Source of the DNA: Terriglobales bacterium | GTDB lineage: Bacteria; Acidobacteriota; Terriglobia; Terriglobales; SCQP01 | Direction: 5' to 3' | DNA: 64,000 bases | Assembly: GCA_050746205.1 (NCBI GenBank) | Contig: JBOGKW010000001.1 | Location: forward strand, 203 to 64,202 | Part shown: positions 1-64,000 of the stretch, one piece after another | Layout of the letters: the number at the start of each line of letters is the position of its first letter | Position numbering within the stretch: position 1 is the stretch's first letter | Notes under the pieces: generated by a model | What the model was told of the DNA's origin: nothing | Seen by the model: only the letters and a program-made list of their open reading frames with translations | Database searches by the model: none | Made by a program: the position numbers and the translations under genes

Positions 1-432
1 AAAGATGGTGCGCCGGATCATCTGGCGCAGCGGGGCGACCGGAATCTGGGCGACGCTGCCCGTGGGGAAGGCCGGCAGGGCCGGATAGTTTTCCTGCGCC
101 ATGCCCACCATGCGGGTGTTGGCGCGGCCACAGCGAATCTGTACCCAGTGGTTCTCCATCACTTTGAGCGTGATCTCGGCATCGGGCAGCAGGCGTACAT
201 AATCCAGCAGCTTGCGGGCGGGGATGGCGCACCCACCGCTCTTTTTCACCCGAGCCAGGCAGCTGCTTTCAATCCCCAGATCCAGATCCGTCGCCGCCAA
301 ACGCAAGCGGCCCTCGCCCGCCGACTCGGCCAGAATGTTGGACAGGATCGGTATCGTCGTCTTGCGCTCCACCACGCCCTGCAGCAACAACAACTCGCGG
401 AGCAGATCGAATTTGCGAACGCTGATCTCCAT
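1..432 (-). CDS. dnaN: DNA polymerase III beta sliding clamp, N-terminal part (gene continues past the left edge)
   Basis: The reverse complement from ATG at 432-430 reads MEISVRKFDLLRELLLLQGVVERKTTIPILSNILAESAGEGRLRLAATDLDLGIESSCLARV..., a typical beta-clamp N-terminus. The ORF is open to position 1, so it is missing from the supplied track. Confidence 0.85.
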   Translation of the reverse strand, partial: MEISVRKFDLLRELLLLQGVVERKTTIPILSNILAESAGEGRLRLAATDLDLGIESSCLARVKKSGGCAIPARKLLDYVRLLPDAEITLKVMENHWVQIRCGRANTRMVGMAQENYPALPAFPTGSVAQIPVAPLRQMIRRTIF

Positions 433-534
433 GGCGCGTGGTCTCCGGTAGGCAGACGCGACGGTGGCTGGCGCCACCGACTCATTCTACCTATGTGTGT
501 GTAAAGAGCATAGCCCGTATCCGTCGCCGCCGGT

Positions 535-708
535 GCGGAAATGCGGAAAAGGCGGCGCCGGAGCCTGGTGGCGGCTGTGGCCGGGGACACTGGCGGCGGA
601 AAACACGGGGTGCGTGGCGGAGGGGGCGGAAAATCGACGCGGCCGCCAGGGAGTTTGCACCGCCGTCCACAGCTCGGGCGCTCATTTTCCGCCACCGCCT
701 GTGGAGAA
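535..708. promoter_or_regulatory. Cluster of GCGGAAA(A/T) octamers plus two DnaA-box-like sites upstream of dnaN
   Basis: GCGGAAAT is at 535-542 and GCGGAAAA at 543-550, 596-603 and 626-633, with an inverted copy at 685-692. GTCCACA lies at 665-671 and TGTGGAGAA at 700-708 (8/9 match to TGTGGATAA), and the pair forms the inverted repeat CCACAG/CTGTGG. Confidence 0.3.
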
Positions 709-832
709 TGGCGCGCCCAGCGAGCCGGCCGTCCGCGGCGACCCCGGTCGCACAGGCCAGCCCGCGCTCCTTGCCTCTACTCCTTTTGGTGGCCCTCCAG
801 CGTTGTATAGTCGAGGCGCCCAGAACGGGGCT

Positions 833-1765
833 TCAGAGCTGGGCCAGGGTTTCCTGCATCAAGTGGCGCACATGCGGGATGGGCGCTCCGGGGCCGTCGT
901 ACTCGAGGGAGTAGTGGCCGCGAAAACGCGCCGCCTTCATCACGGCCATCGAGGCGGGGAAGTTGTCGCGATAGTAATGGCCGCCCTCGCCGATGCCGTC
1001 CTTGGCATGGCAGATGTTGGTGCAATAGGGCGCGAGCTGCTTCAGCGTCGCCAAGGCGAAGGCCGCGCCCTTGGGCGCGAAGTTGCCGAAATCCGGGCAC
1101 GTGCCGGCATCGCGGCCGCCCAGGCCGCGGATGACGGCCAGGATCTGCGGCGCCGATTCCCGCCGGATGCTGTCGTCGTGGAACAGGATCCGGATGCCGT
1201 GGCGGGCGGCGTAGTCGCGGATGGGGCGCAGGTTGCGGGCGGCGATGCGGGGGTCCCAGGGCGGCCGGCCATCCAGCACGAACGTGGCGCTGGGTGAGCC
1301 CAACTGGCGGGCAATGTCCACCCACAGCCGGCCGTTGGCCAGCGCGGCGCCTGGGTCGAGGCGCGGATTGTAAATACCGCCCGGCGTATCCACGCCCATG
1401 AGGTTGACCGTCGCGGCGTGGGCCTTGCGCAAGCCCGCTTTCACCTTGGCGATGGTGGCGGCGTCCGTCGCGGCGAAGTGCTGGGGCAGGAACTCGACAT
1501 GATGGAGGCCGAAGGTGTCGGCGAGAAATTCCGGAAACTCCCACTGCTGCAGCAGTGGGTATTTCGGATCGCGATAGTCACTCATCCCCGGCGTGTCGAA
1601 GTAGGCGCGGAAGGGCCAAGAGTTGCAGGCCAGGCGGTGCACCTGGGAAGGCCGTGCGGCGGCGCGGCGGGCGAAGCCGAGGCCGGCGGCGCCGACTGCG
1701 GCCAGGCTGAGGAAATCGCGGCGGTTCATCGGAATGGGTTCTCTCCTCGTGGTTAGACATCGCAC
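833..1765 (-). CDS. Xylose isomerase-like TIM-barrel protein (sugar phosphate isomerase/epimerase family) with a Tat signal
   Basis: 310-aa ORF. It has the twin-arginine motif MNRRDFLSLAAVGAAGLG (the real start is probably this Met at 1729). The body resembles AP-endonuclease-2/xylose-isomerase-like TIM barrels. Confidence 0.8.
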   Translation of the reverse strand: MRCLTTRREPIPMNRRDFLSLAAVGAAGLGFARRAAARPSQVHRLACNSWPFRAYFDTPGMSDYRDPKYPLLQQWEFPEFLADTFGLHHVEFLPQHFAATDAATIAKVKAGLRKAHAATVNLMGVDTPGGIYNPRLDPGAALANGRLWVDIARQLGSPSATFVLDGRPPWDPRIAARNLRPIRDYAARHGIRILFHDDSIRRESAPQILAVIRGLGGRDAGTCPDFGNFAPKGAAFALATLKQLAPYCTNICHAKDGIGEGGHYYRDNFPASMAVMKAARFRGHYSLEYDGPGAPIPHVRHLMQETLAQL

Positions 1766-2664
1766 AGCGCGACGGCGCGGCGTAGCGACCGCAGCGGGTC
1801 GTCGCCGGTGGGCAGAAACTCATGCGCCACGTATCCGTCAAAATGTTCCGCCACCAGGGCGCGCATGACGCCGTCCCAGCGGACTTCCTGGCGCCCGTTC
1901 AGCTCATGCCGACCGGGAACGCCGCCGGTATGGAAATGGGCGAGGAAGGGCAGGTTGGTCCGGATCGTCCGGATCAGGTCGCCCTCCATGATCTGCATAT
2001 GGTAGATGTCGTAGAGCAGCTTGAACCGCGGCGAGTTCACGCCCCGGGCGACGCTGACACCCCAGGCGACGTGGTCGCACATGTAATCGGGGTGGTCTAT
2101 TTTGCTGTTCAGCAACTCCATGCAAATGGTCACGCCGTGATCCTCGGCGATCGGCGTCAGCCGCCGCAGTCCCTCGATGCAGTAATTGGCGCCTTCATCG
2201 TTGGGTCTCCCCTTGCGGGCGCCGGAGAAGCAGATCACGTTGGGAACGCCCAGCTTGGCGGCCAGGGGGATATTTGTCTGGAAGGCCCGCTCAATGGCCG
2301 GCAGGTTAGCGCGGCGGTTTAGGCAGTTATAAATGTCATTGGCGCCGGCATAGCCCATGGCGCAGATCAGGCCGTATTGGCGTGGCGTCGCCCACTCGTT
2401 GGGCTGAAGCAGGTCAATGGCCTTCAGGCCCATGTCGGCGCCAGCGCGGCACAGGTCGTCGAGGGCGATTTTGGGGTAGCACCAGCGGGCCACCGATTGG
2501 TGGATCCGCCCATTCACCACCACCGAGCCGGTCGCCGGAACCTCACGGCACGCGCCCACGGTGGACCCCTGCGTTCCTGGCGGCGTTTGGCCCTGCAGCG
2601 CCGGCAGGGCGGCGGCGCCAGCCAACGCCGTGCCCAGCCACTTGCGGCGGCTTACCTTGGCCAT
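1753..2664 (-). CDS. Hydroxypyruvate isomerase-like TIM-barrel protein with an N-terminal export signal
   Basis: 303-aa ORF with N-terminus MAKVSRRKWLGTALAGAAALPAL. The C-terminal part (...YDIYHMQIMEGDLIRTI...HFHTGGVPGRHEL...YVAHEF) is typical of the Hyi-like TIM-barrel family. Confidence 0.8.
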   Translation of the reverse strand: MAKVSRRKWLGTALAGAAALPALQGQTPPGTQGSTVGACREVPATGSVVVNGRIHQSVARWCYPKIALDDLCRAGADMGLKAIDLLQPNEWATPRQYGLICAMGYAGANDIYNCLNRRANLPAIERAFQTNIPLAAKLGVPNVICFSGARKGRPNDEGANYCIEGLRRLTPIAEDHGVTICMELLNSKIDHPDYMCDHVAWGVSVARGVNSPRFKLLYDIYHMQIMEGDLIRTIRTNLPFLAHFHTGGVPGRHELNGRQEVRWDGVMRALVAEHFDGYVAHEFLPTGDDPLRSLRRAVALCDV

Positions 2665-2950
2665 CGGATCCAGAGTACAACGAGAGCCGCGCGGGGCCGC
2701 TTATTTTCAGGGGCCGGGGCAGCGCGGCGCCTGGGCGGGCGCGGCCTGTCCGGAAGGCGCGGCCGAGTTGGGATGCGGAACCGCTGGGTCTAGGGAACTA
2801 CGCCGGCGGCACGGATGCGGGCTGGGAGTGGGGCAGCCGTCCCGGCTGCCGGTGGGGTGATGGCGCCAGGCTATGCGGGCGGGCCTGGCCAGCGCGCAAA
2901 TTTCCTCGGCAGCAGCCCCTCGCCCGCCCCACGGGCCAGGGCCAGTGCGC

Positions 2951-3211
2951 CTATGCCGCTTCGCGGGCGATGGCGCGGCCGGCGCTAGCGAGGCCTTGGC
3001 CGATCGCCCGCCCCGCCTTGGCAATCGAGCGCGGCCACTTGCGCAGGGCCCTCCGGCTGCGCCGCGGATAGGCCAGGATCAGCAAGCCGGCCGCCGAGGC
3101 TTGGAGATACAACGCCAGCCGACGGTGCCCCCTGCGCCGGAGCACAATGCTGGAGGCGACCGCGTGGATAACGTTGCCCATCACGATGGCATCTTTGCGC
3201 GCGCAGGGCAT
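2951..3211 (-). CDS. Hypothetical small membrane protein
   Basis: 86-aa ORF with strongly GC-biased third codon positions and one hydrophobic segment (LALYLQASAAGLLILAY). I recognised no family. Confidence 0.35.
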   Translation of the reverse strand: MPCARKDAIVMGNVIHAVASSIVLRRRGHRRLALYLQASAAGLLILAYPRRSRRALRKWPRSIAKAGRAIGQGLASAGRAIAREAA

Positions 3212-3321
3212 GGCGGCTTAGAGATTGGCGCTTCCCGCGGTGTTGCCTCGGGGCGTTTCCGGGCCGGATCCCGCATCGGCCGGAGGGGCTGACGGCCCGC
3301 GCGCTAGGCCCTATCCTGGGC

Positions 3322-3663
3322 TTGCGGGCGATGCCAAGGGGGACCAAAGAGGGAGGTTGGCGCCAAGCGTGGCGGCGGTTGCGGCGCGAGATCCGAACCT
3401 ATCGCCTGGCGCTGGCGGACCCCCGCACGCCCCGGGCGGCGAAGTGGATTCTGCGCTTCGTCTTGGTCTATCTGCTCAGCCCGCTGGATCTAATCCCCGA
3501 CGCCATCCCGATCATCGGCTTCATAGATGACGCCATTCTGCTGCCCGGCCTGTTGCTCCTCGCCCGCCGGCTAATCCCCGTCGAGGTCCTGGCCGATTGC
3601 CGCGCGCGCGCCGCCGCAACGGAGACGGCCGGCGGCGCCGGGGCGGATACATCTGATGTATGA
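3322..3663 (+). CDS. DUF1232 (YkvA-like) membrane protein
   Basis: Contains the motif YLLSPLDLIPDAIPIIGFIDDAILLPGLL that is characteristic of DUF1232. Confidence 0.8.
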   Translation: MRAMPRGTKEGGWRQAWRRLRREIRTYRLALADPRTPRAAKWILRFVLVYLLSPLDLIPDAIPIIGFIDDAILLPGLLLLARRLIPVEVLADCRARAAATETAGGAGADTSDV

Positions 3664-3682
3664 TGTTTGATGAGGCACCCCC

Positions 3683-3913
3683 GTGCGCACCACCCTGGCC
3701 ATTGACGACGACGTTCTGCGGGCGGCGAAGGAACTGGCCCGGGTGCAGCACCGGACCCTCGGGGAGATGATTTCCGCCTTGGCGCGGGCCGCGTTGCAGC
3801 CGGCGCCCGCGCGGCGCCGGCTGCGCAACGGCGTGCCCTTACTGCCCGCCCGCCCCGGGGCCGGCCGCGTGACCTCGGAGCTGGTCCGCGACCTGCGCGA
3901 GGAGCTGCCCTGA
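3683..3913 (+). CDS. vapB: Type II antitoxin, VapB family
   Basis: The N-terminus MRTTLAIDDDVLRAAKELA is typical of VapB-type antitoxins. Its stop codon directly abuts the start of the PIN toxin gene. Confidence 0.7.
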   Translation: MRTTLAIDDDVLRAAKELARVQHRTLGEMISALARAALQPAPARRRLRNGVPLLPARPGAGRVTSELVRDLREELP

Positions 3914-4345
3914 TTGGCGTTCCTGCTGGACATCAACGTGCTGATCGCGCTGATGGATCCAGGGCATGTTTTGCACGATCGGGCGCATCGCTGGTTTGCG
4001 GCCACTGGCCGGCGGCGCTGGGCCAGTTGCCCCATGACGGAGGCCGGCGTGGTTCGGATCGTGGGCCATCCCCGCTATCCGAACTCGCCGGGTTCGCCCG
4101 CGGCCGTGGTCCCGCTCCTGTCGGGGCTGGTGGCGTTGCCGGGGCATGAATTCTGGCCGGACGATGTTTCGCTGCTGGACGGAAACCGCGTGCAGGGGCA
4201 ACGCCTGCTGCAGTCCTCGCAAGTCACCGACAGCTATCTGTTGGCCCTGGCGCGGGCGCACGGCGGCGCTTTGGCCAGCTTTGACGCCCATCTAGTAACG
4301 GCGGCGGTGCCCGGCGGCGCCGAAACGCTGCACCTGATCCCCTAA
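3914..4345 (+). CDS. vapC: Type II toxin, PIN-domain ribonuclease VapC
   Basis: PIN signatures are present: an LLDINVLIAL acidic N-terminus and ...TDSYLLALARAHGGALASFD. The TTG start follows immediately after the vapB TGA. Confidence 0.8.
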   Translation: MAFLLDINVLIALMDPGHVLHDRAHRWFAATGRRRWASCPMTEAGVVRIVGHPRYPNSPGSPAAVVPLLSGLVALPGHEFWPDDVSLLDGNRVQGQRLLQSSQVTDSYLLALARAHGGALASFDAHLVTAAVPGGAETLHLIP

Positions 4346-4358
4346 CGCGGCGCCCGCG

Positions 4359-7300
4359 CTACACCTGCAGGGTATCGCCGTCGCGGGCGAAGAGCTGGTA
4401 GAAGACCGGATAGATGAAGAAGCCCAGCAGCATGGGCATGAGCATGCCGCCGACGATAACGATGGCGAAGGGCCGCTGGCTGTCGGAGCCGATGTTGAAG
4501 GAAGTCGCGGCGGGCAGCAGGCCCAGGCAGGCCACCAGGGCGGTCATCAGAATGGGCCGGAGGCGGAGCATGGCCGCCTCGTGCGTGGCGTCGGCGATGT
4601 TCTTGCCCTCCAGGCGCAGCTGGTTGGCATAGCTGACCATGATCACGGCCATTTCGGTGGATACGCCGAGCAGGGCCAAAAAGCCGATGCCGGAGGAGAC
4701 GCTGAAGGGGGTGTGGGTGATCTTCAGCGCCCAGACGGCCCCGATCGGCTCGGTCAGCACCACGCTCAAAAAGACCGCCACTGGAAATTTGATATTGCCG
4801 TAGAGCGAGAACAGGATCAAAAAGATCAGCGCCAGCGCCAGCGGTCCAACCACGGAGAGTTGTTTTTTGGCGGCGACGTATTCGCCATATTCCCCGCCCC
4901 AGGTGACGTGGTAGCCGAACGGCAGCGGCACCTGCTGCTGCACCGCCCGCTGGGCCGCGGCGACGGCATGGGCCAGGTCGCGGCCGACCACGCTGTACTC
5001 CACGCCGATGTACCGCCGGCCGTTCTGGCGGTAGATGAAGGAGGCGCCGTTCTGTTCCTGGATGGTGGCGATCTGATCGAGCGGGATCAGGCGGCCGCCC
5101 GGATCGGCGACCGGCAGGTTGCCGATGCTCTGGGCGCTCTGCCGGTACTGGGGCTGCATGCGCACCACCAGATCAAAGAGCCTTTCGCCCTGGATGACCT
5201 GGGTCGCCGCCTCGCCGCCGACGGCGGCTTGAATGACATCCTCGGCGTCGGCAATGTTGATGCCGTAGCGCGCCGCCTTCCGCCGGTCAAGATGAATCAC
5301 CAGGCTGGGCTGGCCCAGCTCGCGGATGACCACCAGCGAGGTGAAGCCGCGCACGTGCGACAGCACCTCTTTGATCTGCAGGGCCTTTTGTTGCAGCACC
5401 TGCAGGTTGGGCCCGTAGATCTTGACCGCCAGCGCGCTCTTCAGGCCGGTCAGCGCCTCATCCACCGCGTCCTCGGCCGGCTGGGTGAAGTTGACGATCA
5501 CGCCGGGGAAGGCGGAGAGGCGTTTGCGCATGGAAGCGATCAATGCCTTTTTGTTATGCGCTGCGCTCTTTTGCCATGAGGGGTCGTTGTAGGGCCGCAG
5601 GCCGACGAAGAACTCATCGTTGAAAAAGCCGGTCGAGTCGGTGCCGTCGTCGGGGCGGGCCAGTTCGCTGCCCACGTAGGTGACCTGCGGATAGCTGCGC
5701 AGCAAGGCGCGGATCTGCGGGGAGATCCTGGCCGCCTCCCGCCAGGAGATCGAATAAGGCATGGTGGCCCGCACCCACAGCGCGCCCTCATCCAGGTGGG
5801 GCATGAACTCGCCGCCGATGGTGGGGACCACCGACACCGTGGCGGCAAAAAGAATCACCGTGCCGGCGACCATAATCCAGGGATGCCGCAGCGCCCAGCG
5901 CAGCCGGCCGGCGTAGAAGCGCTTGATCCATTCGAAGACGCGCGTGCTCTGGTCCCGGGCCCCGCCCTTGAACCAAAACGAGGTCAGCACCGGCACCAGC
6001 GTCAGGGTGATGATCAGGGCCCCGATCAGCGCGAAGACCATGGTGTCGGCCATGGGATGGAACAGCTTGCCGGAGGGGCCGGACAGGGCGTAAATGGGCA
6101 GATAGCCGGCGATGATCACCGCCACCGAATAAAAGATCGGCCGGTCCACTTCCTTGGCCGCGGAGGCGATCACCTCGAAAAGGTTGTACTGGGTGCCCTG
6201 CCGCTCACCCAGTTCGCGGAAGATGTTCTCCATCATGACCACGGTGCCGTCAATAATCACGCCGAAGTCTATGGCGCCGATGGAGAGCAGGTTGGCGCCG
6301 GTGCCCTGGGCGTGCAGCAGGATGAAGGCAAACAGCAGCGCCAGGGGGATCGTGATCGCGGTAATGATCGCCGCCCGCACGCTGACCAAGAAGAACAGCA
6401 GGACCAGGAAGACCAGAATCAAGCCGCGGGTAAGGTTGCCTTCGATGGTCCGCTTGGTAAGGTGAATCAGGCCGATGCGGTCATAGAAGGGCAGGACCTT
6501 GACGTCGGGCGGCAGCAGGCCGTGGTTGAGGCGGTGCGTCATCGCCTCAACCCGGCGCAGCACGACCTGCGTCTGGTCGCCGGTGCGCATCATGATGACG
6601 CCCTCGACGGCATCATTTTTGTTTTCGAAGCCGTACTCACCGAGCCGCGGGGCGTGGCCGATGACCACCTGGGCGATGTCCTTCACATAGACGGGCACGC
6701 CGTGATAGCTGCCGACGACGATGTTGCCGATGTCCTGCCGGTCGCGGATCAGGCCCAGACCGCGGACGTAGTAGAACTGCCCGCCGCGGGAGTAAAAACC
6801 GCCGCCGGTGTTGGCGTTGTTGGCCGCCAGGGCGGCATCCACCTGGGCCACGCTGAGCCCATAGCCATAGAGCTTGGTGGGGTCGAGCAGCACCTGATAC
6901 TGCATCACCGTGCCGCCGAAACCGCTGTCGTCGGCTACGCCGGGGATGGATTTGTAATCCCGCTCCAGGGTCCAGTCCTCAATCGTCTTCAGTTCCTGCG
7001 GCGAGCGGTCCGGGCTCTCGACCACGTAGCGGTAGATCAGGTCGCTGGGGCTGGAGTCGGGCGACATGGACGGCACCACGCCGGCCGGCAACGCGGCCTC
7101 CATCATGCGGCGGTACACGAGGTCACGGGCCCAATAGATGTCGGTGCCGTTGCGGAAGGTCAGGGTCACGTCCGACAGGCCGTAGAGCGAGATCGAACGC
7201 ATATAGACCATATGGGGCGCGCCGTTGAAGGACAGCTCAAGCGGCAACGTCACCAGCCGCTCAATCTCCTCGGCGGCGTGCCCCGGCCACTGGCTGATGA

Positions 7301-7445
7301 TCTCCACCATGGGCGGGGAGAGATCGGGATAGGCATCGAGCGGCATCTGGCGGAAGGAGATGATGCCGCCGGCGCCCACCAGCAGGGCGATCAGCACCAC
7401 CATGAAGCGCTGGCGGAGGGCGAGTTGGACTAGGCGGTGGATCAT
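4359..7445 (-). CDS. CusA/CzcA-family heavy-metal efflux RND pump
   Basis: 1028 aa, with N-terminus MIHRLVQLALRQRFMVVLIALLV...DAYPDLSPPMVEI and twelve-TM RND architecture. It is the last gene of an OMF-MFP-RND operon. Confidence 0.95.
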   Translation of the reverse strand: MIHRLVQLALRQRFMVVLIALLVGAGGIISFRQMPLDAYPDLSPPMVEIISQWPGHAAEEIERLVTLPLELSFNGAPHMVYMRSISLYGLSDVTLTFRNGTDIYWARDLVYRRMMEAALPAGVVPSMSPDSSPSDLIYRYVVESPDRSPQELKTIEDWTLERDYKSIPGVADDSGFGGTVMQYQVLLDPTKLYGYGLSVAQVDAALAANNANTGGGFYSRGGQFYYVRGLGLIRDRQDIGNIVVGSYHGVPVYVKDIAQVVIGHAPRLGEYGFENKNDAVEGVIMMRTGDQTQVVLRRVEAMTHRLNHGLLPPDVKVLPFYDRIGLIHLTKRTIEGNLTRGLILVFLVLLFFLVSVRAAIITAITIPLALLFAFILLHAQGTGANLLSIGAIDFGVIIDGTVVMMENIFRELGERQGTQYNLFEVIASAAKEVDRPIFYSVAVIIAGYLPIYALSGPSGKLFHPMADTMVFALIGALIITLTLVPVLTSFWFKGGARDQSTRVFEWIKRFYAGRLRWALRHPWIMVAGTVILFAATVSVVPTIGGEFMPHLDEGALWVRATMPYSISWREAARISPQIRALLRSYPQVTYVGSELARPDDGTDSTGFFNDEFFVGLRPYNDPSWQKSAAHNKKALIASMRKRLSAFPGVIVNFTQPAEDAVDEALTGLKSALAVKIYGPNLQVLQQKALQIKEVLSHVRGFTSLVVIRELGQPSLVIHLDRRKAARYGINIADAEDVIQAAVGGEAATQVIQGERLFDLVVRMQPQYRQSAQSIGNLPVADPGGRLIPLDQIATIQEQNGASFIYRQNGRRYIGVEYSVVGRDLAHAVAAAQRAVQQQVPLPFGYHVTWGGEYGEYVAAKKQLSVVGPLALALIFLILFSLYGNIKFPVAVFLSVVLTEPIGAVWALKITHTPFSVSSGIGFLALLGVSTEMAVIMVSYANQLRLEGKNIADATHEAAMLRLRPILMTALVACLGLLPAATSFNIGSDSQRPFAIVIVGGMLMPMLLGFFIYPVFYQLFARDGDTLQV

Positions 7446-7469
7446 CGCTGGGGAGGGCGCCGGAGAGGG

Positions 7470-8735
7470 CTAATCCTTCAATTGGCTGGCGAACTGAATG
7501 AACATCGCGCCTTGGGCCAGCACCCGCTCGCCCGCCTTCAGGCCGGCCAAGATCTGGGTTTCCCCGTTTTGACTGGCGCCGATATCCACCAACTGGCGGC
7601 GGAACTGGCCCGGCTGCGCGGTGGCGAGATAGACGAAGGGGTGGTTGACGCTGTCGCGCAGCACCGCGGCGTCGGGCACGGCGATCGCGTTGGGGATGAC
7701 CCCCGCCCGGACCTGGGCGGTGACGAACATTTGATTTTTCAGCAGGCCGCCCGGATTGGCCGTGACAATACGGGCTTGCAAGGTGCGGGACTGGGGGTCG
7801 AGGGTGGCGCCGAGGTAGGAGATGCGGCCGCGGAACACCTTGCCGGGATAGGCGTCGGTGGTGATGGCCACCGGCTGGCCCATGGCAATCATGCCCAGTT
7901 GCTGCTCATACACGTGCACCTGAACCCAGACGGTGTGCGTGTTGGAGATGGTGAAGACCTGCGTGCCGGCCGCCACCAATTCCCCCGGGGAGACGCTGCG
8001 CGCCACCACCGTGCCGGCGATCGGCGCCGCCACGGGCAGGATCGGCGACACCTGCCGTCCCACGCGAGCGAGGTCGGTGACGCCCAGCACGCGCAACGCC
8101 GCCACGGCGTTTTGCAACGCGGCCTCGGCCTGCGCCGCGGTCGCCTGCGCCTGCTCCAGGTCCTGCTGGGCGATGGCGTGATGCTCATAGAGATCTTGGG
8201 CGCGGCGCTCGTTGGTCTCCGCCAGTTGCTCCGCCGCCTGGGCGCTGAGGTAGTTGGCGCGGGCGCCGGAGTAGTCCGGGCTGCGGATTTCCAGCAGCGG
8301 CTGGCCGGCGCGGACGGCTTCGCCCGGGACCACCAGGATGCGCGTCACCGGCCCGCCCACCGGCGCCAACACCGGCGTGGTGCGGAACTGGTTGAACTCC
8401 ACCGTCCCCGGCAGTTGCAGCGTGCGCACCAACCGGCTCGGCCCGACGGTCACGATTTGCAAATGGCTCCATTGGTTGCGGGGCACATTGAACAGCGAGG
8501 GATGCACCTCGGCCGCCGCCGCAGTCGTGGTCGCGGTGTAGGCTGGCGGCGTATCCGCCTTGGCGGTGTTGTGGCCGCAGCCGGCCAGGACGAAGGGCGC
8601 CAGCACGGCCGCCCCGGCGGCCAGCGCCGCCGCCAGAGCCAGGGGCCGACCGCAGCGACCAGCGGGAGCGTCCAGAGTTGGGCGGCTGAGCTGCGCCGCC
8701 GGGCGGCGCCGCCGGGAAAATAGCTGCGATGTCAT
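7470..8735 (-). CDS. Efflux RND periplasmic adaptor (CzcB/HlyD family)
   Basis: 421 aa with a signal/lipobox region, a coiled-coil hairpin (AQDLYEHHAIAQQDLEQAQATAAQAEAALQNA) and a beta-barrel domain. It sits between the OMF and RND genes. Confidence 0.9.
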   Translation of the reverse strand: MTSQLFSRRRRPAAQLSRPTLDAPAGRCGRPLALAAALAAGAAVLAPFVLAGCGHNTAKADTPPAYTATTTAAAAEVHPSLFNVPRNQWSHLQIVTVGPSRLVRTLQLPGTVEFNQFRTTPVLAPVGGPVTRILVVPGEAVRAGQPLLEIRSPDYSGARANYLSAQAAEQLAETNERRAQDLYEHHAIAQQDLEQAQATAAQAEAALQNAVAALRVLGVTDLARVGRQVSPILPVAAPIAGTVVARSVSPGELVAAGTQVFTISNTHTVWVQVHVYEQQLGMIAMGQPVAITTDAYPGKVFRGRISYLGATLDPQSRTLQARIVTANPGGLLKNQMFVTAQVRAGVIPNAIAVPDAAVLRDSVNHPFVYLATAQPGQFRRQLVDIGASQNGETQILAGLKAGERVLAQGAMFIQFASQLKD

Positions 8736-10165
8736 GGTAAATGCCTCGTTCCCGCCGTCTCCATCAACTGTTCCCGCGCCAGCATGTAGGCCCCCAGCGC
8801 CTGCCGGTAGGCCAATTCGGTGTCGCGGTAGCTGCGCTCGGCGTCCAGAAAGTCCAGCAAGCTGGCCGCGCCCCGGGTATAGGCGTAGGAACTGATGTTG
8901 CGGGAGTCCAGCGCCTGTTTCAGGTAGCCGGATTGGTAGAGCCGCACCACCTGCGCGCCGGTGTGGGCGGCTTCATAGGCGGTGACCACGTCGGTCAGCA
9001 CCTGCTGGCGCGCCGCCTGTTCCTGGTCCCGCGCCTGCACATGGGCCTCGGCGGCGTACTCGATATTGCCTTGGTTGCGGTCGAAGATGGGGATCTCCAT
9101 GTTGAAGGTCAAGCTGCCGGTATTCAGACCGCTAAGGCGGGTATAGCCGAACGTCGTCGTCAGGTCGCGCTTGCCATTGGCCTTGGCCAGCAGATATTGA
9201 CCCTGGGCGGCGGTGACCCCCTGCTCGGCGGCGCGCAGGTCGGGCCGGTATTTCAGCGCCAGCGCCCGATAGTCGTCGGCGTTGCCGTGCAGCGACACAA
9301 AGGCCAATTGGCCGATCACCTGGAAGTTGCGGGCCAGCGCCGCGTAGCCCACCGCCGCCCGCAGCCCGGCCCGCGCCTGCACCAGAGCCAGCCGGGCCGA
9401 GCTGACGTCCGTTTGGAACTGCAGCCGCTGCAGGGTGATCTTGAGGTAATCACCTTCGCTGATCTGTCCCGCCTGGTAGCGCGCGCGGGAGACCTGGATG
9501 GTCTGGTCAAAGCTGGCCAGATCCTGCTGCGCGAACGCCAGCGTGGATTTGGCCAGCAGCACGCCCACAAACTGCTGCGCCACCTGAAAGCGGAGCTGGC
9601 GGCGCAGGTCGGCCACGCTGGAGCGGGTGACCGCGGTGACCTCTTGCGCCGCTTGCATCCGCCGCTTGCGTTTTCCGCCCCGCTCGAAGGTGTAGGCGAC
9701 TAGGGCGTCGAACTCCGAAATGGTATTGACCGTGCTGGCGTTGAAATGGTTCGGGCTGAAGTAGGGAACGAAAAGGGCATCCCAGGTCAATACTGGATTG
9801 GGGCGGATGGCGGCGGTGATTTGATCCGCCTCGGCCTCGGGAACGGTCATGGCGGCGGCGCGCAAACCGGGGTTGAAGGCCAGGGCCAGGGCAATCGCTT
9901 GCTCCAGCGTCACCTGCCGCGCCGGGGTCGGGGGTAGGGCGGGGGCCGGGTCCGCCGCAGTCGCCTGCGCCGCCTTGGGTAGCCCCAATGCAGTCAGCGT
10001 CGGCAGGGTTGCCGGTCGGGACGGGTGGCCACCCGGCCGCGAGGCGCCCCAGAGCGGGCTGGCCAGTGCCAGGAACCCTAGGCTGAGAACAGCAACAGTT
10101 GTCCGGCACCGGTATTGAGGCGGCATGGGTTGGGCACAGGTCAACCTGAGGCGCAACCGTGACAC
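8732..10165 (-). CDS. TolC-family outer membrane efflux protein (CzcC-like)
   Basis: 477 aa with the duplicated TolC repeat pattern. It overlaps the adaptor gene by 4 nt. Confidence 0.9.
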   Translation of the reverse strand: MSRLRLRLTCAQPMPPQYRCRTTVAVLSLGFLALASPLWGASRPGGHPSRPATLPTLTALGLPKAAQATAADPAPALPPTPARQVTLEQAIALALAFNPGLRAAAMTVPEAEADQITAAIRPNPVLTWDALFVPYFSPNHFNASTVNTISEFDALVAYTFERGGKRKRRMQAAQEVTAVTRSSVADLRRQLRFQVAQQFVGVLLAKSTLAFAQQDLASFDQTIQVSRARYQAGQISEGDYLKITLQRLQFQTDVSSARLALVQARAGLRAAVGYAALARNFQVIGQLAFVSLHGNADDYRALALKYRPDLRAAEQGVTAAQGQYLLAKANGKRDLTTTFGYTRLSGLNTGSLTFNMEIPIFDRNQGNIEYAAEAHVQARDQEQAARQQVLTDVVTAYEAAHTGAQVVRLYQSGYLKQALDSRNISSYAYTRGAASLLDFLDAERSYRDTELAYRQALGAYMLAREQLMETAGTRHLP

Positions 10166-10415
10166 CCCAGTTCAGGAGAAAAGGACGTATGGGGCCGCGG
10201 TTGCGTTTCAGCGCGAGGAGTGGGGTGGGTGTGCGTTACGCGGCCCTAAAGCGGCTGACCCGCCCCCGCCCGCCCCGAAGGCGCGAGCCGCCCGCCCCAA
10301 TTGCCCGTGGGTAAGACCGCCGCTTTGCGTGGACTAGGCGTCCCGCCAGCCCGCCGAACGGCCCAGGGTCCGCCCGCGTTGGGGGGTGCCCGTCGAGCCG
10401 GCTGCCGGCTTGAAC

Positions 10416-11828
10416 CTACTGGCCCGCCGTGGCGGCGGGCGCCACGTTGGGCCCGCCGAAGGCCCGCAGCTTGGCCCCGATCCGCGACCGCACCCAACTG
10501 GCGTCCCACCAGTCCACCGGGTTCATCTGCACGCCATCCAGCAGCATGCTGAAGTGGAGGTGGTCTCCCGCCGCCAGTCCGGTGGAGTCGGTATGGCCAA
10601 TGATCTGGCCTTTGCGCACCATTTGGCCGGGGTGGACCGCGAAGTCGTTCATATGCCCGTAGAGCGACATGAGGCCGTAGCCGTGGTCAATGAGGACGCT
10701 GTTGCCATAGATACCGAAGTATTTGGCCCAGACCACCCGCCCGGCGTTGGCGGCGGGAATGGGGGCGTGCTCGACGGAGGCTAGGTCGTAACCCAAGTGG
10801 TCGTCCTGCTGCACCACCTTGCCGTCGTACATATCCAGCCGGTGGTCGGCAAAGCGAGCCTCGACGGCGGAATGCGGCAAGGGCAAAAAGGCCCCCCGCC
10901 AGTAGAACCGGTGGGCGCTGACATGGCTGACGCGCGCCAATTGCCGCGCGTCGGATTGGCGCAGCGGCCCGTTGACCAGCAGAAACTCGGCCAGCGGTGT
11001 CGCGGGCATCTGCAGCCCCGGCGTGTTGCGAATGATCGGCGTCACGACCTGGGCGATAAAGGCGTCGCTCACCCGAAACGGGCGGGTGCGGTAATGGCTG
11101 GCGAGGGTGGTTACGGGAAAGTTGGCCACTGCCTGATTGCCCGCCTGGTCCCGCGCGACCAGGCGGGGGAGCGCCGACAGCGGTGCGTTGTAGGGCATGG
11201 CAAACAGAGCGAAGCGCGTGCCGGGGGTCGCACCGCGGAGCCGATAACCGGGAAAGAAATGGCCATCGAACCGAACCCCGCTGCGGACGCCCGCCAGGCT
11301 GCCGCCGCCCGGTTCGGCCAAACGATAGACGACCATCTGACAGCCGCCTTGATGGATGTACAACCGCGTGGTCAGGGGGCTGATCATGGGCGGTTGTGTC
11401 CGCACCAACACCGGCCGTCGCAGGGTGGTGGTGGCGCCCCGCAGATTGGCCGCCACCGCCCGCACCACCAGCACTGCCGGCCCGTCCTTCAGCCCGGCCA
11501 CGTCGCCGGCGCCGATCCGTGCCGCCAGCGTCAACTGGCGCTCAGCCACGGGCGCGGAAAGCCAGTACCGCACGCCGGAGCCGGCGCGGGCGACGGTAAG
11601 GGTCTTTCCGCCTTGGAGGTACTCCACGCGCACGGCACGCACGCCGGCGGCATCGCGCACGGTGAGCGGGAGCGTCAAATGCCGGCCGACGGCGGCCGGC
11701 CAGGCCTTGGCGATGATGGCCGGGGCCCGGCCGCGGCCCAGCACCACGGCGAAAAAAATGATGATCAATACGATGAGCGCCAGGACGACGTTGCGTCCGG
11801 CATGCGAGGGAGCATCGAGATCAGCCAA
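10416..11828 (-). CDS. M23-family metallopeptidase with an N-terminal membrane anchor
   Basis: The C-terminus reads ...VLIDHGYGLMSLYGHMN...GHTDSTGLAAGDHLHFSM, which gives the HxxxD and HxH motifs of LytM/M23. Predicted TTG start. Confidence 0.9.
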   Translation of the reverse strand: MADLDAPSHAGRNVVLALIVLIIIFFAVVLGRGRAPAIIAKAWPAAVGRHLTLPLTVRDAAGVRAVRVEYLQGGKTLTVARAGSGVRYWLSAPVAERQLTLAARIGAGDVAGLKDGPAVLVVRAVAANLRGATTTLRRPVLVRTQPPMISPLTTRLYIHQGGCQMVVYRLAEPGGGSLAGVRSGVRFDGHFFPGYRLRGATPGTRFALFAMPYNAPLSALPRLVARDQAGNQAVANFPVTTLASHYRTRPFRVSDAFIAQVVTPIIRNTPGLQMPATPLAEFLLVNGPLRQSDARQLARVSHVSAHRFYWRGAFLPLPHSAVEARFADHRLDMYDGKVVQQDDHLGYDLASVEHAPIPAANAGRVVWAKYFGIYGNSVLIDHGYGLMSLYGHMNDFAVHPGQMVRKGQIIGHTDSTGLAAGDHLHFSMLLDGVQMNPVDWWDASWVRSRIGAKLRAFGGPNVAPAATAGQ

Positions 11829-11926
11829 GGCAAAAAGTCCGGAAAGCGTAAATTAGGACGCGTCAGAGAACGATTATAGGTACGTCCCGCTCCGTTCCAG
11901 CGCGGGGCGCAACGGCGGTTCGGCCA

Positions 11927-12541
11927 CTAGCCGTCGCCCTCAATCCGGCGCAGGATCTCCGCGACCCCGCCGTCGGCGTCCCCGGCCCGCACCCGGTAGT
12001 CCGCCCACGCCCGGCTGGGCGCGATCCAGCGCCGGTGCATCGGCGCCACCGTGTCGGCATATTGCCGTTCCGCCTCCGCTCCTCCCACGCCGCGCTCGGC
12101 GAGGTCCCGCGCCAGCCGCCGCTCGCGCCGCCGCCCTGCCGGCGCATCCACAAACACCTTAATGTCCAGATGTCGCCGCAAGGCTGGCAGCGCCAGCAGA
12201 AACAACCCCTCGGCCACGATCACTGGCCGCGGCGCGAGCGGGGCGGCGTTCGCCGCGCGGCGGTGCGTGGCGAAGTCGTAACGCGGCTCCCGCACCGCCC
12301 GCCCAGCCCTCAGAGCCGCCAGATTGGCTGCCAACGTCGCGACATCCAGCGCCTCGGGACAGTCAAAGTTGTGCGCCGCTAGCTCTTGCGGCGTCAGATG
12401 CCGCAGATCGTGATAGTAATGGTCCTGCGCCACCAGCGCCGCCCGCTCGCCTAGCGCGGCGCACAGGCGCCCCGCCAGCCAACTCTTCCCCGCCCCGGAG
12501 CCGCCGGCAATGCCCACCACCGTGACCGTGCCGCCCGCCAT
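11927..12541 (-). CDS. udk: Uridine kinase
   Basis: P-loop VVGIAGGSGAGKS followed by ...VAQDHYYHDL...NFDCPEALD...PRYDFATHRR, which is typical of Udk. Confidence 0.85.
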   Translation of the reverse strand: MAGGTVTVVGIAGGSGAGKSWLAGRLCAALGERAALVAQDHYYHDLRHLTPQELAAHNFDCPEALDVATLAANLAALRAGRAVREPRYDFATHRRAANAAPLAPRPVIVAEGLFLLALPALRRHLDIKVFVDAPAGRRRERRLARDLAERGVGGAEAERQYADTVAPMHRRWIAPSRAWADYRVRAGDADGGVAEILRRIEGDG

Positions 12542-12709
12542 CCGCCTCTAGCCTATCGCGGTGCCAGCATCGCCGGCCCCGCAAGCCCCCGCCGGCAGGG
12601 CGACGGTACGCCAGCCGTGAGGCGGATCCTGGCGTGGCGACGAAGCGTGGGGCGCCCGGCTGCGGCGTCAGAGGTTTAGCCGACCCGTTGTTTTTGGTAT
12701 GCTCGCGCC

Positions 12710-15700
12710 ATGACGCCCGTCCGCCGCACTACGCTCGTCCGTTGCCTCGCGATTGTCCTGCTGGCCCTGGGAGCGGTGGCGTTCGCCGCCGCGCAACTCC
12801 CGGCTAGCCTCTACTCCGGCCTGCGCTGGCGCTTGGTCGGCCCCTTCCGCTCCGGCCGCGTGCTGGCCGTGACCGGCGTTCCGGGCCATCCCAACCGCTT
12901 CTTTATCGGCGGCGTGGATGGCGGGGTGTGGGAGACCAACGATGCCGGCCGCACCTGGAAGCCGGTCTTTGACCAGCAGGATATCGGCTCCATCGGAGCC
13001 ATCGCCGTCGCCCCCAACGATCCCAACGTGATCTACGTCGGCGCCGGCGAGGCGGACATGCGCTCCGACATTTCCTATGGCAACGGCGTCTACAAATCCA
13101 CCGACGGCGGCCGCACCTGGCGGCATCTGGGCCTGGCCGCGACGCGCCACATCGGCAGCATCGTGGTGGATCCGCGCAACCCGGACATCGTGCTGGTCGC
13201 CGCCCTGGGCCGCGCCTACGGGCCCAGCCCCCAGCGCGGCGTGTATCGCTCCGCTGACGGCGGTCAGACCTGGACCAAGGTGCTGTACAAAAATGACGAG
13301 ACCGGCGGCATTGACCTGGCCATGGATCCCAGCAATCCGCGGATCGTCTATGCGGCCCTGTGGCAGGCGCAGCGCCCGGCTTGGAATCAATATCCCCCCA
13401 ATCAGGGGCCGGGCAGCAGCATTTACAAATCCACCGATGAAGGCCAAACATGGACCCAGCTGAGCGGCCATGGCCTGCCGCCCGGGCCCTGGGGCCGGAT
13501 TGGCCTGGGCGTGGCGTTCCACGACGGCGGCCGCCGCGTCTTTGCCTTGATCGCCGCCAAACAGGGCGGCCTGTACCGCTCCGACGACCGCGGCGCTAGC
13601 TGGAAGCGTGTCAGCGCCGACCCGCGCATTGACAGCCGCTCCTGGTATTTCAGCGGCATCTATCCGCAGCCGGGCAATGCGAACGTGATCTTCATCTGCG
13701 ATGTGGCCATGTACAAATCCGTGGACGGCGGCCACACCTTCACCGCCATCAAAGGTTCGCCGGGCGGGGACGACTACCATGCGCTGTGGATTTCCCGCCG
13801 CGATCCCCGCCGCATGGTCGCCGGCGTGGACCAAGGCGCGATTGTCACCGTCAACGGCGGGCAGAGTTGGTCTAGCTGGTACAACCAGCCGCTCGGCCAG
13901 TTCTATCACGTCATCACCGACAACCGCTGGCCCTATTGGATCTATGGCGCGCAGCAGGACAGCGGCACCGTGGGCATTGTCAGCCGCGGCGACTACGGAC
14001 GCATCACCTTCCGCGACTGGCATTCGGTCGGCGCCGGGGAGAGCGGCTATATCGCGCCCGATCCGCTTGATGCCAACATCATTTTCGGCGGCAGCTACGG
14101 TGGCGTGGTCACGCGCTACGACAACATCACCGGGCAGGTGCAGAACGTGACCCCCTGGCCCGGCGCGGACAAATACCGCTCCACTTGGACTTTCCCCATC
14201 GTCTTCTCGCCCACCGATCCTCACACCCTGTACGCCGGCATGCAGTATGTGCTGGCCACCGACAATGGCGGCCACAGCTGGCGGCGCATCAGCCCGGACC
14301 TCACGCTATATCAAAACAGCGAGCCCGTGCCCGCCGATCCGGCGGCGGCGAAGCTCTATAAGGATGGCGAAAACCGCGGCGTGGTCTATACCATCGCCCC
14401 CTCGCCGCTGCAAAACGGCGAGATCTGGGCGGGCACCGACGACGGGCTGATCTGGCTGACCCAGGACGGCGGTACCCACTGGAGTAACGTGACGCCGCAG
14501 GGGCTGCCGGTTTGGAGCAAAATCAGCTTGATTGAGGCTTCGCATTTTCACCCCGGCACGGCTTATGCTGCCGTGGACCGGCACCGGGTCAATGATTTCC
14601 GCCCCTACATTTACCGCACCACCGACTTCGGCCGCAGCTGGACGGAGATCTCCACGGGCATTCCGCATGACTACTATGTGCACGCGGTCCGCGAGGATCC
14701 GGTGCGCCGCGGCCTGCTCTATGCCGGCACGGAGCGCGGCATCTTCGTTTCCTTCGACAACGGCGAAAACTGGCAATCGCTCCAGCTGAACTTGCCGGTC
14801 AGCTCCGTCCGCGACATGGCCATCCGCGATCACGATCTGATCGTGGCCACGCACGGCCGCGCCCTTTGGGTGCTCGACGACATTACCCTGTTGCGCCATC
14901 TGACGGCGCAGACGGCGAACGCGGTGCACTTGTTCCCGCCGGCGGTGGCCATCCGTGTCCGCGCCAACGAGAATCAGGACACGCCCTGGCCCAAGTCCAC
15001 CCCGGCCGGACAAAATCCGCCCACCGGCGCCATCGTGGATTACTACCTGCCCCAGGCCGCTAGCGGCCCGGTGAGGCTGGAATTTCTGAACGCGCAGGGC
15101 CAGGTGATCCGCCGCTATTCCAGCGCCGATCCCGTGCCCGTGCCGCCCAAAACTCCGCCCAACGTGGCGGCGTATTGGGAGACGCCGCCGCATGCCCTGG
15201 CCACCACCGCCGGCATGCACCGCTGGGTTTGGGGGCTGCGCTACTCCGCGCCGGAGGCGATCGGCCGCAGCGACAACTATTGGATCGCGGCGACGCCGCA
15301 TGATTCGTTCCGCATGCCGCAGGGCCCGCTGGTGCTGCCTGGAGACTACAAGGTCGAGCTGACGGTGGACGGGCGGACCTATACCCAGCCGCTGACGGTC
15401 AAGTTGGATCCGCGCGTGCACGTCGCGGCGGCCGCGCTAGAGCAGCAGTTGGATTTGGAGCTGAAAATTCGCGCTGCGCTCGCGGCCAGCTACCACGCCA
15501 TTCAAGGGATCGGGCGGCTCCGCGGGCAACTGCGCGAACTCGAAGCCCGGCTAGCCGGCAACCCGCAGGCGGCGGCGGTCGTTGCCGCCGCGCGGCAGTT
15601 GGGCGCGGCGGCCAAGGCGGCGGCGGGCTCGACTGCGGATCTGTATGGCTCCGGGGCCGCCGGCGGCGGCTTGGCGGTGCTCAACGGTACGCTGGCCAAC

Positions 15701-15883
15701 CTCACGCAATCGCTGGACACCGCCGATGCCGCTCCCACTGCCGGCGGTGAGGCCGTCTACCAGCAGGCACAGGCGCGGCTGGATCGCGTGCTGACGGCGT
15801 GGAACCGCCGGCGGCAAGCGGGATTGGCGCGGCTCAATGGGCTGATGCGCCAGGGCCACATTCCGGCCATCGGCGGGCAGTAG
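12710..15883 (+). CDS. Secreted BNR/Asp-box repeat (sortilin/VPS10-type double propeller) protein
   Basis: 1057 aa with a signal peptide and at least 10 Asp-box motifs (SxDxGxTW), for example TNDAGRTW, STDGGRTW, SADGGQTW, STDEGQTW, TTDFGRSW and SFDNGENW. Confidence 0.85.
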   Translation: MTPVRRTTLVRCLAIVLLALGAVAFAAAQLPASLYSGLRWRLVGPFRSGRVLAVTGVPGHPNRFFIGGVDGGVWETNDAGRTWKPVFDQQDIGSIGAIAVAPNDPNVIYVGAGEADMRSDISYGNGVYKSTDGGRTWRHLGLAATRHIGSIVVDPRNPDIVLVAALGRAYGPSPQRGVYRSADGGQTWTKVLYKNDETGGIDLAMDPSNPRIVYAALWQAQRPAWNQYPPNQGPGSSIYKSTDEGQTWTQLSGHGLPPGPWGRIGLGVAFHDGGRRVFALIAAKQGGLYRSDDRGASWKRVSADPRIDSRSWYFSGIYPQPGNANVIFICDVAMYKSVDGGHTFTAIKGSPGGDDYHALWISRRDPRRMVAGVDQGAIVTVNGGQSWSSWYNQPLGQFYHVITDNRWPYWIYGAQQDSGTVGIVSRGDYGRITFRDWHSVGAGESGYIAPDPLDANIIFGGSYGGVVTRYDNITGQVQNVTPWPGADKYRSTWTFPIVFSPTDPHTLYAGMQYVLATDNGGHSWRRISPDLTLYQNSEPVPADPAAAKLYKDGENRGVVYTIAPSPLQNGEIWAGTDDGLIWLTQDGGTHWSNVTPQGLPVWSKISLIEASHFHPGTAYAAVDRHRVNDFRPYIYRTTDFGRSWTEISTGIPHDYYVHAVREDPVRRGLLYAGTERGIFVSFDNGENWQSLQLNLPVSSVRDMAIRDHDLIVATHGRALWVLDDITLLRHLTAQTANAVHLFPPAVAIRVRANENQDTPWPKSTPAGQNPPTGAIVDYYLPQAASGPVRLEFLNAQGQVIRRYSSADPVPVPPKTPPNVAAYWETPPHALATTAGMHRWVWGLRYSAPEAIGRSDNYWIAATPHDSFRMPQGPLVLPGDYKVELTVDGRTYTQPLTVKLDPRVHVAAAALEQQLDLELKIRAALAASYHAIQGIGRLRGQLRELEARLAGNPQAAAVVAAARQLGAAAKAAAGSTADLYGSGAAGGGLAVLNGTLANLTQSLDTADAAPTAGGEAVYQQAQARLDRVLTAWNRRRQAGLARLNGLMRQGHIPAIGGQ

Positions 15884-15907
15884 CCAGCCCGCGGTCGTGG
15901 GACAGGT

Positions 15908-17227
15908 TTATTCGTAGCGCAGGGCTTCGATCGGATCCAGCCGGGCGGCCTTGCTAGCCGGGTAGAAGCCGAAAAAGATGCCGATCGCGGCGGAGAATAC
16001 CACCGCAAGGACGATCGCCGCCCCGGAACTGGCCACCTGCCAGTGGGTCAGCGCCGCCACCAGTGCCGATAGCCCCAGGCCCAGCAAGATGCCCACCACC
16101 CCACCTGCAAGGCTCAGCAGAATCGCCTCGAACAGGAACTGCCGCTGCACGTCCTCCTCGGTGGCCCCTACCGCCATGCGGATGCCGATCTCGTGGGTGC
16201 GCTCGGTCACCGAGACCAGCATGATGTTCATGATCCCGATGCCGCCCACCAGCAGCGAGACCGACGCGATGCTGCCCAGCAGCCAGGTCATGATCTCGCC
16301 GGCGGAGTTGGCGACCTGGGCGATGTCGGCCAGATTGCGCACCATGAAGTCATTTGGCTGGCCGCGCAGAATGCGGTGCCGCTGGTGCAGCAGGGCGGTG
16401 ATCTGCTGCTGCGCCGTGGCGGTCGCGTCTTTGGAGATGGCGGAGGCGACGATATAGTTCAGCCAATCCTCGCCGCTGATCTTCTTTTGCAGCGTGGTAT
16501 AGGGAATAAACACCACGTCGTCTTGGTCCTGGCCCATGCCGGACTGCCCCTTGCCTTGCAGCACGCCGACGACGGTGAAGGGCAGGTTCGGCGAGAGGGC
16601 GGCCGCGCCGTTGCCGGTGGTGGCGGTATTGGTGGCGCTGGTGGCCGCAGCCGAAGTGCCGGGGGTCGCGGTGCCGGTGGTGGCGCCGCCGATCATGATG
16701 GTCTGGCCGACGGGATTGGGCGTGTCGGGAAATAGATTCTGCACCACGGTCTGGCCCAGCACCGCGACGTTTCGCGCCAGGCTCACGTCCTGCGCGGTAA
16801 AGGGGCCGCCGGCGGTGAAGGACCAATTGCGAATTTGGAAATACGCCGGCTCGGTGCCGGTGATGTTGGTGCCCCAGTTATTGCCCCCGGCCACGACCTG
16901 CGCCCGGGTGGTCGCGCCGGCCGCCACCGCTGCCACCGTGGGCACCTGGCGCTCGATCGCCACCTCGTCGGAGTGGACCAGGGTCCTGGTTTGCCCCCAG
17001 CCCATGCGCACCGCCCCGGCCTGATGGCTGCCGGAGGCGATGAACAGCAGGTTGCTGCCCATGGAGGCGATCTGCGACTGCACCTGCTGATTGGCGCCCT
17101 GGCCGACGCCCACCATGGCGATCACCGCGGCCACGCCGATCACGATGCCTAGCATGGTCAGAGCGGAGCGCATCTTGTTGCGCTCCAGCGCCCGCAGCGC
17201 GATTCGCAGAATCGCCAGAAATTCCAT
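15908..17227 (-). CDS. MacB/FtsX-type ABC transporter permease
   Basis: 439 aa with an N-terminal TM segment, a large periplasmic domain and a C-terminal FtsX 3-TM bundle (...GIMNIMLVSVTERTHEIGIRMAVGA...). Confidence 0.9.
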   Translation of the reverse strand: MEFLAILRIALRALERNKMRSALTMLGIVIGVAAVIAMVGVGQGANQQVQSQIASMGSNLLFIASGSHQAGAVRMGWGQTRTLVHSDEVAIERQVPTVAAVAAGATTRAQVVAGGNNWGTNITGTEPAYFQIRNWSFTAGGPFTAQDVSLARNVAVLGQTVVQNLFPDTPNPVGQTIMIGGATTGTATPGTSAAATSATNTATTGNGAAALSPNLPFTVVGVLQGKGQSGMGQDQDDVVFIPYTTLQKKISGEDWLNYIVASAISKDATATAQQQITALLHQRHRILRGQPNDFMVRNLADIAQVANSAGEIMTWLLGSIASVSLLVGGIGIMNIMLVSVTERTHEIGIRMAVGATEEDVQRQFLFEAILLSLAGGVVGILLGLGLSALVAALTHWQVASSGAAIVLAVVFSAAIGIFFGFYPASKAARLDPIEALRYE

Positions 17228-17229
17228 GG

Positions 17230-18036
17230 CTAGACCTCCGTCTCTTCCCCGACCGGCAGTTCCTGCCGCACCACCGCCGCCTCCAGCCGGTCCTCAACCG
17301 GGGCGTCGCGCCGGATGCGGCCGTCCCGGAAGCTGACGACCCGCCGCGCATAGCGCGCGATGTCCGGCTCATGCGTCACCAGCACCAGCGTCAGGCCCTC
17401 GGTTTCGTTCAAATGCTGGAAGATCTCCATGATCTCGACGCTGGTGCGCGTGTCCAAATTGCCCGTGGGCTCGTCGGCCAATAGGATTGCCGGGCGGTTC
17501 ATCAGCGCCCGCGCGATCGCCACCCGCTGCTGCTGGCCGCCGGAAAGCTGGCTGGGATGGTGGCCAGCGCGGTCGCTCAGCCCCACAATCTCCAGCGCCG
17601 CTCGCGCCCGCGCCATCCGCTCCTCGGCGCCCAGCCGGGCATAGAGGGCCGGCAGCTCCACGTTTTCCAAGGCGGTGGTGCGGGCCAGGAGGTTGAAGCC
17701 CTGGAACACAAACCCGATCCGCCGGTTGCGGATGCCGGCCCGCTCCCCCTTGTCCAGCTCCGAGACATCGCGGCCCTCCAGCCAATAGCGGCCGCGCGAG
17801 GGGCGGTCCAGGCAGCCGCAGATGTTCATGAAGGTACTCTTGCCGCCGCCCGAAGGGCCCATGATGGCCACGAACTCGCCGCGTCCGATCTCCAGATCAA
17901 TGCCGCGCAAGGCGTGCACCTGAACCTCGCCCAGGTCGTAGGTCTTGTGCACCCCTTCCATGCGGATCACCGCCTCGGGCGTTGCCGTCGCGCCGGTGGG
18001 GAGCGTGGTTCCGAAGCTGGCCGCGGACGTGCCCAT
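17230..18036 (-). CDS. ABC transporter ATP-binding protein (MacB/LolD type)
   Basis: Walker [10 protein letters not shown], signature [14 protein letters not shown] and Walker B ILLADEPT. It is tightly coupled to the flanking genes. Confidence 0.95.
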
Positions 18037-18038
18037 GG

Positions 18039-19478
18039 TTAGCGGAACCTCCCGCCCGTCATCGGCGACAAGCCCTTGGACTTGACCACCATGCCGGTCA
18101 CCAGCTTGTCGCCCGCCGCCAGCGAACCGCGCAGCACGGTCACCGCGGTGTCGGTGAAGTTGGTGATGCCGGTTTGCACCCGCACCGGGACCAACTGATT
18201 CCCAGGTCCCAGCTTCCAGAGCATGGCGGTGTCGGCGCGCCGCACCGGATCCTGGGCCGCCGCCGCCGCGCCGCCGGCCGCACCGGGCGCCGCCGCCGCG
18301 GTCTGCCGCCGCCGCGGGGCCATGCCATAGCGCTCCAGCAGGGCCTGCAGTTGCGCCGGCGGCAGTTCCGGCTTGAAGCGCAGCGCGGCGGCCGGCACCA
18401 GCAGTTCATTGTGCACGGTGGCCACGGGAATGTTGACGTAGGCTGTCATGCCGGGGAAGACCTGTCCGCCGGGATTGTCGAAGTTGACCATCACGTCGTA
18501 TTCGACGACGTTCTGCACCGTGGTGGCATTCATGCGAACCTGGCTGACCGCGCCGCGGAAAACTTCATTGGGAAAGGCGTCCAACGTGAACGTCGCCGGA
18601 TCGCCCACGTGAATGCGGCCCACGTCGCTTTCATCCGTCTGCACGTCCACCTGCATCTTGCTCAGGTCCTGGGCGATGGTGAACAGGGTCGGCGTTTGGA
18701 ACGACGCCGCCACGGTTTGGCCTACGTCCACCGCCCGGTCTACCACCACGCCGTCTATCGGCGAGTAGATGTTGCAGTAGCCGAGGTTGGTCTCGGCTAC
18801 TTTCAGCGCCGCCACCTGCATCTCCGCCTGCGCCTTGGCCTGCACCAGTTGCGCCTGCGCGGCCACCAGCTTGGCCTGGTCCTGCGCCGCCGCGGCCGCG
18901 GTCACCTGCACCGCCGCCCGGTCGGCGGCCTCGGTGGTCACCGCCTGGTCGCGCTGCTGTTTACTGAAAATGCCTTGCTGATACAGCGGTACCGTCTGGT
19001 CCATGACCAGCTTGGCGTCCTCCCAGGTGGCCTGCGCCTGCTGAATCGACGCCTTGGCGCCGACTAGCGTCTGCTCGGCCACGCCGACGTTGGCCTGCAG
19101 GCTGCGCACGTTCGCCTCGGCCTGGTCGAGGTTCGCTTTGGCCGAAAGCACGTTGTTTTGATACACGGTGGGATCAATCTGGGCGATGAGCTGGCCCTTT
19201 TTGACCGGGGAGTTGAAATCCACCAACAGCTTCTGCACCAGCCCGGAGATCTGGGCCCCCACGTTGACCGTGGTCACGGCCTGCACCGTGCCGCTGGCCT
19301 GCACGGTGGCGGTCAGGTTGCCGCGGGTCACCGCGGCGCTGAAATATTGGGCGGGCGAACTCCGCCGCAAGCCCAGCGTCACTGCCGCGATCGCCACCAG
19401 CAGTGCCAGCACACCGTAGCGTGCCTGCCGGCTGCGGAGGCGATACCAGGGCTGCTTCCGGCTACTCTGCTGTTCCAT
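18039..19478 (-). CDS. MacA/HlyD-family periplasmic adaptor
   Basis: Long coiled-coil adaptor architecture. I prefer the ATG at 19478 (MEQQSSRK...), which is preceded by AGGAGG, over the upstream GTG at 19499. Confidence 0.9.
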
Positions 19479-19588
19479 TCCGGCCTCCTGCGCGTTCACC
19501 TTAAGGAACGCCCGCCGCCGGGCGGCGGTTACAGTGGCGGCGCGGCGGGGGCCGCCGCCCCGCCACCCCCCGCTACAATGGAAGCGCT

Positions 19589-20593
19589 ATGCCCGCTCCC
19601 ACGCCGCCGCGCTCCGGCTGGACCCGTGCCGAGGTCGCCACCCTGTATCGCCAGCCCTTGTTCGCGCTCATCGAACAGGCCCATGACCTGCACTGCCGCC
19701 ACCATCCCGGCAACCACGTGCAGTTGTGCCGCCTGCTGTCCATCAAGACCGGCGGCTGCCCGGAGGACTGCGCCTACTGCCCCCAGAGCGCACGCCATGC
19801 CACCGGAACGACAGCGGAAAAATTAATGGACCCGGGGGCCATCCTGGCCGCCGCGCGGCAGGCCCAAGCCGATGGCGCCACGCGCTTTTGCATGGGCGCG
19901 GCGTGGCGCGAAGTGAAGGATGGCCGCGAGTTTGATCAGGTGCTCGCGGCGGTGCGCGCCGTGGCCCAGTTGGGCATGGAGGTCTGCTGCACGCTGGGCA
20001 TGCTCACCGCCCCGCAGGCGGCGCGCCTGGCCGCGGCAGGGCTGACCGCCTACAACCACAACCTCGACACCTCGCCGGAGTTTTACGGCCAGATCATCCA
20101 TACCCGCAGCTACGCTGAGCGCCTCCGCACCCTGGATTACGTGGGCCGGGCCGGCATCTCCATCTGCTGCGGCGGCATTCTGGGCATGGGCGAAAGCGAG
20201 GACGACCGCATCGGCCTGCTGCACCAGTTGGTCCATCTTCCCGTTGCGCCGGAGAGCGTGCCCATCAACGCCCTGGTTCCGGTCCCCGGCACGCCGCTGG
20301 CGGCGCGCCCGCCCCTGCCCGCCTTGGACTTGGTGCGCGCCGTCGCCGCTGCCCGCATCCTGCTCCCCGGCGCCAAAGTGCGCCTCAGCGCCGGCCGACT
20401 CGCACTGTCGCCGGAGGCCCAGGCGTTGTGTTTTTACGCCGGCGCCAACTCTATTTTTACGGGCGAGAAGTTGCTCACCACCCCCAACCCGGAGACCGCC
20501 GCGGATCTCGATCTGCTGGCGAGGCTAGGCCTGCATCCGCAGCCAGGCTCACCCACCGCGGCGCCGTCGCGCGCCGCGGCATCATTGGATTAG
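19589..20593 (+). CDS. bioB: Biotin synthase
   Basis: Radical-SAM motif CPEDCAYCPQS, plus a typical BioB body (...RFCMGAAWR...YNHNLDTSPEFY...). Confidence 0.95.
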   Translation: MPAPTPPRSGWTRAEVATLYRQPLFALIEQAHDLHCRHHPGNHVQLCRLLSIKTGGCPEDCAYCPQSARHATGTTAEKLMDPGAILAAARQAQADGATRFCMGAAWREVKDGREFDQVLAAVRAVAQLGMEVCCTLGMLTAPQAARLAAAGLTAYNHNLDTSPEFYGQIIHTRSYAERLRTLDYVGRAGISICCGGILGMGESEDDRIGLLHQLVHLPVAPESVPINALVPVPGTPLAARPPLPALDLVRAVAAARILLPGAKVRLSAGRLALSPEAQALCFYAGANSIFTGEKLLTTPNPETAADLDLLARLGLHPQPGSPTAAPSRAAASLD

Positions 20594-21067
20594 CTCACTT
20601 TCATCCGCCGACGGCAGCTCGGGCAAATGCGAGGCGTGGTGCAGCGCCAGCCGCCACTCCCCCTCGGCCAGCACGAAAACGTTGGTGGCGCAGACCTGCG
20701 CCGCGTCCGTCCGCCCCTCCACCTGGCTCTGCACCGCCTCCAGGCAGGTTAGCCAGGCCACCGGGCCCGCCACGTGCAGCCGCACCTGGTCAATCGCCAC
20801 CACCAGCAGGTGCGTATGGCTGAAGATGCGCCGCCAGCTTTCGCGAATCTCGGACCATCCCTCCAGCGGCGGCCAGCCGGGATGCACGCAGCGGGCGGTG
20901 GCGCTCGGCAGCCAGACCGCCTCCATGTCTTCCAGGCTCAGGTTCTCCAGCGCCTGATAAAAGCGCCGGTTGGCCTCGCGCACGCGGGCCTCCTCGTACT
21001 GCCGGCGCTCGGCGCTGCGCGGCGCCGCCGCCGGCGTGACTGCCTGGGGACTGGAGCGCCGCGCCAT
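20582..21067 (-). CDS. NTF2-like/SnoaL-like fold protein
   Basis: 161 aa. ANRRFYQALENLSLEDMEAVW...CVHPGWPPLEGW resembles SnoaL/DUF4440-type proteins. Assigned by eye only. Confidence 0.6.
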   Translation of the reverse strand: MARRSSPQAVTPAAAPRSAERRQYEEARVREANRRFYQALENLSLEDMEAVWLPSATARCVHPGWPPLEGWSEIRESWRRIFSHTHLLVVAIDQVRLHVAGPVAWLTCLEAVQSQVEGRTDAAQVCATNVFVLAEGEWRLALHHASHLPELPSADESELIQ

Positions 21068-21071
21068 GGGC

Positions 21072-21938
21072 CTATTTCACCAGAATCGCCGCGCCCCAGC
21101 TCACCATCAGGAGCACGCCGATATACCCATTGACGGTGAAAAACGCAGCGTTCATTTGCGACAAATCCTCGGGCCGCAGCAAGGCGTGCTCATAGGCCAG
21201 CAGCGCCGCCACTAACCCCAGCCCGATCCAGCCCAGCAGGCCCAATTGGCTGAGAACCAGCAGCCAGGCCAGCAGCGCCAACATGGCCATGTGGCATGCG
21301 GCGGCGATGCGCAACGCCCCCCGGATGCCCCAGCGTTTAGGGACCGAGTGCAGCCCGGGCTGACCGCGGTCAAAGGCGTAGTCTTGGCAGGCATAGAGGA
21401 CATCAAAGCCGCCCACCCACAACGCCACCGCCGCCACCAGCACCAGGATGCGCGGTGACAGCGACCCGCGCACCGCGATCCAGGCGGCCGCCGGCGCGAT
21501 GCCCAGCGCCAGCCCCAAGACCCAGTGCGACAGCGCGGTGAAGCGCTTGGTCCAGGAATAAAACATCACCCAAGCCAAGGCCACCGGCGACAGCAGCAGC
21601 GTCAGATGGTTCAATTGCCAGGCGGCGATTTCAAACACCGACGCCGCAAGCAGCAAAAACCCCCAGGCAAAGCGCGGCGACAGCGCGCCCGTGACCAGCG
21701 CCCGCCCGCGCGTGCGCGGATTGGCCGCGTCCACGTCCCGGTCCACGATGCGGTTGAAGGTCATCGCCACGCTACGCGCCGCCACCATGGCCACGATGAT
21801 CCAAAGCAGTTGACGCGCCGTGGGCCAGCCCCGCGCCGCCAGCATCGCTCCCAGCAACGCAAACGGCAGCGCGAAGATCGAGTGCTCGAACTTGATCATC
21901 TCCAGCGTGCGCCGCGTGCTGGCCGCCAGCGAGGGCAT
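21072..21938 (-). CDS. UbiA-family prenyltransferase (4-hydroxybenzoate polyprenyltransferase-like)
   Basis: Polytopic membrane protein with the NRIVDRDVDAANPRT motif (NxxxDxxxD). Confidence 0.9.
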   Translation of the reverse strand: MPSLAASTRRTLEMIKFEHSIFALPFALLGAMLAARGWPTARQLLWIIVAMVAARSVAMTFNRIVDRDVDAANPRTRGRALVTGALSPRFAWGFLLLAASVFEIAAWQLNHLTLLLSPVALAWVMFYSWTKRFTALSHWVLGLALGIAPAAAWIAVRGSLSPRILVLVAAVALWVGGFDVLYACQDYAFDRGQPGLHSVPKRWGIRGALRIAAACHMAMLALLAWLLVLSQLGLLGWIGLGLVAALLAYEHALLRPEDLSQMNAAFFTVNGYIGVLLMVSWGAAILVK

Positions 21939-21984
21939 GGTTTTCAGTTTAACAACCGTCCGCCGTCATCGCCGCCGGGCGACC

Positions 21985-22704
21985 TCAGCCTTGCGGGCGG
22001 ATCACCGTGGCGCCGGGGAAGCGGGCGGCGAAGATGCGGCCCGATAGATGGGGGTTGATGCGGATGCTCGAGTAGTCGAGACGCTGGTAGTCGCCCGAGA
22101 CTTGATTCACCTGCTGCCGCACCGCCACCCACAGCCGGGGCGAAAACCAGAGATCAATCGAGGCGATGCCGTTAGCCTGGGCCGGGTCGCGCGGCGTCAG
22201 CGCCAACTCGACCGTCGTCTGGCCGGCGATCCGCGGCCGGCCGGCCAGACGGACATGGAACGAGCCGAGCAAGGCGTGGCCGCCGCCGCCGAGGCTGAGC
22301 AGTAGATACCGTTGCACCGCTTGGCGGTGGCCGCGCAAATCGTACTCTTGCACCTGGCGGATGCCGGGTTGATAGAGATAGCCGGTTTGGTCCCGGTAGA
22401 GGAACTCACGCCGGGCGGGCGTGGCAATGTCCAAGGCGATCTGCGGGCCTTGTTTGGTGCGGCGGAAATATATCGTACCTTGCTCAAGCGCCGTGTCGTT
22501 GACGATCTGCGTGTATTTGATCGAAACGACATGGGCACTCAGGCGGCGCAGGTGGGCCGCTGCGACGTCGAGCTGGTCCAGCACTTGGTTCAATTGCCGG
22601 GACGCTGGAGGCGGAGCCGGCGCGGCAGCCCTCCGCGGCCCGAGCGGCGGGAAAATCCACGCCGCGGCCAGCAAAAACGCGCAACTAGCGCGTCCAGACG
22701 CCAT
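21985..22704 (-). CDS. LolA-like outer-membrane lipoprotein-sorting fold protein
   Basis: Signal peptide (MASGRASCAFLLAAAWIF) followed by a LolA-like body. I chose the start at 22704 to minimise overlap with the upstream gene. Confidence 0.6.
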   Translation of the reverse strand: MASGRASCAFLLAAAWIFPPLGPRRAAAPAPPPASRQLNQVLDQLDVAAAHLRRLSAHVVSIKYTQIVNDTALEQGTIYFRRTKQGPQIALDIATPARREFLYRDQTGYLYQPGIRQVQEYDLRGHRQAVQRYLLLSLGGGGHALLGSFHVRLAGRPRIAGQTTVELALTPRDPAQANGIASIDLWFSPRLWVAVRQQVNQVSGDYQRLDYSSIRINPHLSGRIFAARFPGATVIRPQG

Positions 22705-23077
22705 AAATGACCGGGCCGTCCACGCTCGGCTGCCAGCGTTGTTGCCCCAAAACCTGGATCTCATGGCCGGTATAGTGCGCCAGTAGGCGGGCCAGATCGG
22801 GCTGTGGCTGGCGGGCGATCACCTGGTAGTAATGGCCGTGCGGCAAGGCGATCACGGTGATCTGTACCGCGGCGGCGGGGACGGGGAGGCTCTGAGCGGT
22901 GGTACCCGGCGCTGGAAACGGCCGAGGCTGGTCATGGAAGAAGCCGCGGGGCACCAGAAAGATGAAGGCCAGGATCAGCCCCACCATCACGTCATACTCA
23001 AGCGAGGCGCGGGGATAGCTCCACCACAGGAAGGAGGAGATCTTGCCGCCCAGGCCGCGACCGCCGCTCTGTGCCAT
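22685..23077 (-). CDS. Hypothetical membrane protein
   Basis: 130-aa ORF with one TM segment (VMVGLILAFIFLV). It is divergent from rsmG. I recognised no family. Confidence 0.5.
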   Translation of the reverse strand: MAQSGGRGLGGKISSFLWWSYPRASLEYDVMVGLILAFIFLVPRGFFHDQPRPFPAPGTTAQSLPVPAAAVQITVIALPHGHYYQVIARQPQPDLARLLAHYTGHEIQVLGQQRWQPSVDGPVIYGVWTR

Positions 23078-23119
23078 ACCTACGCTATCCTAACCGTCGC
23101 TGCCCAACGGCCACAACAG

Positions 23120-23770
23120 ATGCCCGCCACGCTGGCCCATTTCCGCCAGGCCCTGACGGTCGCCCTGCCCGAGTACGGGGTGGCCGCGACGCCGGAGCGG
23201 CTGGAGCGTTTGAGTTCCTACCTTGCCCAGCTTGCACGGTGGAACGAGCGGGTGCGACTGGTGGGGGAGGCGGATCCGGACACGCTGGCCCGGCGGCACG
23301 TGGGGGAGTCGCTCTATTTGGCCCAACTGCTACCGCTGTCCCACCAAACGCTGCTGGATCTCGGCTCCGGCGGGGGCTTTCCCGGGCTGGCGTTGCAGTT
23401 AGCTTTTCCGGCGTTAAAGACTACACTTGTAGAATCAAAAGCCAAGAAAGCTGCGTTCTTGGCTGAGGTCTGCCGTCAGCAGGCGTTGGGACGGGTCGTC
23501 AACCAGCGGCTGGAGGACCTCAGCGAGGCGGCCGAGATTGTGACCGTGCGCGCGCTGGAGAATCTCGCCGCCGGGCCCGAGCGTTTTGCACACCTGTTGA
23601 TTTCCGGTGGAAAACTGGCCGCCTGGGTCACCGAGGGACTGGCACGGGACTGGCAGCAGCGCCTGCCGCGCTGGCGCTGGCAATCGCCACGACTGTTGCC
23701 GGGCAGCCGGGAACGCACGATCGTGCTGGCCGAGGCCCCCGAACTGGGATTGTTTCACGTGGAACACTAG
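23120..23770 (+). CDS. rsmG: 16S rRNA (guanine527-N7)-methyltransferase RsmG/GidB
   Basis: SAM motif LLDLGSGGGFPGLAL and an RsmG-like body. I prefer the ATG at 23120 (MPATLAHF...); the longer track ORF from 22832 overlaps the divergent gene. Confidence 0.9.
   Translation: MPATLAHFRQALTVALPEYGVAATPERLERLSSYLAQLARWNERVRLVGEADPDTLARRHVGESLYLAQLLPLSHQTLLDLGSGGGFPGLALQLAFPALKTTLVESKAKKAAFLAEVCRQQALGRVVNQRLEDLSEAAEIVTVRALENLAAGPERFAHLLISGGKLAAWVTEGLARDWQQRLPRWRWQSPRLLPGSRERTIVLAEAPELGLFHVEH
23751..23766. promoter_or_regulatory. parS centromere-like site
   Basis: TGTTTCACGTGGAACA matches the parS consensus TGTTTCACGTGAAACA at 15 of 16 positions. It lies at the 3' end of rsmG, 43 bp upstream of parA. 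Confidence 0.7.
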
Positions 23771-23808
23771 GCCTTTCGGCCGCAAGGCGATTGCGTTAAA
23801 CTCCTGGC

Positions 23809-24618
23809 GTGCCCCGCGTTCCCCGCATCTTGGCGATCGCCAACCAAAAGGGCGGGGTGGGCAAGACCACCACGGCCATCAACTTGGCGGCTTCACTGGC
23901 GGCGGCCGAGCTGCCCACCCTGCTGGTGGACTGCGACCCCCAGGGGAATGCCACTAGCGGTCTGGGAGTCGCGCCTGTCGACGGCCAGCCAACGCTCTAT
24001 CAGGTGCTGTCGGGCGAGGCCGAGCTGGCGGCGGCGCTGCGGACCACCGCCCTTGACGGCCTTGAGGTCGTCCCTGCCAGTCGCGATCTGGTTGGCCTGA
24101 ACCTGGAGCTTGCCGTCGCTGAAGCACGCGAACTGCGCCTTGCCCGCGCTCTGGTCCGTGCGCCCGAGCGGCTGCGCTTCATCGTCCTGGACTGCCCACC
24201 GGCGCTGGATTTGCTGACGCTCAACGCTCTGACCGCCGCGCAGGCGGTGATTATCCCCATGCAGTGCGAGTATTTTGCCCTCGAGGGGTTGGCTCAGCTC
24301 CTGGATACCATCGCCGCCGTCCAAGCCCGATGGAACCCAGGGCTGGAGATCGCCGGCGTGCTGCTCAACCAGTTTGAGGAGCGTACTCACCTGTCCCGCC
24401 AAGTAACCGCCGAACTGCGGCGCCACTTCGGCGCCCGCATCTTCCGCACCACGGTGCCCCGCAACGTGCGCCTGGCCGAAGCCCCCAGCTTCGGTCAGCC
24501 AGCGCTGCTCTACGATGTCCGTTCCAAGGGTTCGGAGGCATTCCTCCAGCTCGCGCGTGAGGTGATCGAACGTGAACTCGCCCAATCCGGCACGCAAAGC
24601 ATTGGGGCGGGGGCTTGA
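23809..24618 (+). CDS. parA: Chromosome partitioning ATPase ParA/Soj
   Basis: Deviant Walker A in ILAIANQKGGVGKTTTAINLA, plus a typical Soj body. Confidence 0.95.
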   Translation: MPRVPRILAIANQKGGVGKTTTAINLAASLAAAELPTLLVDCDPQGNATSGLGVAPVDGQPTLYQVLSGEAELAAALRTTALDGLEVVPASRDLVGLNLELAVAEARELRLARALVRAPERLRFIVLDCPPALDLLTLNALTAAQAVIIPMQCEYFALEGLAQLLDTIAAVQARWNPGLEIAGVLLNQFEERTHLSRQVTAELRRHFGARIFRTTVPRNVRLAEAPSFGQPALLYDVRSKGSEAFLQLAREVIERELAQSGTQSIGAGA

Positions 24619-25474
24619 TGCCCTGCTCTCTCCCGTGGCCGCCACCCCCGACCAGTTGGCCGGCGTCCCTCCTCCCGGCCCGGCTCCAGAGACGGTGCGC
24701 CAGTTGCCGCTCAGCGTCATCGAGCCCAATCCCTTTCAACCGCGCCAGCAGTTTCGCCCTGAAGCCCTAGCCGAGCTGGCCGCCTCGATCCGCGCTCAGG
24801 GCGTAATGCAGCCCGTTCTGGTCCGCCCGCAGGGCCAGCGTTTTCAGCTACTTGCCGGCGAGCGGCGTTTCCGTGCCGCGCAACTGGCTGGGCTGACGGC
24901 GATTCCAGCGCTGATCCGCGCCCTGGGCGACGACCATGCCCTCGAATATGCCCTGATCGAAAATCTGCAGCGCGAGGATCTGAACCCGCTTGAGCAGGCC
25001 CGCGCCTTTCAGCAACTGGCGACGCGCTTTGCCATGACCCAAGAGCACATCGCCCAGCGGACCGGCAAGGACCGCGCCAGCATTGCGAACTATCTCCGCC
25101 TGCTCAAACTCGCCCCAGCAGTGCAATCGCTCGTGGAGGCCGGCCGCTTGTCCATGGGCCACGCTCGAGCTCTGCTGGCGCTGCCGGCGGAGGCGCAGCC
25201 GGCCACCGCCGCGCGCGCACTGGCAGGGGAGTGGAGCGTGCGCCGGCTGGAGAGCCATGTGCGCGGCCGCACCGAGCCGGCCGGCTCCCAAGCGCGCCGC
25301 CCTGCCCAGGATGCCAATGTGCGCCATGCCGCTGACGAGCTGGCCCGGGCCCTCGGCGCCAAGGTGGCGGTGCGAGACAAAAGCGGCCGCGGGATCATCG
25401 AGATTCACTATCACGGGGTCAATGATTTTCAGCGGCTGTTCGAACGCCTCGTGGGCCCCTCCCGCGAACCGTAG
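24572..25474 (+). CDS. parB: Chromosome partitioning protein ParB/Spo0J
   Basis: LGRGLDALL, the ParB box (...PFQPRQQF...LAGERRFRAA...) and an HTH (...QEHIAQRTGKDRASIANYLRLLKL). Confidence 0.95.
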   Translation: MNSPNPARKALGRGLDALLSPVAATPDQLAGVPPPGPAPETVRQLPLSVIEPNPFQPRQQFRPEALAELAASIRAQGVMQPVLVRPQGQRFQLLAGERRFRAAQLAGLTAIPALIRALGDDHALEYALIENLQREDLNPLEQARAFQQLATRFAMTQEHIAQRTGKDRASIANYLRLLKLAPAVQSLVEAGRLSMGHARALLALPAEAQPATAARALAGEWSVRRLESHVRGRTEPAGSQARRPAQDANVRHAADELARALGAKVAVRDKSGRGIIEIHYHGVNDFQRLFERLVGPSREP

Positions 25475-25520
25475 ACGGCTACACTAAACGGAGCAGCTAC
25501 CGCTGTCCCCGGAGCGCCGC

Positions 25521-26834
25521 GTGCCATTTGCCGCGATAGGCCTCGCCCTGTGTTTCTTTCTCCCCGCCCCTCACACGGCGCCGCAACGCGCCGCGGCGCC
25601 GACCGACACCGCGGCCGCATCCCCGACGTTGGGCTCGTTGCTCGATATTGGCGAGCCAGGCCGCCAACTGCGCGGCCTGGAGCGGTATCTGCACCAGCAT
25701 CCCAATCCGCCGGAGGCAGTGCAGATCTATCAGCAGCTGATCCAGGACGCCACCGCGCTGAATGATTCCCGACGGGTCCTGGCCTATAACGAAGAGCTCC
25801 AGGCGCTGGAGCCCGATGACCTGGGCCAGCGCATCACCGTTCTAAATCAGCTGCTGCTGGAATCCAGCGCCAAGGCCATGGCGCTGGCGGCCCAAGACGC
25901 CCACGAGCTGGCGCTGCTGGTCGCCGTCCAGGCCGCCAGCCCGCCGCCGCAAGAGGCCACCCGCGCGCAATGGAAGGTGGATATGAACCGGCTGCGGGCT
26001 ATCGCGCAGATGTTTCTTGGCGCGGTCGCGCAGAAAACGGGCCATGACGTGGCCGCCGCCACGGATTTCCGCGCCAGCCTAGCGCTAGAGCCCACCGAAG
26101 AAGCGGCCGAACATTTGGGGCAGGTGCTCGAGGCGCGCGGCCAGGCGACGGCGGCGGTGCGGGCCTACGCCCTGGCCCTGGCGCTTCCGGGCCAAACCAT
26201 CGCTGAGCGAAGTACTTTGCGTGGCAGAGCCGGGGCTCTTTACGCCCGCCTGCACCAGGGCAGCCAGCGCGGCTTTGGGGACTTGATTCTGGACCGCTTT
26301 GACCAGATCGCCCAGGCGAATGCGCGGCAACAGCAAGCGCTGCATCCCTATGCGGCGCGCAACCACGAGGCGCAGAGCGTGGGGCAGTTCGTCCTGACCT
26401 CGCTCGACGGGGTCGCGCACCGACTGGCGAGTGAACGGGGCAAGGTCGTAGTGCTGGATTTTTGGGCCACTTGGTGCGGCCCCTGCCAGGCCGAGCATCC
26501 CGCTTATGAAGCCCTGAAGCGACACTACGGCGGCCAGTCCGGCGTGGCGTTCATCTTGATCAACACCGACGACGAGCACGCCAAGGTCGGCCCGTTTCTA
26601 GCCGCGCATCACTGGGCCGACGATACCTGGCTGGATGCCGGGCTCGCCGACTATTTGGGCATAGATTCCTTGCCCACGACGGTCGTGCTGGCGCCCAACG
26701 GCCAGATGGTGTACCGCGAATCCGGCTTCGATGAGGCCAGCTACGCGCGCGACCTGCGGCGGGCGATCCGCTATGCGCGAACGCGGGTCGGCCCAAGCGC
26801 GGCGAAGGCCGGCCGACGAGCGGCCGGGCGCTAG
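25521..26834 (+). CDS. TlpA/ResA-like thiol-disulfide oxidoreductase with an N-terminal helical (TPR-like) region
   Basis: The C-terminal thioredoxin fold carries VVVLDFWATWCGPCQAEHP. Confidence 0.8.
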   Translation: MPFAAIGLALCFFLPAPHTAPQRAAAPTDTAAASPTLGSLLDIGEPGRQLRGLERYLHQHPNPPEAVQIYQQLIQDATALNDSRRVLAYNEELQALEPDDLGQRITVLNQLLLESSAKAMALAAQDAHELALLVAVQAASPPPQEATRAQWKVDMNRLRAIAQMFLGAVAQKTGHDVAAATDFRASLALEPTEEAAEHLGQVLEARGQATAAVRAYALALALPGQTIAERSTLRGRAGALYARLHQGSQRGFGDLILDRFDQIAQANARQQQALHPYAARNHEAQSVGQFVLTSLDGVAHRLASERGKVVVLDFWATWCGPCQAEHPAYEALKRHYGGQSGVAFILINTDDEHAKVGPFLAAHHWADDTWLDAGLADYLGIDSLPTTVVLAPNGQMVYRESGFDEASYARDLRRAIRYARTRVGPSAAKAGRRAAGR

Positions 26835-27766
26835 GCCAACGGCCGGGCGAGGCGCAAGGCCCCGTCGAGCGCATCGCCGGCGGGGGGCTGCCAGCGCGCT
26901 CCGGGCAGCTGCCGCCGCAGGGCGCGGCGCAGAGCCTGACGGATGAGGGGCGATGCCGCAAGCACCGATCCGCCGTACGATACGCGCGGCTGGCGCATGC
27001 CGAGGCGCCGGGCAGCGGCGGCGATTTGCGCCGCCAGCGCCTCGGCGCCCGCCGTGATCAGGGCGCGCGCGATGCGGTCCCGCTGCGCCGCGGCCTCGAA
27101 CACCAGCGGCGCCAAACCGCCGAAGTCGGCCGGCGTGGCGGGACGGGCTCGCCGCGCCAAGGCTTGCGGCGTTCGCAGCCGGAAGGCGGCTTGCAACAGA
27201 CCGGTCAGAGCGGTCGGAGGCCCGGAGCCATCCAGGGCACATAACGCGGCGGCGTAGCCCTTCCGACCCAGCCACTGGCCGCTGCCTTCATCGCCCAACA
27301 GCCAGCCCCAACCTCCGGCCCGGGCCCATTGCCCACGCGCGTTGCGGCCCCAGACGATGGAGCCAGTACCGGCGATCACGACAATGCCCTGGGCGCCGGC
27401 CAGCGCGCCCACATGGGCGATCTCGCCGTCCGTCACAATCCGTACTTGGGCACGGGGGAGCAGCCGGTGCGTCCGCCGCGCGACATCCGCCGCCACCGTC
27501 GGCTGGCTGACGCCGGCGCTGCCGATCACCACGGCCCGGATGGCGGCTCGCCGCGCGCCGGCTCCGCGTAAGCAGGCAACGATGCCGCGCCGTCGCTCGC
27601 GGTCGGCGGTTTCGGCACCCAGGGCGTAGGGGTTGGCCGGTCCGGCCTCGCCGCGGCCCAAAACGCGCCCGGAGGCATCGGCGATTGCGACGCGGACGTG
27701 ACTCGCCCCGGCGTCCAGAGCGAGGATCAGCCCTCCGGCATTTTTGCGGGCGCGCGCTCCGGCCAT
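26831..27766 (-). CDS. BadF/BadG/BcrA/BcrD-type ATPase (N-acetylglucosamine kinase-like)
   Basis: N-terminal phosphate-1 motif LILALDAGASHVRVAIAD, plus ...VIAGTGS... and ...GWGWLLGDEGSG.... Confidence 0.75.
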   Translation of the reverse strand: MAGARARKNAGGLILALDAGASHVRVAIADASGRVLGRGEAGPANPYALGAETADRERRRGIVACLRGAGARRAAIRAVVIGSAGVSQPTVAADVARRTHRLLPRAQVRIVTDGEIAHVGALAGAQGIVVIAGTGSIVWGRNARGQWARAGGWGWLLGDEGSGQWLGRKGYAAALCALDGSGPPTALTGLLQAAFRLRTPQALARRARPATPADFGGLAPLVFEAAAQRDRIARALITAGAEALAAQIAAAARRLGMRQPRVSYGGSVLAASPLIRQALRRALRRQLPGARWQPPAGDALDGALRLARPLA

Positions 27767-27847
27767 GCCCTTTCAGGGTAAGCCCGCTGGCGCTCGGGGC
27801 GTCTCCAAGTCGCCGCGGAAGGAACCGAGGCCGCACGCGGCGGGGCG

Positions 27848-28699
27848 CTACCGCGGGTTGAGCGAGCCGGAGCGAAAGCCCTCGAGGTCGAGGGTAACGT
27901 AGCGGAAACCCAGTCCTTTAAAGAGGCGGGTCAGCGCGCCGGCCGCTTCCAGGTTCAGGGCACGGTCCAACTCCGCAGGGGCGATCTCGATGCGGACCAA
28001 ATCCCCATGGTCGCGCGCCCGAAACTCGCGGAAGCCCATTTTTCGGAGGCCCTCTTCGCCGGCCTCGATGCGCCCCAACACGGAGGGGGTGATCCCGATG
28101 CCGTGGACCACGCGGGATGCCAGGCAGGGAGAGGCGGGGCGGTCCCAGAGCTCAAGGCCGGCCTGACGCGCCAACGCCCGGATGGCGGCCTTGCCCAATC
28201 CCGCTTCCAGCAGCGGGGCGCGGACGTGATGGCGGCGGGCGGCCTCGGCGCCGGGCCGGTAGTCCCACCGATCATCGGCATTGGCGCCGTAAGCCAAGGA
28301 CTGAAACGCTGGACGCCGCTCGAGTTCCCCCTCCATGCAGTGAAAGAGCTCGTCCTTGCAAAAAAAACAGCGGTCGGCGCCGTTGTGGGCGTACTCGGGG
28401 CTGTCCAACTCGGCGGTTTGGATGGTTTCGCAGGGAATGCCATGGCGGGCGGCGAAGGCCAAGGCATCTCGATAATGCGAGCGGGCCAAACTCGGCGAGT
28501 CGGCAATCAGAGCCACCAACTGATCTCCGAGGACTTGGTGCGCCACCCAGGAGAGATAGGCCGAGTCCACGCCGCCGGAGTAGGCGACCAGCAAGGGGCC
28601 ACCCTGGCGCAGGGACTGGCGCAAGCGTTGCTCGGCCAGGGTCCAGTCGGCCTCCAACGCCGGCGATAGGTCCCCGGCGGCTCGTAACGCTTCCGTCAC
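27848..28699 (-). CDS. larE: PP-loop ATP pyrophosphatase, LarE/TIGR00268-like sulfur transferase
   Basis: PP-loop LVAYSGGVDSAY followed by ...CFFCKDELF.... The length and layout are typical of the LarE family. Confidence 0.75.
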   Translation of the reverse strand: MTEALRAAGDLSPALEADWTLAEQRLRQSLRQGGPLLVAYSGGVDSAYLSWVAHQVLGDQLVALIADSPSLARSHYRDALAFAARHGIPCETIQTAELDSPEYAHNGADRCFFCKDELFHCMEGELERRPAFQSLAYGANADDRWDYRPGAEAARRHHVRAPLLEAGLGKAAIRALARQAGLELWDRPASPCLASRVVHGIGITPSVLGRIEAGEEGLRKMGFREFRARDHGDLVRIEIAPAELDRALNLEAAGALTRLFKGLGFRYVTLDLEGFRSGSLNPR

Positions 28700-28949
28700 G
28701 GCACCTAGATTAGCACCGGGCCTAGGGACAGGGCGGGCACCGCTGCCCGTTGGCGGCCTTGCCGCCGTGGGCGGCCGGCACCTGACGCCTGCCGTCGCTC
28801 AGGGCGTCTCCAAGTTGCCGCGCAATGGCGCGGCAGGTCGGCTCCTCCGGTGGAAGCGGCGCGCGGGCCCGGTCTGGATTGTCCGCGAGGATGCCTGTCC
28901 CGCAACCTGGCCGAGAGGACGGTGCGGAGAGGCGGCGGGGGCTTCTATA

Positions 28950-29588
28950 ATGCCAGGCAAACGGTTGCGCATGGGTACGCGGATCTTCATCGCAGTGCTG
29001 GGGCTGGGTTGTGCGCTGGCGGCACAAACCGCCATCGGCGCGGGCAGCATTGTCGCGGTGCGCACGCCGCAGGGGATCGTGTATACGAATTTGGTCGCGG
29101 CGCCGGCGGCGGCGGCAGCCCATTCGGCGCGCCGCCATCCGGCCGAGCCCAGCCGGCGGCGGATTCGTCGCCTGCTGCATCAGGCCGCCCGGCGCTATGC
29201 GCTGGATCCGCGGCTGGTGCTGGAGGTGGCGCGGCAAGAGAGCGATTTCGATCCCCGCTCGGTGTCCGACAAGGGGGCCATGGGGGTGATGCAACTGATG
29301 CCGGCGACGGCGCGGGCGCTGGGAGTGCGGGATCCGTTCAACGCTGCCGAGAATATCGCCGGCGGCGCGCGTTATCTGCGGGCCCTGCTGCGGGAGTATC
29401 GCGGCAACGTCCGGCTGAGCTTGGCGGCCTACAACGCCGGCCCCGGGGCGGTGGCACAGTATGGCGGTGCCATTCCGCCGTATCGGGAAACGCGGAGCTA
29501 CGTGCGCGTGATCACGCGGCGGCTGCGCCGGGATGGGGACCCGATCCCGCCGCATCCCACGCCTTGGCGCGGCAGCCGCAGCCGGTAG
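28950..29588 (+). CDS. Lytic transglycosylase (SLT domain)
   Basis: Signal peptide MPGKRLRMGTRIFIAVLGLGCALA. The catalytic region reads VARQESDFDPRSVSDKGAMGVMQLMPATA...AYNAGPGAV. Confidence 0.85.
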   Translation: MPGKRLRMGTRIFIAVLGLGCALAAQTAIGAGSIVAVRTPQGIVYTNLVAAPAAAAAHSARRHPAEPSRRRIRRLLHQAARRYALDPRLVLEVARQESDFDPRSVSDKGAMGVMQLMPATARALGVRDPFNAAENIAGGARYLRALLREYRGNVRLSLAAYNAGPGAVAQYGGAIPPYRETRSYVRVITRRLRRDGDPIPPHPTPWRGSRSR

Positions 29589-29650
29589 GCAGCCGACGGG
29601 TTAGCGGTGGCGCCGGTTTCCGGTTGCCGCTGGGCCGACCGGGAGGTACA

Positions 29651-31630
29651 TTGGGGGTGCTCTGGATTTTTCTCCCGGCCCGTGTAGCGGTGGGACGATT
29701 TGCCAATTTTTATCGTGCGCCGGTGTGGGCCGCCGTGCTTGTTCTGGCCTGTGCCGCCGCCTCATTAGCGGCTACTCCGCCCACTCGCGAAGAGTTGCTG
29801 GACCGGGCCCATGCGCTGCACGAGCGCCTGGAGCGCATGCCCATCGCCCAGCGGCGGCGCGCGGACTATGAGGCCATCGCGGATGTGCTGACCCAGGTCT
29901 GGCGGCGGCCGGAGCAGGTCTCTCCGGCCGCCGACATCACGCCGACGCCCGCCGAGGTGGCGTTGTTCGACGACGGCGGGCTGCACATCGCCATGGCCCA
30001 GGACCTCGGCGTGGCGGTGGGCTGGAGCGAGGCCGCGCAGGATTTCCACCGACTGCTGCGGCGCTTTCCCGCCACTCGCTATCGCCGCAACGCGGAATGG
30101 GCGCTGGCGCAGATCGAGTGGTTTCATTTGGGGCAACGGGGAGCGGCGCGGGAGCAATTGCGGGATTTCCTACGCCGCTATCCCGCCGATACCCGCGCCG
30201 ACTACGCCCGCCGGCAACTGCGGGGCCGCCGCGTGGATCCGCCGTCCCTGCTGCCCGCCATTGCGCGCGAGCCCGGGGCAGCGCCGCGGGCCGGTAGCCG
30301 GGCCGCGAGCGAACCCGCGGCCGCGGAGGCGCCGCATGCGGCGCAGCATGCGGAGTTGGTTCCCGGCACCCGGCCAGCCGACTCGGGTGCGCACCGCGGC
30401 GTGCCGCCGCCCTCGGCGGCTGCGCCGGCGGGCGGCGGGGGCCCGGTACAGGTGACCAGCCTGGAGTGGCACACCGAGCCGGACGGGTTGACGCTGGTGG
30501 TGGGATTAAGTGGCCGGCCGCTCGTCGCGCACGGGGCGGTGGAGCAGACCCATGCGGTCTACTTCGATTTTGCGGACGCTCATTTCGCCGCCGACATGGC
30601 CAACCGCTTCATTCATCTGAGCGATCCCCTGATCAGCGAGATTGAGCTGGCGCGCAACCACACGGGGGTAATCCGGCTGGCGGTGCATGAGCGCCCAGGG
30701 CACGCGCTCGCGACGGTGGCAATGTACTTTCCCAATCCGTCGCGCCTGGTGGTTTCCCTGCGGTCCGGGACGGCGCCGCCCAGGTCCGCGCCGCCTGCGA
30801 TGGCGGCGCGAAACACCCCGCCGCCGCTCCGGCCGGCCCCGGAGCCTGCGGCTGCGGCTCCCCTCCGGCCGCGGCGGGTGGCGCGCGCGGCGCACGCGCT
30901 GCCCGACGGACAGCAATCGCTGAGCCGGGCGCTGGGTTTGAAGGTGCGGCGCGTCGTCATTGACGCCGGCCACGGCGGGTTCGATACCGGCGCGATCGGC
31001 CCCAACGGGCTGGACGAGAAGACGGTCACCCTCAGCGTCGCTTTGCGCCTGGGGCGGTTATTGACGACGCGCCTGGGCGCGCAGGTCATCTATACCCGCC
31101 GCACGGATGTGTTCGTGCCGCTGCAAACGCGCACGGCGATCGCCAATCGCGCGCACGCGGATTTGTTCATCTCCATTCACGCCAATTCCAGCCGCTCCCC
31201 GGAGGCGACCGGCGTGGAAGCGTACTACCTTAACCTGACGCGCAGCCCGCGGGCGCTGGAGGTGGCGGCGCGGGAGAATGAGACCACCCAACTCGGCGAT
31301 CACGACCTCAAGACCCTACTGCAGTCCATCGCCCAGAACAACAAGCGCCAAGAGTCAGAGGACTTCTGCCGCGACATTGACCTCAGCTTGGCCAATGGGT
31401 TGGATGAGGTCAACCGGGGCGTCAAGAGCGCGCCGTTTATTGTCCTGATCGGGGCGCGGATGCCCTCGGTACTGGCGGAAGTCTCGTTCCTGAGCAATCC
31501 CCATTACGCCCACCTGCTGACCGAACCCAGCTATCGCCAGCGCATCGCGCTGGCGCTCTATCACGGCGTCGCCCGCTACATCCGCTCGCTGGGCGGGGTG
31601 GAAACGGCACAGACGCTCGCCGGCCGCTAG
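29651..31630 (+). CDS. N-acetylmuramoyl-L-alanine amidase (AmiC-like) with helical-repeat and AMIN-like N-terminal regions
   Basis: The C-terminal Amidase_3 region reads VVIDAGHGGFDTGA...DLFISIHANS...VLAEVSFLSN. The start is uncertain (TTG 29651 or GTG 29657). The track ORF from 28850 overlaps the SLT gene in another frame. Confidence 0.85.
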   Translation: MGVLWIFLPARVAVGRFANFYRAPVWAAVLVLACAAASLAATPPTREELLDRAHALHERLERMPIAQRRRADYEAIADVLTQVWRRPEQVSPAADITPTPAEVALFDDGGLHIAMAQDLGVAVGWSEAAQDFHRLLRRFPATRYRRNAEWALAQIEWFHLGQRGAAREQLRDFLRRYPADTRADYARRQLRGRRVDPPSLLPAIAREPGAAPRAGSRAASEPAAAEAPHAAQHAELVPGTRPADSGAHRGVPPPSAAAPAGGGGPVQVTSLEWHTEPDGLTLVVGLSGRPLVAHGAVEQTHAVYFDFADAHFAADMANRFIHLSDPLISEIELARNHTGVIRLAVHERPGHALATVAMYFPNPSRLVVSLRSGTAPPRSAPPAMAARNTPPPLRPAPEPAAAAPLRPRRVARAAHALPDGQQSLSRALGLKVRRVVIDAGHGGFDTGAIGPNGLDEKTVTLSVALRLGRLLTTRLGAQVIYTRRTDVFVPLQTRTAIANRAHADLFISIHANSSRSPEATGVEAYYLNLTRSPRALEVAARENETTQLGDHDLKTLLQSIAQNNKRQESEDFCRDIDLSLANGLDEVNRGVKSAPFIVLIGARMPSVLAEVSFLSNPHYAHLLTEPSYRQRIALALYHGVARYIRSLGGVETAQTLAGR

Positions 31631-31796
31631 CCGCGTTGGGCGGCGGGGTACAATCGAGCTGCGGCCCGCGTCGAGAAGCTCCGAGCGCGAGCGAACTTCG
31701 GTTGCCGGCCGTCCCAGCCCAGTCGCAGGCGCGCCGCATCAAGAGCGCCGTCCAGAAATGGGTGGCTGAGCCGGAGTGTTCCCGAGGAGGCTGGAT

Positions 31797-32957
31797 TTGC
31801 AAGCTGCGGTGATATCCGCCGAATGGGCGCCCCGCCCGGAGTATCCCCTGAGCGAAGAAGAGCGTCGCACCCGCACCGCCCGAGTGGGCTCATCGGTTTG
31901 GCGCCATCCCACGGTTGCGGTGCGAGAGCTGCCGGACCCGGTGTGCGGACCCGAGGACGCGCTGCTGCGCGTGGCGGCCGCAGGGTTGTGCGGCTCCGAC
32001 CTGCATTTTTTTGAGACCGACGCCGAAGGCTACATGCAATATCCGGGCCTGGCCCGCTTTCCCAGCGTGCCCGGGCACGAGGTGGCGGGCGAGGTGATCG
32101 CGGTGGGGGAGCGGGTGAAGGGACTGCAGGCCGGGGACCTAGTTTGCCTGGATGACATGGTCTGCTGCGGGGCTTGCGAGGCTTGCCGCCGCGGCTTTCC
32201 GAACCAGTGCGAAGACCTCGAGGATGTCGGCTTCACCATGAACGGAGGTTGCGCCGAGCTGTTGCGCGTGCCGGCGCGGAACTGCTGGAGCATTAATGCT
32301 CTGCTGGAGAGGTTCGGTGGCAAAGAACCGGTCCTGGAGGCGGGCGCGGTGATTGAACCGTTCACGGTGGCCTACAACGCGCTGTTCGAGTGCGCCGGAC
32401 GCATTAAGCCGGGCGCCTACGCCGCCGTCTACGGCGCCGGGGCGATCGGCTTGGCGGCGGTGCAACTGCTGCGCGCGGCCGGCGCGGCGCGGATCGCGGT
32501 CTTCGAGCACCACGCGCAGCGGCGCGAACTGGCGCGGCGCTTCGGCGCGGATCAGGTGTTCGCCGCCCACGGCGAACGGCCGGCGCGGGCGATCCTGCGC
32601 GAGCTGACCGGCGGGGCTGGGGCCGACGTGCAGGTGGAGGCGGCGGGGGCGTTCCAGGAGACGATGCCGGAGATGGAAGCGGCGGCGGCCAATGGCGGGC
32701 AGATCGTCATCATCGGCCGCGACCGCATGCGAGCAGCCATCCAGCTGGAGAACTTGCAGGTGAAAAAAACCAACCTGATTGCTGCCATGGGCAACACCGG
32801 CTACGGCACCTACCCCAATGTCATCCGCATGATGACGGCCGGACTGCTGGATCCCCGGCCGATGATCACCGATCGGTTTCCGCTGCGTGATTTTTCCGGC
32901 GCCCTGGCCAAGGCGCAAGCGCGGGAAGGGGGCAAGGTCCTGGTCAAGATCGGCTAG
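31797..32957 (+). CDS. Zinc-dependent alcohol/polyol dehydrogenase (MDR family)
   Basis: GLCGSDLHFF, PGHEVAGEVIAVGERV, the structural-zinc CxxCxxC region (CCGACEACRRG) and a Rossmann GAGAIGL. The TTG at 31797 is preceded by GAGGAGG; the alternative start is GTG 31776. Confidence 0.85.
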   Translation: MQAAVISAEWAPRPEYPLSEEERRTRTARVGSSVWRHPTVAVRELPDPVCGPEDALLRVAAAGLCGSDLHFFETDAEGYMQYPGLARFPSVPGHEVAGEVIAVGERVKGLQAGDLVCLDDMVCCGACEACRRGFPNQCEDLEDVGFTMNGGCAELLRVPARNCWSINALLERFGGKEPVLEAGAVIEPFTVAYNALFECAGRIKPGAYAAVYGAGAIGLAAVQLLRAAGAARIAVFEHHAQRRELARRFGADQVFAAHGERPARAILRELTGGAGADVQVEAAGAFQETMPEMEAAAANGGQIVIIGRDRMRAAIQLENLQVKKTNLIAAMGNTGYGTYPNVIRMMTAGLLDPRPMITDRFPLRDFSGALAKAQAREGGKVLVKIG

Positions 32958-33012
32958 GCGGCGTGCCGCGCCGAACCGGCGGCCAGCACTGCCGCCGCGC
33001 ATACAATGAGAT

Positions 33013-33978
33013 GTGGTTGGGTCGCGGCGCACGCTGGCGTGGATGTGCCTGTGGGCCTGCTTGGCCACTACGGCCACGGCCCAAGGGTTCGTTGCGCCCC
33101 GCGGATGGCGCCTGGACCACGACGCCACGCTGACCCACGCGCCTTGGGGGCTGGCGCCGCAAGCGGCGGCCGCGATGGCGGAGTTTGGCTTGGTGCGGCG
33201 GCAAGTGGGGCGATACCGGCACGCTCGGCAGGCGGCGCAACTGGAGGTCTGGCTCTTCGGGGACAGTCAGGGCGCCTATGGGGCGGCCACCTATTTGCGC
33301 GCGCTTCGTGCGCCAGGCCGGGAGATGGCGCGGCGGCAGTGGTTGCTACGAGGAGAAGGGGCGATCTCGGCGCGCGCCTGGCGGGAGTGGACGCGGCGCG
33401 TCGTGGGCGGGACGCAGGGGCCGCTGCCGCTGCTGCGCCAGCACTTGCCCGCGGCGGGTCTGGTGCCCGACTCGGCGAATTATGCCGAGGGGCCCGCGGG
33501 CCTGGCGGCCATTGCGCCCTGGCTGCCCGCGCAGGCAGTGAACTTTCCCATGGAGCCGGTGATCGCCGCCGGCTGGTATCGGCTGGGTCGTGAACCGGCG
33601 GCGCAGGGGCAGCTGATCATCCTGTCCTATCCCACGCCGCAGATCGCGGCGGCCCAACTGGCGCCGATTCGTTCCGCCGCGGGATTGGCGCGCCGCTCCG
33701 GCCCCTTCGTCGTGGCCTGGCATGGTCCCGCATCGCGGCAAGCGAGTAAACTGCTGGCGACAGTCCATTACCGCGCCATCGTGGCCTGGAGCCAGCCGAT
33801 CGGGTTGCAGTCTCTGCCCGGGTTGATTTTAGCGATCTTCGTTCTGGTGGGTTTTATTCTCGCGGTTTGTTTGGCCGCCGGCTTGTTCGCCGGGGGCTTG
33901 CGAATTTTGCTGGCGAAGTGGTTTCCCCGCCGTTTCGCGGCGCATGCAGACCGGCTGATTCGCTTAAAGCTGCAGTAA
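33013..33978 (+). CDS. Hypothetical exported protein with a C-terminal TM anchor
   Basis: 321-aa ORF with a signal-like N-terminus (LWACLATTATAQG) and a C-terminal TM segment (LILAIFVLVGFILAVCLAAGLFAGGL). I recognised no family. Confidence 0.55.
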   Translation: MVGSRRTLAWMCLWACLATTATAQGFVAPRGWRLDHDATLTHAPWGLAPQAAAAMAEFGLVRRQVGRYRHARQAAQLEVWLFGDSQGAYGAATYLRALRAPGREMARRQWLLRGEGAISARAWREWTRRVVGGTQGPLPLLRQHLPAAGLVPDSANYAEGPAGLAAIAPWLPAQAVNFPMEPVIAAGWYRLGREPAAQGQLIILSYPTPQIAAAQLAPIRSAAGLARRSGPFVVAWHGPASRQASKLLATVHYRAIVAWSQPIGLQSLPGLILAIFVLVGFILAVCLAAGLFAGGLRILLAKWFPRRFAAHADRLIRLKLQ

Positions 33979-34007
33979 ACAAAATGCCCATCCTTGCGGA
34001 TGGGCAT
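33977..34007 (-). terminator. Intrinsic terminator oriented for the minus strand
   Basis: On the minus strand: ATGCCCATCC-GCAA-GGATGGGCAT (10-bp stem, GNRA loop) followed by TTTGTTT. On the plus strand the tail is only TTCGCT. Confidence 0.6.
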
Positions 34008-34117
34008 TTCGCTGGAGAATAGCTTCGAAGACCCAGGCCAGAAGAGCCGCTGGCGGCAGAAGCAGCCCCTGCCGCCCAAGGCCATTGCCGGCACCACGGT
34101 GCCCCGAAACCTTCGAT
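33977..34117 (-). ncRNA. Candidate ~140-nt structured small RNA (family unknown)
   Basis: It is bounded by a sigma70-like promoter and the intrinsic terminator. No reading frame closes before the terminator. Nested helices are visible by eye, and a single-stranded UUCUCC stretch precedes the terminator. Confidence 0.4.
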
Positions 34118-34124
34118 GGCCAAA

Positions 34125-34153
34125 ATCTTAAAATCAGCCGGATACCATGTCAA
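34125..34153 (-). promoter_or_regulatory. Sigma70-like promoter (TTGACA-17 nt-TAAGAT) on the minus strand
   Basis: The minus strand reads attcaccTTGACAtggtatccggctgatttTAAGATtttgg. An A/T-rich stretch (aaaacaaatgacttgtaaaat) lies upstream. This is the most AT-rich patch I noticed in the window. Confidence 0.45.
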
Positions 34154-34262
34154 GGTGAATCTTGACCTAGGAGGATTTTACAAGTCATTTGTTTTCATAA
34201 CGTTGCATTCCTGCCAGCCGGTCGTAACGATGCTACACTGCCGGTAGCGAGCCTTCAACCCC

Positions 34263-35234
34263 GTGCTCACCACCGACCGCTTGGCCTCCACTTCCCGCCT
34301 GGAAGCTTCGCTGCGGAGCGTCATCCGCACCCCGGTCCCGGCCGCCGACGGCCGTGATGACGCGGTGCGCATGGCGCTAATCGCGCTGGTCGCCAACGGA
34401 CACATTCTGATTGAGGACGTGCCAGGCGTAGGCAAGACGACACTGGCGCAAGCGCTGGCGCGCTCGCTGGACTGCACGCTGCAGCGAATTCAGTTCACCA
34501 GCGATCTGCTGCCCAGCGATGTCACCGGGATCAGCGTCTACAATCAGGCCAGCCAGCGCTTCGAGTTCAAGCGCGGACCCATCTTCGCCCATATCGTTGT
34601 GGCGGATGAGATCAACCGCACCACGCCCAAGACGCAATCGGCGCTGCTGGAGGCGATGAATGAACGCCAGGTGACCGCCGACGGCGAGACCCACCCGTTG
34701 CCGGCGCCGTTCCTGGTGGTGGCGACGCAAAATCCCATCGAGCATCAGGGCACCTTTCCGCTGCCGGAGAGCCAGCTGGACCGCTTCTTGGTGCGGATCC
34801 GCATGGGCTACCCCGCCATTGCGGATGAGAAGGCGATCCTCCGGGGCGACGCCGGCGCGGAGCGACTGGCCAGCGTGGTGGCGATTGCGACGGGCGAGGA
34901 GGTGCTGGCCTGGCAGGCCGCGGCGCGGGAGGTGCGCGTCGAGGAATCGCTGTTGGACTATGGGCTGGCTTTGGCGCGGGCCACGCGCGAGCATCCCGCC
35001 TTGGCCCTGGGCGTCAGCCCACGCGGCGCGTTGATGTTGTATCGGGCGGCACAGGCCCGCGCATGGCTCCAGGGGCGCGGTTATTGCACGCCGGATGACC
35101 TGAAGCGCCTGGCGGTGCCGGTGCTGGCGCACCGCATCGCGCTGAAGCCGAGCGTAGCGCATTGGGAACGGCGCTCGGAACAGGCCGACGCGTTGCTGGC
35201 GCAGATCGCCGCCACGGTGCCGGTGCCGGACTAG
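34263..35234 (+). CDS. moxR: MoxR-family AAA+ ATPase
   Basis: Walker A DVPGVGKTTLAQALA, Walker B IVVADEINRTTPKTQSALLEAM, followed by ...VVATQNPIEHQGTFPLPESQLDRF. Confidence 0.9.
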   Translation: MLTTDRLASTSRLEASLRSVIRTPVPAADGRDDAVRMALIALVANGHILIEDVPGVGKTTLAQALARSLDCTLQRIQFTSDLLPSDVTGISVYNQASQRFEFKRGPIFAHIVVADEINRTTPKTQSALLEAMNERQVTADGETHPLPAPFLVVATQNPIEHQGTFPLPESQLDRFLVRIRMGYPAIADEKAILRGDAGAERLASVVAIATGEEVLAWQAAAREVRVEESLLDYGLALARATREHPALALGVSPRGALMLYRAAQARAWLQGRGYCTPDDLKRLAVPVLAHRIALKPSVAHWERRSEQADALLAQIAATVPVPD

Positions 35235-35321
35235 GCGCCGAGATCCCGCAGTGTGGCAAAACAAAAACGGCGCCGGGCGCCCGCTCGCGCCCCGCGCCGA
35301 GTTGCCTTGGCGATGGTGAGC

Positions 35322-35813
35322 CTAGAACAACGATGGCGGAGTGCTGCCGCCGCTGCTGCACGAACTGCTGACCGTCTTGATCTTCTGCACATCCAGGCTT
35401 TGCTGCCCGCCCGCTTGTCCGGCCGGGGTTCCAGCCGCGCCGGCATTGCTCGCCGTGCCGGTAACCGTCACGGTGTGGTCCACGTGCTTGGACAGGTCCA
35501 CGTTGCTGCTGGTCAGAGTCCAGGTTTGATTGGTCGCTTGGTCGGTCAGGGAATACTGGCCGGCGCCGCTACTCTGTAGACAGCCCGTTGCCGAGACGGT
35601 TCCGCTGGCCATGCCCTGGTCTTGCTGGCCGGCCTGCGCACTCGGCTGTGCGCCGGGTTGCTGTTGCTGGCCCTGGTTGGGTTGCGCTTGCTGTTGCCCT
35701 TGCTGACCCTGCTGACCGGTGTTCTGAGCCCACGCCGGGGTCATCGCGGCGAAAAAGCACATCGCCACCAGCATCGTCAGTGTCGCTAGCAATTGATTAG
35801 TTCTCGAATGCAT
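35322..35813 (-). CDS. Small secreted protein with a Gln-rich low-complexity N-terminal region
   Basis: The ATG at 35813 is preceded by GGAGG. It has the signal peptide MHSRTNQLLATLTMLVAMCFFAAMTPAWA, then QNTGQQGQQGQQQAQPNQGQQQQPG..., then a beta-rich region with two Cys residues. Confidence 0.65.
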   Translation of the reverse strand: MHSRTNQLLATLTMLVAMCFFAAMTPAWAQNTGQQGQQGQQQAQPNQGQQQQPGAQPSAQAGQQDQGMASGTVSATGCLQSSGAGQYSLTDQATNQTWTLTSSNVDLSKHVDHTVTVTGTASNAGAAGTPAGQAGGQQSLDVQKIKTVSSSCSSGGSTPPSLF

Positions 35814-36350
35814 CTGCGTTCCTCCTGGGAATGCGTCCCAAGAACGCTCGGGCACGAGCCCCGGCGATCCCGGCGACGCTTTTGTAAGGAGATGCGGCGC
35901 GGTGGGCGGAGGTTGGGCCAGGTCCGGTGCCCTGAATGGGGGTAGCATGCACCCCACCAGGCCTCAGTGCCGGTCCCAGAAACTCCGCATCGCATCGTGA
36001 CCTCCTCCGCGACGAACTGGCGCGAGAAGCAGGGTGGCAGCGCCGGATGGTCTTGGCGCTCTGCCCTGCGCCCCTTGGCCTGACCAACTGCACGGCGCTT
36101 GCCAAAGGCCGGTGGCGAGCTAAATGCAGCCACTGGCGCGGGGGCCGGCATGCGCCGCGAAGAAGCCGTGCGGTTTAGGAGCGTGCGGGCGCGAAGTTTC
36201 CGCCCGCGAGTCAGCGCTTACTGCGTACCGCATATGTGGGACCGGGGTCATGGGGTTGCCGTCGCGATCCAGTCCCAAAAGACCACTGGCGGGCTGCCAG
36301 TAGGGAAGCCCACGCTGCCGGGTGTAGCGTAAACAGAGGAGGCTGAGACG

Positions 36351-36689
36351 ATGACGCAATTGGCGGAAAAGAGCTGTGTGCCCTGCCGGGGCGGCGTGCC
36401 GCCGCTGAGCGGAGTGGAACTGGAGCGTCTGCGGCAACAGCTGCCTTCCTGGACGGTGGTGCAAGGCCACCACCTGCAGCGGGATTACAAATTTCCGGAC
36501 TTCGTAACCGCGCTGGCGTTTGTCAACCAGATCGGCGCGATCGCCGAGAAGGAAGGCCATCATCCCGATATCGAGCTCGGCTGGGGGCGGGTCGGCGTGC
36601 GGACGTTCACCCACAAGATTGATGGATTGACGGAGAGCGATTTCATCCTGGCGGCCAAGATTGAGGAGGCGCGCGGTCCGGGCCAATAG
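36351..36689 (+). CDS. phhB: Pterin-4-alpha-carbinolamine dehydratase
   Basis: 112 aa with ...DYKFPDFVTALAFVNQIGAIAEKEGHHPDIELGWGRV...THKIDGLTESDF. The ATG is preceded by GAGGAGG. Confidence 0.9.
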   Translation: MTQLAEKSCVPCRGGVPPLSGVELERLRQQLPSWTVVQGHHLQRDYKFPDFVTALAFVNQIGAIAEKEGHHPDIELGWGRVGVRTFTHKIDGLTESDFILAAKIEEARGPGQ

Positions 36690-37364
36690 GCAAGGAAATG
36701 GGGAGCCGGGGGCCGAGATCGTCAACTCCCGTGAGGCCAACTGGCGTCTACGTCCGCGGCGGGGGCCGCATCGAGTCCCGTTCCATCGAAACCATCGGGC
36801 TGACCAAGCTGGGCTTCCGTCGCGGTCCGGACATGGCGCAGGCAGCAGGCGCAGACCCTGGCCCGGCTGATCGGGCCGGACGGGGCGGCGCCCGCGCCGT
36901 TCGGCGGCAACGGCAGGCCGGCAACAATTGTCGTAACCCGAGCGCCGCCGGGCACGTTAGATAGTCCATGCGTGGGGCGCAACGCCGGGCGGCGGTCTAT
37001 CCGAGGGGATTTCCGGGACCCGCCTGGGTGTGGTATTTGGGGTTGGGGCTGGCGTTGGCGGCGGGCATGGTACTGCCACTGCACGCCCGCCGCCATCGCC
37101 TGCACCGCGCCCAGTTGGTTTCCGTGGCGCCGCATCCGGTGACCGCCTGGCTCGGGCCCACGGTGCGAGCGATTTCCCTGCCGCCGTTCGCCGTCCGGGC
37201 CCGGCGGGGTGCGGGCCAATCCCGCGTGCGCATCCGCCCACCCACCGCATAGCCCACAGGCAGGAATGCCTTGCCGATCGCCGGGCACCCATGCGTGGGT
37301 ACTGCCCCGGCGTCACACCTCAAGACCCACCGGCGACAGCCGGGCCCAAGTTGAGGAGAGCTTC

Positions 37365-38777
37365 ATGGGAACGTTTTGGCGCCTCCGGATCGCCGGCGGC
37401 AGCATCATCATCTGCCTGCTGGCCGTATGGGCCATGGCCGCCGTGCCGCCACCGGCGGCGAGCGGCGGCAATTTAACCCTGGCGCAGGCGGTGCGGCGAG
37501 CGCTGGCGTATTACCCGACCGCCTTGGCGGCGGCGCGCAACGCGGCGGCGGCGCAGGCGCAGGTGGGGGTCGCCAAGACCAGCTATCTGCCGGTGATGGG
37601 GCTGACGGCGCAATTCGACCGGGCCACGGATAATGCGGTGCTGGGCCTGTCGTTCCCCAGCCCATTGCCCTCGATCAGCGGCACCGTTCCCCCCAAGGAC
37701 TACTTTGGCGATTCCGCCTGGAGCAGCGCCGCGGGGTTGTATTTCAACTGGGAGTTCTTCGACTTTGGCCGCCGCGCCGCCAATGTGCATTTTTACCGGG
37801 ACCTGGCGGCGCAGGCGTCCGAGCAGGAACAATACGTGCGGCTGCAAGTGGCGGCGCATGCGGCGGATGCGTTCCTGAACGTGCTGGCGGCGCAGGCGCA
37901 GCAGAGCGTGGCCATGGCCGATGTGGGCCGCTGGCGCACGGTGGACCAGATCGTACGGGTGCTGGTGGGGCAACAACTGCGGCCGGGGGCCGATGCCTCG
38001 CGGGCAGACGCGGAGCTGGCCGGGGCGCGCATCCAGCTGGCCGGGGCGGAGCAGACGGTGCTGCGGGCCGACGCGGCACTGCGGGAGGCGGTGGGGGGCG
38101 CGGCGCTGCCGCAGTTGGACAGCGGGCTTTTGGCGGCGGCGCCGGAGGCGGCCCCACCCAGCGGGCCGGCGGCGCCGCAACACCCGGAAGCCTTGGCCCA
38201 GCAGCAGGCCGTCGCAGCCAGCCAGCAGCAGGGCAAAGAGCTGGCGGTCGCCGACCGGCCGCGCTTTTACATGCTGGGCGCGGCGTTTGGGCGGGGCACC
38301 GGAGTGCTGGCGCCGGGGCAATTGGCCGGCGGCCTGAACGGCCTGTCGCCCACCGGCGCGGGCAACTGGGCGGTGGGCGGGGCGGTGGATTTTTCCTTTA
38401 CCCGGCTGGCGCAGGTGCGGCAACAGCGGGCGGTGCAGCGCCAGCAGTTGGCCGCCGCCCAGGACCGCTACACGCTGGTGCTGGCGCAACTAGACGAGGT
38501 GCGGCGGCAGGCGGCGGCGGACTTGGCCGCGGCACGGCAGGTGGCCCAGGAGTCGCCCATCGAGCTGCAAGCCGCCCAGACCGGCGAGGCGCAGGCGCGG
38601 GCCCGCTATCAGGCCGGGTTGTCCGACATTGTGGATTTGGCGAACGCCGAGCAACTGCTGGCACGGGCGCAGAGCGATGACGCGCTGAGCCGGCTGCAGG
38701 TGTGGCGGGGCTGGCTGGAGACGGGTTACGCCAAGGGCGATCTGCAACCTTTTTTGCGCGCCGTCGGAGGCTATTAA
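37365..38777 (+). CDS. TolC-family outer membrane efflux protein
   Basis: The ATG at 37365 is preceded by GAGGAGAG. It has a signal peptide (MGTFWRLRIAGGSIIICLLAVWAMA) and the TolC repeat pattern. Its stop codon abuts the RND gene start (TAAATG). Confidence 0.85.
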   Translation: MGTFWRLRIAGGSIIICLLAVWAMAAVPPPAASGGNLTLAQAVRRALAYYPTALAAARNAAAAQAQVGVAKTSYLPVMGLTAQFDRATDNAVLGLSFPSPLPSISGTVPPKDYFGDSAWSSAAGLYFNWEFFDFGRRAANVHFYRDLAAQASEQEQYVRLQVAAHAADAFLNVLAAQAQQSVAMADVGRWRTVDQIVRVLVGQQLRPGADASRADAELAGARIQLAGAEQTVLRADAALREAVGGAALPQLDSGLLAAAPEAAPPSGPAAPQHPEALAQQQAVAASQQQGKELAVADRPRFYMLGAAFGRGTGVLAPGQLAGGLNGLSPTGAGNWAVGGAVDFSFTRLAQVRQQRAVQRQQLAAAQDRYTLVLAQLDEVRRQAAADLAAARQVAQESPIELQAAQTGEAQARARYQAGLSDIVDLANAEQLLARAQSDDALSRLQVWRGWLETGYAKGDLQPFLRAVGGY

Positions 38778-41700
38778 ATGAGGATGATCGCGGCTGCGCT
38801 ACGGCGGCCTTTCACGGTGTTGGTGCTGGCGGTGGTCGTGGTGGGGGCGGCGGTGCTGGCCGTCTCCCGCATGTCCATTGACGTCTTTCCCACCCTGGAC
38901 ATGCCGGTGCTCTATGTTGCCCAGCCCTACGGCGGCATGGCGCCGGCGGAGATGGAAGGCTACATCGTCAACTACTACGAGACCAATTTCCTCTACATCT
39001 CCGGCGTGGATCACATGGAGTCCCGTTCGATTCAGAACATGGGGCTCATCAAGCTGACTTTTCATCCCGGCACGGACATGGATCAGGCCGTGGCGGAGAC
39101 GGCGGCTTATGTGCAGCGCTCGCTAGCCTACATGCCGAAGGGCATTGTGCCGCCCTTCATCATGCGCTTCGACGCCGGCAGCGTGCCGGTGGGCGATTTG
39201 GTGCTCTCCAGCCGCACCGAATCCCAGGGCCAGTTGGACGACTTGGCCCAGATACGGATCCGGCCGATGTTCGCCGGCCTGGCCGGGGTGTCGGCGCCGC
39301 CGCCGTTTGGCGGCAATCCGCGCAGCATCATTGTCAGCATCAATCCCGACCGGTTGGCGGCGCAGGGGCTCTCGCTGGACGACGTGGTACAGGCCATCGC
39401 CAATGGCAACGCGGTGCTGCCCAGCGGCAATGCGCGCATCGGCAAGTGGAACCGCATCGTGCGCGTCAACACCGTGGTGCCCGCCTACCAGGACTTGACG
39501 GATTTGCCCCTGCGCAGCCGCTACGGCCCGATGATCCGGCTGGGGGACATCGCCACCATCGCCGACGCCGCCGACGTGGTCAGCGGCTACGCCGAATTGA
39601 ACGGGCGGCGGGTGGTTTACATCCCGGTCACCAAGCACGCCGACGCCTCCACGCTGCGGGTGGTCAGCGAGGTCAAGGCGGAGTTGCCGGAGATGCGGCA
39701 GCAACTGCCGCGCGACGTCCAGGTGCACTTCGCCTTTGACCAGTCGGTGTACGTGCGCAACGCCCTGCAGGTGCTGCTGACCGAGGGGCTGCTGGGCGCG
39801 CTGCTCACGGGCCTGGTGGTTTGGTTGTTTTTGCGCGATGCCCGGAGTTCGCTGATCGTGGTGACGGTCATTCCCTTCGCCTTGCTGGCGGCAGTGGCGG
39901 GGTTATGGGCCTTTGGCCAAAGCCTGAACATCATGACTCTGGGCGGGCTGGCGCTGGCTATCGGCATTTTGGTGGATGAGGCTACGGTGGCGGTGGAAAA
40001 CATTCACACCCACCTGGCCCGCGGGGCCAAGCCGGCGCGGGCGGCGCTGGCGGCGACGCGGGAGATCTTCTTGCCGCAGTTGCTGGCCATGCTGTGCGTG
40101 GCGGCGGTGTTTTTGCCGGCGTTCTTCATGACCGGCATCAGCCGTTCGCTCTTTATTCCCCTGGCGCTGGCCGTGGGGCTGGCGATGGGGGCGTCGTTCG
40201 TGCTGTCCAACACGCTGGTGCCGCTGCTGTCGGTGCTGCTGCTGCGGCATCACCATGGGCCCGCAGTGGCGCCGGAAGGGGTGGTGCCGGGGCGGCGCCC
40301 CTCGCCGCTGGAGCGGCTGCGGCAGGGCGTTCTGCGCTGGACGGCGCGGCTGGCGCCGCGGGCAAAGTGGGCGGTGGCGGTTTATCTGGTGGGTTGCCTG
40401 GCGCTGATCGCCACCTTCGTCCGCGCCGACGGCACCGATCTGTTCCCGCAGGCCAACACCGGCGAGTTCCAGGTGCGGCTGCGGGCGCCAACGGGCACGC
40501 GGCTGAAGCTGACGGAGCAGTTGTACAACCAGGCGCTGGGGCTGGTTGAGCGGGAGGCGGGGCCGGGGAATGTGGAGACGAGCCTGGGCTTCGTCGGGAC
40601 GCAGCCACGGTCGTACCCCATCAACACGATTTATTTGTGGACCAGTGGGCCGGAGGAGGCGGTGATGCAGGTGGCGCTGCGGCGCGGCTCCGGCATCAAG
40701 CTTTTGCCCTTCGAGGACCACCTGCGGCAGGCGTTCGCGCGCGAGATGCCGGACGTGACGATCTCATTCGAGGCGGGCGACATCATCGGCAAGATCATGA
40801 ATCTGGGGGCGCCGGCGCCGATCGCGGTGAACGTGACGGGGTTCCATTTGCAGCAGGACCAGGCCTACGCCCGCCAGGTGCGGGCAGCGCTGCGGCGCAT
40901 TCCGGCGCTGCGGGACGTGCAGTTTGAGCAGTCGGGCGCCTATCCGGCAGTGCTGATCAACGTGGACCGGGAGCGGGCGGCGGAGTTGGGCCTTTCGTTG
41001 GCGGCGATCGGCCGATCGCTGACCGAGGCCACCGCCTCCAGCCGCTTCGTGGCCCGGGACTTTTGGCAGAACCCGGCCACCGGCGTGACCTATCAGGTGC
41101 AGGCGCTGTATCCGCCGAGCGAGGTCAACAGCCTGGACGCGCTGCGCACCATGTCCTTGAAGACCGCGCCGGCGCGGGCGGTGGGGGCGGACGGGAATGG
41201 GGCGACGCGGGCGGTGGAACTGGGCGATGTGGCCCGGCTGGACTTCGGAACCGTCGAGGAGGAATACGACCACTACAACATGCAGCGGGTGATGACCGTG
41301 ACCGCCAACGTGCAGACGGGCAGCTTGGGCGATGCCGCCCAGGCGGTGCGGGCGGCGCTGGCGGAGTTGCCGCCGCCGCCGCGCGGGGTGCGAGTGGCGC
41401 TGCTGGGGCAGGTGCAGCCGATGGAGCAGACGCTGGCCGGCCTGCGCGGCGGGTTGCTGCTGGCGGTGGCGGTCATCCTGCTGCTGATGACGGCCAGCTT
41501 CCAGAGCTGGCGGCTGGCCTTGGCGGTGGTCTCGGCCGTGCCGGCGCTGCTGGTGGGGGTGCTGGTGTCGCTGTATTTGTTTGGCTCGACACTGAACATC
41601 GAGTCCTTCATGGGGGCGATCATGACCATCGGCATCGCCGTGGCCAACGGGATTTTGCTGATCACGATGGCGGAGCAGGCGCGGCGGCGGCGGCAAGCCG

Positions 41701-42065
41701 AATGGCGGGCCGAGGCGGCGCGGGACGGAGCCGCGCCGGCGGAGAGCCAGGAGGCCGGCCGGCGCGCGCGTGCGGCGCTGGCGGCGGCGGGGGAGGGGGC
41801 GGGCGTGCGGTTGCGGCCCATCTTGATGACCGCCGCGGCGATGATCGCAGGCATGATCCCGATGGCGCTATCGCTGGAGGCGGGCGGCGAGCAGTCGGCC
41901 CCGCTCGGGCAGGCGGTCATCGGCGGGCTGGCGGCGGCCACGCTGGCCACGCTGCTGATCATGCCGGCGGTGTTCCTCCTGCTGCAACGAAAGCAATCGG
42001 ACGCGACGCCCTCGTTGGATCCGGAGGATCCCGAGAGCCGGGAGTTCGAGGAGGCGGAGGCATGA
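38778..42065 (+). CDS. AcrB/AcrD/AcrF-family RND efflux permease
   Basis: 1095 aa with a typical RND N-terminus (...RPFTVLVLAVVVVGAAVLAVSRMSIDVFPTLDMPVLYV...) and twelve-TM layout. Confidence 0.95.
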   Translation: MRMIAAALRRPFTVLVLAVVVVGAAVLAVSRMSIDVFPTLDMPVLYVAQPYGGMAPAEMEGYIVNYYETNFLYISGVDHMESRSIQNMGLIKLTFHPGTDMDQAVAETAAYVQRSLAYMPKGIVPPFIMRFDAGSVPVGDLVLSSRTESQGQLDDLAQIRIRPMFAGLAGVSAPPPFGGNPRSIIVSINPDRLAAQGLSLDDVVQAIANGNAVLPSGNARIGKWNRIVRVNTVVPAYQDLTDLPLRSRYGPMIRLGDIATIADAADVVSGYAELNGRRVVYIPVTKHADASTLRVVSEVKAELPEMRQQLPRDVQVHFAFDQSVYVRNALQVLLTEGLLGALLTGLVVWLFLRDARSSLIVVTVIPFALLAAVAGLWAFGQSLNIMTLGGLALAIGILVDEATVAVENIHTHLARGAKPARAALAATREIFLPQLLAMLCVAAVFLPAFFMTGISRSLFIPLALAVGLAMGASFVLSNTLVPLLSVLLLRHHHGPAVAPEGVVPGRRPSPLERLRQGVLRWTARLAPRAKWAVAVYLVGCLALIATFVRADGTDLFPQANTGEFQVRLRAPTGTRLKLTEQLYNQALGLVEREAGPGNVETSLGFVGTQPRSYPINTIYLWTSGPEEAVMQVALRRGSGIKLLPFEDHLRQAFAREMPDVTISFEAGDIIGKIMNLGAPAPIAVNVTGFHLQQDQAYARQVRAALRRIPALRDVQFEQSGAYPAVLINVDRERAAELGLSLAAIGRSLTEATASSRFVARDFWQNPATGVTYQVQALYPPSEVNSLDALRTMSLKTAPARAVGADGNGATRAVELGDVARLDFGTVEEEYDHYNMQRVMTVTANVQTGSLGDAAQAVRAALAELPPPPRGVRVALLGQVQPMEQTLAGLRGGLLLAVAVILLLMTASFQSWRLALAVVSAVPALLVGVLVSLYLFGSTLNIESFMGAIMTIGIAVANGILLITMAEQARRRRQAEWRAEAARDGAAPAESQEAGRRARAALAAAGEGAGVRLRPILMTAAAMIAGMIPMALSLEAGGEQSAPLGQAVIGGLAAATLATLLIMPAVFLLLQRKQSDATPSLDPEDPESREFEEAEA

Positions 42066-42126
42066 GCGGGCAGGCGAGGACGCCATGCATCGGATGGCGG
42101 CGGGGCGGACGGAAAGGATCTCGGCA

Positions 42127-43320
42127 ATGGGCATGAGAACGCGAAATCGGCGGTGGAGTGGGGCGGGGCTGGCGGCAGGGCTGATGTTGGCGCTGGCGGC
42201 GCTGGCCGGCGGCTTGGGCGGATGCAGCGCGCACGGCGGCCACACAGTGCGAGCGGCGGAAGCCAGCCTGCCGCCGCTGGTGGCTACGGCGCCCGTGCGG
42301 CGGGAGCGGCCGCGGCTGAGCACCGACCTGCCAGCGGAGTTGGACCCGTATCAGGATGTGGTCCTGCGGGCGCGCGTGCCCGGGTTTGTGGCCCGTCTCT
42401 ACGCCGACCGCGGTACGCGGGTGCGGGCTGGACAACTGCTGGCGACGATTGAGGCGCCGGATCTGGTGGCCAAGGTGGGCCAAGCGGAGCAGCAGTTGAG
42501 CGCGGCGCGGGCGCAGCGGGCCGAGGCGCAGGCGGCGCTGGCCCGGGACCAGGCGACGCTGCAGCGGCTGAGCGGCGCGGCGCAGGCCATGCCCGGAGCG
42601 GTGGCCGGCAACGACATCACGGTGGCGCAGCAGACGGTGAAGATGGACGCGGCGCAGTCGCAGTCCCGCGCCGCGGCCGAGGCGGCGGCGCAAAAAGCCC
42701 TACAGTCGGTGACGGCGCTGGAGCAATACCTCCAGGTGCGGGCGCCGTTCTCCGGCATGGTGGTGACGCGCATGATCTCCGCGGGGGCGCTGGTGGGACC
42801 GGGAGGCGTGCCGATGTTCGAGGTCCAGCAGTTGGATCCCCTGCGGCTGACCGTGGATGTGCCGGAGGCCGAGGTGGGGGGCGCGGCGATCGGCGACCGC
42901 GTCGCCTTCACCGTCACTAGCGCACCGGGGCGCACGTTCACCGCGGTGGTGGCGCGCATCGCCCACAGCCTGTTGCCGCAGACCCGCACCATGCCGGTCG
43001 AGGCCGACGCCGCCAACCCGCAGTTGGTATTGGCGCCGGGGATGTTCGCCCGGGTGCTCTGGCCGGTGCAGCGGCGGCAGCCGACGTTGTATGTGCCGAC
43101 GACGGCGGTTCTGGACACCACGTTGGGCCAGAGCGTCGAGGTGGTACGCAACGGGAAAATCGCCATGGTGCCGGTGACAACGGGCTTCACCGACGGCGCG
43201 CAGATGGAGGTCTTCGGGCCACTGCAGCCGGGCGATCCGGTGGTCACGCCGGGGGACAAGACGCTGGCTGCGGGGTCGGCGGTGCGGGTCGCCGCCAGCG
43301 GCGCTGGCACCGGGTCGTAG
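42127..43320 (+). CDS. Efflux RND periplasmic adaptor subunit (lipoprotein)
   Basis: Lipobox LAGGLGGC and an adaptor hairpin (...EAPDLVAKVGQAEQQLSAARAQRAEAQAALARDQATLQRL...). The start is ambiguous (42085, 42094, 42127 or 42133). Confidence 0.85.
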   Translation: MGMRTRNRRWSGAGLAAGLMLALAALAGGLGGCSAHGGHTVRAAEASLPPLVATAPVRRERPRLSTDLPAELDPYQDVVLRARVPGFVARLYADRGTRVRAGQLLATIEAPDLVAKVGQAEQQLSAARAQRAEAQAALARDQATLQRLSGAAQAMPGAVAGNDITVAQQTVKMDAAQSQSRAAAEAAAQKALQSVTALEQYLQVRAPFSGMVVTRMISAGALVGPGGVPMFEVQQLDPLRLTVDVPEAEVGGAAIGDRVAFTVTSAPGRTFTAVVARIAHSLLPQTRTMPVEADAANPQLVLAPGMFARVLWPVQRRQPTLYVPTTAVLDTTLGQSVEVVRNGKIAMVPVTTGFTDGAQMEVFGPLQPGDPVVTPGDKTLAAGSAVRVAASGAGTGS

Positions 43321-43399
43321 CGGACCGCCTGGAGTCGGCTGGCCGGCAGCGCTCAGGCGTTTCCAGCCGCCACGGGACACACGTCCCCCACCTCAAAAT

Positions 43400-43509
43400 G
43401 GCAGCCGAGACGGCTGCCCTACGGGAGCAGCGCGTAGAACAGGCGTCCTCGCCTGTCTGAGTGTAAAACAGGCATTCCGCCCGTCTGCCTCCGATGAGGC
43501 CGTTTCGCC
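43400..43509 (+). repeat. Intergenic array of GC-rich hairpin modules (REP-like), copy A
   Basis: Modules in order: GGCAGCCG-AGA-CGGCTGCC+CTACGGGAGCA, ACAGGCG-TCCT-CGCCTGT+CT, AACAGGCATTCCGCCCGTCTGCC and TCCGATGAGGCCGTTTCGCC. The same modules occur at 49429-49523 in inverted orientation and in a different order. Confidence 0.55.
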
Positions 43510-43756
43510 GCGGCCCGATTGCGCCGGGCCGCGCGCCTCGTTCGCCGCCTCCGCTAGGGGGTTTTCGACCGTGTCATCAGGCCTTTCGCGGCGGCGGGTG
43601 AGTGAGAATCGCCGCCTCTCATGAGCGAGAGTTTGCGCCTCTTTTGCCGGGAATGCCCGAGCCGAAACGGGCCAGAGAACGAGTAACTTCCGAACAACGC
43701 TGCGTTGAGCCGCGCGCCGTTCGCGGCGCGGGCGCTGCCATTCGGAAGGACTCCGC

Positions 43757-45211
43757 TTGCATTCTCGTTCTCTCTTTTTGCGCCCCTTGGGGGGCGTCGC
43801 GCTGGGCCTGCTGTGTTTCACCTTTGGATGCGGGGGCGGCGTTGGCGCCGCGGCCAAGACGCGGCCGAGTTCCGGGGTCAGCCTCAGCCTTAGCCCCGCC
43901 ACGGTCACGTTGCAACCGGGCGAAAGCAAGTCCTTTACCGCCCAGGTCAGCGGGAGCCAGAACACCGCGCTGGATTGGACCGCAACGGGCGGCACGGTCA
44001 GCGGCAGCGGCACGGCGGGCACCTATACGGCGGGCTCGAACGCTGGCGCCTACGCGGTGATGGTGGCGCTGCCCAGTGGCGCTGGCGGAGCCACCGTTAG
44101 TGCGAAGGCCAGCATCACCATCCAGGCGGCGACGGCGGCGACGGTGACCGTCTCCCCCGCCAGCGCCACGCTGACGCCAGGGCAGACGCAGCAATTCAGC
44201 GCCACGGTCAGTGGCGGCGGCGACAGCACAGTCAGCTGGACCGCGACCGGCGGCAGCATCAGCTCCGCGGGCCTGTTCACGGCCGGCAACAGCGCCGGCA
44301 GCTACACCGTGACGGCCGCCAGCACGGCGGATGGCAGCGCAAAGGGAATGGCGGCGGTGACCATCACGGCGGCGTCCTCCGGCTCCGGTGGCGGCGCTGG
44401 CAGCGGGCAGTTGTTCACCAGTCCGAGTGCTGCTTGGCTGTACAATCCGCCCACCGGCAGCGGCACGGATATCAGCAGCACCACCAGCCAGCTGGGCTTT
44501 TCGCTGAATACCGCGTCCGGCGGTTTCAGCTATCCGGTGCAGTACACCGACGGATCGCACGGGTGCACCACGTTCACCGACACGCTGGAGTACAACTACA
44601 GTGACAAGATCTGCGTGCCCAACCCGGCCAGCGGCTATGACCCCACCACTGGCGGCTGGGGTGCGAACGACGGCCATTTGATCGTGGTGAACACGGCCAA
44701 CCGGACGTACTACGACTTCTGGAAGCTGTACACCGACGGCAACGGGCACCCCACCAGCACCAACGTGGGCAAGATCGCCTCCGGCGACCTGAACACCAGC
44801 AACGGCACGCCCGGCACGACAGCAGCGAACATCACCGGGCTGGCGGGGGACATCCTGCCGGGGGAGCTCGACTGCGCCGACTGCATTCATCACGCGCTGA
44901 ACGTGATCGTGCCGGCCTCGATGGACAGCAATCAATTGGGGCATCAGGGCCCGGTCACGGTGGGCGACGGCCAGGTCAGCGGCGCCATTTTCCGCGAGGG
45001 GGCGAAGATCCGCCTCGACCCCAGCGTTGACGTCAACTCTCTGCCCGTGAGCACGGCGGTGAAGGCCATCATGACCGCGCTGCAGAAATACGGTGGCCTG
45101 ATCACCGACCAGACCGGCGCGAGTGCCATCTGCGTTTACTCGGCGCTGGATTCCCAGCCGGACATGACCGGGCAGAACCTGATCGTGCAGCACCTGCTGA
45201 TCTACTACTAG
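43757..45211 (+). CDS. Lipoprotein with two or three Big_2-like Ig domains and a ~300-aa C-terminal domain of unknown function
   Basis: The TTG start is preceded by GGAAGGA. It has the lipobox LLCFTFGCGG and repeated units (VSLSPATVTLQPGESKSFTAQVSGSQNTALDWTATGGTVS / VTVSPASATLTPGQTQQFSATVSGGGDSTVSWTATGGSIS). I did not recognise the C-terminal domain. Confidence 0.75.
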   Translation: MHSRSLFLRPLGGVALGLLCFTFGCGGGVGAAAKTRPSSGVSLSLSPATVTLQPGESKSFTAQVSGSQNTALDWTATGGTVSGSGTAGTYTAGSNAGAYAVMVALPSGAGGATVSAKASITIQAATAATVTVSPASATLTPGQTQQFSATVSGGGDSTVSWTATGGSISSAGLFTAGNSAGSYTVTAASTADGSAKGMAAVTITAASSGSGGGAGSGQLFTSPSAAWLYNPPTGSGTDISSTTSQLGFSLNTASGGFSYPVQYTDGSHGCTTFTDTLEYNYSDKICVPNPASGYDPTTGGWGANDGHLIVVNTANRTYYDFWKLYTDGNGHPTSTNVGKIASGDLNTSNGTPGTTAANITGLAGDILPGELDCADCIHHALNVIVPASMDSNQLGHQGPVTVGDGQVSGAIFREGAKIRLDPSVDVNSLPVSTAVKAIMTALQKYGGLITDQTGASAICVYSALDSQPDMTGQNLIVQHLLIYY

Positions 45212-45415
45212 GAGCCGGGCTCAAGGGCGCGCGGCGGCGCCCGCCCCAGACACCGCAAGAACTCCCGGCTCGCACCCGACAAACCCGGGAACAACACCGA
45301 CGCCAGCGGGTGCTGGTGTTTCATCGGGGTCGGCACCGGCGAGCCGCCCTCCCCAGTTCCCGGCCCCTGTTTCAAGGGCGACGCTGGGGACGGGGCGTGC
45401 TAGGGTGCTTTCATT

Positions 45416-46114
45416 GTGACTACGCCAAGGGCGCAGACCCGCGCCGATAGAAGCGCCGCCTTCCGGCAGGCTGTCAGGCTCTACAACAGCGGTGAACCCG
45501 CGAATTTCCGGAAGGGCTTCCTGCTCCTCCAGCGGGCCGCCGCGGCGGGGTCCATCGGTGCCCACGAGTGGCTGGGCGCCATGTACGATTACGGCCTTGG
45601 GACCCGTGCGAACCGGCCGAAGGCCTTCCAGCATTACATGATCGCTGCCAAGCGCGGCGATGCTAACGCCGAGTGCCATGTGGGCATTTTCTACGAGATG
45701 GGACGGGGCGTGAGGCGGAACTACCGTGAGTCCAGGCGATGGCTGGCGCTGGCGGCCAGGCAGGGCGACCGCGAGGCCATGCACGTGCTTGGGCGGCTAC
45801 ACCGGTTCGGGCAGGGGGTCCCGCGCAATCTCCAGAGCGGCTACCTGCTGCACCGGCGCGCGGCAAAAATGGGCTGCGCGGAGGCGCAATTTTCGACTAG
45901 AGTGTGCCTGAGCCGCGGCGAGGGCGTACGGGCCAATGCGCGGGCCGCGTTTTATTGGTACTTCCGGGCGGCGCGCCAGGGCCACGCCGACGCGGCGCAC
46001 AACTTGGGCTATTTCTACCGAGAGGGCAAAGGCGTGGCCAAGAATCCGCGCCGCGCCGAGGAGTGGTACGCGCGCGCGCGGCGGTTCGCCGGCGCCGAGC
46101 GTGCGAGGGAGTAG
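45416..46114 (+). CDS. Sel1-like repeat (SLR/TPR-family) protein
   Basis: Five or six repeats of the Sel1 pattern, for example AHEWLGAMYDYGLGTRANRPKAFQHYMIAAKRGDANA, ECHVGIFYEMGRGVRRNYRESRRWLALAARQGDREA and AHNLGYFYREGKGVAKNPRRAEEWY. Confidence 0.85.
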   Translation: MTTPRAQTRADRSAAFRQAVRLYNSGEPANFRKGFLLLQRAAAAGSIGAHEWLGAMYDYGLGTRANRPKAFQHYMIAAKRGDANAECHVGIFYEMGRGVRRNYRESRRWLALAARQGDREAMHVLGRLHRFGQGVPRNLQSGYLLHRRAAKMGCAEAQFSTRVCLSRGEGVRANARAAFYWYFRAARQGHADAAHNLGYFYREGKGVAKNPRRAEEWYARARRFAGAERARE

Positions 46115-46547
46115 CGCTGAAACCGCGCGGGGCTGAGTACGATTTCGGCTTCGAGGGGAGGCGGAGCGATGTCGCGGACGACACACACGTTGGCGCAGAT
46201 GGCCTCGGCCACCGGCCCGGCGCGGCGGTAACATGCATTGCGTGGACAACGCCATACGCCTCGCCGCCACTCGGCGACGATCTGAGTTGCACGGGCGGCG
46301 CCGATCCCTCGCCGCTGCACCTCACCGGCCAGCAGCGCGACAACGAGACCATGGATTCTGAAACCTCCAGGTTGTTCACCTGAGACCGCCAAAAAAGTTG
46401 CGGTCGGCGTGGGCGCTGCGGCCGGAGCAGGTATCCTGATCGAGATACTGAAGGACGCAGGCATCGGCGCGGTGGTCGGGGCGTTGTAAGCCCAACCGGC
46501 CGGGACCGTCGGGCTCCCGAGCCGGCGTCAGCGGAATCTCGTCAGGG

Positions 46548-47123
46548 ATGTGGCCGGAGCAGTGCCATTTCTGGGGGTTTGGGATGCGGAGGGGCAGGTT
46601 CAAGAATCTGGCGGAAGCGAACGAGGCGAATCTTCTTTACATGCGCGCCGAGGAGGCGTGGCGCGGGAATGACGTGCGTTCGGCCTTCCGACTCTTTCTG
46701 GCTTCCGCGAAGGCCGGCGTGGTGCCCGCTTTCCGGATTGTCGGCCAGTTCTACGCCAGGGGCGAGGGCATTGCAAGGAACGACAGGGCTGCACTCTATT
46801 GGTATCAACGGGCCGCCGATAACGGCGACGACTCGGCGGCAAATAACACCGGGTGTATCTGGCGGGATCGCGGCAATCTGGCGCGTGCGCTCCGGTGGTT
46901 CGAGCGGGCCGCGAAGCTGGGCGACGCGGACGCTAATTTGGAGATTGCCAAGGTCTACCTCCGCAAAAAGGATCCGGCGCGGGCGTGGCCGTATCTGGCC
47001 AGGGTGCGCAGGTCAGCTTGGGCCACCGAGCAATCGAAGGAGGAGGCGCGGGCCCTGGTAAATGCCATGGCCCAACCGCAGGCCACGCGGCCTCGCGCAT
47101 CTGGGCGGGCGAGGCGTGGCTGA
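46548..47123 (+). CDS. Sel1-like repeat protein
   Basis: Repeats include FRIVGQFYARGEGIARNDRAALYWYQRAADNGDDSA, ANNTGCIWRDRGNLARALRWFERAAKLGDADA and NLEIAKVYL. The start is uncertain (46548 or 46584). Confidence 0.8.
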   Translation: MWPEQCHFWGFGMRRGRFKNLAEANEANLLYMRAEEAWRGNDVRSAFRLFLASAKAGVVPAFRIVGQFYARGEGIARNDRAALYWYQRAADNGDDSAANNTGCIWRDRGNLARALRWFERAAKLGDADANLEIAKVYLRKKDPARAWPYLARVRRSAWATEQSKEEARALVNAMAQPQATRPRASGRARRG

Positions 47124-47217
47124 CCCTCCCCCGCCACGGCCAGAGCCGCCAGAGACCGGCTGGCGCCGTCCCGCGGGCATGCGGCAACCCTCGTGCAGCG
47201 AAACCAGTGACCTGTAG

Positions 47218-47244
47218 TGGCGGGCGCGGGAGGCTCGAACCCCA
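47218..47244 (-). other. Isolated tRNA 3'-end-like fragment (T-arm plus acceptor strand), not a complete tRNA
   Basis: The minus strand reads TGGGG-TTCGAGC-CTCCC-GCGCCCG-CCA. That is a T-stem/T-loop (TTCGAGC)/T-stem, then a 7-nt acceptor strand. No matching 5' acceptor strand (CGGGCGC), D-arm or anticodon arm lies upstream. Confidence 0.35.
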
Positions 47245-47278
47245 GGCTTCTACTGTGTCAAGGCGGCCGGCTCGGCGG

Positions 47279-47623
47279 TTAGGCGAAGCTCTTGATGGCT
47301 TCGGCTTCGCTGGAGTACACGTCGAAGACGGTCAGCAGCTTGGTGATCTGGAGCAGCTCGTGAAAGCGCTTGGTGATGTTGGCCAGGCGGATCTTGGCAC
47401 CCTGCGCCTGCGCGGTGCTGTGCAAGCCGACCAGCGCGCCCAGGCCGCTGCTGTCGATAAAGTCCACCGACGCGAGGTTGAGGACGATTTTTTTGGCGCC
47501 GGAGGCCAGCAGTTCCTTCATGCGCTCGCGCAGGATGTTGGTTTCCTCGCCCAGGACGATGCGCCCGGCTGCTTCGACGACGGTGATGCCTTGTTCGTCG
47601 CGTTTGGTCAACTTTAGAGCCAC
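47279..47623 (-). CDS. STAS-domain anti-sigma-factor antagonist (SpoIIAA-like)
   Basis: 114 aa with ...KKIVLNLASVDFIDSSGLGALVGLH.... The GTG start is preceded by AAGGGAGA. Confidence 0.9.
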   Translation of the reverse strand: MALKLTKRDEQGITVVEAAGRIVLGEETNILRERMKELLASGAKKIVLNLASVDFIDSSGLGALVGLHSTAQAQGAKIRLANITKRFHELLQITKLLTVFDVYSSEAEAIKSFA

Positions 47624-47735
47624 AGATTTCTCCCTTCCGTCTAAGCCGGACGGCCAGCGGGGTCAAACTCTGGAATTGTAATGGCTCCGGGGGCCATTTG
47701 CAACCTGACGGCAGGCGGGGGTACGATTGCGCCCA

Positions 47736-48509
47736 ATGACCGCCGGTTTGCTCCTGGTGCTGATGCTGGCGCCCCTGCCGAGGGCCGCCGCACCCAACCA
47801 GCGGGCGGCGTTTTTGATCGCCGTGCGCCAGGCGTGGGTGGGGCGGCTGATGTTGCTGCGGGGATTCCCCGGGCAGAACCGCCTGAGCTACGGACCCAGC
47901 GGGCGGCCGCTCACGGCGGAGGGCAGCGGACCCTGGACGCTGGCGGAGGTTCGGGTTGGGGCGGTGGGGTGGCAGGGGGCTGACCTGTTGGCGACGGGCG
48001 AGCGCGACGGCCTGTTGGCGCGTGAGCACGCGTTCGTCCCGGTGAACTTGGGCGAGCCGGTCGAGTTGGTCATCCAGCTCGGGGCGGATGCACTCGATGT
48101 GGCCACGGTGAAGGAACTGACGGGTGAGATCTTCGTGGGAATGGAGGAGCTGCCGAAGGTGGTGCCCGTCTACTGGCGGCAGTTTGCCCACGGGACGGTA
48201 CCGCCGCCGCCCGGGCCAGTGAGCAGTTTGCGCGGAGCGGGGATTGAGCCGCCGGCGGCCCTGGCGACGCCGAAGCCGGCGTATCCGCCGGCGGCCAAGC
48301 GCGCGCGGCTGACCGGTAAGGTTGTACTCTCGATCTTCGTTGGGCCGGACGGACGGGCGCACGGCATCCAGATCGTGCAGGCGCTGGGGCTAGGGCTCGA
48401 TGACGCCGCCGTGCAGGCGGTAAGGCGCTGGCGCTTCCAGCCCGCGACGGTGGCGGGCCAGGCGGTTTGGGTGCGGGCGAATATTCGGGTCAACTTCCGC
48501 CTCTATTAG
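47736..48509 (+). CDS. TonB C-terminal-domain protein
   Basis: The C-terminus PKPAYPPAAKRARLTGKVVLSIFVGPDGRAHGIQIVQALGLGLDDAAVQAVRRWRFQPA is a TonB_C fold. There is an N-terminal signal or anchor. Confidence 0.8.
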   Translation: MTAGLLLVLMLAPLPRAAAPNQRAAFLIAVRQAWVGRLMLLRGFPGQNRLSYGPSGRPLTAEGSGPWTLAEVRVGAVGWQGADLLATGERDGLLAREHAFVPVNLGEPVELVIQLGADALDVATVKELTGEIFVGMEELPKVVPVYWRQFAHGTVPPPPGPVSSLRGAGIEPPAALATPKPAYPPAAKRARLTGKVVLSIFVGPDGRAHGIQIVQALGLGLDDAAVQAVRRWRFQPATVAGQAVWVRANIRVNFRLY

Positions 48510-48541
48510 CGGGGGAGGATTCGTCGTACTCTGGCCTATCC

Positions 48542-49378
48542 ATGGCAAGCGAAGTGGCAAGCGAAGCCGAGTTGCGGGAACAGATTCTGGCCATTGGCCG
48601 GATGCTGCATCAGCGGGAATACGTCGCCGCCAGCGACGGCAACATCTCCGTGCGGATGGCGGACGGGCGCATTCTGGCCACGCCGACCTCGATGAGCAAG
48701 GGGTTCATGAGCGCCGAGGATCTGGTTATCACGGACGCCGAGGGGCGGAAGCTGGAGGGTCGGCGCAATGCCTCCAGCGAACTGGCCATGCATCTGCTGA
48801 TCTACCGGTTGCGGCCGGAGATAGGTGGCGTGGTGCACGCCCATCCCCCGGCGGCGACGGGATACGCGGCGGCGGGCCTGCCGCTGAACCAGGCGCTGAT
48901 CAGCGAGGTGGTGCTGGCGCTGGGGTGCGTTCCACTTGCCGCGTATGGAACGCCGGGGACGCCGGAGTTGGGGGATGCGCTGCGGCCGCTGGTGCCGCAT
49001 TACGATGCCCTGCTGATGGCCAACCATGGCGTAGTGACGTATGCCGAGGACGGGCTGCGGGCCTATTTCAAGATGGAGACGGTGGAGCATTTCGCCCGCA
49101 TCTCGCTGGTGGCGCAGCTGCTGGGGAAGCAGGTGCTGCTGGGCAGCCGGGAAGTGGAGAAGCTGATGTCGGCGCGGCGGAAGTATGAGGGCATCAGCAC
49201 CGCCGCCGAACCGGCGCCGGGGTGTCCGGTCACCGCTGACGGGCCGCAGCGCGACTCCGCCCCGGCCTGCGCCCGCCCGGGCGAAGGCGGCGCGGCGGCG
49301 GAGCGGTTCCTGGTGACGCGGGAGGAGCTGACCCGATTGGTGGAACAAGCGGCGCGGAGCGGCAAGCGCCGCTGGTGA
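48542..49378 (+). CDS. Class II aldolase/adducin-family protein
   Basis: ...ASDGNISVR...SSELAMHLLIYRLRPEIGGVVHAHPPAATGYA...MANHGVVTY.... The ATG at 48542 gives MASEVASEAELREQ. Confidence 0.85.
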   Translation: MASEVASEAELREQILAIGRMLHQREYVAASDGNISVRMADGRILATPTSMSKGFMSAEDLVITDAEGRKLEGRRNASSELAMHLLIYRLRPEIGGVVHAHPPAATGYAAAGLPLNQALISEVVLALGCVPLAAYGTPGTPELGDALRPLVPHYDALLMANHGVVTYAEDGLRAYFKMETVEHFARISLVAQLLGKQVLLGSREVEKLMSARRKYEGISTAAEPAPGCPVTADGPQRDSAPACARPGEGGAAAERFLVTREELTRLVEQAARSGKRRW

Positions 49379-49428
49379 GCGCGTCGCCGCCCCGGAAGGC
49401 GACGGTACGCAAGGGCGGCAGGTGTTCT

Positions 49429-49523
49429 TGCTGCCGTAAGGCAGCCGTCTCGGTCGCCGGCAGGGAAACGGCTTCGTCGGAGATAGACAGGCGAGGACGC
49501 CTGTCCTACGGCAGACAGGGCCG
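49429..49523 (-). repeat. Intergenic array of GC-rich hairpin modules (REP-like), copy B, inverted relative to copy A
   Basis: The reverse complement contains an exact 20-mer ACAGGCGTCCTCGCCTGTCT shared with 43439-43458. It also has CCGAGACGGCTGCCTTACGGCAGCA (24 of 26 positions match copy A) and TCCGACGAAGCCGTTTC. Confidence 0.55.
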
Positions 49524-49541
49524 GCGGAGCCCGCGCTCGCT

Positions 49542-52532
49542 CTACTTGACCACCAGCGTCAGCGGCAGCGAGTGCACCAGCGCGCCGGCGGTGGCGGTAA
49601 TGGTGAGCGTGGTGGTTCCGGGCGGGGTGCTGGGCAGCGCCGGGGGATCGGCGGGGCGGCCGCCGCAAGCTGCTAGGGCCAAGGCCAGCGCCGCCAGCGC
49701 CAGCGCCCCGCCAAGGCGAGTGGCCCAGCGGCGCCGGCGGCTGATGGCGGCCAAGCCCAGCGAGAGCAGGCACGCGCACAACAGCCAAAGCAGGGACCGG
49801 GGCGGCTCACCCGATGGCCCCGGCGGCAGCGCGGCAGTGAGCCCAGGCGGGGTGGTCATGACCGAGACGGTGGTGGTTTGGCTGGCGCCGTTGAGGGTGA
49901 CCGTGGGCGGGGAGATGACGCAGGTGGCGGCTTTGGGGGCACCGCCGCAGCTGAGCCCGATGCTGCCGGTCCAGCCGTTGCTCGGAGCCAAATTGAGGGC
50001 ATAACTGGCGGTTTGGCCCGGGCTGACGCTGGCCGTCGGGCTGGCGGCGGCAAGGGAGAAGTCCGCGATGGCGATGGTGAGCGCGAGGGAATGGCTGTCG
50101 CCGCCGCTGCCGGCGAGGACGGTGATGGGCGCCTGACTGGCAGAAATCTGCGCGATGCCGCTGACGGTGAGCGTGGTATCGCCGCCGGCGCTGACCGAGG
50201 CGGGAGCGAAACCGCAGGCGAGCGGTGGCGCGGCCTGACAAGTAAAATTGATGGTCCCGCTGAAGCCGGCGATGCCGGCAGTGGCCAACTGGAACTGCGA
50301 CGCATTCGCGCCGCGGGTGACGGTCGTTTGGGGATGGGCCGCAAGGACGGAGAAATCCCAGGCGGTGGCGGTGAGGGTGGCCGAAGCGGTGGCGCCGTCG
50401 CTGGCGCTGCCGGTCACCGTGGCGGCGGTGACGGTTCCCGCCGGCAGGCTCGAGAGCGTGGCGGTGGCGGTCTGTCCCGGGGTGACGCTGGCGGGGCTCA
50501 GTTGGCAATTGGCCCCGCCGGGCGGCTGGCAGCTCAAGCTAATCAGACCGCTGAACCCGCCTTGCGCCGCCGCCGCGAGCGGAAACGCCGCGGATTGGCC
50601 GGCCATGACCGAGAGCGAGCCGGGCGTTGCCGCCAGGGTGAACCCCTGCGCGGTGATGGTCACGGTCGCGGTTTGGGTCACCGGGCCCTGCTGCGCGGCG
50701 ATGACGATGGTGTTGGCGCCGGCGGCCAGCGCCGCAGCGGCCACGGTGAGCGTAGCCGCGCCGCCGGGCGAGACCGAGGCCGGGGCGAACGAGCAGCCGG
50801 CGGCGGGAGCGCTGCAGGACAAGGCGATGGGGCCGGCCACACCGGTGGTGGCGACCTGGATGGTCGCGGGTTGGCCGAGGGCAACATCGCTATTCTGAGC
50901 GGAGGCGGTGACGGTGAACTGGCCGGGCAACAGGCCGTAGATGTCTAATTCTCCGCCGGCGGGCACGAACACTTCCCCGTCGGCGATGGCGGGAGCCACG
51001 AACTTCACCGCCGGCCCGGCCTGATCGCGGGCGCTATCCTGAGTGCTGTTATAGAGTTCCTGCAGGCTGCCGGCATCATAGGCGTGCAGCACCTCCGGTC
51101 CGCCGCTGGCCCAGGCTTGGGCTTCAATGAGCCACACGATGCCGTCGCTATTGCCGTTGGCGGAGATCATCGGCACGCCAGCGGGAAAGTCGAACCAGGT
51201 GCTGGAGGTGGCGACGGGGGCGGCGCTCAACAGATCGTCGTTGACGGCAAAGGCCTGCAGCGGACCGCCGAGACCACTGTCGCCACCGGTGCCGACCTGA
51301 TACCATTCGCCGTTCCAATAGGCGGGCGTGCCGAAGACTCCGGCGCTGGCGCCGGCTTCCTCTTCCGGGATCTGGGTGTCCGGCCCGGGGCCCTCAACGT
51401 AGCCGCCGAGGTCATTGGGGTTAAGGACATAGAGATCGCCCGCTTTGTTGCCGGCGACCGCCACGCCGGCGGGCTGGCTGGAGGAGGGGGGCAACAGGAC
51501 CACGCCTTGGGAAGAAAGGTCGGCGTTGGTGGCGGAGAGTTGGTTGACATCCCAGGGCGCGAAGTAATCGCTGGCAACGAGTTGGCCGTCGCTGTTCGCC
51601 AGCCGGATGATGCTTTCGCCCAGGTCACCGGTGCTGGGAGAGAAGCCGAGATTGCCGCTGGCGACATAGACATTGCCGCTGGCGTCGGCGGCCGGCGCGC
51701 CGCCCCACAGGCCGCCGCCTTCGCCGTTGGGCGTGGCGACATAGGTGGCCGCCGGCTGCAAGGTGGCGGCGTTGAAGGCCATCAGCCAGCCGTGATACGG
51801 CTGATAGTCGCAGTGCGAGCCCCAGGCCACGTAGACCAAGCCTTGGGAAAGGAGCAGGCCGGGGCGCTGCAGTGCGGTCAGGGGATTGAAGCTCAGTTGG
51901 CCATTGGCGGAGCCCACACCGGTGCCGGGGACGGTGGCGGAGATGACCGCCGGGCCGCCGAACTTCTCCGCGCCCGTGGCCACGGCCAGAGCGTGCAGGC
52001 GCTGCACGGGCTGGCCGTTCTCCATGGTCGCGGCGACCACGTAGAGGGTGCCGGTGGAGGTGTCAATGACCGGCGTGCCGGTGATGCCGATCAGCGGCTG
52101 GAGGTCTTGGCAATGGGCTTCGTTGGAGGTCTGGGTCAAAATGCCCTGGCTGGGGTCGGTGAAATGGTCCACCCACACAGGCGTGGCCCCTTGGCCGTTG
52201 CTGGCCCCTTGCGCGTCGAAGGCGTAGACGCTGTCGTTTTCCGTGACCACGAAGACCAAGTTGCGGGTTTGCCCGGCGGGCAACGTCACATTGGGCAGAT
52301 AGAGCGGCTGGGCATAGATGTCCGCATCCACCGGCGCGCGGAGCAACAGGCCAAACTGCTGGCTGTTGACATTGGCCGGCGTCAGCTGCGTTTCCGCGGT
52401 GTTGGCGCCGGTGCGGGCGTTGTTGTTGTGGTAGGTCCAGACGGTGGTCTGCGCCGACAGGGCAAGGGCGAGGAGCAGGACCGCCGGCAGGCTGCGGAGG
52501 ACGGCGGTGAGAGCACGGCAACACAAGCGCAT
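49542..52532 (-). CDS. Large surface protein: PQQ-like beta-propeller plus four Ig-like repeats, the last one interrupted by a TM hairpin
   Basis: The ATG at 52532 gives the signal peptide MRLCCRALTAVLRSLPAVLLLALALSAQ. Next come a propeller region (TVWTYHNNNARTGAN...VFVVTENDSVYAFDA...) and four ~95-aa repeats that start F(T/S)(V/L)xA. The C-terminal segment has two hydrophobic helices. Confidence 0.8.
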   Translation of the reverse strand: MRLCCRALTAVLRSLPAVLLLALALSAQTTVWTYHNNNARTGANTAETQLTPANVNSQQFGLLLRAPVDADIYAQPLYLPNVTLPAGQTRNLVFVVTENDSVYAFDAQGASNGQGATPVWVDHFTDPSQGILTQTSNEAHCQDLQPLIGITGTPVIDTSTGTLYVVAATMENGQPVQRLHALAVATGAEKFGGPAVISATVPGTGVGSANGQLSFNPLTALQRPGLLLSQGLVYVAWGSHCDYQPYHGWLMAFNAATLQPAATYVATPNGEGGGLWGGAPAADASGNVYVASGNLGFSPSTGDLGESIIRLANSDGQLVASDYFAPWDVNQLSATNADLSSQGVVLLPPSSSQPAGVAVAGNKAGDLYVLNPNDLGGYVEGPGPDTQIPEEEAGASAGVFGTPAYWNGEWYQVGTGGDSGLGGPLQAFAVNDDLLSAAPVATSSTWFDFPAGVPMISANGNSDGIVWLIEAQAWASGGPEVLHAYDAGSLQELYNSTQDSARDQAGPAVKFVAPAIADGEVFVPAGGELDIYGLLPGQFTVTASAQNSDVALGQPATIQVATTGVAGPIALSCSAPAAGCSFAPASVSPGGAATLTVAAAALAAGANTIVIAAQQGPVTQTATVTITAQGFTLAATPGSLSVMAGQSAAFPLAAAAQGGFSGLISLSCQPPGGANCQLSPASVTPGQTATATLSSLPAGTVTAATVTGSASDGATASATLTATAWDFSVLAAHPQTTVTRGANASQFQLATAGIAGFSGTINFTCQAAPPLACGFAPASVSAGGDTTLTVSGIAQISASQAPITVLAGSGGDSHSLALTIAIADFSLAAASPTASVSPGQTASYALNLAPSNGWTGSIGLSCGGAPKAATCVISPPTVTLNGASQTTTVSVMTTPPGLTAALPPGPSGEPPRSLLWLLCACLLSLGLAAISRRRRWATRLGGALALAALALALAACGGRPADPPALPSTPPGTTTLTITATAGALVHSLPLTLVVK

Positions 52533-52883
52533 GGTTTTGCGCGGGCGGGTCCCGCAACTCTGCGATGGCGGATCGGGACCGCACCGTTGCCCAGGGGCGC
52601 GGAACCCAGGCGGCCCACGCCCAATGCGGGCCACGATCGCAGCCCTGGCGGCAGACGTGCCCGGGCTAGTCGCGGCAACCTGGAGGGGTCCCGAGCACCA
52701 GCCGGCGTCGGTTGTCGGCTGTCCCACCTCCACATGCGCCGCTGCATGCCGGGGACCGCTTCGAAGCCCAGCCGCAGGCCCGGCTGGCGCCGGGGTCCCC
52801 AGCGGGAACGGTGCGTGCTTGTGTGGAGCGGTGCGGCGTGGGGTGGGGCGACGGGGCCGTCTAGGATCGGGCGGCTGAGCCGC

Positions 52884-53711
52884 CTAGAGGTCTCGCTGGC
52901 TGAAATGGCGTAGCGCGAGCGCCAGCGCCACCAGCAGATAGGCGACAGCGTACAGCACCATCGCGCCGCTGGGCACCGAGGCGGTGGCAAATGGCGTAAA
53001 GCGCAGCGCGCCCGGCAGCGGCGAGCGGAGCGCGAAACTGGCGCGGCGCCACAGGGCTTCACTGGGGCAGATCAAGCTAGTGATGATGCCCAACCGCACG
53101 GTGGCGGGATGGTGCAGGATGGCCCCAATTTGCTCGACCCAGCCGCCGATAAACGCCAGCCCGTACAGCCCCAGGGCCAGCACGCCGCTGGCCAGCGCCG
53201 AGCAAACGGTAGCAAACAGCAAGGTGACGGTCAGGAGTACGAGGGACTCCAACCAAATGAGCAGCGCGGCCACGGCCAGATGCGGCGCGTGATAGCCGCC
53301 CCGGCCCTGCGCGACGACGTACGCCGCGACGGCGCACATCACGCCGACATAGACGGCGAGCAAGGCGGCGAAGCCCAGCCATTTGCCCCACAACAATTGC
53401 CAGCGCGGCATGGGCTTGGTGGCCAGGGTTTGAATGGTGCCGCTGCCGATTTCGCCCGCCACGGTCTCCAAGGAGGCCACAATGGCCAGCAGGGCGGAGA
53501 GAAACGCCACGCCGTAAAGGGCGAGCTGAAAGAGGCCCGCCCAGATCTCCGCCCGAATGAGTGGCGACGGCGGGCGGCGGCCGCGGAATTGCAATGCCAC
53601 GCCGAGGGCAAAGACGCTGAGATAGCCCGCGCTAAGCAAAAGTACCGCTAGCAGCACCTTGCGGCGGGCCGCCTCGCGCCAGGTAATAGCGGCGATGAGC
53701 GCGACTCTCAT
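52884..53711 (-). CDS. ABC-2-type transporter permease
   Basis: The ATG at 53711 gives MRVALIAAITWREAARRKVLLAVLLLSAGYL. The protein has six predicted TM segments and lies 19 nt downstream of the ATPase gene. Confidence 0.75.
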   Translation of the reverse strand: MRVALIAAITWREAARRKVLLAVLLLSAGYLSVFALGVALQFRGRRPPSPLIRAEIWAGLFQLALYGVAFLSALLAIVASLETVAGEIGSGTIQTLATKPMPRWQLLWGKWLGFAALLAVYVGVMCAVAAYVVAQGRGGYHAPHLAVAALLIWLESLVLLTVTLLFATVCSALASGVLALGLYGLAFIGGWVEQIGAILHHPATVRLGIITSLICPSEALWRRASFALRSPLPGALRFTPFATASVPSGAMVLYAVAYLLVALALALRHFSQRDL

Positions 53712-53730
53712 ACTGCCGCCGGACGGCGTC

Positions 53731-54654
53731 TCATGCTCCAGCCTCGCGGCCCACGATGGCCATAAACGCCTCCTCCAGCGTGGCGCGGCGCGGCGTGAAG
53801 GCGTAGAGGGCCGCGCCCTGGGTGACCAAATAATGGACGATGGCGGGCAGGTCGGCTTCGCGGCGCGCCTCCAGCTGCAGGTCTTCGCCGGTCCAGGCCA
53901 GCACCTGGGCCCAAGGTGCCAGGCCGGCGACGGTGTCGGCCCGCAGCCCGCGCGCCCGGGCCGCGACGGCGACGCCGGCCTCGGGCGCCTGCGGCGCGCC
54001 CGCGACCAAGGCACGCACCGCCCGCACCTCGCCATCGCGGAGAAAGGCGACGCGGTCGCAGGTGGTCTCGACCTCGCCCAATAGATGGGAGTTCAAGAAA
54101 ACCGCGGCGCCGCGCTGGCGCTGCTCACGCAGGATCTCGCGGACCAAAAGGCGGCCGCCGGGGTCCAGGCCGGACGTGGGCTCATCCAGAAAGACCAGTT
54201 CCGGATCATGCAGCAGGGCTTGCGCCAAGCCCAGCCGCTGGCGCATGCCCTTGGAAAATTCACCGAGCCGCTGCCGCGCCTGCGCCGCCAGCCCGACCCG
54301 GTCGAGCCAATGCGCCGCGCGGGCGCGGGCGGCGGGGCGGTCTAATCCGGCCAGGCGCGCGTGGAATTGCAGCAACTCCGCCGCAGTCAGCCATTCGTAA
54401 AAGCGGAAATGCTCGGGGAGAAAGCCAATGCGGGCGCGGCAGGCGACGTCGCCCAACGGGTGGCCCAGGACGGTGGCCGCGCCACCGGTGGGGCGCACCA
54501 AGCCCAGCAGCATCTTGACGGAGGTGCTTTTGCCGGCGCCATTGGGCCCGAGAAAGCCGAAGATCTCCCCGGGCGCGATCTCAAGCGTCAAGTTGGCGAC
54601 GGCCAGCTTGGGGCCGAAGAACTTGTACAGCCCGGCGGCCTGGATGACGGCCAT
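53731..54654 (-). CDS. ABC transporter ATP-binding protein (ABC-2/DrrA type)
   Basis: Walker A GPNGAGKST, the signature region FSKGMRQRLGLAQAL and Walker B LVFLDEPTSGLD. Confidence 0.95.
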   Translation of the reverse strand: MAVIQAAGLYKFFGPKLAVANLTLEIAPGEIFGFLGPNGAGKSTSVKMLLGLVRPTGGAATVLGHPLGDVACRARIGFLPEHFRFYEWLTAAELLQFHARLAGLDRPAARARAAHWLDRVGLAAQARQRLGEFSKGMRQRLGLAQALLHDPELVFLDEPTSGLDPGGRLLVREILREQRQRGAAVFLNSHLLGEVETTCDRVAFLRDGEVRAVRALVAGAPQAPEAGVAVAARARGLRADTVAGLAPWAQVLAWTGEDLQLEARREADLPAIVHYLVTQGAALYAFTPRRATLEEAFMAIVGREAGA

Positions 54655-54675
54655 GCCGCATGGTACTCCGGGCGG

Positions 54676-55797
54676 CTAGGGCATGGCCTGCGCTAGCGCC
54701 ACGCCAGCGGCGGCCGGCCCCTGCCCACGGACGGAAAAGATGACGCCGTCGCGCACCCAGCTCAGGGCGTAACTGCGCGGCCAGCGGCCGCGGGGGGCAA
54801 AGCGGACCAGGATGCCCTGGACGCCGTCCACAGGGATTTGGGTGTAGGTGGATTGCGCCTCCGGAATGGGTAGCACCAGGGTGGAGCGCCAGTTGACGGT
54901 GCGGCAGAAGGCCGCCGCCTCATCCGCGCTCATGCCCGCGGCTTGCAAGCCGATCTGGGCCAGCGTTTCCAGGTTGAGGCTGGGCGGCACGCTGATGATG
55001 GGCGAGGGCAACTCGCGCAGCAGCGTGCAGCCGGCCACCGCCCGGGGTTGGGCGCCGCAGGTGCCGTAGGCGGCGCGGACCGAGGCGGGGATATTCACCG
55101 CCACCAGGGCGCCGGTGTCGGCGGGCGGAATTTGCAGGTCGGGCCGGCCGGCGGCGGCCAGGACGGAGTCCAGGCGCTGGGCGTCGAGCGTCATCTGGAA
55201 GGCCTGTTGGCCGAGGACGGCGATCTGCGCGGGCGCTGGGACGCCGAGCGGCAGGCGCACGGCGAAGCCCGCCCATTGGCTGGCCTCGGCACCGGAGGCG
55301 GCCAGCCGCGGCGGGACGGCGGGGATGGTCACCGTTACCCGCTGCGCGATCATTTGCCGCAGCAGCACGCCGACCTGACGCTCGCTGGCGGGGGAGAGCT
55401 CGGGCGGGTTAACGGCGACCACGGTGACCTGATGAATGCGCAGCACGGAGAGGACATTCGCCGCCCAGCTGCGCGCCTGCGGAAGGATGGCCAGGGCGAG
55501 CAAAATGACCACCGCCGCCGCCGGCGCCCACAGCCAGTCCCGCCGCGGCGGAGGTGGCACGGGACGATGGACCCGCGCCAGCACCGCGGCCAGCGTGGCG
55601 GTGGCGTCGCCGTCACCGAACGCCGCCGGACCTGGCGCCGCCAGCGCCAGGGCCACCCTGGCGTTCGCCGCCAGGCGTTCGCACCGCTGTTGGCAACGGA
55701 GGCAGGCCTGCCGATGTTGACGCATGGCCTCCGCCTGGGCGGCGTCCACCGTTCCATCCAGTTCCGCTCTCCATTCACCGTCGCTAGGACAACGCAT
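54676..55797 (-). CDS. Anti-sigma factor (zf-HC2) with a large extracytoplasmic domain
   Basis: N-terminal HxxxCxxC motif (HRQACLRCQ) and a single TM segment (LWAPAAAVVILLALAIL). It overlaps the upstream ECF sigma gene by 14 nt. Confidence 0.7.
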   Translation of the reverse strand: MRCPSDGEWRAELDGTVDAAQAEAMRQHRQACLRCQQRCERLAANARVALALAAPGPAAFGDGDATATLAAVLARVHRPVPPPPRRDWLWAPAAAVVILLALAILPQARSWAANVLSVLRIHQVTVVAVNPPELSPASERQVGVLLRQMIAQRVTVTIPAVPPRLAASGAEASQWAGFAVRLPLGVPAPAQIAVLGQQAFQMTLDAQRLDSVLAAAGRPDLQIPPADTGALVAVNIPASVRAAYGTCGAQPRAVAGCTLLRELPSPIISVPPSLNLETLAQIGLQAAGMSADEAAAFCRTVNWRSTLVLPIPEAQSTYTQIPVDGVQGILVRFAPRGRWPRSYALSWVRDGVIFSVRGQGPAAAGVALAQAMP

Positions 55798-56398
55798 TGC
55801 ACCCTCCCTGGTCGTCTGCCGCGCTCTTGCTCTCCCGTACGCCGGCGCTCGGCGGCGCAGCGGTGCGCGGGTAGGCGCGGGCGAAGGCCGCCTCCGCCCG
55901 CGCCAACATGGCGCCGACGGAGGTCACGCGCACGCCGAGGTTTTGAGCGATTTCCTGGTACGAGCCGCCAGCGTAGCGCAGCCACAGCAGTTGCGCCTGG
56001 CGCCGCGGCAGCCGCGCCAAACAGGCGCGGGCCCGCGCCTGGCGTTCGGCCGCCAGCGCCGCCTGCTCCGCGTCGGGGCCGGTGGCCGGCGGCGCCTCGC
56101 GCGCCGCCGCTCGTTCATATTTGTCCTGCCGTTGCTGGCGGCGCAGCAGGTCAATCGCCGCCCGTCCAGCCACGCGATGCAACCAAGCCGCGACCTGCTC
56201 CCGCTCCGGCGGGGGATTGCGATAGAGGCGAACGAATGCCTCCTGGGCCACATCCTCGGCCCGCTCGCCGACCAAAAGGCGCAGGCGGGCCGCGAGCCGT
56301 GGGTAGTGAGCCGTGAACATGGCCTCGAACTCGCCCGGCGTCCAGGACGCCGACTGGGAGGCGGCAGTCCAGGCGGCAGGTGTGGCTTTGCTGCTCAT
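55784..56398 (-). CDS. ECF (sigma-70 family) RNA polymerase sigma factor
   Basis: Region 2 reads FEAMFTAHYPRLAARLRLLVGERAEDVAQEAFVRLY. Region 4 reads LPRRQAQLLWLRYAGGSYQEIAQNLGVRVTSVGAMLARA. Confidence 0.9.
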   Translation of the reverse strand: MSSKATPAAWTAASQSASWTPGEFEAMFTAHYPRLAARLRLLVGERAEDVAQEAFVRLYRNPPPEREQVAAWLHRVAGRAAIDLLRRQQRQDKYERAAAREAPPATGPDAEQAALAAERQARARACLARLPRRQAQLLWLRYAGGSYQEIAQNLGVRVTSVGAMLARAEAAFARAYPRTAAPPSAGVRESKSAADDQGGCNALS

Positions 56399-56457
56399 GA
56401 TGGCTTTCGCGGTCTATGGCAGTAACGCTGGCCGCGGTCAAGTTGTGACACTTGGGG

Positions 56458-56718
56458 CTACAGAAACTTCGCGCGTTGCAGGCTGACGGCCTCGACGCGG
56501 GTTTCGCCGGGGTTCAGGTAACCCTCCTGAAAGGCCAGGCCATGGTCAGCTAGCCAGGCCTGGGCGATGCTCGCCAGGACATGGGCGCCGCGGCCGTGAA
56601 TGATGCGCAGCCCGAGATGCCGCTGGCGGGCTTGGCGGGCGCGGTCCTCCAGGCGCTGGCGCACGGGCGGCCCTTCCGGCAGCAAGCCGTGCAGGTCGCA
56701 ATCCAGGTAATCCGGCAT
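56458..56718 (-). CDS. Smr-domain protein
   Basis: 86 aa from the ATG at 56718 (MPDYLDCDLHGLL...LRIIHGRGAHVL...). The LDLHG-like and HGxG motifs match small MutS-related (Smr) domains. Confidence 0.7.
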   Translation of the reverse strand: MPDYLDCDLHGLLPEGPPVRQRLEDRARQARQRHLGLRIIHGRGAHVLASIAQAWLADHGLAFQEGYLNPGETRVEAVSLQRAKFL

Positions 56719-56924
56719 GGCTGCGATCCAATATTGCGTCCCCAGCTTCCGTGTCGCCGCCGGCCGCGGCGAATGCCACGGCGCGCCGTCTCGGGGTCGC
56801 GCCGCACCCGCCGCGCCGCGCACGGAAGCGTCAGCGTCATCAGTAGTAGCATACGATTACGGAAATCGAAACGCCGCATGCTCGCTACGGACGCGGCCCT
56901 GAGCCCGCCGAGGCGGCCGGCCAG

Positions 56925-58259
56925 CTACTCGATGCGGTAGAGGGTTAGACCACTGAGCAGCTTAGGGAAAAAGTCGGTGGACTTTTGCGGCATGACGGCG
57001 CCGGACAAGGCCACGTCGCGCACCGTCCGCGGCGCCACCGGCGCCAGCAGGAAGGCCGCCTGGCCCTGCCCCTCCCACACCGCGCGCACCGCGGCCTGGG
57101 CGTCGCGCTCATAACGGATGTGCTGCCCGGCGCGCACCGCCTCCGGGGTGATCCCCAGGCCGCGTTGCAGTGCCAGCTCATGCAGCAGCAACACCGCCAG
57201 GTGGCGCTGCTCGGGGTTGTATTCGGGCAGCTCGCGGGCCAGGTCCACGCCGGACCGCAAAAGAAACAGCCATAAGCCCGGCCGGCCCGCCAGCGCCGCC
57301 AGAAACGCTGGCCGATGTTCGGCCTCCGCCGCCGCCATCTCCGCCTCCAGCCTGGGCCAGACCGAGGGCCACCCCGCCGCGCTCACCGGCCGCTCCTGCA
57401 GCTCGAACCATGCCCGCATGCGCTCCAGGAACGCGCCCGCGTCCCACCCGGCCACGCCGTCCACGACACGGTGCGTGGGCAGCACCACCAGCCCGGGCGC
57501 GTCCAGGTTGATGAAGGTCATCATGGCGTAATCCCAGGGGGCGGGGTCGCGGGCGTAGTGCCGCAGCCGCTGGTGTTCTTCCTGGCTCCAGGCCAGCGCC
57601 GTCTCATAGCGGTGATGGCCGTCGGCGATCACCAAGGGGCGAGGCGCCAGGGCTGCTTGCAGCCGGGCGATCACACCGCCGTCGGCTTCGCGGAACAGGC
57701 GGTGACGGGTGGCGTATTCGTCGGTGGCCTCCAGCACCGGGCTCCGTGCCCGGGCGAACAGCTCCGCCTCGGCGTGCCCCTCCGGGTCGCTGTAGAGCAT
57801 GAAGATCTGGCCCAGATGGGTGCGCGTCGCCCGCAGCAAACGCAGGCGGTCTTGCTTGGGGCCGGTCAGCGTTTGCTCATGCCGGTACACGACCTTGCGT
57901 GCGTAGTCCTCCAGCCGCCCCAGGGCGATAAACCCCCGGCGCGTTTGCGTGGCGCCGCCGCCGGGCAGCTGAAAGCTCTGTTCATAGGGATAGAGGGCCG
58001 GTTCCGGATCGCGGCGCAGCACCCCCTCGCCGATCCATTGCCGCAGATAGCCCTCCGCGCGGGTGTAGACGTTGTGGTCTTCGCCGTCGCTGGACAGGCT
58101 CTCGCCCAGGATCACGCGCACCAGGTTATGCGCCTCGCTTACAAAATAGCGGCGCCGCATCTCCGGTGTGATTTTGTCGTAGGGCTGGGTCAGGACGTCT
58201 TGCGCCCGCACCGCGCTCAAGTCGTAGCGGTAGGCGGCAAAAGGCTGGATTTCGGCCAT
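56925..58259 (-). CDS. DUF1015-family protein
   Basis: The N-terminus MAEIQPFAAYRYDL...VLTQPYDKI, ...IADGHHRYETAL... and the length (444 aa) are typical of DUF1015. Confidence 0.85.
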   Translation of the reverse strand: MAEIQPFAAYRYDLSAVRAQDVLTQPYDKITPEMRRRYFVSEAHNLVRVILGESLSSDGEDHNVYTRAEGYLRQWIGEGVLRRDPEPALYPYEQSFQLPGGGATQTRRGFIALGRLEDYARKVVYRHEQTLTGPKQDRLRLLRATRTHLGQIFMLYSDPEGHAEAELFARARSPVLEATDEYATRHRLFREADGGVIARLQAALAPRPLVIADGHHRYETALAWSQEEHQRLRHYARDPAPWDYAMMTFINLDAPGLVVLPTHRVVDGVAGWDAGAFLERMRAWFELQERPVSAAGWPSVWPRLEAEMAAAEAEHRPAFLAALAGRPGLWLFLLRSGVDLARELPEYNPEQRHLAVLLLHELALQRGLGITPEAVRAGQHIRYERDAQAAVRAVWEGQGQAAFLLAPVAPRTVRDVALSGAVMPQKSTDFFPKLLSGLTLYRIE

Positions 58260-58307
58260 CGTTGGTTCTCTTGTCCTGCGGGCGGGCGGGCGGCCCGGCG
58301 GGGCGGC

Positions 58308-59522
58308 TTAGCGGGGCAGGGCAGCCACGAACGCCGCCGTGCGGTCCAGTGCCGTGGCCAGGTTTTCCATCGAGTTGGCGGCGGAGATGCGGATGTAGCC
58401 TTCGCCCCCCGGCCCGAACGCCGCGCCGGACAGAACGGCGACGCCGGCTTGCTCCAGTAGCCCATCGGCGAACTGCTGGGAACTGAGCCCAGTGGCGCGG
58501 ATGTTGGGGAACAGGTAAAAGGCGCCGGGCGGCGTCAGGCAGCGCACGCCGGGGATTTGGTTCAGCCGCTCGACGCACAAGTCCCGCCGCCGCCGGAACT
58601 CCGCCACCATGGCCGTCACCGGCTGCTGGTCGCCGGTCAACGCCGCGATCCCGGCGATCTGGGTGAAGGTTGCGGTGCAGGAAACCGTGTTCGTCACCAG
58701 CGCGTTCATGGCCTGCGCCAGCGGCGGCGGCATCACGCCATAGCCCAGCCGCCATCCGGTCATGGCGTAACACTTGGAAAACCCGTCCATCAAGATGGTC
58801 CGCTCCTTCATGCCCGGAGCGGAGAGGATGGAATGGTGCTCGCCGCCGAAAGTGATGCGGCGATAGATTTCGTCGCTGAGCACCATCGCCGGGCTGTGCG
58901 CCACCGCCCGCGCCACGCGGGCAATGTCCTCGGGGGTGAGCATGCCGCCGGTGGGATTCTGCGGCGAGTTCAGGATGACCAGCCGCGTGCGGGAATTGAT
59001 CGCCGCCTCCAACTCGCCGATGTCCATGCGAAAATCGCGGTCTTCGCGCAGCCGGATGGGCCGCGGCGTCGCCCCCAGGTAGCGCACCAGGGAGGCGTAG
59101 ATGGGATAACCCGGGTCGGGGTAGATGACCTCCGCGCCCGGTCCCGCCAGCGCCGTCAGCGCATAAAACACCACCGGCTTGGCGCCGGGCACCACCACCA
59201 CCTCCTCCGGGTGCACCGGGACGTGATGGCTGGCGGCGACGGAGGCCGCGATCGCCTCGCGCAACGCCGACAATCCCTGCGTGGTCGCATAATGCGTGTG
59301 CCCGTCTCGCAACGCCTGGACGCCCGCCTCCAAGATGTGGGCCGGCGTGGGAAAGTCCGGTTCGCCAATTTCCAGATGAATGACGCTTCGCCCGTCCGCT
59401 TCCAGGCGGCGGGCCCGCGCGAGCACCTCATAGGCGCCTTCTCCGCCCAAGCGGGCGATGCTTTCCACCAAGGGTGGGGTGAACGCGGCGGCGACCGGCG
59501 GTGCAGCCTCGGCAGTGTGCAT
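58308..59522 (-). CDS. Class I/II pyridoxal-phosphate aminotransferase (aspartate aminotransferase-like)
   Basis: The ATG at 59522 gives MHTAEAAPP..., with the PLP-lysine motif DGFSKCYAMTGWRLGY. The 756-aa track ORF is an antisense extension across lexA. Confidence 0.9.
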   Translation of the reverse strand: MHTAEAAPPVAAAFTPPLVESIARLGGEGAYEVLARARRLEADGRSVIHLEIGEPDFPTPAHILEAGVQALRDGHTHYATTQGLSALREAIAASVAASHHVPVHPEEVVVVPGAKPVVFYALTALAGPGAEVIYPDPGYPIYASLVRYLGATPRPIRLREDRDFRMDIGELEAAINSRTRLVILNSPQNPTGGMLTPEDIARVARAVAHSPAMVLSDEIYRRITFGGEHHSILSAPGMKERTILMDGFSKCYAMTGWRLGYGVMPPPLAQAMNALVTNTVSCTATFTQIAGIAALTGDQQPVTAMVAEFRRRRDLCVERLNQIPGVRCLTPPGAFYLFPNIRATGLSSQQFADGLLEQAGVAVLSGAAFGPGGEGYIRISAANSMENLATALDRTAAFVAALPR

Positions 59523-59645
59523 ACGCCTTATTCTACCGTTCGCTCTCCGCCTGCGCCGTAGCGCCCACGGCGGAGCGCCCACGCCCGCAACGCCAGGGCC
59601 TCCGGCCGGCTTGTCTTTCGCCTTTTGTTCGCCTATGCTCAGGGC

Positions 59646-60287
59646 ATGCGTGGTGGCGGCTCGCTGACCCGGCGACAGAAGCAGGTGCTGGATTTTCTGC
59701 GCGACTTCATCGGCACCCAGGGCTATGCGCCCAGCTTCGAGGAGATCGCCGCCGGGCTGGGGCTGCGCTCGCTGGCCACGGTGCACAAACACATTGCCAC
59801 GCTGAACGGCAAAGGATATTTGCGCCACGGGCCCAACCGCCGCCGGTCTCTGGAGGTGCTGGATCCGGCCTCGCAACGGCGCCGCGCCCGCCGCCTGCGC
59901 GCCGAGCGGCACGCCCTGCCCCTGCTGGGCCGCATTGCGGCGGGCCGCCCGATCGAAGCGGTTGAGACCCGGGCGACCATCTCGCTGGCCGACGTGGCTC
60001 GCGGCCGGGAGGTCTTCGCCTTGCAGGTGCAGGGCGACAGCATGGTGGATGAGCACATCGTTCCCGGCGATTACGTCCTGGTCGAGCCGGCAGCCCAGGC
60101 CACCGCGGGGGATTTGGTGGTGGCCCTGGTGGACCAGACCGAAGCCACGCTCAAGCGCTATTACCCGGAGGCCAACGGCCTGGTTCGCCTCCAGCCCGCC
60201 AACGCCGCCATGTCGCCGCTGCGCTATCCCGCCGCGCGGGTGACGGTGCAAGGCCGCGTCGTCGCCGTCCTGCGCACGCGCATCTAG
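59646..60287 (+). CDS. lexA: LexA repressor
   Basis: Winged HTH (LTRRQKQVLDFLRDFIGTQGYAPSFEEIA), Ala-Gly cleavage site (GRIAAGRPIEA), and catalytic Ser (VQGDSM) and Lys (EATLKRY). Confidence 0.9.
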   Translation: MRGGGSLTRRQKQVLDFLRDFIGTQGYAPSFEEIAAGLGLRSLATVHKHIATLNGKGYLRHGPNRRRSLEVLDPASQRRRARRLRAERHALPLLGRIAAGRPIEAVETRATISLADVARGREVFALQVQGDSMVDEHIVPGDYVLVEPAAQATAGDLVVALVDQTEATLKRYYPEANGLVRLQPANAAMSPLRYPAARVTVQGRVVAVLRTRI

Positions 60288-60294
60288 GCGGCGG

Positions 60295-61749
60295 CTATCG
60301 GCGGGGTGCCAGAAAGCGCCGCAGCCGCGCCAGCGACCGTGCCCGCCCCAGCACCTCCAGGCTCTCCAGCAACGGCGGCGAGGCACTCGTACCGGTGATG
60401 ACGGCGCGCAGCAGCATGAACACCTCCTTCGCCGTCCAGCCGGGCTCCGCCGCCAAGGTCCGCAGCGCCGCCTCGAGCGCCGCCGCCGTCCAATCCCCCG
60501 CCTCCAGCCGTTCGGCGATCTGCGCCACCATCTTGCGCGCCTCCGGCTCCGGATGCTTCTTTGGCACCCAGACCTCAAGCGGCGGCGCCACGTCCTCGCG
60601 GAAAAAGAAGTCCGTCAGGTCGAAGAACTGTCCCAGCGTCTCGATCCGTTCCTGCGCCAGCGGGCAGATGGCGCGCAGATAGTCATCGCCCAGCGGGCCG
60701 TTCCGCACGGCGTCATAAAACGCCTCGCTGGTCAGCCCGCGCAGATACACCCCGTTCAGCCAGCGCAACTTCTCCAAGTCGAAGACCGGCCCTCCCAGGC
60801 TGATGCGCTCGAATTGAAACCGCTGGACCATGTCCGCGAAGCCGAACCGCTCGGCGTCCTTCGCCTCCGCGCTCGGCGCGGGCATGCCGCCACCGAGCAG
60901 TCCCAGAAAGTTGACCATCGCCGCGGGCAGAAATCCAGCCTGGCGGTAATAGATCAGCGAGACCGGGTTTTTCCGCTTTGAAATCTTCGATCGGTCCTGG
61001 TTGCGCAAAAGCGGCATGTGCCAGAACCGCGGCAGTTCCCAGCCGAAGGCCTGATACAGGAGGACGTGTTTGGGCGTCGAGGAGATCCATTCCTCGGCCC
61101 GCATCACGTCGCTGATGCCCATCTCGTGGTCATCCACCACGTTGGCCAGATGATAGGTCGGGTAGCCGTCGCTTTTCAGCAGCACCTGGTCGTCCACGTT
61201 GTCATGGTCGAAGGTGATCGCCCCACGCAGCTCATCCCGAAAGGTCGTCGCCCCGGTCTCGGGCACCGCCAGGCGCACAACGCAGGGTGCGCCCGCCGCC
61301 ACCCGGGCCTTCGCCTCCGCGTCGCTCAGCCGACGGCAGAGCCGGTCGTATCGTGGGGGCAGCTTGGCCGCCATTTGTGCCCGGCGCATCTCCTCCAGCC
61401 GCTCGCCGCTGCAAAAGCAGCGATAAGCTCTTCCCGCCGCGAGCAGCTGCTCCACCTTTTCCCGATACAGCTCCGTGCGCTCCGATTGCCGGTACGGCCC
61501 GTAGGGCCCGCCCACATCCGGGCCCTCGTCCCAATCCAGCCCCAGCCAGCGCAGCGAGTCGAAGATCATCTGCTCGCTGGCTGCCACGAAGCGACTCCGG
61601 TCCGTGTCCTCAATGCGCAGTACAAAGCGGCCCTGCCGCTGGCGGGCAAAGATCAGGTTCATCAGCGCGATATACGCGGTTCCGACGTGCGGATCCCCGG
61701 TCGGGCTGGGGGCGATGCGCACGCGGACCGCGGCGTCGGAAGCGGTCAT
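60295..61749 (-). CDS. gltX: Glutamate--tRNA ligase
   Basis: VRIAPSPTGDPHVGTAYIAL (HIGH-type motif), RIEDTD and KISKRK (KMSKS-type motif). Confidence 0.95.
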   Translation of the reverse strand: MTASDAAVRVRIAPSPTGDPHVGTAYIALMNLIFARQRQGRFVLRIEDTDRSRFVAASEQMIFDSLRWLGLDWDEGPDVGGPYGPYRQSERTELYREKVEQLLAAGRAYRCFCSGERLEEMRRAQMAAKLPPRYDRLCRRLSDAEAKARVAAGAPCVVRLAVPETGATTFRDELRGAITFDHDNVDDQVLLKSDGYPTYHLANVVDDHEMGISDVMRAEEWISSTPKHVLLYQAFGWELPRFWHMPLLRNQDRSKISKRKNPVSLIYYRQAGFLPAAMVNFLGLLGGGMPAPSAEAKDAERFGFADMVQRFQFERISLGGPVFDLEKLRWLNGVYLRGLTSEAFYDAVRNGPLGDDYLRAICPLAQERIETLGQFFDLTDFFFREDVAPPLEVWVPKKHPEPEARKMVAQIAERLEAGDWTAAALEAALRTLAAEPGWTAKEVFMLLRAVITGTSASPPLLESLEVLGRARSLARLRRFLAPRR

Positions 61750-61849
61750 TTTGTCAGTCTAGCAACCCGGTGCCCCGGTCCCGTCCACACCGCCGCATAC
61801 CGTGGGTCCGACGGCGATGAAGCGCCCGCGTCAATCCGGATGCGGAGGA

Positions 61850-62308
61850 TCAGGCGCCAATCGCCGCCAGCACCTCTTCCGCATGCCCCTCCGGCTTGAC
61901 CCGGTCGAAGATTCGCTCGATGTTCCCGTTCGCGCCGATCAAGAAGGTCGTCCGCCGCACCGCCATGAACCTCCGTCCGAACATGCTCTTCTCCTTCAGC
62001 ACGCCGTAGGCCGCCGCCAACTGCCGATCCTCGTCGGCCAGCAGCGGAAACGGAATCTTCTCCTTCTCCTGAAATTTCTTCTCTTCTTGCGGTGGATCTG
62101 GGCTGGCGCCCAGCACCACCACCCCGGCGGCTTGAAAGCGGGCATATGCGTCGCGGAACCCGCGCGCCTCGACGATTCACCCAGGTGTATTGGCGCGGGG
62201 GAAAAAGTACAGCACGACGCGCCGCCCCGCGTGTTCGACCAGCGTCACCACCTGGCCATCTTGATTCCGGACGCGAAAGTCCGGCGCCTTGGCTCCAATC
62301 TCAGGCAT
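61850..62308 (-). CDS. bcp: Thiol peroxidase Bcp/PrxQ with in-frame UGA (predicted selenocysteine) at the peroxidatic position
   Basis: The frame of track ORF 61850..62122 continues upstream through a single TGA (62179-62177) to the ATG at 62308. It reads MPEIGAKAPDFRVRNQDGQVVTLVEHAGRRVVLYFFPRANTPG-TGA-IVEARGFRDAYARFQAAGVVVLGASPD..., 152 codons. It is collinear with E. coli Bcp ([23 protein letters not shown]), and the TGA falls on the Cys of TPGC. Confidence 0.8.
62148..62167 (-). promoter_or_regulatory. Candidate bacterial SECIS hairpin
   Basis: The mRNA reads UGA AUCGUCGAG GCGCGCGG-GUU-CCGCG(A)CGC. This is an 8-bp G/C stem with a bulged A and an apical loop containing GU. The stem starts 9 nt after the UGA and the loop starts 17 nt after it. 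Confidence 0.5.
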
Positions 62309-62392
62309 GCCCAGAGTGTACCAATGCGGCCCGTCTACCCCGTGTCCCGCAGGCATCGCCGCGATTGTCCAGGCGGGAAGCCCTGGGCGGCC

Positions 62393-62659
62393 TTAGGCCG
62401 CCTTCCCGCTCGTCGGTCCGCGATCGAGGCGGTCGCGCAGCAGGATGGTCCGCTTTTGCTCGTACTCCTGCACGCTGATCTCCCCACTGGCCAGCCGCCG
62501 GCGCAGAACCTCAAGCGGCGTCTCCCGGTAAATCCGCGTTCGCCCGCCCAGCGGCGTCCACCAGGCGAAGGCCAGAATGATGATTACCACCCAGACGATC
62601 CACCAGATCCACCACCAGCCCCAGCCGGCATACGCCTGCACTGCCGCCAATGCCATCAC
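62393..62659 (-). CDS. SHOCT-domain small membrane protein
   Basis: Trp-rich TM N-terminus (GWGWWWIWWIVWVVIIILAFAWW) followed by LEVLRRRLASGEISVQEYEQKRTIL (SHOCT). Confidence 0.7.
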   Translation of the reverse strand: MMALAAVQAYAGWGWWWIWWIVWVVIIILAFAWWTPLGGRTRIYRETPLEVLRRRLASGEISVQEYEQKRTILLRDRLDRGPTSGKAA

Positions 62660-62747
62660 CTTGGGCCCCTAGATGGAACGATGCCCGCTCCAGGGCTGGC
62701 GGCCCGAGGGCGGGCGCGGCGCGCCCGGGGCGGCGGCGCGATCGGGC

Positions 62748-63419
62748 TTAGGCTCTGGGTGGTGAACTGCCCGCCATGGCGGCCGATTGCGCCTCGAGCC
62801 GCCTGGTGGGGACGGCCGCTTCGGCCGCGGCGGGCGCCGAATCTCGGGTCATCCGATGGGTATAGAGAATGCGATGGATCACGGTGATATTGCTAAGCAC
62901 GGCGATGACCCACAGCACCGCCGCCATGCGCCGGAACAGCGCCCCGATGATGACCAGCACAATCCGCTCGGGACGTTCCATGAACCCCACCTTGCAGGAG
63001 GGAATCACCGCCTCCGCCCGAGCGCGCGCATAGCTGACCATCACCGAGCCGGTCATCACGACCCCGACCAGCACCACGTAGAAGAACCGGTTGATGCGCG
63101 CGTAATAGACCAGCAAGCCGAAATACAGCGCCAGGTCCGAGTAGCGGTCCACCACGGAGTCAAAGAACCCGCCGAACCGGCTCACGGTGTTGGTGGCGCG
63201 CGCCACCCGGCCGTCCACCATGTCGAAGATGCCGGCGATGATGATCACCACCCCCGCCTGCCAGAACTTGCCGTAGCCAAACAGCACGGCCGCGATGACA
63301 TTGATGCCCAGCCCCAGCGCGGTCAGCAGGTTGGGATCAATGCGCGCCAGGGCGAGGGAATGCACAATCCGGTCCAGCAGCGTCTTGCAGGCTAGGCCGA
63401 TGGCTTTGGTGTATGTCAT
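62748..63419 (-). CDS. CDP-alcohol phosphatidyltransferase family protein
   Basis: Motif DMVDGRVARATNTVSRFGGFFDSVVDRYSD, which fits D-G-x2-A-R-x8-G-x3-D-x3-D. Confidence 0.9.
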   Translation of the reverse strand: MTYTKAIGLACKTLLDRIVHSLALARIDPNLLTALGLGINVIAAVLFGYGKFWQAGVVIIIAGIFDMVDGRVARATNTVSRFGGFFDSVVDRYSDLALYFGLLVYYARINRFFYVVLVGVVMTGSVMVSYARARAEAVIPSCKVGFMERPERIVLVIIGALFRRMAAVLWVIAVLSNITVIHRILYTHRMTRDSAPAAAEAAVPTRRLEAQSAAMAGSSPPRA

Positions 63420-63428
63420 CGCCCCGCG

Positions 63429-63926
63429 CTAGGCCGACCCGTGCGTCGCACCCGCGTCGTCGTCTTCGCGTTCGTAGATGGTGACGAGGTTGCGGATCTC
63501 TAACGCCTTCGCCCCACCCGGCGTCTGAATCTGGACGCTGTCGCCCACTTGTTTGCCCAGCAGCCCCCGGCCGATCGGCGAGGACGTGGAAATCATCCCC
63601 TTGGCCACGTCGGTTTCCTCGCTGGTCACCAGCCGGTACTCGATCTCCTGGTCTTTGTCCACGTCCAAAACCCGCACGATCGAGCCGTATGCGATGCGGT
63701 CATGGGGGATATTGTCCAGGTTGATCAGGCTGAGGTCGGCGCGCCGCTTTTGCAGCTGGCCCAGCCGGGCGCGGACAAACTCCTGCCGTTGTCTGGCCAT
63801 GTGATATTCGGCGTTTTCGCTCAAATCCCCCAGCGCCACCGCGCGCTTGAGCTCCGCCGGTAACTCCACCGCCAACTCGTGCTCGAGCTGCTCGATTTCC
63901 TTGTCCAACTTTTCGCTGATTTTCAC
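63429..63926 (-). CDS. greA: Transcription elongation factor GreA
   Basis: Coiled-coil N-terminus with GDLSENAEYHMARQRQEFV and a C-terminal domain (...YGSIVRVLDVDKDQEIEYRLV...ISTSSPIGRGLLGKQVGDSV). Confidence 0.95.
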   Translation of the reverse strand: MKISEKLDKEIEQLEHELAVELPAELKRAVALGDLSENAEYHMARQRQEFVRARLGQLQKRRADLSLINLDNIPHDRIAYGSIVRVLDVDKDQEIEYRLVTSEETDVAKGMISTSSPIGRGLLGKQVGDSVQIQTPGGAKALEIRNLVTIYEREDDDAGATHGSA

Positions 63927-64000
63927 GGTGCCCCAACCGGGCCCCCGCCGTTTGCAGGCACGGCGGCCCTGCGGCGATTATAACCAAAGCGGCCTCTTCC

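Follow-up and report, generated by a model that had tools for sequence, protein, structure and literature searches.

Does the AT-rich island between a DUF6599-like gene and moxR in an Acidobacteria contig hold an RNA gene of its own, and if so, what might its product do? Within the window, the whole 64,000-nucleotide stretch of DNA that was analysed, the GC content at positions 34100-34250 falls to 0.41-0.47 compared with about 0.68 in the surroundings, and the unit in question is flanked by a DUF6599-like gene ending at 33978 and a moxR gene starting at 34263, both on the plus strand. The original prediction held that the minus strand carries here an autonomous promoter-to-terminator unit for a non-coding RNA of ~140 nt. 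Comparative analysis bears this out: promoter, RNA and terminator are co-conserved at 30 other loci, and the flagged stretch is a self-contained gene for a predicted ~140-nt non-coding RNA, conserved in many uncultured soil Acidobacteria. Among soil bacteria, the Acidobacteria (Terriglobia) rank with the most abundant, and a literature search found no characterised regulatory sRNA in the phylum.

The transcription unit

The predicted sRNA transcript spans 33977-34117 on the minus strand, as delimited by a match to covariance model R1 and by the start context. R1 detects a single copy in the window, at 33978-34119 (100.9 bits, E 7e-25). Transcription would begin at the A of an invariant CCAU, which across homologues sits 5-8 nt past the -10 hexamer (~34117 in the window), and would end within the U-tract. 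The sigma70 promoter that had been proposed, with TTGACA at 34153-34148, a 17-nt spacer and TAAGAT at 34130-34125, is present on the minus strand and recurs in the homologues. It scores 10/12 and is the sole sigma70-like match within 4 kb, where 0.4 would be expected. The -35 hexamer reads TTGACA in 17 of the 19 core members and TTGACT in the other two, and is also found in the minimal forms; the -10 hexamer varies among TAAGAT, TACCAT, TAATAT and TACTAT. Hexamers, spacer and start context are conserved in core members and shorter forms, and the distance from the -35 to a conserved GTTTCG stays at 42-44 nt in all core members. About 45 nt 5' of the -35 lies an A-rich box, TGAAAACAA (34189-34197, minus strand), with a family consensus of about TTGAAAACAAAGG and also written as TTGAAAACAAA. 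It accompanies the RNA in either orientation, at a constant offset in most members and 21 bp nearer in two (L083 and L089), and is possibly an activator or UP-like site. A regulon search for the box elsewhere in the window returned a count at chance level, with no enrichment.

At the other end, the predicted intrinsic terminator with its U-tract (34007-33977) is also in place. The full element occupies 33977-34010 on the minus strand: a stem pairing 34010-33998 with 33993-33982, the loop GCAA and a U-tract at 33984-33977. Its hairpin reads ATGCCCATCC-GCAA-GGATGGGCAT (34007-33984) and is followed by TTTGTTT up to 33977; in the plus-strand sense, UUUCGCUG alone comes after the stem. A simple terminator scan misses the hairpin because the stem reaches into the A and U tracts. 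Across homologues the stem shows compensatory changes at 8-9 of 10 pairs, with ~95% of cells paired, and the U-tract lies invariably 3' on the RNA's own strand. In the window's clade the terminator probably also ends the plus-strand DUF6599 gene (stop codon 33976-33978), acting bidirectionally, yet it belongs to the RNA unit.

Homologues, orientation and neighbouring genes

Homologues were located both by moxR and DUF6599 synteny and by an RNA-only pattern scan. In all there are 30 copies in other Acidobacteria (Terriglobales/Terriglobia) contigs, or 31 counting the window. Common to the copies are the promoter, the A-rich box 5' of it, a closing helix (P1), an invariant motif, CUAUUCUCC, and the terminator. 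Model R1 recovers 19 core members at 60-116 bits, two further loci (L092 and L094) and eight distinct shorter forms beside distant DUF6599 genes (L095-L097 and L099-L103; L105 repeats L103). All eight of these distant DUF6599 loci carry a shorter form, of 85-110 nt, just downstream. The predicted transcript is about 140 nt long in the window and 85-140 nt in relatives; its body measures 72-105 nt, and in the shorter forms no more than a hairpin of 11 bp is left of it. The pattern scan of metagenomes, which required GTTTCGNG...CTTCGRRRCTRTTCTCC, found 11 stretches, 2 of them chance matches; it was too strict and missed the shorter forms, and the family size is therefore understated.

Relative to both flanking genes, the cassette is opposite in the window, L001-L004, L085, L092 and L094, and co-oriented in all other copies. 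It is intact in both orientations, which argues for an autonomous gene, not a moxR leader or mere terminator. In the window's subclade, where the cassette was inverted in place, it points away from moxR and towards the DUF6599 gene. A 9-nt inverted repeat brackets the cassette (33949-57 and 34215-23), and a phase-variable invertible switch was considered and rejected: by eye, the repeat is not conserved in L003 and L004, and orientation is clade-fixed and tracks MoxR similarity, so we read the arrangement as one ancient inversion. The cassette boundary on the moxR side is marked by an extended -10 of moxR itself (TGCTACACT, 34231-34239, plus strand), outside the RNA unit; the pattern TGnTAnAnT occurs just 5' of moxR in 13/13 moxR-centred loci, whichever way the RNA points. 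The moxR product matches AAA_3 (8e-65).

The RNA had originally been placed by reference to moxR, as lying upstream of it. That adjacency turns out to be clade-specific and incidental: what stays constant beside the RNA is the DUF6599-family gene at its other flank, and the unit of most relatives is reversed. The DUF6599 gene (33013-33978, plus strand; database start 33043) encodes a protein with a signal peptide, a domain in the periplasm and a TM helix at the C terminus. It adjoins the RNA in 28 of 31 copies, and the linkage persists at about 30% protein identity and despite a change of neighbours; in L094 and L092 an inserted macB-like gene or its remnant separates the two, and L105 is a repeat of L103. 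DUF6599 (PF20244) is an orphan protein family of >2000 sequence clusters, on which a literature search found nothing. The DUF6599 module is often preceded by a gene for an AmiC-type cell-wall amidase.

Secondary structure

The window RNA folds with a minimum free energy (MFE) of -80.9 kcal/mol (z = -5.8), and the RNA bodies of homologues have z from -1.6 to -3.9 in 12/12 tested. The long hairpin is closed by P1, whose 5' strand GAAGGUUUCGGGG (34102-34114, minus strand) pairs with the 3' strand UCUUCGAAGCUAUUC (34017-34031, minus strand). P1 is present in the MFE structure of 19/19 members, with 99-100% of cells paired. The conserved helix reads GGUUUCG.GG with CU.CGAAGCU or, with ambiguity codes, AGUUUCG.GG with CU.CGRRRCU. 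The closing helix as first drawn, UCGAAGG with UCUUCGA, is one register off this helix and is broken in L005 and L090 (UCAACAG). Together, P1 and terminator are 97% paired, versus 38-53% with slid partners, and the observed value was reached by 0 of 500 shuffles. In the core family, the 3' strand of P1 shows purine transitions only, opposite U; in the wider family there are compensatory changes (UA/CG, CG/UG/UA and GU/CG), which across the wide homologue set fall at 3 of 9 pairs. Such changes in terminator and P1 are what the prediction had proposed to look for in related genomes. P1 is rich in G·U pairs, which work on the proposed strand only and would read C·A on the opposite one. Of its pairs, 2-3 are invariant, the places of the G·U pairs are fixed, and both strands are conserved in sequence beyond the needs of pairing.

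Inside P1 the structure is plastic, and the interior fold varies between subclades. Of the inner hairpins proposed for the window, GGCGGCAG/CUGCCGCC is real, and GGCAC/GUGCC is missing from the MFE structure. The apical hairpin GGGCGGCAGGG-GCU-GCUUCUGCCGCC (34052-34077, minus strand) is a ~22-nt insertion specific to the window's subclade, where it replaces the ancestral UUYGCA apical loop; L094 and L092 have other sequence at this position that still forms a hairpin. The UUYGCA loop is unpaired and has an invariant G, and the apical part is replaced or deleted in some clades. The 3' strand of the interior rod is the CU-rich GGCUCUUCUGGCCUGGG (34032-34048, minus strand; family GCAGCCUUCUUGCCGGGG), conserved in sequence in the 19 core members and paired with partners that vary by subclade. 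A single consensus for the interior (model R2, P2 and P3 in the L082 register, realigned) left only 67% of it paired; since no single register did better, we regard the interior as clade-variable and dropped the unified model.

The invariant motif and candidate targets

The sole invariant stretch of the RNA is CUAUUCUCC (9 nt, 34014-34022, minus strand), which is 100% identical in 19/19 core members except for A to G at one position in two, and is kept in all minimal forms. It contains the UUCUCC that had been singled out as a likely functional single-stranded motif. The 3' portion of the motif, CUCC(A), lies single-stranded and makes a candidate anti-Shine-Dalgarno-like seed: CUCC has a predicted unpaired probability of 0.66-0.99, and the fully exposed stretch measures 4-5 nt. 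In the shorter forms the tail is still richer in CU (CUCCCUU and CUCCUCUC), and there the predicted fold joins UUCU to the 5' end, leaving the seed partly paired. The RNA thus has what a base-pairing (Hfq-type) sRNA would be expected to have, a conserved and accessible seed, of which 4-5 nt are exposed and which is partly paired in the shorter forms. The ...CUCCA tail was also considered as tRNA- or tmRNA-like and this idea rejected: ARAGORN finds nothing.

Target searches returned generic sites. The complement of the seed occurs 14 times in the window against 7.9 +/- 3 expected, which is chance level and consists of generic SD-like matches; RNAduplex scans of the ~9-kb loci likewise gave generic SD sites only, and the DUF6599 translation-initiation regions hold no conserved match to the RNA.

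Possible function and competing explanations

The locus has the attributes of a stand-alone sRNA gene: a promoter of its own that is co-conserved with the RNA, a same-strand intrinsic terminator kept by compensatory change, independence from its flanks (both orientations, changing downstream neighbours) and a predicted transcript that is non-coding. Our main reading, to which we assign a probability of roughly 0.55, is that this autonomous gene specifies a trans-acting regulator that base-pairs through its exposed CU-rich tail. A housekeeping-type promoter, preceded by the conserved A-rich box, would drive a non-coding transcript that opens with a 3-nt 5' overhang, continues as a long hairpin, which P1 closes and whose apical part is plastic, and ends with CUAUUCUCC and the intrinsic terminator. 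The exposed CUCC(A/C/U) tail may nucleate pairing with target mRNAs at their purine-rich Shine-Dalgarno regions (GGAGAAUA-like), the duplex extending into UAUU while P1 breathes, and thereby repress translation; the terminator hairpin and U-tail would serve as the usual stability or chaperone module. RNA and DUF6599 envelope-protein gene have been inherited jointly throughout the sampled Terriglobales/Terriglobia, and a generic trans-acting role leaves this strict linkage unexplained. Tentatively, the RNA might instead be a dedicated partner of the DUF6599 envelope module, regulating its pathway, responding to it or forming a ribonucleoprotein; this would explain why the RNA was kept beside the DUF6599 gene while other neighbours changed, but we consider it a minority possibility.

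Several of the observations above can be read in other ways. The sequence conservation of the P1 strands and of the UUYGCA loop could equally reflect protein recognition, and it is conceivable, if doubtful, that the RNA is a protein-binding or structural molecule (for instance one that serves as a sponge or cofactor, or that works with the neighbouring envelope module) in which P1, UUYGCA and CUAUUCUCC are the recognition elements. The conservation of P1 beyond pairing needs, seen in its invariant pairs and fixed places of G·U, the unpaired apical loop with its invariant G, the tight DUF6599 linkage across about 30% protein identity and changing neighbours, and the want of a convincing mRNA target in the window, the loci or the DUF6599 start regions would all fit such a role. 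However, the RNA carries no known protein-binding motif: it lacks the repeated GGA loops of CsrB and a bubble like that of 6S RNA, and it has no Rfam match. Some clades have replaced or deleted the apical part, UUYGCA loop included, and a hairpin followed by a CU-rich tail and a terminator is a layout typical of base-pairing sRNAs. Action in cis seems rather improbable, whether as a leader or attenuator or as a source of read-through or antisense RNA for moxR and tRNA-Thr (where co-oriented) or the DUF6599 3' end (where inverted). Considering position alone, one could argue for it: at co-oriented loci the terminator ends 3-10 nt before the moxR extended -10, the tRNA-Thr(CGU) of L100 begins 7 nt past the U-tract and lacks its own promoter-like site, a macB-like gene is next on the same strand in L094, and in the window the RNA runs towards the DUF6599 gene, the two having one terminator in common. 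Yet the RNA is constant while what lies downstream varies (moxR, tRNA-Thr, a Zn-ribbon gene, a glycosyl hydrolase, macB, DUF6599 antisense), and an inverted cassette, which is unable to lead moxR, is conserved across inverted loci whose MoxR proteins are 70-90% identical. Moreover, moxR and, in L099, tRNA-Thr have their own promoter-like sites, the interior that would form an aptamer is not conserved, and there is no antiterminator alternative, because no part of the RNA complements the variable terminator.

More radical alternatives deny the RNA or its non-coding nature. That there is no RNA gene at all, and that a bidirectional DUF6599 terminator has been joined by a fortuitous promoter or by DNA-level sites for moxR or DUF6599, is suggested by the window itself, where the hairpin begins 5 nt past the DUF6599 stop codon and an A-tract on its other side makes two-way termination plausible. 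The original prediction had named a hairpin acting only as the terminator of the plus-strand gene as its own undoing; the co-oriented relatives and the conserved unit contradict that reading, since the hairpin there lies 250-400 nt from the DUF6599 stop, after the RNA and with the promoter in between. The distance from promoter to terminator and the content between them are conserved at 30 loci, and neither the strand-specific pairing that depends on G·U nor the compensatory changes of P1 have an explanation at the DNA level, which makes this view barely tenable. It is just as hard to sustain that the transcript encodes a small protein. As had been stated, none of the three frames has a stop codon inside the window RNA, and mechanical ORFs (33854-34153 and 33768-34097) overlap it; but neither ORF has a Pfam match, no conserved ORF, start codon or SD was found across the homologues, stops occur there in various frames, and the frames are shifted by non-triplet indels, the 22-nt insertion among them. 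The non-coding claim therefore holds.

The locus yields a well-delimited sRNA family with strong comparative support and a covariance model ready for use. The invariant 9-nt motif is a target for mutation, the conserved promoter and upstream box point to a regulator, and the strict genomic partner suggests where function may be sought. The in-place inversion is a clean natural experiment that separates an independent gene from a leader or terminator. If the partnership with DUF6599 is true, it would give the first functional handle on this orphan family and on sRNA regulation in Acidobacteria.

Comparison with known RNAs

The original prediction recognised no known family and proposed an Rfam scan, and Rfam 15 indeed contains none that matches: gathering thresholds gave no match across the 64-kb window and, across 16 homologous loci, solely an unrelated tRNA. 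E-value scans of four copies gave inconsistent, terminator-driven matches of at most 24.6 bits, and those to RNAI, Thr_leader, rnk_pseudo and miRNA families were set aside as terminator look-alikes. The sole thematically similar sub-threshold matches, mmgR/alpha-r8 (RF00519 suhB) and the Betaproteobacteria toxic sRNA (RF02278), score 11.7-13.1 bits where the gathering cut-offs are 41-50, no better than chance and driven by the terminator. These RNAs, like the one described here, combine a hairpin, a single-stranded CU-rich anti-SD stretch and a terminator, but differ from it in taxa and conserved sequence. The only Acidobacteria-specific ncRNA motifs named in PMC2864571 are Acido-1 (RF01686) and Acido-Lenti-1 (RF01687). 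Like the window RNA, they are candidate stand-alone Acidobacteria ncRNAs from comparative genomics; neither matches the window copy or three homologues at E <= 10, nor any of the 16 loci at the gathering threshold.

Two functional classes can be set apart by their architecture. A 6S RNA forms a rod of roughly 180 nt, whose large central bubble imitates an open promoter, and gives an RF00013-type match, whereas the present RNA has a body of 72-105 nt, no conserved central bubble and no Rfam match. Riboswitch and attenuator leaders resemble the order seen in the co-oriented relatives, namely box, promoter, structured RNA, terminator and moxR. Unlike such leaders, however, the unit has the opposite orientation in the window's clade and lies 5' of unrelated genes elsewhere, its interior is unconserved and there is no evident antiterminator; in the window, the RNA is on the strand opposite to moxR, only 67% of its interior pairs in a common register and moxR has its own extended -10.

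A close parallel is with RsaE/RoxS of the Firmicutes and other C/U-rich anti-SD sRNAs, which are likewise short, transcribed from their own promoter and ended by an intrinsic terminator, and which share with this RNA the combination of hairpins with an exposed pyrimidine-rich motif, possibly SD-pairing, and conservation across a wide clade. The two differ in phylum and have no sequence or covariance-model similarity (no Rfam match), and the present RNA has a single invariant CUAUUCUCC beside its closing helix where RsaE/RoxS have C-rich loops. The RNA is a new family of an ordinary, known kind, in which neither the type of molecule nor the mechanism is new.

An autonomous unit on the minus strand

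Between a DUF6599-like gene that ends at 33978 and a gene for a MoxR-type AAA+ ATPase (PF07726, 8e-65) that starts at 34263, both on the plus strand, the window carries on its minus strand (33977–34153) the arrangement TTGACA-(17 nt)-TAAGAT, then ~140 nt of G+C-rich sequence, then GAAAUGCCCAUCC-GCAA-GGAUGGGCAUUU followed by UUUUGUUU. We consider it highly probable (about 0.9) that this unit is a conserved gene for a non-coding RNA and is transcribed independently. Every element that the original prediction had described, namely promoter, spacer, terminator and stop-free frames, is present in the window sequence. The promoter match (10/12) is the only one of its kind in 4 kb, against 0.4 expected, and lies in an AT-rich island with a GC content of 0.41–0.47 versus ~0.68 nearby. 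The predicted RNA folds at -80.9 kcal/mol (z = -5.8; 0/200 shuffles as stable) and contains no stop codon in any frame. A conserved ORF was sought across the homologues without success: nothing about the window's frames is conserved, and a 22-nt insertion and further non-triplet indels shift the frame from one homologue to another.

A search of public genomes with MoxR yielded 80 Acidobacteria loci, among which the element is detectable in 8 by nhmmer or blastn and in 13 by R1, our first covariance model of the family; by the same model the window holds a single copy. An RNA-only pattern scan of metagenomes returned further copies, invariably in the synteny amidase, (ADH), DUF6599, RNA, moxR. 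Across 19 distinct long-form ("core") members, an A-rich box (~TTGAAAACAAAGG) lies ~45 nt upstream of the -35 element (21 bp closer in two loci, L083 and L089), the -35 is TTGACA in 17 of the 19, the spacer is 17 nt, and the -10 reads TAAGAT, TACCAT, TAATAT or TACTAT. CCAU is invariant at the expected RNA start, and the transcripts further share GUUUCG.GG, a CU-rich GCAGCCUUCUUGCCGGG and CUUCGRRRCUAUUCUCC, while the terminator hairpin differs in sequence from clade to clade.

Orientation, moxR and the flanking genes

Could the element instead be a leader or attenuator of moxR, or simply the terminator of the DUF6599 gene? The unit is opposed to both flanking genes in the window and in homologous loci L001–L004, L085, L092 and L094, and co-oriented with them in all remaining members; where comparable, its orientation tracks MoxR identity (at least 70%, inverted; at most 67%, co-oriented). 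A single ancient inversion of a ~250-bp cassette comprising box, promoter, RNA and terminator would account for this pattern. The cassette is intact in both orientations, and moxR has its own extended -10 (TGnTAnAnT) ~20–110 nt upstream in 13/13 moxR-centred loci (plus strand, 34231–34239 in the window), starting in co-oriented relatives 3–10 nt past the sRNA terminator; a moxR leader or attenuator is thus excluded for the window copy. In the window's clade, where only 5 nt separate the DUF6599 stop from the terminator hairpin, the hairpin probably ends transcription from either side. In co-oriented genomes it lies 250–400 nt past that stop with the RNA promoter between, and hence it is part of the RNA, not merely of the DUF6599 gene. 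Judged from these comparisons of sequence, the RNA is an autonomous gene.

A perfect 9-nt inverted repeat (GACCGGCTG / CAGCCGGTC; 33949–33957 and 34215–34223) flanks the inverted cassette in the window. Its left arm falls within the end of the DUF6599 coding sequence, and the promoter spacer contains a related 10-mer (34132–34141). The repeat is partly retained in L001 and missing from L003 and L004; it probably arose by chance or was left behind by the inversion.

The DUF6599 ORF (33013–33978, plus) begins at GTG 33013, while P0001, an identical protein of 311 aa in the database, begins at ATG 33043; the product combines a signal peptide with a periplasmic domain and a single C-terminal TM helix. 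The window moxR has a short leader with no obvious Shine–Dalgarno sequence ahead of GTG 34263. It ends at 35234, convergent with a DUF5818-like gene (35322–35957, minus), and a terminator-like hairpin (GGCGCCCGGCGCC then GTTTTTGTTT; 35269–35281, minus) lies between the two; no DUF58 or VWA partner gene is found downstream, and moxR appears monocistronic. An RND-type efflux operon (OEP outer-membrane factor, AcrB-family transporter (2.5e-177), HlyD-family adaptor) follows at 37209–43320 on the plus strand.

Covariation and structure

In alignments fitted to the covariance model, and hence biased toward the proposed structure, pairing reaches 99–100% in the closing helix P1 (9 pairs) and 95% in the terminator; sliding the partner strand reduces pairing to 38–53%, and 0/500 column shuffles match the observed values. 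Independent single-sequence MFEs concur with these controls and with the fitted structure: P1 is present in the MFE of 19/19 members, and the RNA body has z-scores of -1.6 to -3.9 in 12/12. Variation of P1 in the core set consists only of A/G transitions opposite U: on the RNA strand these are G·U to A-U changes, as expected of a helix there, whereas the complementary strand would be left with C·A mismatches. With distant members added, three P1 pairs become fully compensatory (UA/CG/UG, CG/UG/UA, GU/CG/UG) and P1 is 100% paired.

The modeled consensus opens with a 3-nt 5′ overhang and P1; next comes a stable interior that varies between clades, then a short CUCC(A) tail left exposed and, last, the terminator. 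The interior is predicted as a rod in most members and as three hairpins in L005 and L090; the window's clade adds an apical hairpin to it, and the short forms lack nearly all of it. A single-register interior model for the family was only 67% paired and was dropped. Folded by eye, the RNA had been given a closing helix UCGAAGG/UCUUCGA, which is shifted by one register from the conserved P1 and breaks in L005 and L090; the GGCGGCAG/CUGCCGCC hairpin proposed with it is real, but confined to one clade. Invariant and unpaired are the start-context CCAU, CUCC (unpaired probability 0.66–0.99) and, in the core family, an apical-loop UUYGCA. The 5′ CGAAGGUUUCG could form a small local hairpin. Family-wide, CUUCGAAG in the 3′ strand of P1 (34021–34030, minus) is a perfect 8-nt palindrome. 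With these two segments, alternative pairings or dimerisation are conceivable.

Linkage to DUF6599 and short forms

Among the 80 moxR loci, the RNA occurs in exactly the 13 with a DUF6599-like gene upstream (in ~9 others the upstream sequence is too short to score). A second survey was anchored on DUF6599 homologues instead. In distant DUF6599 loci (~30% identity, no moxR nearby), an RNA match of 23–31 bits is found in 8/8, 115–258 nt downstream on the same strand. On this gene-order evidence, the constant partner of the RNA is DUF6599, not moxR. These copies are shorter, at 85–110 nt; box, -35 and -10 are unchanged, and a simple hairpin (e.g., GAAAGUUCUGAUGG-loop-CCGUUGGAACU) leads into CUAUUCUCC(CU...) and a terminator, so that the irreducible core of the family comprises P1, CUAUUCUCC and the terminator. 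Since DUF6599 homologues form >2000 sequence clusters, chiefly from Terriglobales MAGs, the family is probably large.

In one sub-lineage, a minus-strand gene for a 792-aa MacB/FtsX-type ABC permease is inserted (L094, 1145–3523; L093, 1259–3637), so that the sRNA now lies immediately 5′ of the permease gene and points the same way. It separates DUF6599 from the RNA in L094, where the RNA still adjoins moxR; the L093 contig contains neither RNA nor moxR; and in L092 an 87-aa FtsX remnant (3976–4239, minus) stands between RNA and DUF6599 on a contig that stops short of moxR. In 7/8 distant DUF6599 loci, a tRNA-Thr(CGU) gene lies 7–730 nt downstream of the short-form RNA (L095, 5546–5621, minus; L096, 5822–5897; L097, 5630–5705; L099, 4161–4236; L100, 3897–3972; L102, 2782–2857; L103, 5131–5206). 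In L100 it starts just 7 nt past the U-tract, without a promoter-like site, and in L099 it has one; co-transcription is possible in some lineages. The core (moxR) clade loci have no tRNA, nor does any part of the 64-kb window.

Possible function

The combination of hairpin, pyrimidine-rich single strand and terminator, together with the invariant anti-Shine–Dalgarno-like CUAUUCUCC, suggests an sRNA that acts in trans by base pairing, a role to which we give even odds and in which the RNA would pair with mRNAs and occlude their ribosome-binding sites. A target search of the window and the loci returned only generic SD sequences at chance frequency, and the DUF6599 start regions hold no conserved match to the RNA. 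The strict, unexplained linkage to DUF6599 lends some support to another role, in which the RNA would bind a protein or serve the DUF6599 module specifically.

Relation to known RNAs

In keeping with the original prediction, which recognized no known family, no Rfam 15 family reaches threshold in the window or in 16 homologous loci; sub-threshold matches vary between copies and fall on the terminator. The Acidobacteria motifs Acido-1 and Acido-Lenti-1 (PMC2864571) do not match the RNA, and our literature search turned up neither an sRNA from Acidobacteria nor an ncRNA associated with moxR, nor any paper in which DUF6599 is mentioned. The RNA is a genuine feature that forms a new family among the stand-alone bacterial sRNAs: an ordinary kind of element, with a strong comparative case, an under-studied phylum and an intriguing gene linkage. 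Closest in probable mode of action are the CU- or C-rich anti-SD sRNAs, RsaE/RoxS and mmgR among them, although the window RNA falls outside both families.

Follow-up and report, generated by a model that had tools for sequence, protein, structure and literature searches.

The last of the four Ig-like copies in a large exported protein of a Terriglobales bacterium carries a two-helix insert in one of its surface loops, and we consider it probable (roughly 70%) that the resulting tail serves exported Terriglobia proteins as a membrane-anchoring module at their C-terminus, in which a lipoprotein-type hairpin is lodged within a split Ig-like domain. The initial annotation of this DNA knew of no functional description of such a tail, which needs correction: NCBIfam (release 20) already holds a curated model, NF058595.1, "invert_tail", defined as [quoted passage not shown], with the function labelled as putative. 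Our literature searches on lipo-invert, invert_tail or NF058595, on C-terminal or internal lipoboxes, and on lipobox hairpins in Acidobacteria found no paper or experiment.

The gene lies on the minus strand of the window (the whole stretch of 64,000 nucleotides that was analysed), at 49542..52532, and all features given below are on this strand. According to the list of open reading frames and its translation, it comprises 996 codons followed by the stop codon (49542-49544), and its 996-residue product starts with MRLCCRALT. The longest open reading frame extends upstream to a GTG at 52733, and the ATG at 52532 is the preferred start because a typical signal peptide is found there and because the deposited protein begins at this position. 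That protein, MGH9533264.1 (NCBI; 100% match), is recorded from a Terriglobales MAG under the name "hypothetical protein". The version encoded in a second NCBI assembly has an identical tail and differs by substitutions at three positions, residues 744, 745, and 748. Two overlapping reading frames, at 49375-50004 on the plus strand and 49063-49788 on the minus strand, are without support and were set aside as spurious, as is usual in G+C-rich DNA. The 64-kb window contains one invert_tail copy and no other.

The protein begins with a signal peptide, continues with a PQQ-like beta-propeller, and ends with the four Ig-like copies. The signal peptide is of the Sec type (residues 1-27, 52452..52532; h-region score 2.78), has no lipobox, and is predicted to be cleaved after residue 27 (…LLLALALSA/QTT); the plausibly full-length members of the family mostly carry the same kind of N-terminal Sec signal. 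The passenger (residues 28-538, 50919..52451) is modelled by AF2 with a pLDDT of 86 and a pTM of 0.90, and the fold of the model is that of an eight-bladed PQQ-like propeller, with quinoprotein alcohol/methanol dehydrogenases, BamB, and tetrathionate hydrolase as the best Foldseek matches (E down to 1e-14). In these matches the identity to solved quinoprotein enzymes is just 9-16%, and the propeller has no Pfam match and no PDB sequence match. It has at least 8000 homologues, a few of which carry the NCBI name "pyrrolo-quinoline quinone". The annotation "hypothetical protein" can be replaced by a name that states both the invert_tail and its passenger, a PQQ-like propeller.

The interruption of the fourth Ig-like copy was delineated with a domain HMM of 96 positions, built from 35 uninterrupted copies of tail-less proteins. 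Copy 1 (residues 539-627, 50652..50918) matches positions 1-95 (E 4.3e-9), copy 2 (residues 631-721, 50370..50642) positions 1-93 (E 6.5e-12), and copy 3 (residues 727-822, 50067..50354) positions 1-96 (E 4.5e-13). Copy 4 matches in two pieces: its first part, made of seven strands (residues 825-897, 49842..50060), covers positions 1-73 (E 1.8e-13), and positions 69-96 are found again at residues 968-995 (E 1.1e-7), so that the insert measures about 70 residues (898-967), close to the 73 first counted. The same two-piece match, with pieces meeting at positions 69-73, was obtained for the window protein and for all ten other tail proteins tested. In the AF2 model of the last 172 residues, the strands of the first part have block-mean pLDDT values of 90-96, and the terminal beta-hairpin (residues 972-996, 49545..49619) forms two strands, 972-982 and 985-995, spanned by two 10-residue blocks with a mean pLDDT of 96. 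Foldseek alignments to solved Ig-like domains extend over about 172 columns and hence cross the insert. The pLDDT, the span of these alignments, and the split of the profile together indicate that residues 972-996 are the missing end of copy 4, its last two strands, and that they probably pack into the sandwich. The picture originally proposed, in which a hairpin of two helices and a basic loop splits the fourth of four Ig-like repeats and a terminal strand pair completes it, is therefore upheld by HMM, AF2, and Foldseek, and we regard the combination of hairpin topology and fold completion as highly probable.

The tail is, almost certainly, a member of the curated family. Residues 885-996 (49545..49880) match NF058595 from position 1 to 113 of its 113 positions and up to the last residue of the protein, with a score of 75.6 bits, twice the curated cutoff of 37, and no tested feature sets it apart from the family. 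Because the whole model is matched at an E-value of 3.7e-21, the resemblance is far beyond chance. Among 26 homologues, 25 match NF058595 and 17 also have a choice-of-anchor D domain, which is named for surface proteins with alternative anchor signals at their end. At E<=1e-3 the tail profile matches 5008 representative clusters; in almost every one of the 150 representatives listed, the match sits at the very end of the chain. The tail occurs on many proteins with differing passengers. When genome loci were gathered with a DNA pattern for CGGG…GTPxGTY, the same architecture was present in 119 of the 119 fetched, again at the extreme C-terminus in almost all, and 79 of the 80 record titles listed were from Acidobacteriota. 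The initial belief that similar C-termini recur in Acidobacteria is thus borne out.

The elements of the insert are as follows. It opens with a Pro-rich linker read from the sequence (residues 898-912, 49797..49841; LTAALPPGPSGEPPR), which is poorly conserved save for its Pro richness, with PP in 94 of 152 tails. Helix 1 (residues 913-931, 49740..49796; SLLWLLCACLLSLGLAAIS; AF2 helix 912-932) has a median uncharged length of 19 across the family and presumably acts as a stop-transfer helix running from the periplasm to the cytoplasm. The basic loop (residues 932-939, 49716..49739; RRRRWATR) is predicted to lie on the cytoplasmic side; its family medians are 8 residues, 4 K/R, and 0 D/E, and residue 932 (R108 of the 172-residue query) is nearly invariant in the 26 homologues. 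Helix 2 (residues 940-955, 49668..49715; LGGALALAALALALAA; AF2 helix 938-955) resembles the h-region of a signal peptide and ends in L-A-A, with a family median of 18 uncharged residues between the last K/R and the Cys; these statistics for helix 1, the loop, and the K/R-to-Cys distance come from 268 tails. It is followed by Cys956 (49665..49667), the lipobox cysteine (LAAC-GG) and, given its invariance and its lipobox, the predicted diacylglyceryl site, with the LspA cut expected just before it. A Gly/Pro-rich tether (residues 957-971, 49620..49664; GGRPADPPALPSTPP), which has no secondary structure in AF2, then leads to the terminal beta-hairpin, and the 20 residues following the Cys are almost uncharged across the family.

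Several observations strongly favour a lipoprotein-type signal at this place. First, basic n-region, uncharged h-region, and lipobox are all present in RRRRWATR-LGGALALAALALA-LAA-C. Second, Cys956 is the sole invariant column among the 26 homologues. Third, the classical lipobox pattern ([LVI][ASTVI][GAS]-C, after PROSITE PS00013) fits 138 of the 152 tails; among the 147 top representative clusters, a hydrophobic stretch followed by [LWMVI][ASTV][AGS]-Cys is present in 141, with GG next in 134 of these, and 36-49 residues follow the Cys. The initial annotation had seen the resemblance of the second half of the insert to a lipoprotein signal and gave it too little weight. Bacterial lipoprotein signals (Sec/SPII, processed by Lgt, LspA, and Lnt) share with the tail the basic n-region, the uncharged h-region of about 16-18 residues, the L-A-A-C motif, and the Gly-rich tether. 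In contrast to them, the signal of the tail is internal, with the Cys at 956 of 996 instead of at about 20 (roughly within the first 15-35 residues), and has a stop-transfer helix ahead of it and only 40 residues after it. That the lipobox at residue 956 is used is our assumption, the classical pathway having been defined on N-terminal signals, and the features of the sequence make lipidation of Cys956 moderately likely.

If so, the anchor could be assembled as follows. The N-terminal signal peptide would export the propeller and the Ig-like copies through the inner membrane, helix 1 would halt the transfer, and the Arg cluster would be retained in the cytoplasm, as expected from the positive-inside rule. 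Helix 2 would then re-insert as the h-region of a lipoprotein signal and bring Cys956 to the outer side of the inner membrane, where Lgt would attach diacylglycerol to it. LspA may then cleave between Ala955 and Cys956, and Lnt would acylate the new N-terminus. The remaining 41 residues would constitute a lipidated beta-hairpin completing the Ig-like sandwich, and the passenger would be tied to the lipid by its C-terminal end. The return of the chain to the outside and the placement of its end within a fold would be understandable if the lipobox has to point outward and the piece downstream of it has to remain attached. An all-against-all comparison of the open reading frames of the 119 loci revealed no conserved neighbour gene (the largest cluster comprises 9 loci), which fits the use of the housekeeping enzymes Lgt, LspA, and Lnt.

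Cleavage, with the two chains kept together by strand complementation, is a more tentative proposal than lipidation and somewhat less likely than not. Strand complementation is known from the donor strands of chaperone-usher pili and from split CnaB2 (SpyTag/SpyCatcher), and PapD-like chaperone domains are among the Foldseek matches of the tail region. By analogy, if LspA cuts, a short peptide would give the last Ig-like strands to a separate chain. The tail would differ from donor-strand and SpyTag systems in that both pieces come from one gene and the donor is a lipopeptide that contributes two strands; unlike in split CnaB2, the isopeptide-forming residues are not conserved. A natural split version, i.e. 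a small lipoprotein made of a signal peptide and the beta-hairpin, was sought and not found. The lipid would be redundant after an LspA cut, because the passenger keeps helix 1, the loop, and helix 2, unless the hairpin is then removed by a second cut; the 152 tails share no cleavage motif ahead of helix 1. A self-splitting lipid anchor strikes us as rather unlikely. In such an anchor, the triacylated beta-hairpin of 41 residues released by the LspA cut at Cys956 would be held in the Ig-like sandwich by strand complementation, the Pro-rich linker would be cut as well, which detaches the passenger from the helical hairpin, and Lol could carry the product to the outer membrane or surface. If true, this would be a non-covalent C-terminal lipid anchor, for which we found no experimentally described precedent in the literature.

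The main competitor of a lipoprotein-type anchor is a plain helical hairpin in the inner membrane, unlipidated and in one chain, whose Cys would be kept for helix capping, metal binding, or a disulfide. Two hydrophobic helices and a basic loop are enough for anchoring, and the literature yielded no lipidation data. However, one helix suffices for that purpose, as in the related proteins P0035, P0042, and P0045, which have single-helix anchors, and what is invariant in the tail is not the helices but the lipobox in its exact form, in which positions -1 and -2 are small and Gly-Gly usually comes next. Moreover, the other two Cys of the Ig-like copy are lost in several homologues, whereas the lipobox Cys is lost in none of the 26. 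We consequently judge the plain hairpin unlikely.

Less probable still is that helix 1 and the Arg cluster form a sorting signal of the PEP-CTERM, GlyGly-CTERM, or MYXO-CTERM type, cut by an enzyme of the exosortase, rhombosortase, or CPBP type, with the lipobox being secondary. Sorting tails are known as pairs with their enzymes, such as PEP-CTERM with exosortase, GlyGly-CTERM with rhombosortase, and PGF-CTERM with archaeosortase. They and MYXO-CTERM likewise sit at the end of large exported proteins whose passengers vary, and invert_tail has their general shape, a motif region followed by a helix and then a basic cluster; it too is found on many proteins with varied passengers, choice-of-anchor D proteins among them. 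Yet no signature precedes helix 1: the EPP from which a PEP-CTERM-like first half had been proposed is not conserved, PEP occurs in 1 of the 152 tails, and the tails share only their Pro richness. Neither PEP-CTERM nor any other sorting-tail model in NCBIfam matches at E<=1, so that the proposed resemblance is unsupported, and none of the 119 loci has a sortase-like neighbour. The basic cluster also lies away from the C-terminus, since invert_tail, in contrast to sorting tails, has a second helix, a lipobox, and a folded segment after it. Finally, an artefact or one-off fossil, in which a lost stop codon let a protein that ended in a helix run on into the signal peptide of a small lipoprotein downstream, would account for an order of elements that resembles a tail followed by a signal peptide, but is refuted for this gene by the identical tail in the second, independent assembly, by the in-frame and terminal position of the tail in 5008 representative clusters (E<=1e-3) and at least 119 genome loci, and by the segment after the Cys being the missing end of an interrupted Ig-like copy and no separate protein; it survives only as a hypothesis on the distant origin of the family, where such an ancient event may lie.

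Terriglobia rank among the most abundant bacteria of soils, and there has been essentially no study of how they anchor their many large exported proteins; the invert_tail module is present in thousands of protein clusters, whose passengers vary. Should the lipobox be used, a lipoprotein machinery specific for N-termini would have been turned to the anchoring of C-terminal ends, and a natural split Ig-like domain would be joined through a lipopeptide.

Some minor observations complete the description of the family and its context. Short tail matches (82-167 residues) still include helix 1, whole or in part, and have the appearance of fragments. For comparison with the lipobox of the tail, we looked for N-terminal lipoprotein signals and found 2 candidates in the window, one of them convincing, and 16 over all loci, several of which are doubtful, a number too small for the comparison. 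Matches to DUF4131, DUF5980, LptM, and choice-of-anchor T were below cutoff and were dismissed as compositional; the weak match to LptM falls on the lipobox region.

The tail gene (49542-52532, minus strand) encodes a 996-aa protein identical to NCBI MGH9533264.1, annotated as 'hypothetical protein' in a Terriglobales MAG, and a Pfam search of it gave no significant match. Its final 172 codons and stop codon (49542-50060) had been read in the initial annotation as a last Ig-like repeat split by a two-helix hairpin; this reading holds, and the interpretation attached to it is supported in part. We built an Ig-like profile of 96 positions from 35 uninterrupted copies in tail-less proteins. It matches three whole copies in the window protein (residues 539-627, 631-721, and 727-822, at profile positions 1-95, 1-93, and 1-96, respectively) and a fourth in two pieces, residues 825-897 (positions 1-73) and 968-995 (positions 69-96). 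The same split point was found with this profile in 10 of 10 other tail-bearing proteins, and it lies in the loop preceding TPxGTY of the consensus of uninterrupted copies (…TLTVTTSSSTPAGTYTLTITGTSGSLTHS…). Between the two pieces stand a Pro-rich linker (898-912), helix 1 (913-931), the loop RRRRWATR (932-939), helix 2 ending L-A-A (940-955), Cys956 directly after it, and a Gly/Pro tether (957-971). In the AlphaFold2 model of the last 172 aa, run with an alignment of 26 sequences (pLDDT 83), seven strands come before two helices (912-932 and 938-955), and two further strands (972-982 and 985-995) follow. Mean pLDDT is 96 in both 10-residue blocks over these last strands, in line with the completion of copy 4 that the initial annotation had considered possible. 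Foldseek matches of the model are solved Ig-like sandwiches (sialidase linker, cucumisin Fn3-like domain, SbsC, PapD-like/HYDIN), and their alignments cover about 172 columns and therefore cross the insert. At the level of profile and predicted structure, the segment after Cys956 is thus shown to be the missing end of the interrupted copy.

The most conserved feature of the insert is its lipobox. Cys956 is the sole invariant column among 26 aligned homologues, and a hydrophobic stretch followed by [LWMVI][ASTV][AGS]-Cys is present in 141 of the 147 top representatives, with GG next in 134 of these 141 and 36-49 residues downstream of the Cys. The six exceptions are four tail-less repeat proteins and two that carry the motif outside the search filters. 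A classical lipobox pattern of the PROSITE type fits 138 of 152 tails. Across 268 tails, helix 1 is an uncharged stretch of around 19 residues, the median loop is 8 aa long and carries 4 K/R and zero acidic residues, the uncharged run upstream of the Cys spans 18 residues, and the 20 aa downstream are almost devoid of charge, a distribution that fits a cytoplasmic loop. A few members (L039, L007, P0165) are longer than usual at this end: either 57-76 residues follow the Cys, or there is a long extension of unrelated sequence. Frameshifts or read-through in the assemblies concerned may be the cause. A scan of the window for N-terminal lipoprotein signals gave two candidates, too few to compare with the tail lipobox; the one that is convincing, MGMRTRNRRWSGAGLAAGLMLALAALAGGLGG-CSAHGG, lies at 42127 (plus strand) in the ORF 42085-43320.

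By analogy with the established Sec and Lgt/LspA/Lnt pathways, we infer that helix 1 would halt transfer and that helix 2 would go back into the membrane as an internal lipoprotein-type signal. Diacylglyceryl would then be added to Cys956, and LspA may cut just ahead of it. The lipidated 41-residue hairpin would close the sandwich and keep the passenger joined to the lipid. The C-termini of three related proteins (P0035, P0042, P0045) have a complete uninterrupted Ig-like copy, then one hydrophobic helix and a basic end, a simpler way of anchoring this type of domain. Since a single helix suffices there, one has to ask why the chain would go back to the outside here, and lipobox presentation offers an answer. 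No conserved neighbour gene was found across the 119 loci listed, consistent with reliance on housekeeping enzymes. A weakness of this model is that a passenger cut by LspA would keep the helical hairpin, so that either the lipid would be an extra anchor or a second cut would take place; the tail set has no conserved motif ahead of helix 1. Mechanistically the tail stands out as unusual, and it lends itself readily to testing.

A hairpin that anchors the protein with no lipidation seems unlikely to us; it leaves an exact lipobox as the most conserved feature unexplained. The likeness to a PEP-CTERM sorting signal proposed in the initial annotation is not supported: the PEP motif occurs in 1 of 152 tails, and an NCBIfam search of the window protein matched no PEP-CTERM model. 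The fossil fusion or missing stop codon that it also considered is refuted for this gene by the family-wide tail (5008 representatives, with the shared architecture in all 119 loci listed), by the profile match of the post-Cys segment to the end of copy 4, and by a near-copy in a second NCBI assembly (three substitutions, residues 744-748) whose identical tail excludes an assembly artefact; that a fusion was the distant origin of the tail family is a guess.

A search of the tail profile against 1.84 billion representative proteins gave these 5008 representatives at E<=1e-3, and 211 at E<=1e-10; among the 150 matches listed, nearly all align the whole profile at the extreme C-terminus. At least 119 genome loci carry the DNA pattern for CGGG…GTPxGTY, several MAGs having two apiece among the loci listed. 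Acidobacteriota, mostly Terriglobia, account for 79 of the 80 record titles listed, in line with the suspected recurrence of such tails in this phylum. The remaining title is a 'Gammaproteobacteria bacterium' MAG (L038 91-152, plus strand), in which the tail lies at one edge of its 10-kb contig; this contig may be misbinned, or the tail may occur rarely beyond the Acidobacteriota. In NCBIfam release 20 (June 2026) the tail is represented by NF058595.1 'invert_tail' ('lipo-invert putative C-terminal anchoring domain-containing protein'), which matches residues 885-996 over model positions 1-113 of 113 with 75.6 bits (cutoff 37). Because this family is already curated and named, with a putative function, the window protein is a new member of it and not a new discovery; we found no paper on the NF058595 tail. 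The model is also matched by 25 of the 26 homologues, and 17 of the 26 additionally match choice-of-anchor D, named for surface proteins with alternative anchor signals at their end. One tail protein of the homologue alignment also has a match to NF058597 ('choice-of-anchor Z repeating domain'). The accession numbers of this model and NF058595 are adjacent, and the two may stem from joint curation.

The passenger follows a Sec-type signal peptide (residues 1-27) and is a predicted PQQ-like propeller (residues 28-538; 50919-52451, minus strand). The longest ORF reaches a GTG at 52733, 67 codons upstream (52533-52733, minus strand); the deposited protein begins at the ATG at 52532, which gives it a signal peptide of typical form. 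AlphaFold2 models the passenger with eight blades (pLDDT 86, pTM 0.90), and its best Foldseek matches are quinoprotein alcohol/methanol dehydrogenases, BamB, and tetrathionate hydrolase (9-16% identity). Its family has at least 8000 matches, the majority stand-alone proteins of around 530 aa that have no recorded Pfam domain; a handful of these proteins are named 'pyrrolo-quinoline quinone' by NCBI. In some of the passenger relatives (P0198-P0316) the tail is replaced by other C-terminal modules, among them SLH (PF00395), FG-GAP/VCBS, and chitobiase C-terminal domains. Directly upstream of the tail gene, on the same strand, an ABC-2 family permease (52884-54035) and an ABC ATPase (53731-54654) may be in operon with it. 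Downstream are two Sel1-repeat proteins (45416-46114 and 46548-47123, plus strand), a STAS-domain protein (47279-47623, minus strand), a TonB C-terminal domain protein (47727-48509, plus strand), and a convergent class II aldolase (48467-49378, plus strand).

Follow-up and report, generated by a model that had tools for sequence, protein, structure and literature searches.

In a 64-kb stretch of DNA from a Terriglobales MAG (hereafter the window), we identified a locus that is very probably one intact gene for a peroxiredoxin of the Bcp/PrxQ type, in which an in-frame UGA at codon 44 would be read as selenocysteine (Sec). An earlier note on this DNA had already proposed a selenoprotein here. 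We found that its reading is supported by the occurrence of TGA as the only stop at this codon among relatives, by selection on both halves of the gene, by a hairpin specific to the TGA forms and by the adjacency of selB to the gene in some relatives. Annotation should treat the locus as a single selenoprotein rather than label it truncated or a pseudogene. The Bcp-type Sec peroxiredoxin is a kind already known, of which this gene is a further member. The value of the finding lies in the correction of the annotation, in a measure of how widespread the Sec form is among Terriglobales, and in a natural series of Sec and Cys forms.

Gene structure and family assignment

The features of the locus are listed below, in the order in which they are transcribed.

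61850..62308, minus strand: complete bcp/prxQ selenoprotein gene (predicted), 152 codons plus stop, from the sequence, its translation, the open reading frames and profile matches
62308-62306, minus strand: start codon ATG of bcp/prxQ
62180..62308, minus strand: codons 1-43, upstream of the UGA, carrying Pro37 and Thr41 of the PxxxTxxU motif; compared by dN/dS
62177..62179, minus strand: UGA codon 44, predicted selenocysteine, at the peroxidatic Cys position; from the codon alignment of 167 loci
61853..62176, minus strand: codons 45-152, downstream of the UGA, 108 sense codons, holding the conserved catalytic Arg119
62148..62167, minus strand: SECIS-like hairpin, nt 13-32 counted from the U of the UGA (10-29 nt downstream), with 8 bp, a bulged A at 62151 and a GUU loop at 62159-62157
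61852-61850, minus strand: terminator TGA of bcp/prxQ

The minus-strand frame of bcp/prxQ contains one internal stop only, the TGA at 62179-62177. In the mechanical ORF list, the locus appears as two pieces, 61850..62122 (90 aa, with a GTG start) and 62177..62356 (59 aa). The sequence, its translation and the ORF list confirmed the extent of the gene given in the earlier note, together with the single in-frame TGA and the 43 codons upstream of it.

The joined 152-residue product, with Cys substituted at the TGA, was scanned against profiles. The Pfam AhpC-TSA profile (PF00578) matches at 127.9 bits against a cut-off of 26 (E 2.8e-37), with profile positions 1-123 of 124 falling on residues 4-132. 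NCBIfam NF006960, the thioredoxin-dependent thiol peroxidase Bcp, matches residues 4-150 (profile positions 6-152 of 156) at 150.6 bits, above its curated cut-off of 140. The product also aligns from one end to the other with chains of known Bcp structure (5enu, and 3gkk/5iiz, the BCP of Xanthomonas campestris; E 2.6e-33). Both profiles and the solved chains thus agree with the end-to-end collinearity with Bcp that had been claimed before.

Alignment to homologues and to the solved Bcp structures gave the active-site motif P37-R-A-N-T41-P-G-U44, where the TGA stands for the Cys of PxxxTxxC, as the earlier reading had it. The window protein shares the catalytic Pro, Thr and Arg with the Cys-type Bcp/PrxQ proteins (NF006960; 5enu, 3gkk/5iiz), and Arg119 is invariant in alignment A1. 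It differs from them in having UGA (Sec) for the peroxidatic Cys and Arg for the resolving Cys, which is present in 59 of 60 Cys-form relatives. There is no Cys anywhere in the window protein. The resolving-Cys site, position 49 (+5), is Arg, and the CxxxxC pattern of the atypical 2-Cys Bcp subgroup is therefore absent. The one-Sec type of enzyme proposed in the earlier note stands in so far as the resolving Cys is missing; the residue replacing it is Arg49 and not the Ala that had been placed there, since that Ala (Ala48) lies at +4.

Conservation of the UGA codon and of the coding sequence around it

We collected 167 related loci for codon comparison at the active site. The aligned codon was TGA in 107 of them, TGC in 55 and TGT in 5, and TAA or TAG in none. 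Recording this codon in relatives, and looking there for additional disruptions as signs of decay, had been put forward earlier as checks on the selenoprotein reading: homologues switch solely between TGA and Cys codons, and no other stops or frameshifts were seen. The TGA form is present in 56 of the best-matching 80 GTDB species representatives (Terriglobales). The upstream 43 codons and the start Met are kept in frame in every TGA locus examined. The recurrence of the same TGA at the same codon in 107/167 loci is more than chance.

The nearest relatives (L004 and L168-171) have 81-84% amino-acid identity to the window protein, and all carry the TGA. They also have a neighbourhood in common with the window, consisting of GreA, CDP-alcohol phosphatidyltransferase, SHOCT, bcp, (Uma2) and gltX. 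Against these relatives, dS is about 0.8-1.1, with synonymous sites nearly saturated, and dN/dS is 0.14-0.24 over the 43 codons upstream of the TGA and 0.11-0.13 downstream. Such low ratios at near-saturated dS indicate that both halves are translated and under selection in the window's lineage. The coding sequence on both sides of the TGA is under purifying selection.

A Cys-type bcp inactivated by a nonsense mutation would account for the 59-aa and 90-aa pieces into which gene callers split the locus, and for the lack of Sec machinery visible within the window. We nevertheless consider a pseudogene highly improbable, because the same TGA codon occurs in 107 loci from many species without any other stop or frameshift, because the dN/dS of 0.11-0.24 holds on both sides of it, and because the hairpin is co-conserved with the TGA. 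An error of sequencing or assembly, with TGA standing in place of a true TGC or TGT, requires the change of one base only. This explanation is scarcely credible, since the whole locus including the TGA is identical in NCBI assembly GCA_973421355.1 and in a Logan assembly of another SRR run, and since over 100 independent contigs show the TGA again.

The GTG codon 19 codons past the TGA could serve as the start of a second polypeptide, and a 43-aa and a ~90-aa chain might then assemble into a peroxiredoxin-like protein. The chance of such a split gene is vanishingly small: the internal start is not conserved, fragment lengths in relatives varying between 89 and 113 aa, the stretch of 18 codons that separates the TGA and the GTG is conserved as coding, and the assembled protein would be without a peroxidatic residue.

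The UGA might also be read as a standard amino acid without selenium, through an altered code that gives Trp or Gly or through near-cognate suppression that gives Cys or Trp. One database entry follows such a reading: the full-length orthologue P0004 (L003:252-707) was translated by JGI with W at the active site, where the DNA reads TGA. We judge this alternative improbable, though less remote than those above. TGA terminates 10 of the 38 called genes of the window, including bcp/prxQ itself, indicating that the genetic code is standard and that the codon is not reassigned. Trp or Gly cannot serve as the peroxidatic residue, and homologues alternate between TGA and Cys codons only. Furthermore, the TGA-specific hairpin and the selB gene adjacent to bcp in relatives point to SelB-dependent decoding.

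The window was scanned for coding regions broken by a single TGA, and the scan returned bcp/prxQ, a toxin-antitoxin junction and two weak artefacts. The junction (TGA at 3911-3913) belongs to a pair with the look of a VapBC-type system, a small ORF followed by a PIN-domain ORF, at 3683-4345 on the plus strand.

The hairpin downstream of the UGA and the predicted decoding of selenocysteine

A local fold of the 28 nt at 62171-62144 gave a single dominant hairpin of -12.9 kcal/mol, which makes up 90% of the ensemble. Its stem spans the codon of Arg49, the old resolving-Cys position. When the hairpin is laid on 85 distinct TGA-form sequences, pairing holds in 89% of cells, compared with 21-65% for registers in which the 3' partners are slid. 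We also compared the TGA forms with the Cys forms. The mean minimum free energy (MFE) of nt 10-39 is -10.8 kcal/mol in TGA forms and -4.9 in Cys forms (Mann-Whitney p 3e-20), and the z-scores relative to synonymous recodings that preserve the peptide are -1.38 and -0.02, respectively. In the best of three registers, all TGA forms have 6-8 of the 8 pairs, whereas Cys forms have 4-7.

The two classes differ at individual positions as well. The pair 20-24 is G-C in 76 TGA forms (75 in a second count), A-U in 6 and G-U in 4, but canonical in only 47% of Cys forms. In L172, from the window's own clade, a compensatory double change from G-C to A-U (GGG to GAG and UUC to UUU) keeps this pair. Codon +6 is Gly GGG or Glu GAG in 82/86 TGA forms, so that G21 stays in the hairpin loop. 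For Ala+4, the TGA forms use GCG or GCU and the Cys forms use GCC. Most TGA forms have A as the third base of codon +10 (all five of the commonest codons, at least 72/86), where Cys forms mostly have C or U. As judged from these alignments, the synonymous-site differences between the TGA and Cys classes are explained only by the predicted RNA structure.

Bacterial SECIS elements lie directly 3' of the UGA and their apical loop holds a G that is conserved (PMC1794560). A conserved stem-loop just 3' of the UGA with a G in its apical loop is what we found among the Sec forms. The hairpin resembles the SECIS of the E. coli fdhF type in its place directly 3' of the UGA and in an apical loop with a G followed by a U, here G21 and U22. 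The corresponding loop positions in E. coli fdhF are G23 and U24. Unlike the fdhF element, it has a shorter stem, a 3-nt loop and a single bulge on the 3' side, and SelB binding to it is predicted.

Several other searches for structure returned little. The 76-nt fold around the UGA showed no signal above shuffles (z +0.95, in GC-rich sequence). The MFE structure of that stretch is a rival long-range fold; the hairpin was recovered only by the local fold and the comparative analysis. RNAalifold kept 3 pairs only, since the register of the outer stem varies among the sequences, with two or three in use. Rfam had no family matching the hairpin, whether its gathering thresholds or a limit of E 10 were applied. 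Among the six closest sequences, synonymous variation falls over codons +1 to +11, but not significantly (p 0.10).

Two other loci showed variations of the same hairpin. In L005 (2995-3048), a more distant TGA-form lineage (59% identity, with neighbours GatB and MutS2), the FRD motif is FRG, and the GGG codon of FRG pairs with the GCC of Ala+4 to form a perfect 7-bp stem. On the predicted fold, this change of residue appears to be in the service of the RNA structure. The other, L098 (1943-1996), is a Cys form (TGC) and the most similar metagenome match (64% identity), with Arg at the resolving position. It still folds into the hairpin, at -15.4 kcal/mol. The locus has the look of a Sec form that recently reverted to Cys and kept a remnant SECIS, a pattern described in PMC1794560 that the hairpin of L098 fits. 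The database proteins P0001 and P0002 (TPGC..EAR) resemble this Cys form. Sec and Cys forms stand side by side in close relatives and offer a good natural series, L098 among its members, for the study of Sec/Cys exchange and of SECIS evolution within coding sequence.

Within the 64-kb window, no selA, selB or selD turned up among the 30 ORFs scanned with Pfam, and ARAGORN found no tRNA gene there, and hence no tRNA-Sec. ARAGORN reported no tRNA in any of 175 fetched loci either (1.28 Mb including the window), which is below a rough density expectation, the loci being homologous neighbourhoods and not independent samples. A tblastn search with the SelB of Solibacter usitatus (query from the supplement of PMC1794560) gave matches in two of the fetched loci. 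In L162, selB is a 634-aa ORF (10202-12106, minus strand) that scores 391 bits with TIGR00475 against a cut-off of 242; it is convergent to a TGA-form bcp and ends 12 nt from the bcp end. The selB of L055 (4313-5239) has the same arrangement beside a TGA-form bcp. Neither selA nor tRNA-Sec was found near these two selB genes in the 20 kb examined. The adjacency of selB indicates that some genomes with the TGA form encode the Sec-specific elongation factor. A database search with the SelA of Solibacter showed SelA to be widespread in Acidobacteriota, the matches listed being mainly Bryobacteraceae-like and not linked to this genome. The Terriglobales genome to which the window belongs would be expected to encode selA, selB, selC and selD.

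Following the E. coli model, the hairpin 10-29 nt 3' of the UGA, with its GUU loop, would bind the SelB-GTP-Sec-tRNA(Sec) complex during translation. This complex would then deliver Sec to the UGA at codon 44 in competition with release factor 2. In the resulting enzyme, the selenolate of U44, activated by Thr41 and Arg119, would reduce a hydroperoxide and be converted to the selenenic acid. With a protein that has no Cys and carries Arg49 at the resolving site, an external reductase would have to recycle the enzyme. A thiol reductase from outside the protein, for instance thioredoxin, would act on the selenenic acid directly, and the mechanism would be of the 1-Sec kind. Both the incorporation of Se at codon 44 and the identity of the reductant are predictions of this model.

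The resolving residue at +5 is R in 74, C in 21 and S in 12 of the 107 TGA forms. The resolving Cys is thus lost in 86/107 Sec forms, compared with 1/60 Cys forms. At codon +5, replacing UGC by CGC gives the stem its C16-G28 pair in place of a U-G wobble, and the Ser variant (UCC) is always accompanied by CGU at Arg+8 and by a register shift that leaves a U bulged. Selection on RNA structure, and not enzymology alone, may at least partly have driven this loss of the resolving Cys, although we regard this as a doubtful suggestion. If true, the signal for recoding would have changed the mode of catalysis from 2-Cys to 1-Sec.

Related selenoproteins, annotation and further features of the window

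Zhang et al. 2006 (PMC1794560) described a 'Prx' selenoprotein family with a T/SxxU site and 12 members, all taken as Cys-to-Sec changes, and recorded 4 selenoproteins in Acidobacteria. The window protein has such a site in T41-P-G-U44. Supplementary file 4 of that paper includes two members of the Bcp type, Anaeromyxobacter_dehalogenans_1 (TSGU, with Ser at +5) and Geobacter_metallireducens (TPGU, with Asn at +5), with which the window protein shares 46% (without gaps) and 38% identity, respectively. All three have the fold, the length and the T(P/S)GU site with Sec in common, and all have lost the resolving Cys at +5. The window protein differs in phylum (Acidobacteriota, Terriglobales, vs Deltaproteobacteria), in the Arg at +5 and in having no Cys.

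The earlier note had named PrxU of Eubacterium acidaminophilum as a precedent. PrxU is likewise a Sec-containing member of the peroxiredoxin superfamily, and to this extent the comparison holds, but it belongs to another subfamily; the close precedents are the Bcp-type proteins of Anaeromyxobacter and Geobacter. We rejected an assignment of the window protein to PrxU, as it scores 46.1 bits with NF040737 against a cut-off of 270. Our search of the literature on Sec-PrxQ/Bcp and on the selenoproteomes of Terriglobia found nothing more specific, and no description of the high frequency of the Sec form in this clade (107 of the 167 nearest loci).

A search with the part downstream of the TGA returned many database 'proteins' of 89-113 aa that are fragments of the same type. 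The earlier expectation that standard annotation would call the locus truncated is realised in public collections, which hold these fragments. Among P0121-P0227, dozens of entries of 89-113 aa, some of which bear the name peroxiredoxin, are pieces from the C-terminal part of Sec-type Bcp. The mis-annotation of Sec-type Bcp in public databases is systematic: the gene, common in soil Acidobacteria, is routinely entered there as two fragments. In the assembly itself, two protein accessions fall between GltX MGH9533273.1 and MGH9533276.1, a gap that would fit bcp/prxQ being annotated as a protein. The selenoprotein reading would imply Sec decoding and the use of Sec in peroxide defence in this Terriglobales lineage and in many soil Acidobacteriota, and estimates of selenium use in soils would be affected.

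We also noted features of the window apart from this gene. The 38 heuristically called genes end in TAG in 21 cases, in TGA in 10 and in TAA in 7, and TAG as the commonest stop seems unusual at 68% G+C. The bcp genes of all close relatives end in TAG, and that of the window ends in TGA. Three long ORFs on the minus strand had no Pfam match at E 1e-5, located at 49542-52733 (1063 aa), 43619-45193 (524 aa) and 54676-55797 (373 aa). The first two of these failed the codon-position filter and may not be genes. Three efflux systems are found within 40 kb, at 4359-10165 (AcrB-HlyD-OEP), 15908-19499 (MacB-ABC-HlyD) and 37209-43320 (OEP-AcrB-HlyD). A second thiol-oxidoreductase gene is present at 25521-26834 on the plus strand, where the C-terminal domain of a 437-aa ORF is Redoxin/AhpC-TSA/thioredoxin-like (TlpA-like).
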